Assembly: GCA_001724265.1 (NCBI GenBank)
Contig: MEDY01000015.1
Coordinates: 1 to 64,000 of the forward strand
DNA length: 64,000 bases
From: Rhizaria sp. SCN 62-66
Taxonomy: Eukaryota
Reading direction: 5' to 3'
A program made the position numbers and the translations under genes. The notes beneath the pieces are model-generated. The model had not been told where the DNA came from. It was given only the letters and a program-made list of their open reading frames with translations, and did not search any database. Position 1 is the stretch's first letter; every line of letters starts with the position of its first letter. Shown one piece after another: positions 1 through 64,000 of the stretch.

Positions 1-379
1 AGAAGATCTTGTTGGCCTCGCTCTGGGTGAGTCCGTGGCGCTTGGTGACGAGCGCGCGCTCCTGCTGCTCCGTGACCTCGATCTGGTCCAGGATAGCCAC
101 AGCCTGCGCGGACAGAGCCTCAGTCGTCACCTGGGAGTCGGCCTCAAGCGCAGAGTGGTGAAGATCGAGCTTCGCGAAGAACTCACGGTCCTCAGACGCC
201 GACTGGGGCAGGAGGTTGAGGGGGATACGACTCGAGCGATGCTGGGCGATTGGCTGCTCAGCAGAGGGCTCGTCGATGTACTCAACCTCAGCGAACTCCT
301 GCGGCGACGCCACAGGAGACGCAAGTGCTGTGGCGGCAAACAAGACCACCAACAGCAGGACCGACACCAAAACTTTCAT
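1..379 (-). CDS. Secreted precursor protein, N-terminal part (runs off window start)
   Basis: Hand translation from ATG at 379: MKVLVSVLLLVVLFAATALA|SPVASPQEFAEVEYIDEPSAEQ...ERALVTKRHGLTQSEANKIF. Open for 126 codons to the edge, with a classic signal peptide and strong GC3 bias. Absent from the ORF track because no stop lies inside the window. Confidence 0.8.
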   Translation of the reverse strand, partial: MKVLVSVLLLVVLFAATALASPVASPQEFAEVEYIDEPSAEQPIAQHRSSRIPLNLLPQSASEDREFFAKLDLHHSALEADSQVTTEALSAQAVAILDQIEVTEQQERALVTKRHGLTQSEANKIF

Positions 380-1509
380 TCTGGCGGGGAGGCCCACACT
401 GCAGGGACGGTCAGAGCGAAAAAAAATATGCAATGAAGAAGTGAGGGCTTTGAGAAGCTATTGCGTGAATTTCGAGAGTATGCGCAGCTGTTTGGGATTT
501 TTTTAAAGCTATCTGCCCCATAACAAATGCATCGCGATTGCCCCTGCTGGGATGAGTTTGGCAAAGGAGAGGACTTGCAATGTCCTCTCTGAGCTTCACA
601 TTGAAGAGCCATAACTGACTCTAATAAGGATTCCTGGGAATGACGTTGAAATATAATATAATAGAGACACAAATATAATGCAGAAGTATACTGTAATTTC
701 CACTGAACGTTGTATTAGGTCTTTACTGTCGTCCAAAAGAATAGCTTCACAGGGCTTCTTCGGTCGGCTTTTTTGCGAACCAGGAGGATCGCTAATAGCT
801 GGTCAACAGTGATAAAAGCAACTATGAACTGCACGAGATAGGCTGATATGGCTCAAATGACGCGTATGAGAAGCATGCTATGGCTGTCACATGCATTATT
901 TACTTTTTAATTGTCGACTGGGGACGATGTATCATAAACATGCGTCCATTGTGAGCCGACTGACAAGCGCATCAACACCATTGTTTACATTGTAATGCAC
1001 GCATTTCGCATTAAATAAAGCTTGAACCGCTGAATAAACTGCGCGGACGTTAGTTTTATGTCGTTAATTTGGTTTAAAGTCTGGTGATGCTCTAAGTCTT
1101 GGGGTTACTCAGGAATTGGCAAACGATTCAGTCCTTATTGAGGATATCATGGCATATATAATCATATCGCGAAAATAAAAACGGCTTTATGACAACTAAA
1201 ATGTGTGTTTATATACAATGTGGGAGCGAGATTCCAATATATCAGTGTTTGACCAAACAACATGCGATATAGTGCAGTTTGAACACACAGTGAACCGCAA
1301 CAGCCACACACTTCCGCACCGCGCTGCTCTTCTTTCAAGACACTGTAGTACCTTAGTACATCCGTCAATAGGACAATGAGAGCACCCCAGGTTTTTCAAC
1401 ACTATAATGTAGTGTTTCATTTGCTTTATTATCACACTACACACTATTATGTATCTCTCGCTCTCTGAATGCGCACTCACTTCGTTCTATCTTCTACCCG
1501 CAGCGCTGT

Positions 1510-3828
1510 ATGTCTTCCACTGACGCAACAGCGCTGTCTACCACTCTCCCGGAGAGCACCACCGCTACCACACTCGTGGTCCCGGCTTCCGCAATTGTAA
1601 CAGCCATGGATGACACCTCTGTCACCCCTGCCGACGCCGACACCGACGCCGACGCCGAGGCTGCTTCGTCCTCCGCTCCCACGCGCGCTTCTCGCGGCGT
1701 TCCGACCCCCGAAATGCTTGCTGCAGCACAGGCCGAAATCATTGAGATGGAAACCACCGCGCGTGCCGCCTTGGAGAAGTACTGGGTAACCGCGCCTCCG
1801 TCGACAATGCTCTGGTACGCCGGTGACCCCAGCTTCAAGTACTGGGACTTTCGCCTCCCCGAGACCGAAGCGCTGGCGGATGTTGTCTGCGCTCCGGGCC
1901 GTGTCCGTCTCCCGGCGGCCGCGCAACCGTATAAGCGGTACCAGTTCTCCTTCCTCGACGTCACTGACGCGGAGGCCAAGACCATCGCTGAGCGGTCCGT
2001 CACAATCCGCGGCGCGTACCACTGCCACGCGCGCGCGACGTCCCTTGACGCGCTGCTCGCGACTCTCCGCTCTGCGTCCCCAGAGGCCCTCGCGCCGCTG
2101 ACAACAGCGGAGAGCTACCGCTTCAACGTCGACGCCCTGAACCGCACGTGCCCGCTGGACGAGAAGCGGCGTGTGCGCGAAGCGGTCCGCGGCGCGCTGC
2201 CGCCGATGCAGGGCGCGCTGGAGCTTGAGCGCCCCGCCGCGGATATTCTCATTCTAGCCGAGTACATTTCGCACGATTCGGCCGACTCTCAGAACGTGCG
2301 GTCATGTTTCACCCGTGTCGAGCGTACTCCGATTGCGTACTACCTCCTCACACTCGTGGCGCGGCCGGAGGCGTTCTACACCAAGTACGAGCTCGCCGCG
2401 CGGCCGTACATCGGCCCCACGTCGACAGACGCGCCGTTGGCGTTCATGATGAGCACGTTCGCACGCGTTACACCGCAAAGCTACGTGTATGACCCTTTTG
2501 TTGGCACTGGTTCGATCATTCTCTCCGCAGCGGTGTACGGCGCTGCGACTGTGGGCCAGGACCTCGACTGGAAGGTGATTTCCGGCCGCATGAAGAATAA
2601 CCAGGCGACGATTTTCGACAATTTCGCTTTTTACGGTCTCCCGCGGCCGGAGCTCGTCTGCGGTGACGTCGCCCAGCCTATCTGGGCCTGGGGCCGTGGT
2701 TCCGGCAGCGAAAACAAGCCGCACCAGCAGCCTCGATTCGACGCGATTGTGTGCGACCCGCCGTATGGCATCCGCGCCGGTGCGCGGCGGCTGGGACGCA
2801 CCCGTGTGAAGCCGGAGGAGATGGCGGCGGCGATCGAAGTGGCGGCGCGCAGTGGGACGAAGCTCATGCTGGATACGCAGGGACTGGACTCTGACCGTGG
2901 CTGTAGTTTGACTGGGAAGGGAGCCGAGTCGTCTGATTCGAAGACTGACTCTAAGACTGAGAGTGCGACAGCGGCTGCGACGGAGACTGCGGCACATGCG
3001 AGCAAGCCCGAGACTGTGACCAAGAAGAAGACTTTATTCAATCTTTCTGCCGCGACCGCGAGCACCATCGTCGCGCCCGCTGCGCCAGCGCCCCGGTCCG
3101 CAGATGCTGCCGCAGCCTTTCGTGCAGTCGCCGCCGCATCCGGTGCGATCGCGTCCGGCTCCGTGTTCGTTGAAGGCATGGCGCCGTACGTACCTCTGAC
3201 TGAGGTGTACCCGATGCAGGAGGTGATTTACGATTTGCTTCAGCTCGCCGCGCAGGCACTCGTGACTGGGGGACGCGTGTGTTACCTGATCCCGACTCCG
3301 CGTCACGGGTTCGACGGCGATTCGCTGCCGCACCACCCGTGTCTGCGCCCTGTTTACAACTGCAACCAGATTCTCCAGGGTTACTACACGCGCCGCGCTG
3401 TGACGCTCGAGAAGGTGGTTGACTACGACCGCGGCAACGCTGAGCACAAGCAGTGGGCGACGCGAATGCGCGCCGAGCCGGTGCCGCGGTGGGCGGATAT
3501 GAACGAGCTTGTGCCGAAGCCCAACGGTCAGCTGCGTGGCAATGGCAAGCCTTTCCTGTCGCGCGCGCAACGGGATGAGCGGCGGCGTGAGCGTGAGGAG
3601 CAGGGCTTGCCGGTGACGCAGCGTAAGGCGCAGCAGCCGAGCAGGCGCGCGCGCAAGGCTGCCGCCGCCGCCGCCGTTGCCGCTGCTGCTGGTGCTGGTG
3701 CTGCAGGTGCCACTGTTGGTGAGGCTCAGACCGGTGCGGCGACTGAGACCGGTGTCGGCCAGAGTGAGAGTGCTAACAGGGCGCGCAGTGATAGTGAGGG
3801 CTCTGACGTCCAGCTGTCCGCGCAGTGA
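1510..3828 (+). CDS. TRM11: tRNA (guanine-10-N2)-methyltransferase TRM11/TRMT11
   Basis: N-terminal DFRLPE, a THUMP-like region, RPYIGPTSTD, SAM motif YDPFVGTGS, catalytic FDAIVCDPPYGIR and C-terminal GGRVCYLIP. 772 aa with Ala-rich inserts; ends TGA. A CAG at 1501-1503 after a pyrimidine tract suggests a possible upstream intron. Confidence 0.93.
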   Translation: MSSTDATALSTTLPESTTATTLVVPASAIVTAMDDTSVTPADADTDADAEAASSSAPTRASRGVPTPEMLAAAQAEIIEMETTARAALEKYWVTAPPSTMLWYAGDPSFKYWDFRLPETEALADVVCAPGRVRLPAAAQPYKRYQFSFLDVTDAEAKTIAERSVTIRGAYHCHARATSLDALLATLRSASPEALAPLTTAESYRFNVDALNRTCPLDEKRRVREAVRGALPPMQGALELERPAADILILAEYISHDSADSQNVRSCFTRVERTPIAYYLLTLVARPEAFYTKYELAARPYIGPTSTDAPLAFMMSTFARVTPQSYVYDPFVGTGSIILSAAVYGAATVGQDLDWKVISGRMKNNQATIFDNFAFYGLPRPELVCGDVAQPIWAWGRGSGSENKPHQQPRFDAIVCDPPYGIRAGARRLGRTRVKPEEMAAAIEVAARSGTKLMLDTQGLDSDRGCSLTGKGAESSDSKTDSKTESATAAATETAAHASKPETVTKKKTLFNLSAATASTIVAPAAPAPRSADAAAAFRAVAAASGAIASGSVFVEGMAPYVPLTEVYPMQEVIYDLLQLAAQALVTGGRVCYLIPTPRHGFDGDSLPHHPCLRPVYNCNQILQGYYTRRAVTLEKVVDYDRGNAEHKQWATRMRAEPVPRWADMNELVPKPNGQLRGNGKPFLSRAQRDERRREREEQGLPVTQRKAQQPSRRARKAAAAAAVAAAAGAGAAGATVGEAQTGAATETGVGQSESANRARSDSEGSDVQLSAQ

Positions 3829-4040
3829 GTGGGTGATAACTATGAGCTTCGTCGTGAGCGCGCACGCACTGACGAGATTACACTTCAGAGATGAATGGTC
3901 TTGAATACCATTACTTTACATAGCCTCGTTCTCGTCTTTGTTTTCCGTTATTATTCAAAATAAATTTACTTTATTCACGAAATGTTGCCATTCTAAAGTC
4001 TCTGTAAATGATATTGCGTCTATATAAACTCGTGATTGTT

Positions 4041-7000
4041 TTAGCCCTTTGAAAGCTTGACGAGCGTGGCCTGCAGAGGCGACATAAGCCCCGTCTGCGA
4101 CACATTCGCAGCCCACGCCCCCACCACAGTGCCCGTCGTCCCCAGCGACGCCGACGTCGTTGATGTCACTCCACCACCGCCTCCTCCAGCGCCCCCAGCA
4201 GCCACCCCGGCTACAGCCTCCGCGGCCGCCGCTGCATCGGCGTCATCACCGAGCGGAATCGCCCTGCTCATCACGGACCCAATGCCCCACTCCTGCAGCA
4301 ACGGCAGGAACGCGTTGGCACCCGTCGCGCTGTCCGCCACCGCCGCCTCGGCCGCCGCGCGCCGCCGCCGCTCCGCCCAGGCCTCCATCCCTTGCGGCAC
4401 ACCCGCGGACGCGGGAGCCGCCGCCGCCGCCGCCGCGGCCGCGACTGGGCGGTGAAGCGGGTGCGCGGCGAGCTGAGGCGCAACTGTGGCGGCGCCGGAC
4501 CACGCAGTAAGCGCAGCGAGGCCAACGGCGGAGGCTGTGGACAGAGTGCGCGCGCGGGAGGCTGCGGCGGCGTAGCGGGCGAGCGCAGAGCCCACTGCGA
4601 GTGCCACAGCGGGCGGTGCCGGCTTACGGTCGCCTGCGACAGCGGCAGTTGTCGCTTTCGCTGCAGTTGATGCAGTGGCAGGCTTCGAGTCAGTCTCAGC
4701 AGTCTTTGGTAAAGCCTTCGCGGTCGCAGTCGCTGCGTTGGTAGTGACATTGGCGGAGGGAGAATCAGTGTAAATGTCACTGTTCGCGATAGAATGTGCG
4801 AGATCAGCAGCCTCTTGCGCGCTTAGAGCGTTCGCGTTGATAGCCTTAAGCGCATTCTCTGCTGTCGGCAAATCCGCACCAAGCGCAAGCCTCGAGAACG
4901 CAAACGACGGACCCAAAGCCCCGGCTGCTGGTGTGTCAGAAGAAACAGCAGCATGAGAGCGCGCGCTTGCTGTGGAAGCGATGGCAGATGTTGCTGAGTC
5001 AGCACTGATGTCGCCACTGTGCCAATTCGGCGGCACATGCGGCGGGGCAGGGAAAAGAGAAAACAGAGGGTGTTCATCTTCATACCACTCGCGGTCACGA
5101 CCCCCCGCCTCCGCCATAGTAGCCGTGCTGTCACCGCCCCCGTGCATCACCGCAGTCGCGGCAGTGCTCAGAGCGCTCGTGCTGCTGTTGGTGGAGTCGA
5201 ATCTGCGCCACTCCCCTTCCGCATCGCCGCCGCCGCCGCCGCCGCCGCCGATGCCGCCGATGCCGCCGGTGAGGCTGCGCCGCGCCGCTGAGGGCGAGAG
5301 CGATGCCATCGGCGGCACAGCGGCCTTCGCGGCTGAGGCGGCGGCGGCTGCTGCGTGGTGTGACCGGCGGACAGCGGCTGAGGGCGAGTTTGACAGCGTA
5401 TCGAGCTCGGCCTCACCTGTGGGCGCCGCGGCCAGTGCGGCGAGAGCGCCGCCACACGCGGCCGCTGTGGCCGACCGCCAGTCAGAATCCTCGGTCGACT
5501 CACCCTCTGCAGTATGATGCAGGCCGTAAGAGGAGCCAATGCTAGCGGCGTTGCTGTCGTTGCGCGCCTCTGCTTCGAGCAAGTACGCGGCGAAATGAAG
5601 CAACGGGGGGACAGTGTCACTCGGCAACGCTTCGATCACACTCGCATTAACGGCGGAGACCGTCGAGTCAGACTGGGAAGACGCTGGGGCCGAGTCTGAT
5701 GTTGGCTCTGCGGCGCTTGCCGAATCTGCGGTCGTTGCCGCGGATGCCGTGACAGTGCCGCGAGACAGTGAGAGCGAGCCGCTCCGAGCAGCGGCCTCGA
5801 TGGCGCGGGCAGCGGCTGCCACGGCTGGTGGGGCGAGCAGCTCAGCACCACTCACCATCACAGCCTCAGGTGCGGCGCCATTAGTGCCGTTAGCGAGATT
5901 CCCCAAGTCAGAGGTGAGCAAGCTCGTGTTTGAGGCCACCTTAGCCTTGTTGCTTGCAATCGCAGCGAGGGCTGCTGCGAGAGCAGCGGGATCAACCCAT
6001 CCATTTTGACTTTCGCCTTCCTCTTTGCTCTCATTGCTCACAGCCACGCGCGCATGTGCGGCGGCATTAGAGATATTTGCCGTGGAAACGGGGATCGAGA
6101 GCGGAGTCGCAAGGTATTGCGCGAGCAAATTCGGGGCAGCGACTGGCGGCAACACACCGAACTGGCCTGCACCGCGCGCGCGCCGCAGGACAAGCGCGGG
6201 CACGACTGTGGGCGCGGGTGCGGGGCGCGCGTGAAGAGTGACGGCGGACGCGGAGGCGGTGATAGTGCATTGAAGCTCCGCGTAGCCAGAGCGTGAAAAC
6301 AGTGTTGGCGACTAAACAGGAGTTACAAAACATGACGAAAAAGTGGGGGTATAGATTTGAGTCAAAATTGCAATAAAGTAATGCGAATGATGAATAAATT
6401 GTCATTATTATTTCATTGTTTTTGTTTTCTTTTGAGTCGTACCTCGTCGATTTGACCGGGGCGCGCGTAGCATAGCGCGCCCGCAACGGCCCCACACTCT
6501 TCCTGTGACGCAAACAAAAGAACTTGCGAGCCCACCGTCATTCCGGCGAGCGCCGCGGCGACGACAGCGGGCGACGCCAGCTCCAGCGCCTGCGTACGCA
6601 TCAGCCCCGCGAACCCAGCCGCTGTGACCGCGCTATCGCCGTAGCTGGCGGCGATGCCGTTCGCGCTTGAGCCCGCGTTGGGGCGCCGTAAGTACGACGC
6701 CGTGGCGGTGCCTTCGACAGTCGGTGCAAACACCGCCACGCGGCGTCCGCACGGCCGCGCAGTGTCCATGCGCTTCGCGAGCCGCGCACAGAGCGAATCC
6801 AGCCGCGCGCGACTGGCCTTGAGGAAAACCGGCGCCGCGGCGGCCGCGGCGGCTGTGGCAGCTGCGGCAGCGGCTGCGGCGGCCGCGGCTTCGGCGGCGA
6901 GAATGCCCGGCCCTCCGTGTGCCCGCGCGGCCTCGGCGGCTTTGGCGGCTTCAGCGGCCGCGGCGGCTGCGGCGGCTGCGGCGCGGGCCAAGGCGGGCGC

Positions 7001-8848
7001 CGGTGCCGCCACGCGCTTGAGCTGACCGGGGACTAAGAAGCACGTCACATGGGCGTGCGTCGCGTGGTCAGCCGCAAAAGATCGCGACAAGAGCACTGTG
7101 AATGAACGCCGTGCGGGGTCAGTCGGCAGGGAGGACATGACGCCGAGCCAGCGGTCACCGCGCAACGCCGCCGCGGCAGCGAGCAACGCAGTAGGTTCGC
7201 TGTCCGCATCGTCAGCGCTATGATAATGCGAGTGCGCGCTATTATTACTCTTGTTAGTAATTACAGTGTTAGGAGAGGAAATTAAAGCGCCGCCAGCGGA
7301 TGCGACAGTGGCCGTGGGCGCGGCACAGCTGTTTGACAGCGAGAGCGTTGCTGTGCCGGCCAAAGTGTCGAATGTCTCAATCACAGCGAATTCAAGCACG
7401 GTGGCGTTGTCGACCCGTGGCAGGGTGACTGTGCTAACGACACGCACGAGCACACCGCTCTCAGTCGCACCACCTCTACTGCTGCTGCTGCTAGAATTTG
7501 CATTATCTCCCCTGCTATCAGGCAGTGCAAGTGTATTGCCGTCACGCGGGCTCTTATGGGTCGCATCTGACGCGCTTGCATCACCGTCGCCGTCGCCGTC
7601 AGCAGGACTGTTATCGCTCCCTTGTGTGAAATCACCACGAGGGCCCCTGACCGCCGCCGCTACTCTCGGTGAAGCCACGGCTCTTAACGCAGTTGCGACT
7701 GGCGAGGCGAGCGCCGAGCTCGATTTTGAAGCTAGGCCGCCCGGCAGTGAGTACACATTGCCGAACACGGCGTCCTCTTTGCGCCTCTGCGTCGCCGCCA
7801 CGGCCGCCGTGGCCGCGGCAACGGCCGCTGGGGCGCTCGACCCGTGACCCGTGGCCGTCGCAGCCGCCGCTGCCGCCGCGGCCGCGAGCGCGGGATGGTC
7901 AAGCGCGTGACTCGGGGTCGGGGCGACGCAGACAGCGCGCTGGACGTCCGTGTCGAGACTGCAAAGCGCGGCGACAGCGTCTGTGATGACCGAGAGCTCC
8001 CCGACGATGACGGCCTTTTTGCGGTGGAGTAGCGACGACTGCAGAAGGGCGCGGATGACGCCCGCGCCGCCACCGCTGGGGGACCAGCCAGTCGCGCCGC
8101 CCGCCGCCGCGGCAGCCGCAGAAGCAGAAGCAGAGGCCGATGAAGTGCTGTTCGACTGCGTTGATGACTGTAGACTGATTGTGACCGCAGTATCAGGGCA
8201 GATTTGCGGGAAAGGCAAGACCGCGATCGGGCAGCCAATAGCCCTGTGTGCGGCAAGTAACAACGCCGTAGCGCGGCGTGTTGCGACGTCGCTTGTGATC
8301 GGCACGACGACGTCGCTGCCGGCGGCTGAGGAGACGAGCGAAAACGCGAGGTGTTTAGCAGTCTCGTGCGGGTCAGTCTGCTGTTGCTGTTGCTGTCCAA
8401 ACGGGTTAAACTGGGACTGTGGCGCCGCGGCAGAGGAGATGGGGAAGAAACGCAGCGTGGTGGAAAGGTGCGCAGTGAGCAGCGCGGGGAACTCAAGCGG
8501 CGACGCCGCCGAGAACGGTGCGCGTTGTGGCGTAAGGGCGGCTGCAGCATGCACTGCGGCGTGCGCGGCCGAGGTTGGAGACATGGGAGCCGCGTCAACA
8601 ATAGCGGCGGCGGCTGCGTCAGAGAAGGAGGAAGACTGCGAGACTGTGAGGACCAGAGGGCGAGGCGGGGACGGCGCGGCGACAGGACCCCATGATGATG
8701 TTACAGTTGCTACTGCAGTCGCAGTCGTTGCTCCCCCCGTCGTAGGGTGCTGTGCAGCAGGCTTGACGGGGGTGGAAAAGCCAGAGGTCGCAAAGACAGT
8801 CGGCCGGTGAGGTGCGCGCGGCTGCTGCGGCGGCTCTTGGGGGTCCAT
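4041..8848 (-). CDS. Two-exon Ala-rich protein (~1558 aa) with probable degenerate SF2/DEAD-box helicase-like fold
   Basis: Exons 8848-6443 and 6311-4041 join two long ORFs in phase 0 (GAG|GTACGA...TTTAG|TCG); ends TAA. Start at 8848 (MDPQEP) preferred; 8926 possible. Degenerate motifs in helicase order: RAVCVAPT, FAVIETFD, FTVLLSRSF, RRVAVFAPT, QVLLFAS, YARPGQ. Gene model is solid; function is inferred. Confidence 0.7.
6312..6442 (-). other. Spliceosomal intron, 131 nt, phase 0
   Basis: GTACGA...TTTAG; AT-rich; restores the frame between two long ORFs. Confidence 0.8.
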
Positions 8849-9603
8849 CTGGGTGAAGCAGGGTGGTGACTTGGCGATGGACAGCAAGTCACAGCAAGGC
8901 TGAGGGCAAGGGCGGGTAGAAGGCATAGATCAGCGAGTTAAGGAGTATTATTAGAGGGCCGCGTAGAAATCAGAGAGGAAATACGACAACTTGAAACCTA
9001 TATTCTCTTGACGGATCTATGACAACATATGGGATGCGCTTTGAACCTCCAAGACCGTTTTCGAGTCTCGATTTTTCGGTCCACCGTATTCGACCACGAT
9101 CGACCACAACACAGCGCGACCGAGCCAGAGCGATTCAACGGGCGTTGCTGGCAGACCGAGGAACTTTCAACGCAGCATATGACGGGAGGAGGACCAGAGT
9201 TAGCAGTGTTTGCCGGTATTCATACTCTTTGGTTTATTTGTGCGTTATTCCTTTTGTTTTCTTGTTGTGTGGCGTGCTATGCAGAGATATCTCGATGTTG
9301 CACTCGAGCACGCGGTTGTGACGCCCGATTCTTGGTTCTCCTCTTGTCGTTGGCTCACGCCCTCGTATGCAGCTCGAAACGTCCATATCTCTCTTTTTAT
9401 TGCCATTGCCACTGCGTTACCTCCTGAATATATGCTATTTTTTGCAGTAAAATGCATCTTCCCCGTGTTTGTCTCGTTGATGTGTTCCCTCAGCAGCCAA
9501 CGCCTCGTGCCATACCTCCCTTTCGCTCTGCCCCTTCACTCACCTCCCCTTTCCGCTCCTTTCACCCTCTTTTGGTATCTCCGCCTCACCCCACAGTTCC
9601 GCA

Positions 9604-11084
9604 ATGGCTGACGTTGCTGACAAGAAGAGCGCCGACGCGGCTGCGGCCGACGCCGCCGCCGCCAAGTCGTCCAAGAAGAAGCGTGATCACGAGGTCCACC
9701 CGGATGAGGAGTCTGAGTTCCCCTGGGGCAAGGTCGAGCGCAAGAAGGGCGAGGTTGACCAGGTCCACGCCTTCAAGGTCTTCGGCACCAAGTACGTCTC
9801 TTTTTTCCCCCAACCGCGCTCATTCTCCCTCAACTGCTCTCTCTCTCGCTCTTGTGCTTCAAACACGCCCTTCTCATATCACTTACTTGACTCTCTCACT
9901 CTCTTGCTCACTGTCGCATATCGCTCTAACGCTTATCTTTGCTTTCTCACGCCCACTCTAGGTTTGTGATCGACGCGCGCTACGTGCCGTCTAAGGGCAT
10001 CGGCCGCGGCGCGTATGGCGTCGTCGTCTCCGCCGTCGACGTCGACACCAACCACAAGGTTGCGATCAAGAAGATCCCCCGTCTGTTCCACGATCTCGTC
10101 GACGCCAAGCGCATTCTCCGCGAGATCAAGCTGCTGCGCCACTTCCGCCACGAGAACATTATCGGTCTCCGCGACCTCGCGCCCGCGTACGGCCCCTTTG
10201 AGGAGCTGTTCATCATCCTCGACTACATGGACACGGACCTCCACAAGATCATCTACTCGTCCAACTCACTGTCGGATGACCACGTGCAGTACTTCGTGTA
10301 CCAGATTCTGCGCGGTCTCAAGTACATCCACTCGGCGAACGTCATCCACCGTGATCTCAAGCCGTCGAACCTGCTGCTCAACGCCAATTGCCACCTTAAG
10401 ATCTGCGATTTCGGTCTCGCGCGCGGTTTCAAGGAGCAGGACTACATGACTGAGTACGTCGTCACCCGCTGGTACCGCGCACCTGAGATCATGTGTTCCT
10501 GCGAGGCGTACGACTTCAAGATCGATGTCTGGTCCACGGGCTGCATCCTCGCCGAGCTGCTGATGCGCAACCCTATCTTCCCCGGTGATGACTACAAGCA
10601 GCAGCTCAACCTCATCTTTAACATCATCGGCACCCCGACCAAGGAGGACATGTCGTGCATCACCAACGAGTACGCCCTGCAGTACATCAAGTCGCTCCCC
10701 GTGCGCGAGCCTGTCCCGCTGGCCAAGGTCGTCGGCAAGAAGGTCAACCCGCTCGCTCTCGACCTGCTTGAGAAGATGCTCACGTTCAATCCCAAGAAGC
10801 GTATCTCGGTCAACGAGGCCCTCGCGCACCCGTACCTCGCGGCGCTGCACGACCCCAAGATCGAGATCGTGTGCTCACAGCCGTGGGACCACGACTTCGA
10901 GAACGAGCTCATGGACAAGAACCTGACGAAGGAGGCGTTACAGGAGTTTATGTGGGATGAGATCTACAAGTTCCGCTCCCACCTGCGTGGTCGCGTCGGC
11001 AAGGGCCGCAGCACCAAGGCCGCTGAGGGCGACACAAAGGCGATCGAGAAGAACCTTGAGGACCTCTCCATCAGCAAGAAGTAA
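9604..11084 (+). CDS. Mitogen-activated protein kinase, ERK-like/TEY type (436 aa, 2 exons)
   Basis: Exons 9604-9791 and 9962-11084 give HAFKVFGTKFVIDARY. Motifs GRGAYGVV, VAIKK, HRDLKPSN, DFGLAR, MTEYVVTRWYRAPE and CD-domain-like LHDP; ends TAA. Confidence 0.97.
9792..9961 (+). other. Spliceosomal intron, 170 nt, phase 2
   Basis: GTACGT...CTCTAAC (branch-like)...CTCTAG; pyrimidine-rich. Confidence 0.9.
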
Positions 11085-13700
11085 AGAATGGACGGATCAA
11101 GTAAAGCCAAAAAATAGCAAACCAGACGCACATGTGTACTGTCGTACGTCACAGCAAGCGGTTGTGGCTTCGATGGATGTATTGTGCGTTTAGGTTTTTT
11201 GTCTTAAATCTTTCGCTTCTATTTTATGTGTCTGCTGTTGTTGAGTGCTCGTGCTAATGCAAAAGTAAAGTGCTTCTGTAAGTGTGTTTGTGTTGCGGTG
11301 GTTGGTGTAACGGTTTCATATTACACTCGAGCTTTCGTTTATGTCGACTTTGTGGTTGTCTCTGCATGTTGTCTCCGTGCCAATGTTTGACATCGCTGTT
11401 TTGCACTTCTATTTCGTGGCTCATTGTTAAAGTAACACTGACCAGTGACACGGAGTTCGAAAAGACAGACGCGAATTGTTGCATTGGCGTTAAACACGTG
11501 CCGTGACATCGTTGCATGAACGCGCTAGAGTGATACGTTTCGTGGTTGCAGCCGCACTTAAGCACTTTTATCCTGTCATTTGTCTCTGTTGCTGCTGTTG
11601 CGTGTCGCCACTTAAAGCATTGCTTTAATACCGCGCGCGCGCACGCATGCACTCACAGTGACAAACTGTCCCTTAGACCTTGATTTTGTTTGTCTTTCTT
11701 ATCACTCCTTCTCTCGCGCTCGCTCTGTACCCCCTATCAATATCTTTTTCACTGGAGCACTCTTTTTTTTTTTGTTTTTATTTTATTTCGTTTTTGTTTC
11801 GTATCCTTTCTCTCGCGTACATTTTTTCATCGCGGTTTCGCATTCTCTCTCCTGTCGCTGTATGTCTGTCAAGTACAATTGTCGTAAGTCAAAGTCAACT
11901 CAAGGAAGTACATTTACATTGTTAGGCCGCGCGTTCGTAACGCTGGCGAGTGAGAGATGCTTATGAAGTTTTGTGTCTCGTTTTGTTGGTGACACACGCG
12001 CGCGCTCCGGCTGTCTGTGAACAGAAAAAAATCTTACTAACTACAAAACCTAAGAAACATTCCCACAAATATTAAAATAACAACGTCACGCGCGTTTTTT
12101 TAAATGTCTATTGGCACTCTCTCTTTGCGCTTTCTTTCTCTCTCGCCACATAGTCCACGCGGTAGCTGGCTCAGACTCGGTAGTTCTCCTCATGGTGATC
12201 GTCTGCTGAGGCTGTTTGGCTCTGTGTGGCTCTGTGTGCTGCGTGGGATTTAATTGTGCGGGATAACAAAGATGCAAATAGACCTACAAGAGGACGCGTG
12301 TACAAGTAACAAAACATAAATTACCCCAATACATGTACAGTCTTATTCAAAGCACTCACTTTTTTACTTTGTCTGAAATATACTTAACTGTAGACTTAAT
12401 TTTACTTCGTCTGTTCCATTTATGCTAAGCTCAAGCGACGTCAAAGTCACGCGCGTCACCTTCGTTATGAGCAATGACAGGATAACACGCAAAAGGGAAG
12501 CGTTTCAAGAAAACATCCAGGATTCAATTAGCTAAAGTATTTAAACCAATACTATATTGTTTCAGTTTCTCATTTTCGTTTTATTGGATCGTAAACACTG
12601 ATTAAGAAGAAAAACACCTAGTATCACTATCACACCACGAGTCCCGTACGTTTGAAACATTTTGTACTTGCATGCCCCCTGTTCGCTTTCAGCTCCTGCA
12701 CACAACAACATAGCGCTCAATTGCGCCCATACCGTCATTTGCAAAACGATGGATGTCAAACAGAGACGTCAACAAACAGACTGGCTTTTGGCGTGAGAAC
12801 AGCAACTGCCTTGCAGTGCGAAACCAACTGAACTAAACTGCGATATTGTGTGACTGAGTGGATGACTGCTCACGAATGGCACAAATGACTGATGGGAGCA
12901 AGAACAGTGTCAGGAGAAAAAGATACAAACTGTGGTTACAATCGAGACAAATCAGTCAAAAAGACAGACAGAGCTTGATTGAGTTCTGTGTGCCTGTTTA
13001 ACATCAAGTTCATGCGATAGCCAACACGTCTTGTTCATTCATGTCTTTTGTTTCACACTTTTCTTAGCCCTGTCACAGAGCCACATCCATCAGCAATACA
13101 TTGGAGAGCGAAGTAAAGAAAAGCTACGCGAAAGGCTTAAGCTTGAGAACAGCAACAGAGAGAGTAAGAGCAGCAGCAGACGGACACACAAGAGCTGACA
13201 ACGTCAACATCGCTCACAACGAAAACAATGACGGCGCGGTGGTCAGATGTGCGCGTTTCAGTGTGCTTACAGTTCGTTGCTGGGGGTTAAAAGAGCACAA
13301 TATGAGACAGTCCAGTCAAGTCCAGTCCATAGTGACATATAACGATACGGAACACAACACGACTAAGATTTAAGAAATAGAACAACACAGACAGACCATA
13401 CACATACTACGAAGACATACTTCTATAAAAAACACACACTTTGATATGACACATCTTTTCTATACAGTGATCGTGGCGAATCACACAACTTTTGGCAACA
13501 ATTACTACTTACATATCACAAAACAAAAAGCAACACAGAAGCCACGTCCGCGGCAGACATGTGCATGCCGCTTTTCGTGCACTCAAGCATTCGACTTCAC
13601 TGCACAGTCACGAGTACAGTCCAGAATGCACTTAGAGACTAAGTAAGATCTGATCTCCACCCATCCACCTTGCACATGGAATCTAAGTAGCTCGCCCCCC

Positions 13701-15188
13701 TTAGAGCCCTCCCGTGGAGCACTCGTAGAGCGCGACGTTGTGATCCGCAAGTCCCACGGCCAGCATCGCCGGGTTGGCGTTCCAGCTCATCGCCGCCGCA
13801 AACGCGGGCAGCGCGACCTTGCGCACTTCCCTGCACTGCTTGCTGATATCCAGCACGCGGACCGCCTTGTCATCGGCCGCGGCGAGGAGGTAGTTGCCCG
13901 ACGGGTGGACGAGCACGCTGTTGACCCAGTTCTCGCACACTGTGAGCGTGGCCACGCACTGCAGCGTCGCCATATCCCAGATCCGCACAGTGCGGTCGCG
14001 GCCCGCGGAGAAGAGGAACTGCCCTCCGGCTTCGGGGTGGATCGCGGCGGAACCCACCGACGGCGCGGCGGCAGTACTCGCGGTACTTGTGGTACTCGCG
14101 GACGCGGGGACCGGGTTCGCGTACCCTCCCGCGGCGGCGGCGCGCGCGGCGGCGATGCGTTCGCGGATGGCGGCGGCACGGGAGGACGCTGGCGCGGCGA
14201 GACCGTACGCGCGGCGGATCGCAGCGTCGGTCTTGGCGTTGGAGAACGCGACGCACTCGACGACGTGTTCGTGGTCGCTGAAGACGTGGAGACACTCGCC
14301 CGTGGTGGTGGACCAGATGCGCACGGTCTGGTCCTGGCCGCCGGAGGCGAGGACCGCGCCAGAGGGGGAGACGGCGATGGCACGGACCCAACCGTCGTGC
14401 TCGGTGAATGTGCGGAGACAGAAGCCCGTCGCGGGGTCCCAGGCCTTGATGGTGCCGTCGCGCGAGGCGGAGTAGAGCACGTCGCCGGCGGGAGCGGGGG
14501 CCGCGGGGGCGGCGGAGCCGCCGGTGAGGACGGACGCGGCGGACGCGGCGGCTGAGGCCTGCGAGGCCGATGCAGGGGTGAACGCGAGGGCGGAGACGGT
14601 GTGGTCGTGGCCAGTGAGGGTCTTGACGCACTCGAAGGAGGACATGTCCCAGAGCTTGACGTTGAGGTCCGCGCCCGCGGAGGCGAGCAGCGCGCCGGAA
14701 GGGGAGAAGGCGAGCGCGGCGACGGCGTCTGTGTGGCCGTTGAGAGAACGCTGGAACTTGCCCGTCTCATAGTCCCACAGCTTCACACTCGCGTCGTCGG
14801 ACGCAGAGGCGAGGTAGGAAAACGAAGGGTGGTACGCGACCTCGGTGATGGCGCCGCGGTGGCCTGTGAGGGTGAACTTGGGCGTGGACTTGGGTAGGGC
14901 GTCGGATTCGTCGACTTTCTTAACGCCGCCGTTCTTGGCAGCGTCCTGCAGCTCAGTGACTTGCGCTTCGAGATCAAGCACTTTCTTCTGCAGGCGGACG
15001 ATTGATTTCCACTTTTTCAGCAGCGCATCGTCGCTCGCGGCGGCCGCGGCGGCCGCGGCGTCGGTCGGCAGCCCGGCCTTGGCGGCGAAGGCGGCGGCGG
15101 CATCTGCGAAGTTGTTAGAGACCAGGTAACCGTGGATCGCCTTGTGCAGCTCTTCCTGCTGCCGGGCCGTCAGCGCTGCGGAGGCCAT
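13701..15188 (-). CDS. LIS1: LIS1/PAC1/NudF dynein regulator (LisH, coiled coil, WD40)
   Basis: LTARQQEELHKAIHGYL (LisH), KKWKSIVRLQKKVLDLEAQ (LIS1 signature helix), WD repeats such as LTGHRGAI...SASDDASVKLWDYETG and HEHVVECVAF. 495 aa; ends TAA. Confidence 0.95.
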   Translation of the reverse strand: MASAALTARQQEELHKAIHGYLVSNNFADAAAAFAAKAGLPTDAAAAAAAASDDALLKKWKSIVRLQKKVLDLEAQVTELQDAAKNGGVKKVDESDALPKSTPKFTLTGHRGAITEVAYHPSFSYLASASDDASVKLWDYETGKFQRSLNGHTDAVAALAFSPSGALLASAGADLNVKLWDMSSFECVKTLTGHDHTVSALAFTPASASQASAAASAASVLTGGSAAPAAPAPAGDVLYSASRDGTIKAWDPATGFCLRTFTEHDGWVRAIAVSPSGAVLASGGQDQTVRIWSTTTGECLHVFSDHEHVVECVAFSNAKTDAAIRRAYGLAAPASSRAAAIRERIAAARAAAAGGYANPVPASASTTSTASTAAAPSVGSAAIHPEAGGQFLFSAGRDRTVRIWDMATLQCVATLTVCENWVNSVLVHPSGNYLLAAADDKAVRVLDISKQCREVRKVALPAFAAAMSWNANPAMLAVGLADHNVALYECSTGGL

Positions 15189-15983
15189 GGCGCGGAGGAA
15201 ACAAACGGAGCGGGCAAAGGGAAGGCGCGGCGGAGCGCGGTTGAAGGAAAGGGAGACGGGGAGTGCCGGGGAAGGCCGGACAAGGGGCGGACGGACAGGG
15301 GCGCGCGCGGGTTTTGGGCTGGTGAAGGTTAATCTCTCTCACAAGGGTGCTATTGACTCTTGAAAGAAAAGTTACGGCTGCAGGAGAAAAGAAAATATGG
15401 CAATCCACTATTATTCATGAGTTAATGCTTGTTCGGAATGACGTGCATAGTGGGAGAGACGATGGTGAAGGAACGTTTCAGCCCGCTTCTTGCGTCGTGG
15501 TCGAGGCACGTGTCAGGGATACCCGGGCCGATAACAGTACATCGAGTGCGTTTCACATATTAAAGAGTTACGCAACCATGAGAATAAATCCAGGCACCGG
15601 CTTAATTGAGCTTGCACACGGAGTAGATGTCCCAATAGGCCTGCCTGAAGAGGAGGCTGTTGACCAGTCCGCCGAGCGAGGCGAGTGACCGTGAGCAGAC
15701 CAAGTCCCTGTCGCGCCCAAAATAAACCATCTGGATCTCGCCCATCTTTCTGTCAATAGAAATGATAATGACATAGTCGATATGCATTCTTGAAAAGGAC
15801 ACACAATCAAAACGACCACACTTGCTTTTGCGCGTTAACCTCTTCAAATCCGCACTTTTTTGTACCCTCGTGCCCCACAGTAGAGACTCTTTTCAGACTC
15901 AGAGCCTCCTTCCCCCACCTCGGCTTTCAACCCAACAGCCGCTCCTCATCCCTCGACCGCGCCGCAGTTCTTTCGCGTCTCCC

Positions 15984-18900
15984 ATGGACGTGCTGCGGCA
16001 CCTCCTGTCTGCCTCGGACGCCGAGGTCGGCCTGGTGTGCTCCTGGCTCGACGCCAACGCGCGTCTTCCCGCCACACACACCATACCACTCCGACTCGCT
16101 CTGCCGACGCCCCCAGCCACTGGCCCGACGGCCACTGAGCCCACGGCGTGCGCGCCGGAGACAACGTTTGGTGCCCTTGTCGCGGCGCTGACAACGGTTG
16201 TTCAGGACCAGAGCTACCCATTCGCGCTGCCGCTACCGCCTGTACCCCTCCCGCCGGCCACCGCTGCCGCCGTCGCCGCCGCGGCCGCCGCCGCAGCCAC
16301 TGCGACCGTCAGCGCGCTCCCCGCGGGCATTTCCAGCACTGCGTCTTCGCGCAGGCCGTCAACAGACTCAACTGCTGGCGTATACGGTGCGTACGCGTCA
16401 GATACGGCCTCTGTATCAGCTTCAGCTCACCCTGCTTCTGTCACGGATGTCGCATCGTCGTCATTCTCCGCTGCAGTTGTTGCGGGTCCTGCACCAGCGC
16501 CTGCTGGCGTGCCGGTTACACCCACGGAGGTTGCTGTGTCAAGTAGCGCGAGCCCGTTTGTCACAGCCTCACAAGCAACAACAACGACGACTGCTGCTGC
16601 GTTACCGAGGACTGCCCCGACGTCTTCAACGCCATTTACACTGCCATCAGCGCTGTCTGTCCAGTCGCGTCCTTTCCCTGCGCCCACTGCAACGCCTGCC
16701 GCTGCAGCTGCAGCTGCTGCAGTTGCGTCACAGTCGCGGCTGCAGCCGCAGCCGCGGTCGTTTGCAGCCGTGGCAGCGGGCCTTGGCTCTGGATCTACCA
16801 CCTCTGCAACCGCGGCGTCTGTTGTTGCGGCTGCGACAAGCAAATCTCCTGCTGTCGCTTTGACGACGGCGGCGACGGCGGCGGCGGCGGCGGTGCGAAG
16901 TAAGCGGAAGCTAATCACCCCAACCTCAGTGACTGCACCGGTGCCCGCTGCCACCGTGCCCCTGCCGTCCTCTGCCGAGTTAGAAGCGTCAGCAATGACG
17001 GCGACTGCAGCGACGGCCGCGGCAACAACAACAACGGTAGTGCCTGCGACTGGGGTTGAGAAGGGGGGCTCGGCGGTGTCGTGGGCTGCGGTGATGTCAC
17101 GCGGCTTACCTTCCAACAACGGCGCGAATATCTCAAATGGCAAGCCGATCAATCCCATCACCAATGTCGCGACGAACAATTACAACGCTAAGAACAGCGT
17201 TAGCGCTGCTAAGAGCAACACTGTATCTGCGGGACCGACTAAGTCCGTCCCCACTGCCTTTGCTGCTGTTACTGTTCCTGTTCCCGCCTCTGCTTCCGCG
17301 TCTGCATTTACGTTTGCGCCCGTCTCTGCTTCAGCTGTATCAGGGGCTGCGAACACGTCCAGTGTCAACACCACCACTGCAAAGCCAAGGAAGAAGGAGC
17401 TCATCAAGCCACAGCACGTCGAGGCAAAACCACCGCTTGGAGACGGAGCCAACAATTTCTCCTCCAGCACCCAAAACAGTAACTCTGCGACGGGCGCTGA
17501 TAACGGCAGTGGTGGGCAGCTGTCACAGTCTCAGTCACAGACACCCGCGCAACCACAGTTAAGCGCGGCCGCCCGCGCCCGCGCACTGTGCGTACTCGGG
17601 CGTATTTTCGCTGCGCTGCTATCCGCACCCGCGCTGCCGTCAGTTGCGGCCGCGCCGCAGTTGCTTGCGTGGCTGCTGTCCGTTGCGCCAACTCACGTGA
17701 TCTCACTCTCGCCGACGGCCAGTTTGGCTCCGCAAACAGTTGCCGCGCCGTCAGCGACCGGCGCAGAGTCTGCTTCGTTTCCGTGGCTGTTTACGAACGG
17801 CTGGGACGCGCATCTATTCGCGCTCACGGTAGCCGCCGCCGCCACACCCGACGTGAGTGGCAACAATTGCGCAGGATCATCTTCAGCAACAACTTCAACC
17901 ACTGGCACTGGCGCTGGCGCCGGCCTACTGGGACTCCCTCGTGCGTCTTTGGCACTGCTGCTGCCGCTCATTGGAACTGCGCACAGTCACCCAGCTTCAC
18001 AGACGACCCCATTTACTGCGTCAACTGTGCCTGCGGGTACCGATGAGAGTCAGTGCAAGTGCACGAGTGAATCGGACTGCACGTGTACGCGTGTTGGCGT
18101 CGACACAGCAAGTCCAGTGGAGGCCGCAGCGCGCCGTTTGTCTGCGCAGCTATCGTTGCTATTATCAGCGTGGCTTACGGTTGGCAGTGAGTATGAGGCT
18201 TTTGCGTACGATCCTACCGGCTCTGCGGCAGCTGCCGCCACGGTTGCTGCTTCTGCTGCAGCGTTAACATCAGCGTCAGCCAAAGCGGCTGCTGCGCACG
18301 CTGATGCGTACACGTCTAGATCTACCGCAGCCACGCACTCACCCATCACGATTGTTACTAAGCATGAAGTTAGTGCGACACAGACCGACTCTACTGCAGC
18401 TGCGGCGACCGCTGCTGCTCTGACGTCTCTGGCACGCACCAACACGAAGATCGCCACACTGGGTCCCTCGAGCCCTGTACCCGCGCCCGCAGTTGCGCCA
18501 GCGTACAGCCTCGGTCTCGGTCTCGGCATCGGGCTCGGCTTCGGCTTTGGTCAGACTGGCGTGGTCCGCGGTCGCAGCGGTGTCAAGCCCGGTCTTCATA
18601 ACACCAGCAGCACCAGCAAGCGCGGTGGCTCCCGCGCTTTGCCAGGGATGTTTGCCGGTGCGGCGGGCGCAGGTGCGAGCGCCAGAGCACGTGCACGCGT
18701 GCGGACGCGTGCTAAGGGACGCGGCAAAGGCCGTAGTAGCGGGGCTGCCGCAGTAGCTGGCAGCGGGAGCGAGACTGGCGGCGACGCGCACACTGATATC
18801 TTTGACAACGGCAACGACACCGAGCATAGCATCGGTACTGGCGATGAAAACGCTGTGGACGAACACACTTTGTTTGCGTTCAATGACAGCGGCAACGAGT

Positions 18901-21900
18901 ACGAGTACGATTTCCCCGGTGCTCGCGACGATGACCGCACGGACCAGGACTCGGACAACGGCCGCGCCCACGATGACGACGACGACGACATCAACCGTCG
19001 CCGTTGGTTCCGCCGTCGCAACGGTGCTCACGGCGACTGGGACCGCAGCGTCTGCAGCGATGGTGGCAGGGCCGCGGATCCCACTCGCGACGCCGGTGAC
19101 GACACTGGCACTGACGGTGATGGCGATGATGACAACGACGGTGCGCGGTCCCCCGCGCTGACGCCTGCGCAGACGCCGACACAGACTCCAACGCGTGGCA
19201 CACGCACACGTGCGCGCACTGCGGGCGTGAAGTCGAGTAGTAAGCCTGGCAAATCCCCTAGTATGTGCGCGGACAAGGGCCCCGCTGCAGCAACGGTTTT
19301 TGCGACATCGCCCGTGTCATCAATTCGCCGGCCAGTAGACTCGTCGTCTTTCTCGCCCATTGCTTCAGTGCAACATCAACAACAGCAGCAGCGACAGGGC
19401 ACGCCACACTCGCCGCCGCTGACCGGCCGCACGCGCACTCGCAGTCGCGGTAATGCCGCTGCCACCGCCATCGCGGGCGCTGCGGTGAACGCGAGCAGCG
19501 CTGCGAGTTCTCGCGGCAGCGGACGCAGTGGCAAGGCTCGGTCGTACTCGCACTCTCGCACGCGGTTCAGCGGCCGCACGCTGACGCCTCTGCGCCGCGG
19601 CGCGCCGTCCCGCTCTACAGCGGCCGCTCGTGGGGGTGGAAGCGAGAGTGACAGCGACGCAGAAGGCGACGACGGGACTGTGTGCGGAGGTGTCCCCCTG
19701 GGCACCGCTGTGTACACACACGGCACTGCACTTTGCGCCGCGTTCCCGTTGCCCGTTGCGACCAGCCAGAGTCGCGGCGCGAGCGGTAGTTACGGCGCGA
19801 CGCCGATGGAGCCCTCCGGGGCTGACTCCAGCGTCGACTGTATCATCAATGCTGCAGAGAGTGCGAGCGGAGTGGGCGCAGAGACTAAGGGTTGGACCGC
19901 TGTCGCGACAGCTGTGCCGGTGCCCGCAGTGCCTTCGGCCACGGCGGCGCAAAGCAGCTCGTTTCTGCTCGCGTTGCCCTCGGCGGCTGCCACTGGCGGC
20001 GCTGCCACTCCGCAGACTGGTTTCTACTTCAAGTCATCGTCGGGGGCAGTGATCTCGCTGTCGTCGACGGTGACTGCCACAGCGACATCATTACAACCGC
20101 ACGCTAAGTCGCACGCTATGTCGCAGTCACAGTCAAACATGACAGCAACAAAGGCACTGTCAACCGCCGCCCTGTCTGCCGCTGCCTCTGACGCTGTAAT
20201 TACCGCGCTCTCCGTCCGCGCCCGCACGCGCGCACTCGTTGCCCGCGCCTGCGCGCCCGCGCCCGCGCCCGCGGCTGCCCCAGCCTCGGCCGCGGGCCTC
20301 GCACTTGAGGGCCCCGGCGCAGCCGCACTGCTGCGGCGCAGGCTTTGGGACGGGCTCGCCCTCGCGAACGCTGCTGCGACGCCTGCCGGTGGGCCCGGCG
20401 GTGCGGGCGCGGGCGCGGGCGCTGGAGGCGCGGGCGGCGGCGGTGGGGGTGCGGCCTGCGGCGCTGCCTTTGTGTATGTCTCGAAGGCCCTTGCGTCACC
20501 GCCTGCGTCCGCGTCGTCTGCTGTTGCGACTTGCAATACTATGAGCGAAGCGGCGGCGGACGCGAGCTTCAACGCGGCAATGGCCGCTGTGCTGTCCCCC
20601 GTCGTGGGCACGCCTTCCGCTTCTGCCGCTGGCTCTGCTGGCGCTGCGCTGCTGTCGCAGCCGTCACCCTCGCCCGCGCCGTCGTCTCATGCACCGTCTG
20701 TTGCCCCTGGAGCGGGCTCAAACGCGGCACACGCTCGCTCAGGCCCTGGCCCTGTGCCGTCGGGGTCTGCTTCAAGCGCTGGCGGTGGCGGTGGCGGTGG
20801 CGGCGGTGGGGCGCAGGCGCCGGGCACGAACCAGGAGCTTGCGCTTGAGTGGCTGCTCGCTGTGAGCGACGCGGCTGAGGCTGCGGGTCGCGAGCGGCTT
20901 GACTTTGCTGCAGAGCGCACACCTGTTGACAGCGACGACGACGATGAGGATGAGGACTACAACGATAGCGATGATGATGACGGGCACTATGATGATAACA
21001 CTGATGCAAATGCACCTTATAGCAACACCGCTCTGGTGCCGAGCGGAGCTGGACGCGTCGCATTTCGCCCGTCGCAACAGTCGCTTCCGCATCCGTCACT
21101 AGCACCCGTGCCGTCTCTGCCTGCCGCTTCTTTGTCGTCGCTCTCGCGACAGATGCGCCGCCCTCCTGCGTCATCAGCGATGTCTTCGTCGTCCTCTTCA
21201 TCTTCGGCGTCTGCGTTCGCACCGGCACAATCTTCCACGCCTTCGCTTGCCGCAACGATTGCGGCCGCTGCAACTGCTGCTGCGGCCGCGTCAGTGGCGG
21301 CAGTCTCCCTTCCAGGCCCGTCACGCCCCCGTCACAGCCCGAACCGCCGCCGCAGCGGCCGTGCAGCTGCACGCGCCTTCCGCGCTCTGCTCTCAGCACA
21401 CGCGCGGCTGCTTTTCTCGACCTCAGCTAGGCCCTCGACGCGCGCGTCCGCCACTGCTGCCGCCGCGGCTGCTGCAGCTGTTGCGATGACTGTTGTCGTT
21501 AGCGGCGATGCCGGCGCTGGAGACAGGGAAGAGACGCTTGTGGTCGCGTTTCCCCACCCGTTGCCGCGCGCAGTGACGCGGTTCCTGCGCCATTGCCAAC
21601 CACAACAACAGCAGCAGCAATACCAACAACAGGCCGCACAGTATAACCATCAATCAGCGTGGTATAACAGCCAATTAGCGCGGCCGCCATACCAGCAATT
21701 TCAACCGCAAAGTAAGCCGAAAGCGCACGCTCAGTGGTCGGTGCCTCCGTCTCTGCGCGCACTGATCCAGCTGCCACCAGTCACCCTGCACCCCGCTAAC
21801 CTTTCCTGGTTTGCATTCGCGGTTGGAGAGCTCCTCACTCTGCCCCCTTCGTCCTCAACCGCTCAAGCTACCGCCGCCGACATGTTGTCGCCCACCGGGT

Positions 21901-24900
21901 CGAGCTCAGGTGTTGGTATGTCGGGGCGGCCGATGTCGTTGGCGGCACTGTCGCTATCATTGTCGCGCGCGCTCGCCGACGTTGAGCTTGGCGGGGCAGC
22001 GGATGCTGCTGAGTCTGTGGCTGTCACTGGCGCTGCTGATAACGTCGACGAGGCCAGCGGCTGTGACAGCAGCGACGGAAGCGACTTTGACGTTCCCGCG
22101 CTGATGGGCCTCCCAAATCAAGGAATGCCCCAGCACGCACTCACGCGTCCTCTGTCGCTTCCGCAAGCTCCAATGCTTGCTCCTGCCTTGGTACCAGCTG
22201 CGAGCCTGCCAAGCTCTCATGGCGCTGGTGTTACTCCCCGAGACCCATTCGCTGTGCCAGCATCCCCCGTGCCCGCTGCGGCGACTGCGGGGGCGACCGT
22301 TGGTAACGGCGGCAAGCGCGCACCCCGCGTGATCACGCCGACGCCGGCGCCCGGAGCCTGCACCACCGCGCTGACCACCGCGACCGCGACGGCGTCCGGC
22401 TCAGGCGCAACCGGACTCGCACGACCTGCGCTCTCGCCAGCAGCATCCGCCTTTGTCCCCGCCTTAGCCGCAGCTCCGGTTCAGGCCACGCCGCTGCCGC
22501 CGCCGCCCGCGGCGTTGGTTGCCATTACACCCCGCGCTACGGCCGCCGCTGCTGCAGCTGCGGTTCCCAAAAAGTCTCTGCCCGCATTGGCACGCGTTGT
22601 ATGGGGCGGCTACAGCGCCGTACCCGCTGCCCTCGCTCTATATAAGAATACGAGTGCCGTTAACAAATGCGCCAACACAGACAAGAGGGTGCGTGCGACT
22701 GCCCGTGCCACCGGGGCCGCCGCGAGGCGCGCTGACCGGCGCCGCGTGCGGCGACTGCTGTCAGGGCGCGAGTTTTTTTTCAAGTTGCTGCTCACCGTTG
22801 GCGACAGCTATCGGTTCACGACCGCGCTGTCATCATCGCTAGCTGCGCGTGTGCTTACGCTCACCGGCCCGCTGCCTGCCGACACGGCTGTCGCTGCGGC
22901 GACTGCGTCTGTCTCTCAGCAGAGCCAGATGCACGGCCAGCAGCAGGGGCAGGGACACGGGACGACGTCTCTGACCCCGGTGCTGCTGCGTGGTTACACT
23001 CCAATCAGCCACACTGCACAGACGCCGTCACCCGTCGCGAACCGTGGTCACAACGCCACTGCAAATCCCGGCAATGCCGCTGGTGCCGGCGGCGTTGCTG
23101 GCGGACAGCCGCGCACGCCGTTGCTGCCGCGCTCCAGCAGTCACACCCACCACGGCCACCTTCACAGTCACGTGCGCGGTCAAGCCAGCCCTGTTCCCAG
23201 CTTTATCTCCGGCTCTGGTGCCGGCGCTGGTGGCGCAGGGACGGAGGGCTACTTCGGCTCGCTGTCCTCTGTTCCGCTCATGGTGGGGTCATCGTCCCCG
23301 CTGCCACAGCCGCTTTCCGCCGCCTCTGCGCCTTCCCCGGTTCCGGCTCCCACCGGGCGCGCGAGCAGCAGGGGCGGCGCGGGGGCAACGGCAGCGGTCG
23401 TTTTGCCGGTGCCGATGCTGCTGCCGTCGATGTCAAGCGCGCAGCCCCACCTCGCCCAGCAGCAACAACAGCAACAAGGTCTGTCGCGGTCTCCGTCACT
23501 GGTGCAGCCGCAGTCGCCGTCGCACACGCCGACGCTTGCACCCGGGGCGCACACTGAGCACCCTCGGGCAAAGGCCCAATCGCAGGCTCAGGCGCAGGCT
23601 CACAGCCACGCGTTGGTGTCGTGGCAAAGCCAGCGCGGACAACAACATCTGGACGAGTCGACGCTCTATTGGCCGCCGACGCAGTCGGCGCCTGCGCTGC
23701 CGCCGCCCGTGGCGCTGGTGTTGGCCTTGCTTGCCCGCGGCCACGTTGGCTTCGGTGCGCTCAGCCGCGGTTTTGCACAGCTGCACTTGATTCCGCCGCC
23801 TGCGATGACTGCGAGCGGCGGACAGGTGGCCGTGAGCAATGGAGATGACGCAAGAGTGACTGTGCGCACGCGCGTGCTCTCACGCCCGCCTTTGCCGCTA
23901 CCACCTGCGGCTTTGCTGCCGCTGCGGCTATCTGAGCTACTTACTGGCGACCCATCTGCGACTTCTTCCGCGGCCGGCGTTGGCAACGGTAGGGTTGATG
24001 TTGCCGTCGAGGCGACGTCGTTCACGGCCAAGATGCTTGGCTTTCTCACAGACGCACACCGCAGCCACTCAGCACACGATCACGCACATCACCAGCCGCA
24101 GCAGCAGCAGCAACAACAACGCCAGGGTGATGTTGGATTCCTTTCGCTTGCCGCGGCCGCCGCTGCCGCCGCCATTGCATCCGCGCCGACTACAATGTCG
24201 GTGCCCTGGCATGTCTTATCTGCGGCTGACTCGGTAGCGGCCCCCACAGTCGCTGTCTCTGGCTCTGTGCCCGCGGCTGCGCTGGCCCGCGCTGTTGCTC
24301 TCACGCGCGCGCACGCATTGGCGACTCCAACTGACGGCCGCTCTGCTCACGGTCACTCAATGCGCGATCTCATGCAGCACGACGCAGCGGCGGAGTCTGC
24401 CGCTGCGAGCAGCGTTGCGGCGCTTACATTGGCTTCTCCTGGCGGCTTTGCGCGCTCGCAGTCACTCTCTGCGCAGGGCCTTGTGCCTCCAGCACTGCAG
24501 TACTCACAGTCCGTGACTGGAGGCGCTGACGACTCGCTGCCTTACACTGCCACATCAGCGGCTGCGTCCGCCGGTAGTTTGCTAATGCCGTCATCGGCAT
24601 CATTTGCCGCGCCTTCTACAGCAGCGGGCGCTCACGGCCACTTTCTCCCGCACAGCCACGCGCATCTGCCGGGCGCACTCCCCGCCGCCGCACTGCTGGC
24701 CTTCCTGGCGCGCGCGCTGGCGGCAGATTCTCTGCTGCCTACGCTGCCCTGGCTCGGCCCTCTGCTTGCTCCGGCCGCGCGCGCAGCCGCGGCAAATGCC
24801 ACGCAGACAGGGGCTGTGGCCGGCCAGACGGCGGCTGCACTGGCTGCGCTCGCGCTGCTGGCTGCGCTCTACTACGCCCCCGCTGCTGCAGACACCGTCA

Positions 24901-27900
24901 CTGCGGCGAGGGCAGTTGCAGCGGCGCGCGCGCGGAGTGAGGCTCGGCGCGCGCGGCTGCTGCTGCCGCTGTGGCGTGCTGTGCAAAAGGAGCAGCGCGT
25001 GCGCCGTGCCCGGGAGCGCGCTGCGGCGAAGCAGAGTCAAGACGCGTACGATCACGATGGACAGCACAGCCAAGATGATCGCGACGCTAACGATGACCAT
25101 GACTTTGCACATGGCACTAACGATGTCTATGAGGATAATGCTCGGTCTCACGACCACAGCGACTACGAGGACGATGACAGCGGTGACAACGACTATTATG
25201 CACGTGCATGGAGCAGCAACGCTGCGACGCCAACTAAAGCTAAACCGCCTTTGCCGCCACCCATGCCCGTTCCGGTGCCTCTGCCTATGCCTGGACAACT
25301 GCAACATCAGCAGCCTCTGGGTGCGTTACGTCCGACCGTACCGTCGCGTCCACATTCCCGGTCGCATTCGCGCACCAGTTCCGGCTCTGGCACAGGCTCG
25401 CCGCGCACACCGCCTCTCAACGCCACAGCGGTTGCTGCCCGGCGCGCGCCGCCAACGCAGCCGCCGGCGATGCTTGCGCTGTCACACACGTCAAGCGGCA
25501 ATAGCAACAGCAACGGCAGCTCCGGTGGCAGCGGCGTACCTGTGCCTGGACTGGTTCCAGACCTCATGCCGTCTCAGGTCCCTCCATCTTTGCCTGCAAC
25601 TACGCCCACGGCGGCTCTTGCCGTGCTGTCGCCGCTGCGTGTGGCGCGTGTCCCTCTCGGAGCTTTCGTCTCTAACAGCATCACGAGTAACAATGCAACT
25701 GCAGGCAGCGGTGTGCCGATGCATGTGCCGATGTTCCCGTCGTTGGCTGCCCCTATGCCGCTGCCAGTGCCGATGCCGATGTCGCCCCCGGTTTCCGGGA
25801 CGCAGGTGCCGTCTCAGTCGCACCTTCACATTCCGATGCTGTCTCCGTCCCCCATGACAGAGACCGACGAGGTTACGACCACGAACAGCACTGCGAACAA
25901 TGCAGGTGTGTTCAATCTTACCGCGACACCGGCGTTCCACAAGCCGTCACCGACCCGCCTCAATCACCACGCATCGGCTGCTCATGGCCACTTGCCCCCC
26001 TCGGGTCCGGTCACTGTTGCAGGCGGCGTCGGTGCCACGCCCCGACACGCGCATCGTCATAGCTACGGTGGAGGCGGCGGTGGCGGCGCGAGCGCATTGA
26101 CCCCGTCTCCGTTCTTGCATCTCATCGCTCCACCTTACGCAACGGCTGCAAACACAGCCGCTGGCTCTGGTGGCGCTGCTGATTTCGTGCCCGCCTCTGC
26201 GCGCTCACTTGCCTTCGCTTCGGGAGGCGCGACGACGCTGACGCCTCAGCTGCCCGGCACCGTGGCTGACGCAGCTGCTGCGCCTGCTTTGCCGAGTAGT
26301 CTTGCGCGCGCATCGTCGCCCAACGCAGGTGTTGTCACGCCGAACGCGCTCGATACTCCAGTCTGGGACGGCCCGTCGACCCCGCCCCGCGCGCTGCTTT
26401 TGTCGTCTAACTCCGGCGCTGTCACCGCGGTTGGCACGCCGTCGCAGTTGCAGCAGGGTCTTTCGCCGCAGCGGGTGCATGTGTTACCAGCTGCGCACGC
26501 GCGTATTGGTGGCACGGGGTCTGCATTCTCACCAGCGAAGCGCGCACTTGTCCTCGACAACAAGAACGTCGCCAATGGTATCAGACTGCCGGATTATACA
26601 CGCGCCTCTCAGATGCAGTCGCAAGCACAGCAAGCGTATATCGGGGATGGCAACTGCGAGCCAGACAGCGACAACTGTTGTGACGGCAATGAGAGCGCAG
26701 CTGACAGCGACGATTACATCGTTTTCGACACCGCTTCAGCCACATCCACTGCTGCCGTCGCCGCTGTTCCAGCCCTGTTGACTCCGCTGACCGCGTTGCC
26801 CGCGCTCACAGGTCTCGCTCTTGCGCCCACCCGCGCCTCTCTATTTGACGGTGACTATGCTGAGTACACTCAGCAATATGAACTCACCAGCTCCGGTGTG
26901 AGTCGCGGAGCCGTGTCAGGTCTCTTACCCGAGCCCGTTTTCACAGTTATACAGACACGAGTCAGTACTATTACTGACTCTCGCACATCTGCGCCTGCGT
27001 CGGCACCAACGCGGCGCACACCCCATGAGCATCAAGATGCCCAGTGCAGCAGTGCACGGTCAACGCCTGAACACACTACGGCTGCTTGCAACACTGTTTC
27101 GCACACTCGAACCCGCCGTAGCACGACTTCTGCGACCGCTGGCGCAACTCCTGTGGCGACAACAGCGGAGGGCGACGCCGATATCAACGGATATAGCGAC
27201 GCAGAGTCGCTCTCCCCGCCGCTGCGCCCGCGCCCCGGAAGCACGCGCCCCCCAGTGCCCGCCACAAAAGCAGGCGCAACCAGGACCGTGAGCGGCAGCG
27301 GTGGCGCGAGCGCTAGCGGGGCTTGGGGTGATATGACGATGTTACCGCCGCTCTCCCCGCGCGTTGCCACTGCGGCTGCGGCTGCTGCTGCTGCTGCTAC
27401 TGCAGCGTCTACGACTGCCCGCGCACGACCTGAGGTTGAGAGCGACGAGGGACACACCGAGACCGACGCTGACGCTGATGCGGACGCCGATGCGGAGTCG
27501 GAGACTGAGACGGTGGCACTGCCGCTGCCGTCCGCTGCGCCTGCTGCCGTCGCCACGGCGCGCGCCGTTATTGCACAGCTCAGCGACCCCTATGCCCAGG
27601 GTGATCGCGCCCGCAACACTACCAAGCGTACTAGGCGCGCGCGTCATGCTACGGCTTCGACTCAGGATGAACTGCCCTGCGTCCCCGCGTCAGACTTTTT
27701 CGGAACTTCCTCTTTTGTGCTTGCTGCCCTGTCTGAAGTCAACGCTTTCTCACTGCGGGCCCACATTGAGACTGTGTTCGCGACTGCAGGACTTGAGCTC
27801 ACGCCGCCGCCCGCTGCCGCTGTCGCTGCGGCCGCCGCGCTTGCTGGGCTCTCTCGCGAAGCCACTGCAGCGCTGACCGCAGGTGCACGGGCGGCTGAGG

Positions 27901-30900
27901 CCGTTAATGCAGTGCTCGCTGCAACGTCACAAGCAGCGGATAGTGCAAATCACGATAACGACGCACCGGCACGCCGTGTGTTCACGCTCTCACTCGTGCA
28001 AAAGTCTTCGCCGTCTGCGGTTGGCTACCGTGTTCGCACTGCCGTCGACACTGCCGCAGCCCCAGCTGCTGCCGACGCGGCCACTATTACTGTCACGTCA
28101 ACTCCAGTTTCAGAGATGACTGCGCCTGCCACTGCGGAGCAAGACTCTGCACCTTCGGCCACGGTCGCTGTTTCTTTCCCAGCTGCGTCCTTCCATGCCC
28201 CTTGGCCCGCTCAAGTCACGGCTTCAACTCTGGAACTCCCGGGTGCAATGGCAGGTCTCGTGTCTGGACTCCTCTCTACGCCTGCGCCGCCGCTGCTGGT
28301 GCCTGGTATCGACGCCCTGCCATTCTCACTGGCATCCGCGCTGCCAGCGCTGCGCCCCGCGCCCGCCGCAGCCGCCGCGGCCTCTGCCGTGCGCGCCGCC
28401 GCTGTCGCCGTCGCTGCAAGGGCTGACGCTGAAGCTGCGGCGACTGCTGCGGCGCTCTCAGACGCGACTGCTGCTGCTGCTGCTGCGGCCGCGACTGCTG
28501 CAGCTGCGGCGTCGACGGGCGGGGGCAGCAACAGCGCAGGCCCGCGCCGCGCCCGCACAATTACCCCATCGATTGTTGCACAAGCCGTGCTGTTCCCAAC
28601 ATCAGCACGTTCAGACGCGCTGTCGACCGGCCCCACAGCTGTTTCTGCGGTTGCCGCAGCAGGCAGTCTCGCGCGCGGTGCCGCACTCGCGGCCTCAGCT
28701 GCTGCGTCTGCTGCCACCGCTGTGGCCGCCGCAGCCGCTGCAACGGGCCCGTTGTCTATCGTCTACGCACGCGCTCCGTTCCTGTCAACGTTCACGCGCA
28801 CACTGTCGTTGCCGCCGCCACACTTGACGCCGCCCGCCGCAGCGCCTGTGCAGTCGTCACCGAACCCCGACGCATCAGCGCAGTTGCTGCTGTTGCAGGG
28901 CGGCTGGGCGCGCGCACCGCCGACTGCGCCCGCGCCGCTGCCGTTGCTGGCGCCTCTGCGGCTGTCAGACGCTGTGCCCGTGCAGTTGCTGATATCACTC
29001 CCCCCAGCCGCGCTCCCGCTGCTCACGGTCACTGTGGGCGAGAGCACGAAGAGGCAGAGCCGCGCCGCAGTGGCGGTGCCGTCGCTCTCATCTCTCTTGG
29101 CGCGCGAGGACTCTCCGCTCGGACTGCTCCACTTCGCGCTTCCCACACTCTTGCCAACAGTCGCGACCGCACTGCGCACGGTGCCGCGGCCGCTGCTCCC
29201 GCGCCTGAGCCTCCCTGGCCGGCGCGGCGCGTACGCAGCGTCTTCGCCGCAGCAGCAGTCTGCTCTGCGCCAGGCCTTGCTTGCACAGCGCCCCGAGACC
29301 GGCGCCGTCGTTGCGGGCGCAGTTGCTCGCGCAACCGCCGCCGCGGCCGCCGCAGTTGCCGCGGGACTCTCTCCCTCTGTGTTTGCGCGCGCGGGACCGC
29401 AGGTGGAGGACGCTGCTGCGGCTGCGGCGCGCGCGTATGCGGGTCGCTTTGTGGCTCTGCTGCGGCGTGTGAGCGGACTGCTTGCTGCGGTTGGCTCAGT
29501 GCAGCCGCCTGCCGCTGCGGCCGCGGCGACGGCGTTTGTAGCGGCGAGTCACAATGCGTCTGCTACTGCTGCTGCGGTTGCTGCGGCTGCTGCTGCCGCT
29601 GTGGCCAACGACAACGGGAGCCATGTTGTACTTTCAAGTTGCTGTCCGATGTGCGAGCAGCAAAACCAAGCGGTGACGACTGCAAACGAAGCCGATACGG
29701 AGTCTCATCGGTGCCTTTTGTGTCGTCTGTCATATCTTGCATCGTTCTCGCCGTCGCCGACCAACAACTCCAGCGGTAGTAACTCCACTGTCGCGCCTTC
29801 AGCGCCCGTTTCTTTCCCTTTCGCAGCGCATCCTGACTGCGAGACCGCGCTGCTGCTGCCTCTGCGCGTGTTTATTTCCTCGGCGTCCTCATCCCTCGCT
29901 GCTGCAGCCTCCGCCGCAGCCGCCGCAAGCCTGTGTGGCGCCGCGGCCGACGCAGCACGCGCGCATGCTGCGGCTGCTGTAGCTGCGCTGTGGCCTGTTC
30001 ACATCCCCGGAACAAACGGGACTTCCTCGCAACAAGCCGCCGCTGCGGGCGTTGCCGCCGCGGATCTGTCGCTGCCACCCGCTGTTGCCGCAGCCGCTGC
30101 AGTTGCTGCGATGCCCCTTGCTGTTTCTGCGTTGGGCTCGCCTGCGTATGTTGCGCGGCCCCGTCCATACTCTTGTACATCCAGCCACATGTCAAGCTCA
30201 CGGCTTTCGACGATTGCAGCAGCGGGAGTCAAAGTGGCGGCGGCGGAGACTGCGGGTGACGCCGTTGTGGAGCTTGTCACCGAGATTGCCACGTTTCATA
30301 CCTATCATGGCGTATTGCGGCTGCTTCTCGGCCAACTGCCCGCGGGACTTGCAACTGCACACAGCAACACTGCACAGAGTCAGCGGCGGGCCCTGCCAAC
30401 CGGGTCTCAGCAGCTGTCACAGTCCGCGCCTTTGACGTCGAGAAGCCGCAACGGCGCTCTTTCGTCAGCTGCCATCTCAACAGATCGTGCATTCGCGGAC
30501 CCATCCAGTGCCGGCGCCTATGTGAATGCCTCGCGCTCAGGGTTTGCCACCAATGCACCTGTCGCTGCGGCGGCGACCGCGGCTGCCGCGAGTGCAAGCG
30601 CGAGCGCGAGCGTGTTAACGCAACGCGTGCGGGGTCTGTTCGCGGCGCTTGTGCGTAAGCCCTACGTTGGCGTGATGGGTGTGGTTGACTCGGCGATTTT
30701 GAGGGCACGTGCGCTGCGGGAGCAAGGGCACGGGTTGATCGTTGCAGCAGCTGCGGACGCAGTCGATGCGGCAGGTGTCCGTGCTACGACTACCCTCGTC
30801 GCAACTGGCGCTGACCGCGTCTCAAAGACTCCACACGCTTTTGCTATGTCTGTGGGTTATGTTCCTGTCACTGCTGGCAGCGTTGCGCGCAGTTCTTTTG

Positions 30901-32666
30901 CGGTCGAGATCATCGCGGGCGCTATTGCTCTGTACTCGTTCATGTCTGCACAGGCACCGTTCGCTCTTGCGCTCCCGGTGCCGCTGTCGACCGCAATGGC
31001 CAATGCTCTTCCTTCCACGGTTACACAGTCTCTCGGCCTGCTGAAGGCAGGCAGCGGTCCCATTAACGCTGAGAGCAGAGACCCTATCCCGGCCTACTTG
31101 CCTGCGACGGATACATCGGGCGCCAGTGCGAGTGCCATAGGGACGGTCGTGGTGAGTGTTGACGCGCGAGCACAGCTGTTTCCTCTGCTGAAGACACTAT
31201 GCACTGCACGTAACAATGACGCTGACGCTGATGCTGCTGCTGATGCTGCTGTTGATGTTGCTGGAGAGATGGATAAGTGGTTACATCGCGCTTCTGCGGT
31301 GGTGCGCGCCTCTATGTCCCCGTATTGCCACATGCCATCGCAACACGACGCTCCAGAGTCAAAAACGTCAAGCGCTGTTGCGAACGCAGGGACAACCGTG
31401 GCGCGCCTGGCGACCGCGCTCTCACCGACCGCATTCCCCGCGTTGCCCACAGTTACCGTACCGTGCGCCGACTGGGGACCTGCGCCGCTGGCGCTGTACT
31501 CTCTCCTGGCCACTCGCGGCGCTGTGATCCCGCTAAGTACCCCCTTAGATGGCGCGCGTGTACGAGGGGCGGCGAAGGCGTTGGCTGCGGTCACGCTTGG
31601 CGGCGTGTCTGTGTCTGCTCTTGCTGCCGCAGTGGCTGCGCAAGTATGCACTGATTATAGCAACAATCGTCCCCACGGGACCTCTGCTGCTTACGGTCAG
31701 TCGCGTGTGGGGGCTGCGTTGGCGCAAACGCTTGTGCTTGGTCTTGCAACTTCAGCCGCTGACGCTGCAACACGTGCTTTGCGCGAGGCACCGCGACATG
31801 TGACTGTTAATGTGCTGCATCGCCTGCTCATTATCAGTGACGCTTCGCTCGCCGCCGCTGTCGACCCACCCGCCTCGTTGGCTGCCAGCGAGAGTGAGCC
31901 TCCTGTTGTCAAGGACGTCGTTGGACTATTTGGTCTTGTCATCGCATTGCTCAGCGTCACTGAACCCACTTCGCCACAACCGAGGGCGTTGCTGTCACCA
32001 GCTGACCGGCGTTCACTGCTGGGTCGCCTCTGTGCGCCTCTGATGGCAACAAACGCTGGACCCAGCGTTGAGGTGCGTGACGCTCTTGCGACACGTCTCG
32101 CAGCACCTACTGCAGATGCTAACGCGGACGCGAGTTACCACGTAACCCAGAGCACCAGTCTGGCAAGTGCAGTGCAATGCTATGCGGCTCCCGGTTTCGT
32201 GGCGGAACGCGCTGGCACAGTGAACCCCTTCGCTTTGCTTGGTCTGAAACGCACAGTCCAGACTGCGCCCGCAGTGTTACACACGGTCACAACCGCGCCC
32301 CCCACAGTCAAGCTTGCACCCACAGCATCTGCACTTGCGCGGGGCCTTGCAGCCACTGTGCGTCGTCTGTTTAATAACAGTAACGACGGCGTTAATGTCT
32401 CAGCTTCAACAAAGGAAGCTGCAGTGAATGTCGCAGCTGCGGCTGTTGGCGCGGCTGCTGCTATTCTCACTGCACGCATCGCAGACACTGTGTCTGCAGA
32501 CAATCTGTCTGCGTGCACTTCAGGCGAGGAGGAGACGTTTCTCTGGCGCACACTGCGGTCTACCGCCACAACTGCGAATGTGAGCTCGACTGCAGCCGGT
32601 GGGGATCGTGGCTCGTGGTCCGTCGTTGTTGCTGACGCGTTCTCGCTCCTGATGGGCCACGCTTAG
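15984..32666 (+). CDS. CDAN1: Giant Codanin-1-like protein (~5560 aa, apparently intronless)
   Basis: 16.7-kb open frame from ATG 15984. Colinear blocks resemble Codanin-1 as I recall it: VGLVCSWL, KRKLITPTSV, LGRIFAALL, FTNGWDAHLFALTV, NLSWFAFAVGELL, GREFFFKLLLTVGDSYRFTTALSSSLAARV, FTAKMLGFL, LLPTLPWLGPLL, RARTITP, QSALRQALLAQRP. Ends TAG-TAA. Confidence 0.72.
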   Translation: MDVLRHLLSASDAEVGLVCSWLDANARLPATHTIPLRLALPTPPATGPTATEPTACAPETTFGALVAALTTVVQDQSYPFALPLPPVPLPPATAAAVAAAAAAAATATVSALPAGISSTASSRRPSTDSTAGVYGAYASDTASVSASAHPASVTDVASSSFSAAVVAGPAPAPAGVPVTPTEVAVSSSASPFVTASQATTTTTAAALPRTAPTSSTPFTLPSALSVQSRPFPAPTATPAAAAAAAAVASQSRLQPQPRSFAAVAAGLGSGSTTSATAASVVAAATSKSPAVALTTAATAAAAAVRSKRKLITPTSVTAPVPAATVPLPSSAELEASAMTATAATAAATTTTVVPATGVEKGGSAVSWAAVMSRGLPSNNGANISNGKPINPITNVATNNYNAKNSVSAAKSNTVSAGPTKSVPTAFAAVTVPVPASASASAFTFAPVSASAVSGAANTSSVNTTTAKPRKKELIKPQHVEAKPPLGDGANNFSSSTQNSNSATGADNGSGGQLSQSQSQTPAQPQLSAAARARALCVLGRIFAALLSAPALPSVAAAPQLLAWLLSVAPTHVISLSPTASLAPQTVAAPSATGAESASFPWLFTNGWDAHLFALTVAAAATPDVSGNNCAGSSSATTSTTGTGAGAGLLGLPRASLALLLPLIGTAHSHPASQTTPFTASTVPAGTDESQCKCTSESDCTCTRVGVDTASPVEAAARRLSAQLSLLLSAWLTVGSEYEAFAYDPTGSAAAAATVAASAAALTSASAKAAAAHADAYTSRSTAATHSPITIVTKHEVSATQTDSTAAAATAAALTSLARTNTKIATLGPSSPVPAPAVAPAYSLGLGLGIGLGFGFGQTGVVRGRSGVKPGLHNTSSTSKRGGSRALPGMFAGAAGAGASARARARVRTRAKGRGKGRSSGAAAVAGSGSETGGDAHTDIFDNGNDTEHSIGTGDENAVDEHTLFAFNDSGNEYEYDFPGARDDDRTDQDSDNGRAHDDDDDDINRRRWFRRRNGAHGDWDRSVCSDGGRAADPTRDAGDDTGTDGDGDDDNDGARSPALTPAQTPTQTPTRGTRTRARTAGVKSSSKPGKSPSMCADKGPAAATVFATSPVSSIRRPVDSSSFSPIASVQHQQQQQRQGTPHSPPLTGRTRTRSRGNAAATAIAGAAVNASSAASSRGSGRSGKARSYSHSRTRFSGRTLTPLRRGAPSRSTAAARGGGSESDSDAEGDDGTVCGGVPLGTAVYTHGTALCAAFPLPVATSQSRGASGSYGATPMEPSGADSSVDCIINAAESASGVGAETKGWTAVATAVPVPAVPSATAAQSSSFLLALPSAAATGGAATPQTGFYFKSSSGAVISLSSTVTATATSLQPHAKSHAMSQSQSNMTATKALSTAALSAAASDAVITALSVRARTRALVARACAPAPAPAAAPASAAGLALEGPGAAALLRRRLWDGLALANAAATPAGGPGGAGAGAGAGGAGGGGGGAACGAAFVYVSKALASPPASASSAVATCNTMSEAAADASFNAAMAAVLSPVVGTPSASAAGSAGAALLSQPSPSPAPSSHAPSVAPGAGSNAAHARSGPGPVPSGSASSAGGGGGGGGGGAQAPGTNQELALEWLLAVSDAAEAAGRERLDFAAERTPVDSDDDDEDEDYNDSDDDDGHYDDNTDANAPYSNTALVPSGAGRVAFRPSQQSLPHPSLAPVPSLPAASLSSLSRQMRRPPASSAMSSSSSSSSASAFAPAQSSTPSLAATIAAAATAAAAASVAAVSLPGPSRPRHSPNRRRSGRAAARAFRALLSAHARLLFSTSARPSTRASATAAAAAAAAVAMTVVVSGDAGAGDREETLVVAFPHPLPRAVTRFLRHCQPQQQQQQYQQQAAQYNHQSAWYNSQLARPPYQQFQPQSKPKAHAQWSVPPSLRALIQLPPVTLHPANLSWFAFAVGELLTLPPSSSTAQATAADMLSPTGSSSGVGMSGRPMSLAALSLSLSRALADVELGGAADAAESVAVTGAADNVDEASGCDSSDGSDFDVPALMGLPNQGMPQHALTRPLSLPQAPMLAPALVPAASLPSSHGAGVTPRDPFAVPASPVPAAATAGATVGNGGKRAPRVITPTPAPGACTTALTTATATASGSGATGLARPALSPAASAFVPALAAAPVQATPLPPPPAALVAITPRATAAAAAAAVPKKSLPALARVVWGGYSAVPAALALYKNTSAVNKCANTDKRVRATARATGAAARRADRRRVRRLLSGREFFFKLLLTVGDSYRFTTALSSSLAARVLTLTGPLPADTAVAAATASVSQQSQMHGQQQGQGHGTTSLTPVLLRGYTPISHTAQTPSPVANRGHNATANPGNAAGAGGVAGGQPRTPLLPRSSSHTHHGHLHSHVRGQASPVPSFISGSGAGAGGAGTEGYFGSLSSVPLMVGSSSPLPQPLSAASAPSPVPAPTGRASSRGGAGATAAVVLPVPMLLPSMSSAQPHLAQQQQQQQGLSRSPSLVQPQSPSHTPTLAPGAHTEHPRAKAQSQAQAQAHSHALVSWQSQRGQQHLDESTLYWPPTQSAPALPPPVALVLALLARGHVGFGALSRGFAQLHLIPPPAMTASGGQVAVSNGDDARVTVRTRVLSRPPLPLPPAALLPLRLSELLTGDPSATSSAAGVGNGRVDVAVEATSFTAKMLGFLTDAHRSHSAHDHAHHQPQQQQQQQRQGDVGFLSLAAAAAAAAIASAPTTMSVPWHVLSAADSVAAPTVAVSGSVPAAALARAVALTRAHALATPTDGRSAHGHSMRDLMQHDAAAESAAASSVAALTLASPGGFARSQSLSAQGLVPPALQYSQSVTGGADDSLPYTATSAAASAGSLLMPSSASFAAPSTAAGAHGHFLPHSHAHLPGALPAAALLAFLARALAADSLLPTLPWLGPLLAPAARAAAANATQTGAVAGQTAAALAALALLAALYYAPAAADTVTAARAVAAARARSEARRARLLLPLWRAVQKEQRVRRARERAAAKQSQDAYDHDGQHSQDDRDANDDHDFAHGTNDVYEDNARSHDHSDYEDDDSGDNDYYARAWSSNAATPTKAKPPLPPPMPVPVPLPMPGQLQHQQPLGALRPTVPSRPHSRSHSRTSSGSGTGSPRTPPLNATAVAARRAPPTQPPAMLALSHTSSGNSNSNGSSGGSGVPVPGLVPDLMPSQVPPSLPATTPTAALAVLSPLRVARVPLGAFVSNSITSNNATAGSGVPMHVPMFPSLAAPMPLPVPMPMSPPVSGTQVPSQSHLHIPMLSPSPMTETDEVTTTNSTANNAGVFNLTATPAFHKPSPTRLNHHASAAHGHLPPSGPVTVAGGVGATPRHAHRHSYGGGGGGGASALTPSPFLHLIAPPYATAANTAAGSGGAADFVPASARSLAFASGGATTLTPQLPGTVADAAAAPALPSSLARASSPNAGVVTPNALDTPVWDGPSTPPRALLLSSNSGAVTAVGTPSQLQQGLSPQRVHVLPAAHARIGGTGSAFSPAKRALVLDNKNVANGIRLPDYTRASQMQSQAQQAYIGDGNCEPDSDNCCDGNESAADSDDYIVFDTASATSTAAVAAVPALLTPLTALPALTGLALAPTRASLFDGDYAEYTQQYELTSSGVSRGAVSGLLPEPVFTVIQTRVSTITDSRTSAPASAPTRRTPHEHQDAQCSSARSTPEHTTAACNTVSHTRTRRSTTSATAGATPVATTAEGDADINGYSDAESLSPPLRPRPGSTRPPVPATKAGATRTVSGSGGASASGAWGDMTMLPPLSPRVATAAAAAAAAATAASTTARARPEVESDEGHTETDADADADADAESETETVALPLPSAAPAAVATARAVIAQLSDPYAQGDRARNTTKRTRRARHATASTQDELPCVPASDFFGTSSFVLAALSEVNAFSLRAHIETVFATAGLELTPPPAAAVAAAAALAGLSREATAALTAGARAAEAVNAVLAATSQAADSANHDNDAPARRVFTLSLVQKSSPSAVGYRVRTAVDTAAAPAAADAATITVTSTPVSEMTAPATAEQDSAPSATVAVSFPAASFHAPWPAQVTASTLELPGAMAGLVSGLLSTPAPPLLVPGIDALPFSLASALPALRPAPAAAAAASAVRAAAVAVAARADAEAAATAAALSDATAAAAAAAATAAAAASTGGGSNSAGPRRARTITPSIVAQAVLFPTSARSDALSTGPTAVSAVAAAGSLARGAALAASAAASAATAVAAAAAATGPLSIVYARAPFLSTFTRTLSLPPPHLTPPAAAPVQSSPNPDASAQLLLLQGGWARAPPTAPAPLPLLAPLRLSDAVPVQLLISLPPAALPLLTVTVGESTKRQSRAAVAVPSLSSLLAREDSPLGLLHFALPTLLPTVATALRTVPRPLLPRLSLPGRRGAYAASSPQQQSALRQALLAQRPETGAVVAGAVARATAAAAAAVAAGLSPSVFARAGPQVEDAAAAAARAYAGRFVALLRRVSGLLAAVGSVQPPAAAAAATAFVAASHNASATAAAVAAAAAAAVANDNGSHVVLSSCCPMCEQQNQAVTTANEADTESHRCLLCRLSYLASFSPSPTNNSSGSNSTVAPSAPVSFPFAAHPDCETALLLPLRVFISSASSSLAAAASAAAAASLCGAAADAARAHAAAAVAALWPVHIPGTNGTSSQQAAAAGVAAADLSLPPAVAAAAAVAAMPLAVSALGSPAYVARPRPYSCTSSHMSSSRLSTIAAAGVKVAAAETAGDAVVELVTEIATFHTYHGVLRLLLGQLPAGLATAHSNTAQSQRRALPTGSQQLSQSAPLTSRSRNGALSSAAISTDRAFADPSSAGAYVNASRSGFATNAPVAAAATAAAASASASASVLTQRVRGLFAALVRKPYVGVMGVVDSAILRARALREQGHGLIVAAAADAVDAAGVRATTTLVATGADRVSKTPHAFAMSVGYVPVTAGSVARSSFAVEIIAGAIALYSFMSAQAPFALALPVPLSTAMANALPSTVTQSLGLLKAGSGPINAESRDPIPAYLPATDTSGASASAIGTVVVSVDARAQLFPLLKTLCTARNNDADADAAADAAVDVAGEMDKWLHRASAVVRASMSPYCHMPSQHDAPESKTSSAVANAGTTVARLATALSPTAFPALPTVTVPCADWGPAPLALYSLLATRGAVIPLSTPLDGARVRGAAKALAAVTLGGVSVSALAAAVAAQVCTDYSNNRPHGTSAAYGQSRVGAALAQTLVLGLATSAADAATRALREAPRHVTVNVLHRLLIISDASLAAAVDPPASLAASESEPPVVKDVVGLFGLVIALLSVTEPTSPQPRALLSPADRRSLLGRLCAPLMATNAGPSVEVRDALATRLAAPTADANADASYHVTQSTSLASAVQCYAAPGFVAERAGTVNPFALLGLKRTVQTAPAVLHTVTTAPPTVKLAPTASALARGLAATVRRLFNNSNDGVNVSASTKEAAVNVAAAAVGAAAAILTARIADTVSADNLSACTSGEEETFLWRTLRSTATTANVSSTAAGGDRGSWSVVVADAFSLLMGHA

Positions 32667-33082
32667 TAATTATGTTTTTAAACATTTTTCTCGTCGCTTT
32701 CATGCACAGATACTCACTCTTTATCACAGTTACATATGAAACAGTTCATATTTAGTCAACTCAATGCAGTTTTAGTTACAAAAGTGTAATACACATTGAA
32801 TAGTTTCAATTCGTTCGACGTCCATTATTTGATCCATCATTGCTATGTATAAATATGGTTTATCTGTATTGATAGTTAGAATAACACTTGGTCTTTACGC
32901 TCTACTACCGACACGAGGCTGGCCCTTGACTCACCAATACCACTCACTCATCCTAGCACTTACAATCCGAATGAAAGCAAGCAGTTCTTAATATACCGCG
33001 TTACTGCGCCAGCGTAGTTGCAGATCGCAATGACACATCAGTAATAGTATTCGTGGGAACGTCGTCAGTCGAGTCAGCTCAT

Positions 33083-34592
33083 TCACTTACTCTTGACAGG
33101 AGCAGCCGCCTTCTTAGCATTCGCCTCCGCCTCCGCAGCCTTGGCATCCGCGATGCGGTTCTCCACCTCCTCCTCGGTAACCTTAATAATAAAATCGGCG
33201 TGGTCCTTGACGCTGTTCCAGAAGCGGTTCACCTCGCGCGCTTCGCGCACCAGGCACGTCTTCCACGCGTCAAACACATGGAACATCGCCTCCGGGTCCT
33301 GCTTCATACCGGAGGTGCGGAGATGGAGCACGTCAGAGGCGCCACGCCACTCGGCGGCGCACGGCGCCAGCTGGGCGATGCGCTCGCCGGCGGGCAGGGA
33401 GGCGTGGTGCGCGGCCACGAGCTTGGCCTGGAGGGCGGCGTCGCGCTCGCGCAGAGCGGCCTTGACGGCCTGAAGTTCGAAAAGCAATAACACAGTAAAA
33501 CAAGAACAAAGGGAAGATGAGAGCGAGGAGACAAGGACAAAAGTACAGGATGTGTGATGACATGTCAATAAAAATACCAAATTACATTTCGAATTGTTCT
33601 AAATACAAGTAACTCAGCACAGTGATGTGCGACGAACAAACAAATAGACGCGGTACGAGTCGAAGATGAAGCATGATAGGTACCTCGGCGTCGAACTTGT
33701 TGGTGGCGTTGGCGTAGATGTGGTCAACCAGCGCCTCGGTGATGCTCTGGGAGGCGAGCCACTGCATGTTCCACTGAACGCCCACCTTGGGCTGCTCCTC
33801 CTCCTTGCCGGCGGCGGCGACCGCGGCGGCGGCGGCAGCGACGGCCTCCTTGCCCTTGCCCTCAGCAGCGATGGCAGCCTCCTGCGCGGCGGCGCGCTTG
33901 GCGACGTGGGCCTCGGCCTGCGCGAAGATCGTGCCCTTGGCGGAGCCGGCAGGGTAGGTCTTGATGAGCGGGTAGGTGTAGGCCTCCTCACCGACGAGGA
34001 AGCCGCGGCGGTAGTTGTTGACGCCGTTCATCTTGGCGAAGGTGACCGAGGGGGCGTGGATCGCCATAACCTCGGCGACCTCCTGGAAGATGTGGGCGAA
34101 GGACGCGCACTGCGAGCATGTCGGGGAGTAGACGTCGAGCACGACGTCGGCCGTGGGGTTCATGATGACGGCGTCGATGCTGTTGCCGACGACCGTCTTG
34201 ACGGGGCCGCGGAGGTCGGTCGCAGAGACGGGGTCGCTGCGGGAAGGGAGGACAAACTCGGCGATTTCGTCCAACTTGGCCTCGTCGGCCGCGGAGAGGG
34301 AGGAACGCTTCTTCTTGCCGTCCTTGTTGTCGTCCTTGCCAGACGCGGCGGCAGCGCCGGTGACGATGCCCGCGGCGATCATATGCTTGAAGCGAAAGCC
34401 GGAGGAGGAAGAAGAGGAGTCGCGCGAGTAGTCGCGGTCGCCGTTGGAACGGGAGCGGGCGGACGCGACGGTCAGCGCAGAGGAAGACGAGGCGCGAGAC
34501 GCGATGGAAACCGAGACGAGGGGGGCCGCGGCTGCAACGACTGCGCGCGAGGCGAGAGGACGGGCCATGAGGGACACAGCACGGCGCATCAT
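33083..34592 (-). CDS. PDI-type thioredoxin-domain protein with mitochondrial-like presequence (431 aa, 2 exons)
   Basis: Exons 34592-33684 and 33469-33083, phase 0. RSDPV...GPVKTVVGNSIDAVIMNPTADVVLDVYSPTCSQC...TFAKMNG...YPLIKTYPAG matches the PDI x-linker plus a' domain pattern. N-terminus is Arg/Ser/Ala-rich and acid-free; ends TGA. Confidence 0.85.
33470..33683 (-). other. Spliceosomal intron, 214 nt, phase 0
   Basis: GAG|GTACCT...CTTCAG|GCC; AT-rich. Confidence 0.85.
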
Positions 34593-35222
34593 GGGCAGAA
34601 TCTAAGCGGAGAGCATGTTGCAAACAGATATATTGGAGTTGCGGCGTGAGAAGAATGCGTCGCGAGTGAGCTGGGGCGTCGGGATTAGGAGCGGGTTTGT
34701 ATCGTGGGGGCGGTGAGATAGCAACTGCGGGGATGCATACACCAAAGCTTACAAACTGTTTCAGGTTATTTTCAATTCAATTTCGCGTACAACCGCACAT
34801 GTAAAATGCCACTTAGTGAAAACAGATGTATATTACGTATGTCTGCGCTTCCAACAGACTCGCGAGTTTCTCTCGGGTTTGGGGTTGCAAGTTGACAAAC
34901 TGACCGAGTCCTCGGTCGGACGCCACCAAGCCCAGTCAAGCCAGTCAACCACAAACGCGTTTTCAACTTTTATAAGTCATCGAATCACATCAAAATCATA
35001 TGCTATCAAGATAAATCTGAACAGGTGAAAATTATACACATATTATTCTATATTTATTGGCTATTTATTATCGTAGGCATTTATACAACGCCAGTATCTA
35101 GCGTAATGGCCTGTTCATCGGACCAACTTTGATCATTCTTTGCATACAGACACCGACCACAACTGCACTTGGTCTCATATTCAATCAAAGAAAATTGCCT
35201 AACATAGAAGCACGACCAATAT

Positions 35223-36804
35223 TCACCGTTTGCCGCCCATACTGCTCATATTGGGCACACTGGGCGTCCTCCCGCCCATTCCGCTTCCCCCACCCAGACT
35301 GACCCTGCTGCCAATCCCCATAAACGCCCCACCCTGCCCCTGGTTTTGCCCGGCGACGCCTGGGCCCGCCACCACGCCCGGCGCCGCCCCGGTCCCGGGG
35401 CCGCCCGCCATGCCGCCGCCGCCGCTGTAGGCAGCGAGGTTGCCAGAGCTTGCGACCGTCTGCATCCCGGCGGTATTAAACCCACTGATGCTGTTATTGT
35501 TGCTGCTTGTGATTTGGCTGTAGTTGAAGCTCGCGCTCGCCCCCATGCCCGCGTGCCCCCCCGCGCCATACCCGCCCGCGCCGGCGTGAGACCCCCCGAG
35601 GCCTGCCTGGGCGAGGGAACTCGCGAGGGCGCCGGGCCCCAGCGAGGCACGTGTACCGGCCGCCCCCACCCCAGACCCGGCAGCGGCTGCGGCGGCGGCG
35701 CGTGAAGGCGGGAGAGGAGACGCCGGGGCTGAGCCGGCGGCGAGGCGGGCCGCCGCACTGTTCATCCCCGCTGCCGCTCCCGCCGCAGCAGAGTTGCTCC
35801 CGCCGGCGGCGGCGGGGTAGGCGCCGATGTTGCTGCCGCCGCGGCCGCTGGCTGCGGAGGTTGGAGGTAGACCGTGTTGCGCGAGGGAGACGGGCGCGAC
35901 GAGGGCCGCGGCCGGGGACGGCGCCGGCGGGGCCGAGGCGGCTTTGTTGAACGAGGTGACGAGTTGGCGCACTGCAGTGCAGAAGTTGGGGGAGTCCAGG
36001 CGCGAATTAGGCTGAAAAAAGCAAGCAAAATACGACAAAGCAACAAGAGAAGTGAAAACAACGATGTACAGAGACAATGGAAGCACAAACGTGAGACAAA
36101 ATCGGTGGCCAAGATATCAACACATCTTCGCGTTCTACAGATCTTATTCTACGTGTGATTTTTTTTTTTTTTTTCTGTTTTGGTACATCCCCAGGAACAT
36201 ACCTCGTGGAAAGGGTTGGCGATCGCGTTGATGTACAGCGTGTGGAGGGCGAGGAAAAGCGCCTTCACTGTGGCGTCGGAGGCTCCATCGCGGGCCACGG
36301 CGACAAACTTGGCGCGCGTGTTGGTGCAGTAACCGTAAATCTAGAGCGGAAACATTGAGAAGGCGAGCGATTGAAGGTTAGAGCGCAGCGATGACGGTTA
36401 CGGTTGCGTGCGCTTGTGCGGGCAGAGCAAACTAAGTGTTCAGGTGCAAAATTTCAGAGACGTACACGAGTGTCCTCAATTGAAAGAAGAGTGCCGAGAT
36501 ACATGTCTGCGTTGGCGCCGCTGGCACCGACGAGAGATGCGATTTTGTCCTCTAGCAGGTCGATGGACGAGTGGATTTGCAGATTCGCCTGAGCAATAGC
36601 ACGTGGTACGTAGAAGGAGTCAGGAAGTGAATGAAATGTGTCATGCAACAAGAGCAGGTACGCCAAGAGGATAGAAAACAGCCTGTGGCGCAAGAAAGCG
36701 GATGTCAGACGTACTTTAGCACTTGCTGCGGCGTCTGTGTGGCCGAAGTCCTCGAGGTAGAGGGGCTCGTTGTCGCGAGCCATGATGGCCAGCTTGCTGA
36801 TCAT
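35223..36804 (-). CDS. TRAPPC2L: TRAPP complex subunit 2-like (Sedlin family, Tca17) with long Gly/Ala tail (379 aa, 4 exons)
   Basis: Exons 36804-36715, 36588-36466, 36340-36203, 36011-35223, all phase 0. Spliced: LAIMARDNEPLYL...IHSSIDLLEDKI...DMYLGTLLSIEDTRIYGYCTNTRAKFV...LFLALHTLYINAIANPF...LDSPNF; ends TGA. Confidence 0.9.
36012..36202 (-). other. TRAPPC2L intron 3, 191 nt
   Basis: GAG|GTATGT...TTTCAG|CCT. Confidence 0.85.
36341..36465 (-). other. TRAPPC2L intron 2, 125 nt
   Basis: CGT|GTACGT...CTCTAG|ATT. Confidence 0.88.
36589..36714 (-). other. TRAPPC2L intron 1, 126 nt (in-frame, stop-free)
   Basis: AAA|GTACGT...GCTCAG|GCG; removal restores Sedlin-like spacing. Confidence 0.8.
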
Positions 36805-37449
36805 CACTGCGAGAGGAGGATGATGTCTAGTTGGAGTGGAATTACAAGAGAGTAAAAAGCCACACTAAACGCAATCGGTGCAAGAACGCTTAGTCGCCTG
36901 ACGGTCAGATGAGTGTGGGGCACTTCGTTCAAATTGTCCCAACTCACCGGCTCTCTGACGACGGGCAAGCCGAGCTTAAACGCGATGGTTCGTAAGCTGA
37001 TGCAAACCAGGATGCTCTGAGCGCTACCCACCGTCTTTTCTTGATTTGACTTGTGCTCAGTAGAAGACCTTTTAGCTGATGCATATCTTTAAATTATAAG
37101 TTTTTCTGCCATGAAGCACTCGTCCTACAGCGTCTTTGATTGAAAGCCCACCATCGTCCCCCAACCGGGTTTGTGGTTCTTTATTATCTTCCATCGACTG
37201 CGATAATTTCTGCTTCAGTTTATACCGGACCAAATTTTTCGTTAATCAAACACTTTGTTATTTTCCACCAGATCTGCTAATTTTCTATGGGCGACGAGTT
37301 ATGCCACTATCTGCTCAATTCCTTATCTCACATCACCACCTCCTCCGCCTATTCACCTTCGCCCTTGCCCCGACAGCGCTCTCTTCACCAGACCCGCTTT
37401 TTAATCTTTAAGCGCCTCGCACCGTACTGTTCTTTTTCCTGCACCGTTG

Positions 37450-40400
37450 ATGTCGTCCCCCGGGACCTCTGGTGGCGGAGGCCAGAGCCGCTCCCCGTCA
37501 CCCTCTCACCACGGCCAAACCCCCAACAACAGCGCCAGCAGCAACAGCAACAGCAGCAGCAGCAGCAACCCGAGCAGTCACGAGAGTCATAGTGCAGGTG
37601 ACGCCGGTGCGGCGCAGGCGACGGGCTCGATTGGCTCGCTGCTGGCGCGCTCAGTTTGGTCCGTGCTATCCGCTTGGACCAACTCCAGCAGTCAACAACA
37701 GTCACAATCTGTACAGACGGTGACGGCCGCTCAAACTTCTCAAAGCACAGTCGTTCCCGCCTCTAACGCCTCGAGCATCTCTGCTACTGAGGATGCTAGC
37801 TCTGCTCACCGTGTCTCTAGCGCGAGCGGCGCCGCTGCCGCAGGCTCTGCATTGCCGCCGCAGCCTGGCTCTGTCACCGCTTCATCGTATCACCCTCACG
37901 ATTCGACTGCGCTTGAGTCGATCTCCACCTCGCAGTCTCACTTGCAGTCATCGCAGCCCCGGTCCCGCGCCCGCACCCGCACGCACACACGCGCCGGCTC
38001 TGCCATTGCTCTCGGCAGCGCAGATCCCAATGCCGCCACCGCCTCGTCGCCGCATCTGTTCCCTCACGCGGACCCTCGCTCTACCTCGGGTAATCGTCCT
38101 ACGCCGACTGCCGCCGCGGGCGCAGAGGCGTTGTCTCTGGGACCGAGCGATGCGAGCTCTTACCACGCAGCACATGCTGCCCGCGCAATGGGACGAAATG
38201 AGGCCGTTGGTGCGCACTCTGTGAGCACCGGGGGCGAGATGGGGAGTGTCTTCACCCCAGGCCCTGGCGCCGCGTCGGTGCTCGCTCTCAGGGCCGCGTT
38301 TGACCACAGTCACCCACACAGTCATCGCGGCAGTGGCAGTGGCTACGGCCAGAGTCAGGGTCAGGGTCAGAGCCACGGTCACTCTCGCCGGTCTGGGGTG
38401 CAGAGCTACAACCAGAGCCGCCGTACCCTCGGCTACGATGATGAAGAAGAAGAGGAGGATGACGACGAACTCAACACGGATACGGACAACAACACAGATA
38501 CCGACACCGATACGGATACAGACGCTGACACGGACACTGACGAGCTCGAGCCATCTCCCGCTTCATCTCCCAACATCATCAACAACAACAACAATCTCAT
38601 TAACAGTGCGAGTAGTAGCAACATCCACGCTAACATGGTCGCCACCGGTGCAGTCGTGGCCCCCGTGACTGTGGGGGTAGGGGCCGCCTCCGCCAACGCC
38701 AACGCCGCCGGCGCCGCGAGCGCGCTGCCACTGTCCCGCCTCGCTATCCCCCACTCGCACTCGCGCTCAGCCTTGCTGGCGGCAGATGCGGCCGCTGTCG
38801 CCGCGGCAGTCGCGGCCGCCGCCGCTGCCACCGCCACCGTGTCTGCCTCCACGTCTAACATCGGCACTGGGACTGGGTCGGCGTCGCCGTCGCTCAATGT
38901 CCGCCGCACATCTTCAACTGCTGCGGGCGATGCCTACGGCTATGGCAACCACGGCGACGACGGCGGCGGTGACGGGGACGACGACGATGATGCATATTCG
39001 TACACCGACACGGACTCGCTGCAGCAAGACGTCGACAGCTCTCTTACTGCAGCCGAGCCTACATCTGCTCGGAGCAACGCTGCGGGCCGGAGAGTCAAGC
39101 GTGCTCTCTGGGGCTCTGGGGCGACTGTGGCGCCCGCTCACGGTCATTCCGCTGCTGCAACTGCCGCTACTACTGCTGCAGCAGCTGCTGCTGGTGTTGC
39201 CACGACGGCTACTCACGGTCACCTCGAGACTGCACAGGGCGGCCTGACTGCGGGGCCGTTTGACCGGTCGCGCTCGGGCTCGGGCTCGGCCAACTTACTC
39301 GCACTCACCAACGCTAACAGTAACAATAACACCAACAGCCATACGAGTGCTGCGCTGCATTATACCAGTCTCGGCCTCGGCCTCGGCCCCGGTCAGGGCC
39401 TACACAGCCACGGCCTCAGCCACGGCCACGGCTACTACGGACTGACTGCGCTGCCTGCCGGTTTGTCTCTGCCGGCAATCGCGTCTCTGCCAGTCACGTC
39501 GTCTCTGCCCGTCACGTCGTCATTGCCGTCGCACGCACTGCCCATTGGCGCGGTCAACTCGGACACAGCCGGCTTGACGGGCACTCCCACCGCCAGCGCC
39601 CATGCCGCCGGCGCTGGCGCGGGCGCTGGGGCTGCGGTGACGCCGGTGACTCCTCTCGGGACAAGCTCGACTGACAGCGATGCCGCTGCTCTGTCCAGTG
39701 CGATGGCGACTACCGGCACTCCCCACCCATCAGACGGCGGCGAAGGTCCCCACAGTGGCGCAACTGCGGCTGCAGCCACGGCCACGACGCAAGACCCCGC
39801 CCGCTCGTCCCCGCCCCGTACCGCAGTGACCACGGGCAGCGGGAGCGGAGTGACCGTGAGCATGCCCGACGACACCGCTGTCACGCCCACGGTCACGCCC
39901 ACGGTCACGCCCACTCACCACACGAATCCTGGCGCTAGCAGCAACAGCAGCGCCGCGCCTGAGAGCGGCGTTTTGTCGCTGGGCGCGGGCCAAGCGCTGC
40001 TGCGCCGCCTGCTGGAGCTGACTTCCATCGTCACCACTCCGGGGCCGTCGCCATCGCCCGCCACGCCCGCTGCCGGCTCACTCGCGACCGCCGCGACCGC
40101 CGGCAGCAGCAACAGCAGCAGCGGCAGCGGTAGTGCCGGTGGCGCCAGCGGGCTGGACGCGGCGGCGGCGGCGGCTGCGGCGGCGCTGCCGGCCTCGGTC
40201 AGTGCCGCCGCCGCCGCTGCCGCTGCGGCTGCTGGTTCTGACGCTGCGGACGGCCACCCCGCCGGTGCGGGTGCGGGTGCGGGTGCGAGCCTTAGCAGCC
40301 TCGGCGTCGGCATGCGCCCACACCCCGGCTCTCTGCAGAGCGGTGCCCAAGCCAGCAGCAGCAGCAACAGCAGCAACAGAAACACGGCCATGGGCCACTC

Positions 40401-43400
40401 GTTGTCGCACCCGCTCCCGCACTCCTCGTCACAGTCGCTATCGTAGTCGCATTTGCTGCCGGGCTCGCTGATGGCGGCCACGACCATCTCTGCCCACAGT
40501 CCCAGCCACAGCTACAGCATCGCGGCCGCGCCTTCCTCCACCGCCGCGAGCACGGCCGCGAGTACCGTCCCGGGTGCCTCGGGACACGTGAGTCTGGGCA
40601 CGTGCCTCAGCAACAGCAACAGCAGCAGCATCGCCATCACGAGTTCCCGCGGGACCGGTGCCGGTACCGGTACTGGCGCTCCCGTCGACCGTCGCCGGGT
40701 GAGTTTCGGCCCCACACACACCGCTGCGTACCCCACGAGTACCGGCTCCGGCCACTACAGCCCCAGTCCGACCCCGAGCCCGCGCGGGAGCCCGCGTGGA
40801 AGCCCGGCTTCCGTGGCGGCAGCCGGCGCGGCCATCGCCGCTGCGGCCGCGGACACGGGGCTCAGTGTCGTCAGTGGCGGCGCGTTCGACGATATGTTTG
40901 CTGCGATCCCCTTCGATCCTTCTAACAACAACATCATCAACGATGCTAACCGCAACGTCGCTGTCCCTGGCTCTGCGTCTGCTACCACGACCGATGCTGT
41001 GCTCGAGTCAGCTTTCTTGGGTCTCGCTCGCAGCGACTCGCACCTCCGCGGCGACTCACTGCTCCGTAGTGACTCTCTGCTCCGTAGCGACTCTATGATG
41101 CGCAGTGCACCCGGTGAGAGCACAAGTAGACTTGACTACTGGGTTGGCCCTTCCCCGCAACATCAGCAGCAGCAACTGCAACAGGCTGGTTTAGTGCCCG
41201 CGCCCGCTGTTGGCTCGACTCTTAGCCCTGTGCACGCCCACAGTCACCACGCACAGCCACAGTCTCAGTCATATCCGCATTCGATGTTGGCGATGGCGCG
41301 GTCTCAGTCAGGCGACCTCTCGCCGTCACCGACACTCTCACGGTCATCGTCCGCGTCGTCGTCGTCTTCGCTATCGTCCGTCGCATCCTCAGTCTCCTCT
41401 CTCGCGGACGGCGGCTACGCCGACACCGACGGCTCCAATGGCACCGCCGCTGCGAATGCAGCCACTGCCGCCGCCACAGCGAACGAGAACGTCGCCGGCG
41501 GCGCAGGTGCGGGCGACGGGAACAGCAACGATGCGTTGCCGCCGCTGCGCGGGCGCACGCGCGCGCGCGACGGCGAGCGCGACCGCTCCCGCACCCGTCA
41601 GCGCGGTAGCACTGTGACGCGCACCGCCGCCGCCGCCGCCGCGGCCGCTGCGGCCGCCGCCGCCGAGGCCGCCGCCGCCACTGCCGCCGCGGCCGCCGCT
41701 GCGGTTGAGGCGCACCGCTCGCGCAGCCCGTTCGCCGCGGCTTTGTCGTCCTCCGCCGCCGCGGCCGCTGCGGCTGCGACGACGGCGGCCGCTGTCGGTG
41801 GCACCGCCACCAGTGGCGAGCCGAGCCCCCTCCGCAGCCCCGCCGAGAGCGACGCGGGCGGCGCTATGGCGGCCGCTCTGAGCAGCGGTGACAACAACGG
41901 CGGTAACGGCAGCGCCGGCGACTCGGCGGCCGCTGACTCGAATGCAGTCTCTGTTTGTGACGGCACCGATGTCGACGCGGGCGACGCCGACGCCGAGACC
42001 GACGCCGATGGTGACATTGAGATCGGAATCCCTGCGGGCACGAACGCGCGCGCTTCCGTTGCGATCAAGGCTGCGACGCGCACGCTTTCCGCAGCAGGCG
42101 CGGCCATGCACACTGCGTTCAACGCGCTGTTGAGCCGCTTCACAACGTCCGCAGCTCCCGGTGCTCCCGCAGCTGTCAACACGCCCCCCGCGGTTCCCGC
42201 CACCGCCGCTACCGCTGCTGACGCGGCTGCGACCAAGCCCTCCGCTGCTGTCGCGACCGGTGCTGACGCGGCAAAGACGGCCGCAGCCAAGCCCCCCGCT
42301 GTGCCCGCTCGCGTAGCCGCCACACAGACCGCGACCGCGGCCGCAGTCGCGGCTGCGCCGGCGTCGGCATCGAAGCCTCGGTCCACGTTGGGCGGGTTTT
42401 TCTCCGGCCGTTACTCCACGGGCAGCGCGAGCAGCAGCACGAGCGATGCCGGCCAGCCGCCGTACTCGCGTCCTGGCTCCGTGGGCCCGCACACCACCTC
42501 CAGCGGCGGCAGCGGCAGCAACAGCTTCGCTTCCGCGACCGGCAGCGCGGGCTCGGCCGCGAGCAGTTTCACCGAGGCTAACGCCGCCGCCGCTGGCACG
42601 AAGCGTGTCACGGTCAAGACGACCGGCGCTGCGGCGATTGCCGGCGGCGACAGCAGCGGCACAAATCGCCTCTTTCTGCAGCCTCCAGCGCAGGCGAACC
42701 ACCGCATCACGGGCCAGGTCGCGCTGGGCGCCATCACGTTCCTGCTCGTGGCGCTGCTGTCTTTGTCCGTGGTTCTCGTGCGCCGCGCGCCCGTGTGCAC
42801 GATCTTGACGATTTTGCTCGTGGCGACACTGTTGGCGTTCGTGTTGACCGAGACGCGCAAGATCGGCATCTGGCACTCGCGGATCGAGTACGAGAACCAG
42901 TTCTGGACGCTCTGGAACACAGCGCTCGCGGCCACGTTGATCTTCTCACCCGACTCCCCGGTCTCGACGCCGTTCTACGCGTACCCGTGGTTCGGCATCT
43001 TCCTCGTCATCACGGCCGGCTTCCACGCCCACCATCGCGACCGCGCACAGTCCCACACCCTGCTGCGCCGGCCGTTGCTGCCGCGCGTGCCGTCGCTGGC
43101 GCTCGTCGCGCGCGGGCAAGCCAAAGACACGCTCACACGCGTGCAGACGCACGTGACGTCCCTCGACAACAGGTTCGCTTTGTCGAAGCCCTTCCGCTCC
43201 CGCGCCACGACCAGCGCTGAAGAGGCGATTCTGACCATTTTCCGCGAGTGTACGCGTGAAGAGCTGAACTACGTGGTGTCGAACGTGTCTCTGGCGTGGA
43301 TGCTGCACAAGATCAAGGACCGTGAGCCCAAGGAGAAGGAGCGGGTTGCTGCACAGCGGGCCGCAGACGACGCCGCCAGGCTCGCCAAGGCCGCGGCCGA

Positions 43401-46400
43401 GGCGGCTGAGGCGGCTGTCGCTGCTGCCACAAACGCTGCGAGCAACGCCAACAGCACGGAGCAACAGCTTGGCGCAACGGCGGTCACTGGCGCAACGGCG
43501 GTCACTGGCGCTGCTGCGGCCGCTGCCACCGCGGCCGCTGCCACCGCGGCTGCTGCCGCGGCCGCGACAGCCGCCGCGACAGCCGCCGCGGCCGCCGCTG
43601 TCGCCGCGCGCCGTGGCCGCCGCACCGCACTGCTTAACCTGCTCACCCGCGACCGCCTCGCTGACTTGGACGTTGTGGCGCGCGCGTGTGTGTTGGATGC
43701 GCTGCAAAACCTGCGCCTCACGGCCCACGTCGACGCCATTGCGTTCGTGACGAACATCTTGCTGCACACGTACGGCGTCGACATGACCAACTTGAAGTCT
43801 CTCATGGACACCAAGGGCGACGCCAACTCGTTGCACAAGCTGCTCTTCACAGACGTGCCCGACGAGGCCGCGCGCGGGGCCATTCTGGCGCATATCAAGC
43901 GCGAGGGCGACGCCGTGTTGGCGCAGCGTGCCGCCGCTGGACTGGGCAACCTCGCGCGGCAGCCCATGCGGCTCGGTGTGCCGTTTCCACAGAAGTTGCC
44001 ACATAAGCGCGCGCAACTCGCTCTACCAGTGCCTGCGCCTGCGTCTTCATCTTCATCGCTCTCGTCGTCGTCTCTAGGCGCGAGTTCTGCTGTTGAGGCC
44101 ATACGTGCCGCCGAGACTGATGGAAAGGCGGCGGGGCCCGGTGCTGTTGCCGCTAAGGCGGACTCAAGCGCTGTCAGCGCATCTGCGCCAGACGACAATC
44201 CCGTTGCAAGCGAAACTTGTGCCGAGGCGGAGGTCACCATTGTGTCCATTGCGGCTGGCAACGCGAGCAGCAGCTCTCTGGAGCCCGTCGACCCCCGCGT
44301 GTCCCTGGGTGCGGAGGATTTGCTGCGGTGGGGCGCTGCGCCTGCTTCCTCGCTGCCGTTCTCCCTGCTCGCGAAGCTCCGTGACCAGCACCGCCAGTGC
44401 CCTGCTCTCACTCTGGCGCCACCGAGCGCGAGCAGCGACGCTGGGAGTGCATGCGACAGAGACGCGAGCGTGGTGCCCCGCGCGCTGCCTCTGCGCGCGC
44501 AGTGGCCGCCGTACGCTGAGCTCGCTTACTCGGCGCGCTACGGCGGCGGCGTTACACTGCCCCCGCCCGAGCTTTTCTCTGACGCCCCGTCCCCTGCGTT
44601 CACGCCGACGGTCACCACGGCCACGACGACCGGACTCAGCGACGTCCGCGCCGCTCTCAGACTCCCGCGCGCCAGCGCCGGCGGCGGCGTCCCCGCCTGC
44701 GTGGTGGGCTACTCGAGCACCGGCAGCGACGCCGCGCGCACGGCCGCGCTGGCGCACATGCAGCTGCTGCAACACCTCGCGGTCGCCGCGTACACCGCGC
44801 TCACCGCCGCGTCCGCCGCGTCCGCCGCCGCCACAGCCGCCGCGGCCGCCGCGGGCGCGCCGCTGCCGTCGGTCGCCGCCGCCGCTGCAGTAGCGACGGC
44901 GACCCACGCGTCACCGCTGCTGTATTACGCCAGTATCGCGCAGATCCACGCCGCGTTGCGGGCTGCAGTGAACCCTGAGACCGTGATTACCGGTCCAGTC
45001 GCCAATGCCACTCCTCAGCCTCAGGGCGCGCAGACTGCCGATGCGATCGCAAACGTTCCGACTGCTTCACAGTCTGACGACACACCGGCGTTATCTGCAC
45101 TCAGCGCTCTCAATGCCGCTCTCGGGGGCACTGGGAACAGCCAGAACAACAGCAATATCCTTGCGAAGCCGGCCACAATCGCTGACCCGACAGCCGCCGA
45201 GCTGTGGATTCTTGCTGACTGTCTCCACGACCGGTTGGAGTGCCTCTTTCGCGCCCACGGTCTCTCCGTGCGCGCCCCGGCGCGCGCCCCCGCGGCGGCG
45301 CGCGAGTGCGACAATGACCGCGACGGCGACTGTGCGCCCTCGGCTCTTGTCTCGCTCGCCGTTGCGGGCATCGCCATCCAGCTGCAGACCGAGGAAGAGG
45401 CCGCCGCAGCCGCTGCGGCAACTGCCGCCCGCGCCGCCGCCGCGCGCCGCCGCGCCCAGGGCCCCGCTGGCGGTGCTGCTCGGCAGGGCCTCCGCAGCGC
45501 CTACAGCGCTGCGTCTGCGACTGCGGCTGCTGCTGAGGCTGAGGCCGAGGCTGCTGCTCTGCAGTGGCAGTGCCCGGGCTCCGAGTCCTGGGTCGTCGCC
45601 GTCACGCACCCACTGCCCGTGGCGCTCGCGTTGCCGCTTGCGGTCACGTACGACTCGCTCCTCTGCGCGCCCGGCCCTACCGGCGCCAACACCGCCGAGT
45701 CCGCCTCTGCGGCCGCGAGGGCCGCCGCGGAGTCGGGCGCGCGCTTCACGCCGCAGGGCTTCGCGGCGCTGTGCCGCGCCATGCCGGACCCCGCGCCCGC
45801 GGCCGTCGCTGCTGCGCCGCTGCCGCCGCACCTCCGCTTCGCCGAGGAGGCTGCAGCCAACGCTACTGCCAACGCCGCCGCCGAGGCCGCTGCTGCAGAG
45901 GCCGCCGCCACCGAGGCTGCTAAACGCCCCGCGGCGGCTGCGCCCACTATTGTGACGGCCGCAACTGCTGCTGCCAACGCAGTGAACAGCGCTGCGGCTG
46001 CGCTGCCCCCGCTGCCTTCAGCCCCCGCCGCTGCCGCATCTGCCTCTGCCCCTCCCGGTGGCAGCGGCGTCGGCGGTAAGATGGGCGTTCTCGTGCGGCC
46101 CCCGCGCCAGTCATATGCTCGCACCGACTCTACTCCTGGCACAGGATCTACTGGCGCTGGTTCTGGCGCTGGTTCTGGCTCTGGCTCGGGCGTGGGCGCC
46201 GGTGCGGCGACCGGTGGTGGCGGCGGCCGGTTAGCCCGCGCAGCGACAGCGCGCGCGTCTTCCCGCGCCACCACGAGCTTCACCGCCCCGTCCCCGGTCC
46301 CGACTGCCGCCGCTGTGTCAACTCCTGTGGCGACCCCTGCGCCCGGTGCGACTTCGGTCACGACTGTTGCTGCGCCAGACAGTGGCCGCAGCGCGATGCG

Positions 46401-49400
46401 CCCCGGCTCAATCACACCGGAGCCCTTCACTGCCACTGGCGCTGGCGCCGGCGCTGATGCCTTCCCCGGCACTGGCTCTGGCTCGAGCTCTACCGGCGTG
46501 TCGTTGGGTCTGGTCACGCGCCAGTCGCGCGCCGCCTCCGCGGTCGACGCGCCTCTGCCGCGCGAGCGCGCCGTCTCGGGCACCGCGCTCACTCTGCTCC
46601 AGCAGGGCCAGGAGCATCACCGCGTGTCGCCGACTGTCGCCGCGGCGCTCCACGAGAGCAACAGCAACGGTATCATTGTCGCTGGTGCCATCACGGGGTT
46701 GCAGAGCGGCCATGTGGGGCCGGAGAGCGAGGAGGAGCCTGAGTCACCGAACTCACCGCTGCCGCTGTCAGCGCATGCACTGGCGGACGGCGCGCGCTAC
46801 CTCAGCGGCAAGCCTGCGCCCCTGAGGCACACCGTGGCCGAGGCGGCTGGGCCTGAGACTGGGATTGAGGTCGAGGCGGAGGCGGTGGGCGCGGCTGAGG
46901 CTGAACCCGAGTACAACGACGAGGATGAGGACGAAGAGAGCAACGCACGGTGGGATGTCGCCCCTCTCCACTTTCCACCTACCCCGGCTCCGAACGCTCA
47001 GAGCATCAGTAACGCTAACGGCGCTGTCGCCACGACGCCCGCAACCAGCGCCATCTCCGCACCTCTTGTCCTGCGCACCGCGCCGTTGACTCCAGTCCGC
47101 AGGGAAGACACCCGCCCCGCCCCCGCCGCCGTGGCAGTGGCCGCCGCCGCCGCCGCCGCCGCCGCGCGCGCGTCCTCGAGCGCAGCCCGACTGACCCCGG
47201 TTGTTGCCCCCGCGCGCACGCCCGGTCTGGGCTCCATGTCTGCGCTCCCGCTCGGCGCGCTCAGCTCGACTGCGGCCGCCACTGGCGCTGGCGCTGGCGG
47301 CGGCGGCGGGACTGTGTCCGTGAGCGCGAGAGCGAGCGCGGCCGGCAGCGCTGTCGCCACCCCTGGCTTTGGCCCCGGCGCCGGCTCCGGCGTTGTCGCC
47401 CCCGCGCCCGCGCCTGCGGTTGCTGCTGTCTCCGCCACTGCCGCCGCCGCTGCTGGCGCGCCCGGCAGCTCGGCCGCCACGACCACCGCCGCGGCCGCCG
47501 CCGCCGCCGCGGCCGCCGCGAGCTACCGCCCGCGCCAGCTGACGCAGCAAGACCAGCAGAAGCAGCATCTGCAGCAGCCCAGCGCGGTGCACCCGCACCA
47601 CCAGTCGCCGTTCCTGTCGGCCGCGCTGCCCGTCTGGCGCGGCGGCCTGCCGCTCGCGCCGTGTCTCGCGGGCGGGGACGAGTCGCCGGAGGATTCCCCT
47701 GCGTTCTCGCCCGCAAGCGCTCACAGCTCCGCCGCTGCGAACAACAACAGCAACAGCAACAGTAACAATAACGGTAACAGTGCAAACGCCGCAGCGAACG
47801 GTGTTAGCGCAGGTGCCAACGGTGCTGCCATTGTATTGCCGGGGTCGGCGGCAATGACGCCCCTGCACGCCCCGGCGCCAGTGCCACTGCTTGCTCTGAC
47901 GCCGGCTCCGCTGGCGCGCCCGCGCTCCGGCCTGTCGGTCCTCCACCCTGGCTCGGCCACGGCCACGGTGACCGCAGCGGCGACCGCGACGGGCGCGGCG
48001 GCTGCGGCGGCCATGTCGATGCTGGCGCAGCAGCGACACGCGCTCTCGGCGACGCCTACGCCGACGCCCACCACGCCAGCGCCCGCGGCGGCCGCGGTGG
48101 CTGCCGTCCCGGCACTGGCACCAGCGCCGCCTTCTGCGGCGTCTTCTGCGGCTGCTACTATGTCTGCGGCCGCGGCTGCGCCTGCCACGCTCGTGACAGT
48201 AGCGGTACCGCAGGAGGCCGACGGCGCGGTCGCTGCGCCGCCGGCGCTGTCGTCACCGACCGCAGGCAACGCCATCACGGGCGCAAACGAGACGAGCGCC
48301 GTCGGCGAGCGTGGTCTGTCTGACGCAGCCGATGATGCCACGGCCCCTTTACTGCTGGCGTCTATCTCGCTCCCCATGCAGTCGAAGTCTCTCCCGTCGA
48401 CCGCCACCGCCGCGACCGCGACTGCCGCCGCGACGCCACCGCAGCCGCAGCGGCAGAGCGCAGTGTCTTTGCTGGCCCGCAGCGGACCCGTCGGTTCGTC
48501 CATCGCAACTGTCAGCGCCAGCGGCCCCAGCGGCGGCGCCAACACGCGCGGCGGCGACGGCGGTGTGATGCAGGCGTATCCGCAGTCGGCGCAGTCTGCG
48601 TGGACCGGTTACGCACCGCAGCCGCAGTCTCAGTCACTGGCACGGTCGCAAGCAGCGGCCGTCGCGACACAGCTTGTCATTGAGGACGAAGACGGCGGCG
48701 TGACGCCGGGATCATCGTACTCATCGCTGTCTCTCACGAGCGCGAACGAGGCGAATATCTCCAACGTGCCTACGATGGCGCGCACTGAGAGTGTTGGGTC
48801 AGTTTCCTCGTCGCTGTATGCCGGCTCCGCCGCGGCAGCGCTGTCGGCGGTGGCGGCGACTGCGCGGCAGGCGACTTCGCTGCTCACGGTCACCGAGAAC
48901 GTGGGCGCGGCAGCTGATGTGATCGAGCTTGACACGGACAACGGCGTTACGGTTGGCTCTAATGCAGTTAGCTACCCGACTGTTATCCTTGCACACGATG
49001 CTACCATGGCAGCGAACGCTGATAACACAGCGACAACACAGAACAACGATGGCGATGTCACGACGGAGATGACTCCGGCTGCAACCGCCGATGCGCACAC
49101 CGCTGCAGCTGCCGCCGCCGCCGCCGCTGCCGCAGCGCTAAGTGTGTCTCCGGCTGCATTCCTCCCTGCCGTCCCGCTGCTGCCGCTGCCGCGCAACCCG
49201 GGTCCCCTGCGCAAGATCCTCTCTGACGTCGACGACACGCTCTTCTCCTCTGGCGGAAAGTTCCCCGCTGGCGTGGACCGCCAGTGGGGCAACCACGTGC
49301 TGTACCCGGGCGTGCTGCGCCTGCTCAAGGAGCTCGACCTGGGGTTTGACCCCACGGGCCAGTGGACGCATCTGCACGGCAAGGGCAACCTAGCGTTCCT

Positions 49401-51956
49401 CTCCGCGCGTCCCCACGTGTACAAGGATAAGAGCGAGCGCAAGTCGTACGCGGCGTTCGCGCACTTCCGCGAGCACAACGGCATGCACGCCACGGCGACT
49501 CTGCTCCCGGGCTCCCTCGACGCCGGGCTGATCATGTTCGCCGGTGATTATAACCCGATGGCGGAGCGCAAGTATGCCAGCTTCGCCGAGTTTGCGCAGT
49601 TGTACCCAGAGTACTCGTTCATCTTCCTTGGCGACAACGGCCAGGGCGATGTCATTGCGGGCGATAAGATGAAGAGCGCGCTTGGACCGCGTATGGAACT
49701 TGTCCTCATCCATCAGGTATGTCATCTAACAATGAATCTACAACTCAATTAGTCACATGCTTCTATGATTCTTATTTTGACCTTCTTACTGTATCCTTCG
49801 TTCTGTCTTGCTACTATTTCATCGATCTGTAGGTGCAACCGATCTCGGCGACCCCCGGCTACTCCCCCGAAGCCCGCCTCCGCTGGGCGCGCAACGGCGT
49901 CCGTTTCTACCAGACGTACGTCGGCGCAGCGTTGCACGCATGCGCGGCGCGCGTCGTACACCCTCGCGGCCTGCGCCGGTCGATCCACGCCGCCGTGGAC
50001 GAGTTTTACGCCTACTCGCATAAGGTGCTGAGTGCTTATGGCATGGATAGGCTGATCCCCAGTGTGCGCGCGAAGGCGAGGGCCGAGAGGGACAAGGCGG
50101 AGGCTGAGGCCGCTGCTGCCGCCGCTGCTGCCGAGGCCGCTGCTGCCGAGGCCGCCGCTGCCGAGGCCGCCGCTGCTGAGGCCGCCGCTGCTGTTGAGGC
50201 CGCCGCTGCTGCTGAAGCTGCTGAAGCAGCTGATGCTGCTGATGCTGTCGAGTCTGAGGCTGCTGCTGCTGCTGCTGCTACTGAAGGTGTTGCTAGCATT
50301 GCCGCGAGCAACACTACAAGCGCGCCAGATGAAGAGATCACGACAATCTCCGACAGCGCGAATGCCGCCGCCGACTCTGGCGATGTGGCGGCGACAGTCC
50401 CTGCGACTGTTGACGGCTCCGTCGTGAGCGCTGAGGCGCCCGCCGGTCCATCACACGACCACGCTACGGCTGACGCGGTGGCGGCGGCTGCTGCTGCTGC
50501 TGCTGCTGCTGCTGCCGCTGATTCGACCAGCCAGTCTTTGCCTCAGACTCTGAGCCAGAGCCAGACTCTCACGGCAACTGTCATTGGTATCGACGACGCC
50601 ACCGCCGCAAATGGAGCCGAGACCGCCTCTCAAGACTCGGCACAGTCATCTCAACAGTCTTCCTCAGCAGCTGGTTCTCGCGCGTCCTCGCTGTCCCCTC
50701 TGACCGTCACGGCGCAGCCGTCGTCCCAGTCCAACGCAAGCGCGTTCACGACCTGCAGCACCAGCGGCCCCACCGCCGTTTCCCCCGCCACCGCTGGCTC
50801 TCCAGCAGCTGGCTCCCCTGCTGCCGGCTCCCCTGCGTCGTCGACAGCCTCGATCTCTACTGCGGCTGCGGCCGCGACTGCTGCTGCTGCTGCTACTGCG
50901 TCGTCAACGGGCCTCGTCTCCTCGCCCAGCACGCCCGCGGCGCCGCGCAACGCCAGCCTCGCCGCGCGCACCGCCCCGACTCCGGGCCCCAACGCCAGCG
51001 CCAGCGCCAGCGCCAACAGCACCGCTGCCGCGCCCGCAGCGGCGGCCCCGGCGGCGAACGGCGCTGGCTCCGGCCCTCGCAACACGCCGGGCCGCACCCC
51101 TGCCCCCGGGTCCTCGTCCTCGTCGTCGTCGTCGTCAGCCGCCGCTGCCGCCACCGCGGCCGCCGCCGCGTTTGCCGCGACCGAGCTCGCACTGTACGAG
51201 TCCCGCCGTCTCGCGCTCAACCACGAGATCGCGCTCGCACTGCGCCTACTCGCCGCGCCGGAGAGCCTCGAGGCCGACGTCGCGGTCGGGCTCGAATGTG
51301 CGCCGCTCGGCGAGTGTGATCCCGCCGACCTCGCGCCGATCCGCCTGCTCCCCGCGGTCCGGCTCTGGGGGTCGGGCACCGTGCTGGAGCCCGCCGGCGG
51401 GTCCCCGCTCGGCCCGGGCGTCGTCGAGGGGTTCGACGCCGTCGCTAACACGTACAAACTGCGGTTGGTGCCGCCGATCGTGCAGCGCCGCATCGGCTAC
51501 TACCCGCCGCCGCGCGACCCCGTGACCGGCCGGGCCACCGGCCGCGGGGACTTGCCGCCCGGCGCGGCGGGCACGATGACGCTGCACGCGCACGCGCCCC
51601 AGCTGCGGCCGGCGTTGCGCGGGCGGCTCGGGGACCGCGTGTACTGTGCCTGGGGAGCTGGCGTGCTCACGCAGGTGCGTGCGGACGGCTTCCACGTGGT
51701 GCGCATCTTCCAGTCGCTGGATGGCAAGTCACAGCTGCACGCCGTGGTCAAGGCGCTCGACATCAAGCCGATCAAGGCCGCGCGTGGTGACTGGGTGCTG
51801 ACAACGATGGGCCGCGGTCAGGTCGTTCAATACCGTGGTTATGACGGCATGTACACTGTGCAGCTAGCGTTTGGCGCGACGATGTACACGCGCGAGGATG
51901 GGATCCGCGACCTACTGGGCGGGGCCACCTCGGAGAGCTCCTGTATGGTGCAGTAA
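37450..51956 (+). CDS. Very large membrane protein with App1-like HAD phosphatase domain, SH3/KOW-like C-terminal repeats and CaaX; one in-frame TAG at 40444-40446
   Basis: Frame 37450-49716 is continuous except for a single TAG; intron 49717-49832; exon 49833-51956 ends TAA. TM helices at ~42718-43023; KILSDVDDTL (DxDDT at 49225), FLSARP, FIFLGDNGQGD; GDRVYCAWGAG and GDWVLTTMGRG repeats; terminal CMVQ. If TAG terminates, the unit splits into 37450-40446 and a downstream gene. Confidence 0.72.
49717..49832 (+). other. Spliceosomal intron, 116 nt, phase 0
   Basis: CAG|GTATGT...CTGTAG|GTG, giving VLIHQVQP. Confidence 0.9.
50100..50245 (+). repeat. Coding minisatellite, ~15-bp unit encoding (EAAAA)n
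   Basis: GAGGCCGCYGCTGCY units; translation EAAAAEAAAAEAAAAEAAAAVEAAAAAEAAEAA. Confidence 0.8.
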
Positions 51957-51976
51957 GAGAACGCCGAGTTCCCTGA

Positions 51977-52010
51977 ACGCTTCGTACGCACGCTTCGTAC
52001 ACACGCTTCG
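51977..52010 (+). repeat. 13-bp tandem repeat (ACGCTTCGTACRC) x2.6 in 3' UTR
   Basis: ACGCTTCGTACGC ACGCTTCGTACAC ACGCTTCG, starting 20 nt after the TAA at 51956. Confidence 0.85.
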
Positions 52011-53354
52011 ACTAGAGACATTTCATTGAATTTCACTTTATATATGGCTTAAAATACACTAATAGATAACTTTATTTGCTACAAAACCTCTTGAAAATTA
52101 GTATATCAACGTTTTATTAGGATAACACAATATTATGTGTATGAAATTCTTTGTTTATTACGTTTGAGCGATGAGTGACTGTGAGCACTTACACTAGACC
52201 AGACCCTCAGACCACGAGCCAGCCAGCCGTCAGGTGCCGCAGGACGCCGAAGTTCAAATCTTACACCACCCTACATGGCTTTACACGGACCGACCATGGA
52301 CGAATGAGATAATCCCATGGGTTTACCAAGAGGTTGTTGATATTCCTCTATTTTCATACTGCGATCGCAGTATGTTTAGGTTGTGTATTCGCCAGGGTTT
52401 GAGACTAGCCGGTACGTTAACCTGATCTTGCCAAATTCACCTCACTACAGCGTTACTTATTCACAAGATAGCGACGCTGATGTGCCTCGCGATTAAAGTT
52501 CCCTGCTGATTGTTCTTCCATATCACGCAGGAGCTACCGCGTTCCCTTTTGGGAGAGGCGTCAGACACCTCAGGCTAGAGCAGATTGTGCGGGACGTCAT
52601 ATAGGCGGCAACTTTTTTGTGGTTGCCGCCGCCTTGGCGCCTTCCCTACATTTATACAACAACACATATCACATTTCTTTATTGTTTTCATCATAGTATC
52701 TAGATCTAGATTCTTACTTTCGCTTTCACTGTGCTCACAACACCTACCTGCCGTCTTGTTTTCATCCTCTAGTAGATTCTAGGCTTCGTTTGTCTAGCCT
52801 CGCTGTCTCAATATCATATTGTGGCCAATGATGCGTGCTTCGAGTTTAGGAGGCTGTATTCGTGCTTTTTTCGTTCCGCGAAGCTGTTTGACCACCAGTG
52901 CAGTTGCGATCCAGGAGACTTCCAAGCTGATATTCGATCAGCCACTGCCGTCGTTGGAGAACTGGCGGCGTTTTGAGAATCAATATGCATCACGAGCTGA
53001 TGTACATCGCTCGATTAGTCGTATATCTATCTGCCCATGCCATTTTTTGACATGGTGATAGACTAGCTCTAATAAAGACCCTTGATATAACTGTTTCCAC
53101 CTTCGCATTAAACACAATCGAGCCACGCTGTTAAATGGAGGATCGAATCAAATCTGTATTACATCTGCAATTTGAGAGCATTTAAATCCGTAAGCTCACT
53201 TGCGATGCCAATTTTACATCAAAACTATTTTAACGTATGCTATCTTGAGAAGTCGTTTTGAATAACTGAAGGTGTGAACACTTGACAACGGATGTACACT
53301 CGCTTGCCCGCCAAGACCCATCGCCGGCAGACAAGACAATAGCTCCCACTTAGC

Positions 53355-53497
53355 TTAGCCGATGAGCGCACGCGTCGACACAGCGCGGAATGCCTTGCCC
53401 GCGCTGTCATTCACATCCGTGCGCGCAGACATCGTCCACTTCGCCGCAGCACTATTGTTGCTCACACTTGCGCTAGAGTTGCTATTGCTGTTGCTGC

Positions 53498-53529
<32 letters not shown>

Positions 53530-56500
53530 GGAGTGTGGGAGTGCATTGCGTACGGCGCGCGCGACACGGGCGTCATCGCCCTATGCACGCCGCCGACAGC
53601 AACATTGCTATTGTTATTGCTACTGTAGCTCGTGTGCGACGTGTTGGAATTGCTGCTGTAGGGCGCAACCCCGCCGTAATCGCGCATGTAGCTCGACCGC
53701 ATATGCAGCGGCGGCTGCGACGGCGCCGGTGCCGGCACGGGGGTCGATGCCCCCGAGTTGACTGCGGACAGCGACGCCGGGGTCACCGCGGGCTTGGCGG
53801 GCGGCGGGTGCCACGAGACTGCGCCCGTGTCGCCACACTCCTTCCTCATCGGCAGCACTACCGCCCTCGCCGCGGCACCTGCACTCGCACTGGCACCGAC
53901 GCTCGGCGAGCCCACGCCCGCGCCCGCGCCGTTGCTGTTGCTGTTAGAGTCAGTGGGGGCGTGCGCGGCGGCGAAGAACCTGCGCGACTGCACCCCCGGC
54001 AGGGGCTGGCCGCGGTTGTTGACCGTCGACGCCGGGGCGCGGGAGGCGGTGGCACCGCCGACGGCCGCCGACGCGGTCGCAGCAGCGGTGCGTGTGGCGG
54101 CCACAGACGCAGTTGTAGACGGGACAGGAGCGGGTGCGACGGGGGTGGGGGCGGACGGGACGGGGGTTGATGTACCGGAGGCAGCGGCGGAGCTTGAAGC
54201 CCAGGCAGGCGGCCGTGACACCGAGGCAGCTCCAGAGCCAGCGCCGATGTTAGAGCCAAAGCCCGAGCCAGAGACAGAGCCGGAGGCAGATCCGGAGCTC
54301 GAGCCAGAGCCTGCGCCAGCGCCTGCTGAGCTGGGTCCCCGGTTGTTGCCAGAGCCAAAGCTAGGGTTACCGAGCACAATCCCCCGAGACGAGGTGCCGA
54401 AGCCTGTGTTATTCCCTGCGGCACCCGCAGTACTGCTGGTGCTGGCGCTGCGACGGAGCAAGCGTGCGCGCACGGCCTCCGCGTCCGCGACGGCCTCGCG
54501 CAGTGCGGCGCCGCGCCCCGCGCCCGCACTGGGAGTCGCAGGGATTACACCGGCGGCGGCGGCGACAGCCGCGACGCTTGACTGAGAGCCAGCGTTGGCG
54601 AGCGAGGCGCGGCGGGCGGAGACAGGCGGCGGCGGTGTCATCGAGCGCGCAGGCGGCGCGCCCCACGCAGTGCCGTCCAGCACCCCGCCGCGCACCCGCG
54701 CCCGCCGGTTCCCGCCCCCGCCGCCGACGCCGCCGCCGCCGTAGGCCGCGGAGGAGAGCGCGTACGCGTCGTGGGCCGCGGGCGCGGGGGCCAGTCCCGC
54801 GAGCGGCACGGCGAGGCCGTCGCCTGCGCCGGCGCGGCGGAGCGCTGCGAAGGCGGCTGCGGCTGCGGCGGCTGCGGTGGCGGCTGAGGCGGTGCGCGCG
54901 TCTGGAGCGGCGAGGTCAAGGGCGGCGACGAGTGCTGACGGTAGTACGGCAGCAACATCAACTACACCGGTGTTGCTGGCGCCGCTGGCGGGTGAGACAG
55001 CGTTGGGAAGCCAGGTCTCGGTGCCGTCCGGGTTGACGACGCGGGTCGGCATGCGCCACTGGCGTTTGTCGGCCGGGAACACCATCGCTGACCGGGGCGG
55101 CAACGCACGGGCACTCGCAGTGGCAGTCGCATTTGCACTGGCATTTGCACTGGCGGGAACGGGAACTGGAGTCGAGGGGCTTGCAATGGGCGTGCTTGCA
55201 GGATCAAACGAGTTGATATTGATGTTACTATTGCTGTTGTCGCTGATCAAAGATAAGCCGCGTGTCATGACCGGCGTGCCCATCGTGTCCCGGTGACTGG
55301 GGACAACAGCAGACGGCACCGCTGCAGCGGCGGCGACTGGCAGCTGAGGCGCGGACGGTGGCAGAGGCGGCCGCTGCTGCTGCTGTTGTTGTTGTTGTTG
55401 ACGCGGATCGAATTGGTAGGCGCCAATAGTCGCAGGATCACGGTCAAACGGACCCCTAGGCACTGCCATCGACGACGACGACGACGATACTGGCGTATCA
55501 CCACGTGCGCCGTCACGCGTACCGTCATGCGTTCCAGTCCTCATGCCAGATGCAGTAGCAGGGACGACGGGAAGCGCGAGATTGAGCTGGGGCTGGCCCT
55601 GTACAGCGGCAGCGATCGCAGGCACAACAAAGCCACTCTCAGGATAAAAGTCGTCAGCGTAATAGCCTTCGGTGTCGATCTCCGCGCCCCACTCCACCGG
55701 ATACGGAGACGGCTTACCTTTCATCACCGCAGCTGATGTGGTCCTTTGCTTGTGGCCGTACAAGTCTTCCGCGGCGGCCGCACTGGTGGACACGGGGGCG
55801 CGCTCCGCGGGCGGCGCGAGACACAGGCCCCCGGGCACCGCACCAGACGCGGCCGACACTGCGGCGGCGGCGGCGGCGAGGCGCGCAGCGGCGGCGGGGA
55901 CGGCGACGGCAGCGGCCGCGCCCAGTCGGAGCGCGTCCTTGGCTTCCGCGGCGGCGGCGGCGGGGGCGAAACCAGGCATGATAAGTCCAGTGCCGGAGTA
56001 GGGACCCAGCGCGTGGGCCTGGGCCAGAGTGCGGCCGTCGCCAGCGCTTGCGACAGCGAGAGAAGACGGGGCTGTTGCATTGGACCGCGGGGGGTGCGCC
56101 AAGCTGCCGTCGCCGTTGCTGTTGCTGTTGTTTTCGGCGCTGTTGATGTGTTGTGGCAGCGCGACGGGGTCGAGGTCGGTGTAACCGCGCGGTACGAGCG
56201 TCACGGGCAAGTGGGCCCCCAGCCTCTGCGGCGAGGCAAACGCCAGCGCGGCCGCGGCCGACTGGGACGACACACCGGGGGCGGCGCCGGGGAACCCGTC
56301 GAGGGCGCGCGCGCGGGCGGGGGGCAGGCAGCCCGCGGCGAAGGGAGGAGGGACGTGGACCGACGGCACCGCGGACAGTGCTGCTGAGTCAGCAAGATTC
56401 CCGTTAGTGTTGAGAGCGGCGACGCGGCGGTCGTTCTCTGCGTACGCCTGCACAAGCTGGTTCTGGCGCTGGTACTGCGACGCCCAGAGCGCGGATGAGC

Positions 56501-57868
56501 TTACGCCGCCAGCGGCATAACCGCTGTTGGTGATAGCGGCGGCGACGGCCGCGTCAACAGGCGTGGGCGACGACGTGGGTGCACTGTTATTGTTGTTAAA
56601 GTTATTCGCAGTCATGTTGCTGTTGGAGGTGAATGTGGCGTAGGGAGTGGCGCTACTGGTAGCGGCGCCATAGTTGCTGTTACTGCTGGTGAGATACGGG
56701 TTGTAGCCATCATTCGCAGGAGGGTTGCTGTTAGTATTGGTGTTGTTGTTGTTCATAAAGTCAGCTGCCAAGGGAAGCATCGACGCAATGCCGGGCGCAA
56801 TGGTGACGGGAGCCTGTGAGGCTTGAGCAGGAGCAGGAGCAACAGTGGCGGGCGCGGACACAGCAGTTGAGTTCACAGAGCTGTCAATGTTACTGTTATT
56901 GTAGCTGTTGTTGATACTGGGTTCGAGCGCCGACGACAGCACAGCCTGCTGCTGCAGCGAGAGTGTGAACGGCTGCCGCGAGGCGAGTTCCCGCACCCGC
57001 GCCATCGTGGCGTCGACCGATGACAGCACAGACGCGAACGGCAGCGCGTCAGAAACAGCACTTGCATTCGCACTCGCATTCTTCGCGGCAGTGGCGGCAG
57101 CCGCGGGGGGCCGCGGCAGAGGGATCGAGGGGCGGCGGCCGCCCGCACCGGCACCTGTGTTCACATTCGCACTCGCATGAGAGCTCGAGCTAGGGTTGTT
57201 GCCAGACTGCGACTTGCTGCTGTTGGAGTTGCTGTAGTTGTTGTAGTTGCTGCTATTTGCAGAGGCGTTTGTGGTGGCTGGAGGCGCGCGGGAGGACTCG
57301 GCGGGCTGCCACGTTGACTGCCCGCCTTTACCAGCGGCAGCGCTGGCGCCAACGTCAGTGGAGACGCGGACGGGGGCGATCAGCGGGGCAGCATGTGCTG
57401 CAGTCGCCGTCGTCACAGGAGCAGCATTGACCGCAGAAGCTGTGTGCACTGCTGTTGCGGGAGCTTGACTGGAGTACGGCCCGCGGGCGGAGGGCACAGG
57501 GGTGGCGTGAGCGCTGTTTTGGCGCGAGGAGTAGGCGACGCGAGCAGACGAGCCCTTGACGAGTGACGACTGTAGGTGCAGCGAAGCACAAAGGAAGTGT
57601 TTACAAGAGGCGGGCAGTGGAGATGTTGTGTGAGCATTTGTGTTCAAACAGTCAAGATAAAACAGGAAAACAAACACGCGGCAACAATGGCGTTGCAAAA
57701 TCCAACTCATACAGAAGGCATAGAGCGAATGCAGCACCGTGACAGAGTCGTGCAAAGTGTAACCCAACACAGAGGAGAGCAGCGGTGACGTACGACACGG
57801 GCGAGGGCGGCCTCGGCGTCGAGAGTGGCCTGACGCACAGCCACGTCAAGGTCGGCCTGGGACGACAT
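53355..57868 (-). CDS. Large low-complexity, likely disordered protein (~1429 aa, 2 exons), function unknown
   Basis: Exon 1 57868-57794 (MSSQADLDVAVRQATLDAEAALARV), intron GTACGT...CTACAG, exon 2 57569-53355 in frame; ends TAA. Ala/Ser/Asn/Pro-rich; no recognisable domain. Confidence 0.8.
57570..57793 (-). other. Spliceosomal intron, 224 nt, phase 0
   Basis: GTC|GTACGT...CTACAG|TCG. Confidence 0.8.
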
Positions 57869-58342
57869 GACAAGGCGGGAGAAGAAGACGCCGGAGGATA
57901 GCTGAGCGGAAGAGAGTTGGAGTTGTTGGACTACTGCAGTCGTTGGCGTTTAAACAAGGGAGGTGTCGGGGAGAAGGTAGGTATTGAGATGAGGACACAT
58001 TATTTAAACAACAAAAAGGAAATGACAAATAAACTACGGATACACTTGCGATGGCTTTCGTGACGATCGAATCCTTGATGCCAGATGTTTTGAAGTTTGC
58101 TCGTGTCGAGGTGGCCGTTGCTGACCGAGGAGGCGCTAGAGACCGTTACACCACTTCGTTCAAAAGCCACATGATCCCATATCTTCCGTTGTTGCTTATA
58201 ATTTTACTATTCACGAAATATATACAAACAAGTTTGTTATATATTATAATGGCTTATTATCTATCTGTTGTATACCTCTCCCTGTAGCCCCTTTACTCTT
58301 CCACCTTTACTCGTGTGCAGCCGGGTCCTCGCAACACACACC

Positions 58343-61300
58343 ATGAGCGGGTCCGGCGGCAGCGCCAACCCCGCAGTCCACCTCTCGCAGCCGCCTATGA
58401 TGTCTTTGAACCGCCTGGGCCTTATCCGGTCTCGCGACGACCCCGCAGTGACAGGCGCCGCCCTGCCAGAGTTCTCAGGATTCCGCCCCGGTAAGAGCCT
58501 CACACAGCGCACCACCAGTGCCTCTGCCGCCGCCGCTGCGGTCGCCGCTGCGGCTGCTGGGTCTGCTGCGGGCACCGATGTTTCCACCTTGCTGCCACGG
58601 TCCTCGTACTCAGCGGCCTCCGCAGGTTTGCGCATCCTCGCCCCGCGCGGGCCCTCAGCAGCAGTTGGGGCAAGTTCTACCGCTACTGTCTCAGGCTCTG
58701 TTATTCCGGTGTCCTCAGCCGCGTCTGTGGCTTCCGCCTCGTTTGACGCGCATTTGCTCAAGCATGCCGAGCGCAGGCTTAACGCGCCTCTGCCCGCCGC
58801 GCCCCCGGGCCCCCACTTTGGCTCCACACAGCTCCTCCCAAGCTCGACGTCGTCAGCCGCTGCCGCAGCAGCCTCCAGTGCCTCAGGCGCAATGTCCGCC
58901 CGCGTCCTGACGTCCCGCGGTGGTGGGAACACTGGCGGCGGACTTGTGTTCTCTTCCGACGCGGCCCCCAATGTGTCGGACCCGGTCTTCGGCACGCGCC
59001 CCACGCGTACCCGCGCCGTAGGCACATCTGACTGGACCGCCCCCGCGCCCCCGCCGCCGCCGCCGCAGCACATGCACAACCGCCCTTCGACAACCTCCTC
59101 GTCTGCTGCTGCTGCTGTGCCACCGGGGCAGTTGCCTCAACACGGCCCCATCGCTGCTGCCGGGAACACGGGAGCTTCTGCTGCCCACGGTCCCGCCGTG
59201 CCCACGGTCACTTCGTTCGGACTCGGAGGCGCCCCTTTGCCTGGCAACGGCGGCAACGTTATGCACGCCAACACAGGCATGATCGCGACATCCTCCGCTT
59301 TCCCCGATAGCTCAAACGCAAACCCAACCTCGGCGTCGAGTTCCTCCAGCTCTGGTTCTGGTTCGAGCTCTTCTGGCTCCGGCGCGGGCTCGGGCGCGTT
59401 GTCGCGCGAGAGCGAAGGCACCGCGTTCCAGCACTGGCTCGACGCGTCCCTCAAAGCGCGCGGCTTAGCCTCACAGCTCACCTCGGCCGCCGTGGCCCAC
59501 GAGCGGCTTGAGTTCGAGAACGCGCTGCTGCGGCGCCGCGCGCTATCGTCAGCGCCCGCCGCTGCGGTCCGCGAGCTCGAGGCCGCTGCGGGCGCGATGG
59601 CCCAACGGCTGCAGCAGCTCGAGGCGCTGTACGCCGCCGCCGTCGAAGAGCGTGCTCAGTTGCTCTCAGCGATCGCCGCGGCCGAGAGCGCCGGCGACGC
59701 GGCGCGGGCGCAGGCCGACGCCGCGGAGCGCGCTGCCAGCGAGACGCGCGCGCTCGAGGCCGAGGCGGCGAAGCGCGTCGCGGAGCTGACGCGGAAGCTT
59801 GCGGCAGCCGACGTTTCGCGTGCACGGCTGGAACGCGACGCCGAGGCGCAGGCCCACGCAGTGGAGGCGGCGAGGCGCGCGCAGGCCGCCGCGGAGCAGG
59901 AGCGCGCACTGGCCGTCGCACGGGCCGCGGAGGCCGCGGCGGCCACAGGCGGGCGCGCGGCCGCGCTGGAGCAGGCCAAACGCGAACGGGATGCCGCCGT
60001 GGATGAGACGCTGCGGCTGGAGGCGGAGCTGCAGCGGACGGCGTTGGCACTGGCGGCTGCGGAGGACAGGTTGGCGCAGGCGGCGGCGGCAAAGTCACAA
60101 TCGGCGACGGAGCTGGAGCTGCAGCTGCGGCGGCAGAAGGAGGAGGCGGCCGAGTTCAAGTCAGCGGCTGGCAGGGCGCAGCTCAGGGCGGAGGAGCTCA
60201 CCAAGGAGATGCTCGCCCTCCAAGCCAAACACCAGGTAGGCATCAATCAATATATATCGCGATAGCAAGAGTTCCACGAACTTAATTTTGTTCATATCAA
60301 TGTATATATTGTATTTTTATTATTTTACGAAGCCATACTTTATCATAACTTACTCATGTTGATGTGTGCGCCAATTATTACTCTTTGCGCTCGTTTGACT
60401 TATACAGACCGAGATGGACGCCGGCGCGGGCCGACACGCGGAGACCGAAGCCCGCCGCGCCCGGCTCCAAATCGAGGCGGACGAGCTCACCCGTGCCCTC
60501 GCCGCCGAGCGCGCCACGGTCGCGGGGCTGCGGGACGACCTAGCTGCGGCGATGACTGCGAACGAGCTCGAGTCCCTGGCGCGCGCGTCTGCCGAGAAGG
60601 ACACCGCGTCTGAGCGCGCCAAGCGCGACGAAGCCGAACAGCAGGGCCGCGAGGCGCAGCGCCGCATCCAGCGCCTCACCGCGCAGCTTGAGACGGCCGA
60701 GACGCGCCGCGCCGCGACCGAGGCCGCCCGCCGCGCGGCTGAGGAGGCGCTCGCCGCGGCCAACCGCCGGCTAAAGGCTTTAGAGGCGGAACTCGCAGCC
60801 GCTAGAGCCGAGGCCGAGACGGCGGCGCAGCGGCAGACCGCGCTGGCTGACGCGCTGGCGGCGTCCGAGACGCGGCAGCGGGCCGCGGCGCTGGCGGCGG
60901 CGCAGCAGCAGGAGCGTTCGGCCCGCGAGGTCGCCGAGGCGCGCGCCGCACTGGCCGCCACCGCGCGCGCGCTGGAGCAGCAGCGGCAGCGCGGCGCGGA
61001 GCTGGAGCGGCAACACCTGGAGGCTGTCGCGAGCCAGATGGAGGAGCGGCGCCGCCACGAGGAAGGCATGGCGAAGCTCGTCGCGGCGGCCAAGCGGCTG
61101 CAGCGTCGCGGCGAGGAGTTTGACGCCGTTGTCGGCGCCAAGAACAGCGAGCTCGCCAAGGCGGACGAGCGCGCAAAACAGGCCGCGCGCGAGGCCGCTG
61201 CGGCGCGGTCCGAGGCCGAGCGCGCGCGCGCGGAGCTAATGGCGAAGCAAGAGCGTTTGCGCGCTGCCGAACAGCTTGTGCGCGAGCTCAACGACACCGA

Positions 61301-64000
61301 GAAGGGCGCCGCGCGCGCGCAGTTGACGGAGCTCCAGGCGCAGTCCCGCCGCCTGCAGAGCCAGAACACCGACCTACGCAACGACGTTATGCGTCTGCGG
61401 TCACTGGCCATGCTCGCCGAGGAGGCGCACAAAGACTGCGGTGAGACCATCCGGCGCTTGCGCGCACAACTGCCCTCGTCCGCGGCCGGCGCTGCCGTCG
61501 GCGCTGGCTCCGGCGGGTCGGGCGGAAAGCCGCACCCGTCGACGCCCAACTCCGGCGCCGCTGCGGGCTCGGCTGCGGGCGGCGGCTCGGGCTCGGGCTC
61601 GGTGTCGGCCGCCGCTGCCGCCGGTGGGGTCGGCGCCAGCGGCGGCGCGGGCTCCGGCGGCGGCTCGGCCGCGATGCCCGGCACGCCGGCGTCACTCGGC
61701 GCGGGCTCTGGCGCCGTGCCAGCCGGCCAGTTGGGCGGCCCCGGCGGCCTCGGCGGCATTGGTAGCGTCGGTTCTCCCGCGCTGTCCAACGTGGACCTCG
61801 AGCGCACCAACAGTGCTCTGCTGGCCACGCCTCGCCTGGGGCCCATCTCGCTCTCCCTGCTATCCCCGCCCGCCGGCTCCGGTGGGCCCACGACCGCGGC
61901 GACGACGACCCACGCCTCGGCTATGGCCGCCGCGGCCGCCGGCGAGGACCTGTTCGGCCTGTCCTCGGCCAGCGGCGGCGGCGTCGGCGGCAACCTCAAC
62001 CTGCTTGGTGCCGTTGGCGCCTCTGTCTCAGTCTCCGCGTCCTCGCTGTCGTCGCCGCGGTCGATGAGCGCAGGCCCCTCACGGTCATTCTCGGGCGCGT
62101 CACCGCGCGCCGCCACGGCCACACCGCGCGCGGGCGCGGGCGCCGGGGCGGGGGCCGGTGCGCGGTGGGCCGCTGGCGCCGGCGCTGCCAGTCAGCAGCA
62201 CCCTGGCGGCGCCCCGGGGCCCGGGTCCGCCCGGCGCGGCGGCGGGTCGCCAGGGTTCTCGACACCGGTGAACGGGGGCCGGATGGGTCGCGGGCGGCGG
62301 ACGCCGGGCGCCGGGGACAGCGGCTTCAGCCACAGCCTCACGAGTGCCGGAACCGGTGGGTACGGACACATGCAGCGCTGGGAGGAAGAAGAGGAGGAAC
62401 CCGAGAGTACCAATGCCCTCGTCGGTCACGGGTACGGGCGGCACGGCACCAAGCATCATCACAACGATGATGACGACGAAGACGATGGCGCTGGCATGGG
62501 CTCCGGCTACGGATACCGCGCCCCGCCCTCAGTGTCCCCGGTTCCGGGCGCGAGCACACTCGCGGGGGCCGGCAACACCCCGGGCACCGGCCGCCGCCAG
62601 TGGCGCAACAACAACAACGGCGCCAACCAGGCTGATGGCAACAGCGGCCGCGGCGGCGCTGGCGGCTTCTCGCCGTCGCCCGCCCCGTCCGGGACCAACA
62701 CACCGGGCTCGGCGGCTTCAGGCAGCGCCAGTCGCGCGCGCAGCCGCGTGTCGTTCACGTCCGGCAATGCCGGCAGCACCGCCGCCGCGCTTGCCCAGAC
62801 GGCGCCCGCCAGCGGCGCCGCTCGCGGGGTTCGGCCCTCGTCGTCCACCGCGTACAACAGCAACGCCGCCGGCGCTCGTAATAACACGGGCGTCGAGTTC
62901 GACGACGACGATGACGCCCCCCGCGTCTCCCCTCTCGCCAGCGGTGCAACCACGCAGCAGCAGCAGCAGCCGCGGCCCAGCACGACCTCCGGCACCGCCC
63001 GCCGCGACCTCACCGTCTCCCTCGCCACCCTCACCGCGCAGGCCACCGCGGCCGACGAAGGCACACGCGCGGCGCGCGCCGCCGCCGCCGCCTCGGCCGC
63101 GCTGGCCGCGGCGCGCGAGACGGAGCTGGCGCAGGCGCGGCAGGAGCTCGCGGCCGCCGCCGCCGCCGGCGCGACTGCCCGGTCTGAGCTGCGTGGGCTG
63201 TCTGTCGCCGCGCTGGAGCTCAAGCGACTCGCGGCGGCCCGCGGGGAGGACGCGCAGAAGCAGGCTGATGCCGCCAAGGCCGAGCGTGAGCGCGCAGAGG
63301 CGCTGCAGAAGAAGCTTGACCGCGCACGGGAGCTGTTGGCGACTGCGAACGGCAAGGATGGCAGCGACTTCGACGCGAGCGTTACGACTGATGAGCTCGT
63401 CGCGTTGCTGTCGGCGCCCGCGGACACTGACGGCAGCAGCAGCAGCAACGCCAATACAACTGAAAAGGACGACGGCTCTGCCTCCGCCGCCGCTTCTGAC
63501 TCCAGCAAGCCTCTCTCTCGCCCCGGGTCTGCTTCTGCTCGTAGTGGCGCCAAGGCGGCTGAACTGGTGTTGCCGGCCGCTGTTCTGCCGCGGTGGGCGT
63601 CCCAGCGCGCCCGCGCCCTCACTGTCCTGCGCTCAGCCCGGCTGCACACCGGCCTCACGGTCGACTCGTCACTGGCCGCCGCGGTCGCTCTGGCACACTC
63701 TGGCGCGCCGGGCGCGGCCGCGGCGTCCCAGGGCGTGCGCGTCACCTCGGTCGCGCCTGGCTCCCCCGCCGCGGTCGCGGGGATCGAAAGCGGGGATGCG
63801 GTCATCGCGGTCCTTGGCCGCCCGCTGCGCTCGATGAACACACTCTGCGCGAATTGCTCGAACAACAGCGCCGTCGCTGCGACGGCCGGGGCGGGCGCGC
63901 AAGGGGCGATCGCGCGCGCGTGCGCCGCGTGCTTGCAGGCGCGGTGGGCCGCCTTGTGGGCTGGCGTCGCCCCCGGTGACGCGGTGCCAGTGACCGTGCT
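58343..64000 (+). CDS. Long coiled-coil protein with PDZ domain near the window end (partial)
   Basis: Exon 58343-60235, intron, then exon 60408->64000 with no stop seen. E/A/R/L heptad-rich at ~59490-61470 and ~63030-63350. PDZ-like RLHTGLTV...GVRVTSVAPGSPAAVAGIESGDAVIAVLGRPL...PGDAVPVTV from ~63639. Confidence 0.85.
60236..60407 (+). other. Spliceosomal intron, 172 nt, phase 0
   Basis: CAG|GTAGGC...ATACAG|ACC; very AT-rich; joins two coiled-coil segments. Confidence 0.88.

Follow-up and report, generated by a model that had tools for sequence, protein, structure and literature searches.

A genuine TAG codon within a 4,796-codon gene for a predicted membrane phosphatase: probably a plain nonsense change

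Introduction

A single TAG codon interrupts a very large open reading frame on contig MEDY01000015.1 of the assembly named Rhizaria sp. SCN 62-66 (GCA_001724265.1), of which we analysed positions 1 to 64,000 (hereafter, the window). The organism is an uncultured wastewater protist, probably of cercozoan-like affinity. How should this TAG be understood: as an ordinary stop caused by mutation, as a stop that ribosomes pass, as the boundary of two genes, as part of an intron, as a codon with a changed meaning, or as an error in the data? We found nothing that marks it as a special decoding signal, and an ordinary nonsense change is the most likely explanation.

Gene structure

We found two stop-to-stop ORFs in one frame, 37405..40446 (1013 codons) and 40447..49752 (3101 codons). 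The only stop between them is the TAG at 40444–40446, in the sequence ...CTA TCG TAG TCG CAT TTG... (UCG UAG UCG CAU UUG in RNA). The first ATG lies at 37450, giving an upstream ORF (37450..40443, + strand) of 998 codons that encodes a low-complexity protein rich in Ala, Ser, Gly and Thr, which matched no family in a Pfam search. The next in-frame ATG past the TAG (40471..40473, +) is 8 codons, or 24 nt, downstream and could serve for a restart or as an alternative start. The final 12 codons of the raw downstream ORF, together with its apparent stop TAG at 49750, fall inside a spliceosomal GT..AG intron (49717..49832, +; 116 nt, GC 0.34, phase 0, cag/GTATGT...CTGTAG/gtg), the join of which is bridged by an alignment with the homologue P0121 (IHQ/VQPIS versus IHRIQPLN). 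The rest of exon 1 (40447..49716, +) therefore comprises 3,090 stop-free codons, covering the remaining low-complexity extension, a hydrophobic region, a conserved middle domain, a very long insert of low complexity and an APP1 catalytic domain. Exon 2 (49833..51956, +) has 707 codons and then the true stop, TAA at 51954–51956. The two exons span 37450–51956 (+) and total 4,089 + 707 = 4,796 codons. The locus is one two-exon gene with a single premature TAG, and the original prediction of a gene of about 4800 codons broken by one TAG, with both ORFs in one frame, holds.

We then investigated the coding signature across the TAG. Over the coding regions of the window, stops occur at 250 of 17,415 codons in one off-frame and at 507 of 17,415 in the other, and at such rates a frame would stay open for 998 codons by chance with a probability of about 5e-7. 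A codon-usage score trained on the window's other genes prefers the same frame in all 100-codon windows between 37300 and 42250 and is unbroken at the TAG, in agreement with the earlier observation that codon style is unchanged there. The GC content near the TAG is 0.68–0.78, in contrast to 0.30–0.50 in intergenic stretches and introns. Every gene boundary and all four verified introns of the window are AT-richer than the TAG site, and the AT-rich intergenic stretch before the gene (GC 0.40–0.55) stops shortly before 37450. The earlier remark that no AT-rich intron lies at the TAG is borne out, as no GC dip occurs there. The frame codes on either side of the TAG, and the site resembles neither an intron nor an intergenic stretch.

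Protein domains and homologues

The conserved parts of the protein are encoded downstream of the TAG. A hydrophobic membrane-spanning region (42712..43029, +), with Kyte-Doolittle peaks at residues 1753–1802, aligns to residues 214–357 of P0121, a 1,898-aa protein in a cluster that includes Nannochloropsis and Microchloropsis proteins of 1,858–2,015 aa. This region starts at residue 1,755 here, at 214 in P0121 and at 6–150 in the majority of the 150 representatives listed. The middle domain (43216..43911, +) is 47% identical to residues 690–812 of P0121. The 451-aa segment containing it matched no Pfam family, but an exhaustive search of representatives matched 358 library proteins (E<=1e-3), among which the best identity was 38% and no close orthologue was present. 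The APP1-type (HAD-like) phosphatase catalytic domain (49216..49713, +) is indicated by Pfam PF09949 (APP1_cat) and by the P0121 alignment. The PF09949 match covers profile positions 3–153 of 154 with a score of 26.3 bits (E 8.1e-6) against a cut-off of 27.1, a level exceeded by both P0121 (31.2 bits) and the homologue P0122 (33.7 bits), and BLASTP gives 52% identity to P0121 over 180 aa (E 3e-53). The APP1/HAD-type family is defined by a DxDxT motif and a distal GDxxxxD motif. Here, DVDDT (49225–49239) and GDNGQGD (49630–49650) align to the same motifs in P0121, with the DxDxT and GDxxxGD patterns retained, so the catalytic motifs are intact downstream of the TAG, as had been claimed. The product would be a membrane-anchored protein with a predicted APP1-type phosphatidate-phosphatase domain, for which a Mg2+-dependent activity would be expected. 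Yeast App1 phosphatidate phosphatase is more distant, the link being the name of the Pfam family PF09949 alone.

The P0121 cluster of protist membrane proteins has the same order of hydrophobic region, middle domain, APP1 catalytic domain and C-terminal tail. However, the membrane region here follows some 1,750 residues of low complexity, compared with about 210 in P0121, and a further insert of about 1,730 residues lies ahead of the catalytic domain. Another difference from the cluster is the in-frame TAG in the N-terminal extension here. The part common to all homologues lies entirely downstream of the TAG. Since the distant homologues have short N-termini, the interrupted part is a lineage-specific extension, with the upstream ORF at its front.

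Searches for closer relatives of the locus gave little. In a word-indexed search, the conserved segment had one match among 8,000 scored candidates, namely the distant P0121, and it had no match in metagenome_contigs or genome_contigs. The junction region (residues 780–1230, with the TAG read as Q) matched none of 1,623 scored candidates of 2,248–7,156 aa; such blank protein searches carry little weight because the window's own large ORFs are absent from the collections. In genome_contigs, the sole match to the query P0003 was the unrelated locus L081 (27%). The MAP kinase P0285 of a relative led to locus L001 on a 200-kb contig.

The TAG in independent sequencing runs

We compared contigs from four public runs of three studies over 38500–42500. 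X1 and X3 are DNA runs from 2015–2017 and a possible source of the assembly, while X4 (a polyA RNA library) and X5 (a second run) belong to one 2025 study. Contigs from all four runs match the window over at least 40388–40519 with no other letter and no gap, and the letters of the TAG are identical in X1, X3, X4 and X5. Position 40444, which the original prediction had proposed to check for T or C and for continuous coverage, is T in the contigs of all four runs, the RNA library included. Its caveat of a base-call error can be discarded, because the contigs of four of four runs, including the polyA RNA library, carry the TAG. The comparison did pick up an in-frame length variant of 3 nt at 41979, in each of the four runs, showing that it can reveal differences carried by contigs. 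The stop codon is real and genomic, and its identity in samples ten years apart indicates that it is no transient variant. Stretches of X4 and X5 without contig cover, and many short joints at 40103–40630, derive from low-complexity repeats and from other organisms.

A likely nonsense change in a disordered extension

The reading that we prefer, and to which we give about an even chance, is that the TAG is a fixed nonsense substitution of a single base in a fast-evolving, disordered N-terminal extension. A recent nonsense allele had been offered earlier as a caveat. It is now the best reading, held at that same even level of confidence. Transcription would begin within the AT-rich spacer upstream of the gene, and ribosomes would initiate at the ATG at 37450, terminate normally at the UAG at 40444 and release a disordered polypeptide of 998 aa, and the catalytic part would remain unmade from this start except by basal leakage. 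Comparison with homologues indicates that the interrupted region is dispensable. That TAG behaves as a stop in this organism, with one in frame among 17,427 codons of the window's genes, and that no read-through signal was found also speak for a nonsense change. No second lesion is present in the 3,797 downstream codons, and the splice sites and catalytic motifs are intact. The change must therefore be young, or the conserved part is still expressed in another way. Several observations sit uneasily with a nonsense change: a long-dead gene would not have so intact a downstream part, an ATG 24 nt past the TAG would fit a functional arrangement of two ORFs, and the TAG has stayed the same in samples separated by ten years.

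No sense codon was found at the TAG position in the contigs of the four runs or in the protein searches, the collections being without the window's own ORFs. With no sense-codon allele or orthologue found, the mutation is one that we infer and have not seen. Ordinary premature-termination alleles and young unitary pseudogenes likewise have a single stop in a low-complexity, poorly constrained region of a gene that is otherwise intact. Unlike in such cases, the TAG is the only form in all four runs here, and no intact allele or orthologue was found.

The ancestral codon had been proposed to be CAG, on the ground that the peptide reads naturally with Gln. CAG is indeed a possible ancestor, but the proposal was overstated, as CAG is one of eight single-step ancestors. 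Others are common here, including TCG (both neighbouring codons are TCG) and GAG. We also considered internal repeats of the gene as a guide to the ancestral codon and rejected them, as their similarity is at chance level: the SQSHL repeat at 37930 has 2 mismatches in 15 nt relative to the TAG site, and a similarity of 22 nt at 41356 is out of register after 10 nt.

If the TAG is a plain nonsense allele, it matters for annotation only. The locus should then be annotated as a single gene of two exons and 4,796 codons that carries a premature stop, and not as two genes, and it should not count as evidence for a variant genetic code.

Possible read-through of the UAG

An unlikely alternative, though one that deserves attention, is that UAG read-through is tolerated or programmed, in the latter case as the isoform switch suggested in the original prediction, so that mostly the 998-aa disordered protein is made and a minority of ribosomes produce the full predicted membrane phosphatase of 4,795 aa. 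The 3,797 codons past the TAG are open and coding-like, the motifs and the intron are intact, and the TAG has been stable across studies from 2015 to 2025. The contig of the X4 RNA library also runs unspliced through the TAG. The other TAG terminator candidate in the window (32664) is backed by a TAA, which would fit a leaky UAG, although this is a single case.

The sequence context argues against read-through. UAG CAR YYA is a stimulatory context for read-through, and leaky UAG codons are known from tobacco mosaic virus and retroviral gag-pol. Further stimulatory contexts, in the available text of PMC12233894, are UGA CUA G and A-rich upstream sequences. The context here (cuaucg UAG ucgcau) has U at +4 and lacks CUA G, CAR YYA and A at -1 or -2. 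Nor does folding point to a stable RNA structure beyond the TAG: the downstream fold has a minimum free energy of -44.5 kcal/mol (z = -1.05), with 30 of 200 shuffles folding equally well or better, and an Rfam search of 36000–52500 matched no family. In programmed read-through systems, as at this locus, one in-frame stop stands ahead of a long open frame that looks coding and keeps the phase, but here neither a known stimulatory context nor a stable downstream structure is present. The locus also differs from the read-through of peroxisomal LDH and MDH, which yields short tails, whereas here the stop precedes the entire conserved body. The known cellular cases give short C-terminal extensions and do not gate a whole catalytic body (PMC4973966, PMC4359377).

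A more specific form of this idea, which we consider improbable, is that the leaky UAG sets a ratio in the manner of gag-pol: mostly the 998-aa protein would be made, and a small share of ribosomes would read 3,797 codons further into the predicted APP1 phosphatase. Perhaps such a switch would rest on generally weak UAG termination in the lineage, and the TAG-TAA tandem at 32664 would agree with that. Read-through or bypass of the TAG, if it occurs, would mean that a stop codon gates a protein's entire catalytic body, which is rare among cellular genes. It would occur in a lineage related to the only eukaryotes described with UAG=Leu in the literature available to us, and would be a useful system for the weakening of UAG termination ahead of reassignment.

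Two genes or a hidden intron as possible alternatives

Functional gene fission appears rather doubtful. The TAG would then end a real 998-aa product, and the phosphatase would be made from an internal transcript start or by termination and reinitiation at the ATG at 40471. In-frame ATGs are rare, with 8 in the first 800 codons, so that an ATG within 8 codons of the TAG is expected by chance in about 8% of cases, and its presence at this distance somewhat favours fission. The downstream ORF is intact, all parts conserved in homologues lie downstream of the TAG, and the N-termini of the homologues are short, as fission would predict. However, no AT-rich, promoter-like or intergenic stretch separates the two ORFs, unlike at the window's other gene boundaries. 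Eukaryotic reinitiation after an ORF of 998 codons is very inefficient, which speaks against this route to the ATG at 40471. With 24 ATG triplets in the upstream ORF, counted over all frames, leaky scanning is excluded.

It is very improbable that a short in-frame intron removes the TAG. We found 101 in-frame GT..AG candidates spanning the TAG, of which we considered 40443–40499 (GTAGTC...CCCACAG, 57 nt), where CTGAT resembles a branch motif. Its 5' end, GTAGTC, resembles the GTAGGC of the verified intron at 60236. Yet at 57 nt and a GC content of 0.65 it is unlike the four verified introns (116–172 nt, GC 0.30–0.49), and the letter before its GT is C, not G or A. The X4 contig, from RNA (40388–40519), and the X5 contig are unspliced over the candidate, and none among the 15 joints listed, beside which there are 333 further ones, matches an intron at 40443–40499. 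The check for cryptic splicing at the TAG that had been called for shows none in the X4 RNA-library contig.

The meaning of UAG in this organism

We then investigated whether UAG might be a sense or ambiguous codon in this organism. UAG-only nuclear variants include the rhizarian exLh (UAG=Leu) and Iotanema spirale (UAG=Gln), and no nuclear UAG=Leu code is known from outside Rhizaria, according to the available text of PMC5304391. The best named relatives of the window's MAP kinase are all Rhizaria, and exLh is probably from the same supergroup as this organism. The eight gene ends in the window comprise six TAA, one TGA and one TAG directly before a TAA (32664), so that a clean TAG terminator is absent among them, as might be expected under recoding. 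As the window holds no unambiguous TAG terminator, efficient UAG termination here is an assumption. No tRNA genes were found within the 64-kb window.

The in-frame counts nevertheless make such a change of code highly improbable. The 17,427 codons of the window's genes (about 11 genes) contain no TAA, one TAG and no TGA in frame, compared with 36 and 72 TAGs in the two off-frames; TAG is thus avoided like TAA and TGA, although the count is partly circular because the gene set consists of ORFs defined under the standard code. A free synonym for Gln would be expected roughly a hundred times, given 415 CAG codons and a TTG:CTG ratio of 172:492. When TAG is read as sense, no other pair of long ORFs in the window is merged. 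Known UAG-only lineages have 384 in-frame UAGs in 71 genes and 204 in 126 genes, or 1.6–5.4 per gene, in the available text of PMC5304391, in contrast to the one TAG in about 11 genes here. As in those lineages, the terminators here are mostly TAA, and a clean TAG terminator is absent from the 64 kb. The suggestion of UAG recoding in the original prediction is accordingly disfavoured, one in-frame TAG in 17,427 codons standing against hundreds in UAG-only lineages.

The least probable explanation, to which we give almost no weight, is that the TAG reflects an error in sequencing or assembly, or else a minority variant taken up by the assembler: the low-complexity repeats directly upstream (40150–40387) were skipped as repeats in the contig comparison, but the TAG is agreed by all four runs, two of them from a later separate study, and a single contig of X3 that spans the repeat runs collinear with the window from 39882 to 41261.

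Gene structure and homologues

We found that the TAG at 40444-40446 (...CTA TCG TAG TCG CAT TTG...) is a genuine and fixed stop codon. It falls prematurely in a single giant two-exon gene (37450-51956, + strand) for a putative APP1-type membrane phosphatase, within a disordered N-terminal extension that looks dispensable. It is the sole stop between the same-frame stop-to-stop ORFs 37405..40446 (1013 codons; 998 residues counted from the first ATG, 37450) and 40447..49752 (3101 codons), and the ORF listing and the window sequence bear out the coordinates and ORF lengths of the original prediction. The AT-rich stretch in which the raw downstream ORF ends is a spliceosomal intron (49717-49832, + strand; 116 nt, GC 0.34, phase 0, CAT CAG/GTATGT...CTGTAG/GTG CAA CCG). 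In the alignment with P0121, a 1,898-aa homologue whose cluster takes in Nannochloropsis and Microchloropsis proteins, ...LVLIHQ pairs with ...MYIHR on the 5' side of the intron and VQPISATPGYSPEARLRW pairs with IQPLNQSYGYDEHAFNRW on the 3' side. The gene resumes in ORF 49833..51956 and terminates with TAA, for a total length of 4,089 + 707 = 4,796 codons.

The conserved parts, all on the + strand, are in order a hydrophobic region (42712-43029), a middle domain (43216-43911) without any Pfam model in our Pfam search, and an APP1-type phosphatase domain (49216-49713; PF09949). The phosphatase domain scores 26.3 bits against a slightly higher cut-off of 27.1, is 52% identical to P0121 over 180 aa, and contains both DVDDT and GDNGQGD. 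An exhaustive search with a 451-aa conserved segment returned 358 proteins at E<=1e-3, with a best identity of 38%. Because the membrane region begins at residues 6-150 in most homologues among the 150 matches listed of these 358, and at residue 1,755 here, the TAG-bearing region is an extension specific to this lineage. Ala, Ser, Gly and Thr abound in it; before as well as after the TAG, Ala makes up 19-25% and Ser 16-18%.

The upstream ORF is coding by three measures. Off-frame stops in the window's genes number 250 and 507 in 17,415 codons each, and the chance of a 998-codon open frame computed from these densities is ~5e-7. In a codon log-likelihood analysis trained on the other genes of the window, the gene frame is top-ranked in every scoring window from 37300 to 42250, unbroken at 40444. 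GC around the TAG is 0.68-0.78, and the AT-rich spacer (GC 0.40-0.55) stops at ~37300, shortly before the ATG, as at other gene starts. Composition and codon style are unchanged over the TAG, as originally predicted. Many antisense or off-frame ORFs of 200-520 codons, such as 41389-42945 (-), lie within the large genes; we rejected them as artefacts of high GC (65-75%) and of GCN-rich repeats. The codon score puts the sense frame first.

Origin and consequences of the TAG

An ordinary nonsense substitution is the most economical reading of the TAG, and we give it about an even chance. The original prediction derived the TAG from a Gln codon (CAG>TAG). CAG is indeed a possible single-step ancestor, but it is not singled out: TCG, GAG, AAG, TTG, TGG, TAC and TAT are equally one step away, and TCG, the most frequent Ser codon (437 uses), flanks the TAG on either side. 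The internal repeats that we checked gave no dependable guide to the ancestral codon.

Behind the TAG, 3,797 codons and an intron are intact, which implies a recent change or else continued expression of the conserved body. Basal or programmed read-through, as originally suggested, could provide such expression, although we regard it as a minor possibility. The context UCG UAG UCG CAU carries neither of two stimulatory signals described in PMC12233894 (UGA CUA G; A at -1 or -2), the 123-nt segment beginning at 40438 shows no folding advantage over shuffled sequences (z = -1.05), and no Rfam family matched in 36000-52500. Expression from an ATG 24 nt downstream of the TAG or from an internal transcript is a minor possibility of about the same weight.

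It is quite improbable that a cryptic intron removes the TAG, an alternative that the original prediction had raised. The best of 101 in-frame GT..AG candidates over the TAG (40443-40499, GTAGTC...CCCACAG) has 57 nt and a GC of 0.65, unlike the four verified introns of the window (116-172 nt, GC 0.30-0.49, all starting with GTA). Moreover, contigs of X4 (a polyA RNA library, in which some DNA may be present) and X5, two runs of one later study, run through 40443-40499 unspliced.

Recoding of UAG as a sense codon is very unlikely. The window's genes, a set defined from standard-code ORFs, contain one in-frame TAG and no TAA or TGA in 17,427 codons, versus 36 and 72 TAGs in frames 2 and 3. Judged by the 415 CAG codons and the TTG:CTG ratio (172:492), TAG would turn up around a hundred times if it were a free synonym; for UAG-only lineages, PMC5304391 gives counts of 384 in-frame UAGs (71 genes) and 204 (126 genes). 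Reading TAG as sense fuses no further pair of long ORFs within the 64-kb window. As a caveat besides the standard-code gene set, the window shows no clean TAG terminator: two TAGs (49750 and 60263) fall in introns, and that at 32664 directly abuts a TAA.

A sequencing or assembly error, the caveat of the original prediction, is the least credible explanation, as a contig spans 40444 in all four public runs compared over 38500-42500 (X1 and X3, DNA runs and a possible source of the assembly, and X4 and X5), with no other letter and no gap. The TAG is genuine. No alternative letter is listed at any position of 38500-42500, in contigs from which rare variants drop out, and a single X3 contig is collinear with 39882-41261, including the repeat 40150-40387. 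A 3-nt in-frame length variant at 41979 occurs in one contig of each run alongside window-identical contigs, so contig-borne differences can be reported; the variant may reflect a further allele or strain, or else a repeat located elsewhere.

Organism and other genes

The window carries intron-poor eukaryotic genes, including those for a MAP kinase, a WD40 protein and a thioredoxin-like protein. The best named relatives of the MAP kinase are exclusively Rhizaria (Chlorarachnion, Norrisiella, Mataza, Paulinella, Amorphochlora, Bigelowiella and Spongospora; ~58-63% identity), and further relatives without a species name reach 80-88%. This stretch is present in bioreactor, wastewater and activated-sludge runs, and between 2015 and 2025 several studies yielded such runs with sequence identical to 39900-41000. 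Engineered water systems seem to be home to one widespread strain of this protist.

Frame and homology support the remaining three introns. The MAP-kinase gene (9605-11084, +) has a short first exon with its ATG at 9605, and a pyrimidine-rich 170-nt intron (9792-9961, +; GTACGT...CTCTAG); its stop-to-stop ORF by itself has no start codon before residue 100. An AT-rich 172-nt intron (60236-60407, +; GTAGGC...ATACAG) connects ORFs 58250..60235 and 60408..>64000 (58250-64000, +), with a PDZ domain close to the window's end. ORFs 6413..8929 and 4041..6311 (-), neither of which matched a Pfam family, appear to be one gene (4041-8929) interrupted by a 131-nt intron (6442 to 6312, -; GTACGA...GTTTAG). 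A giant unbroken, low-complexity ORF of 5,629 codons (15777-32669, +), with no Pfam match in its first 4,741 residues, terminates in the tandem stop TAG TAA, followed by ~900 nt of AT-rich sequence; its end is the only candidate TAG terminator of the window. The TGA of ORF 1408..3828 lies within GTGAGT (3825-3830), a consensus-like 5' splice site, and is probably a true stop because there is little room for an extra exon before the convergent gene.
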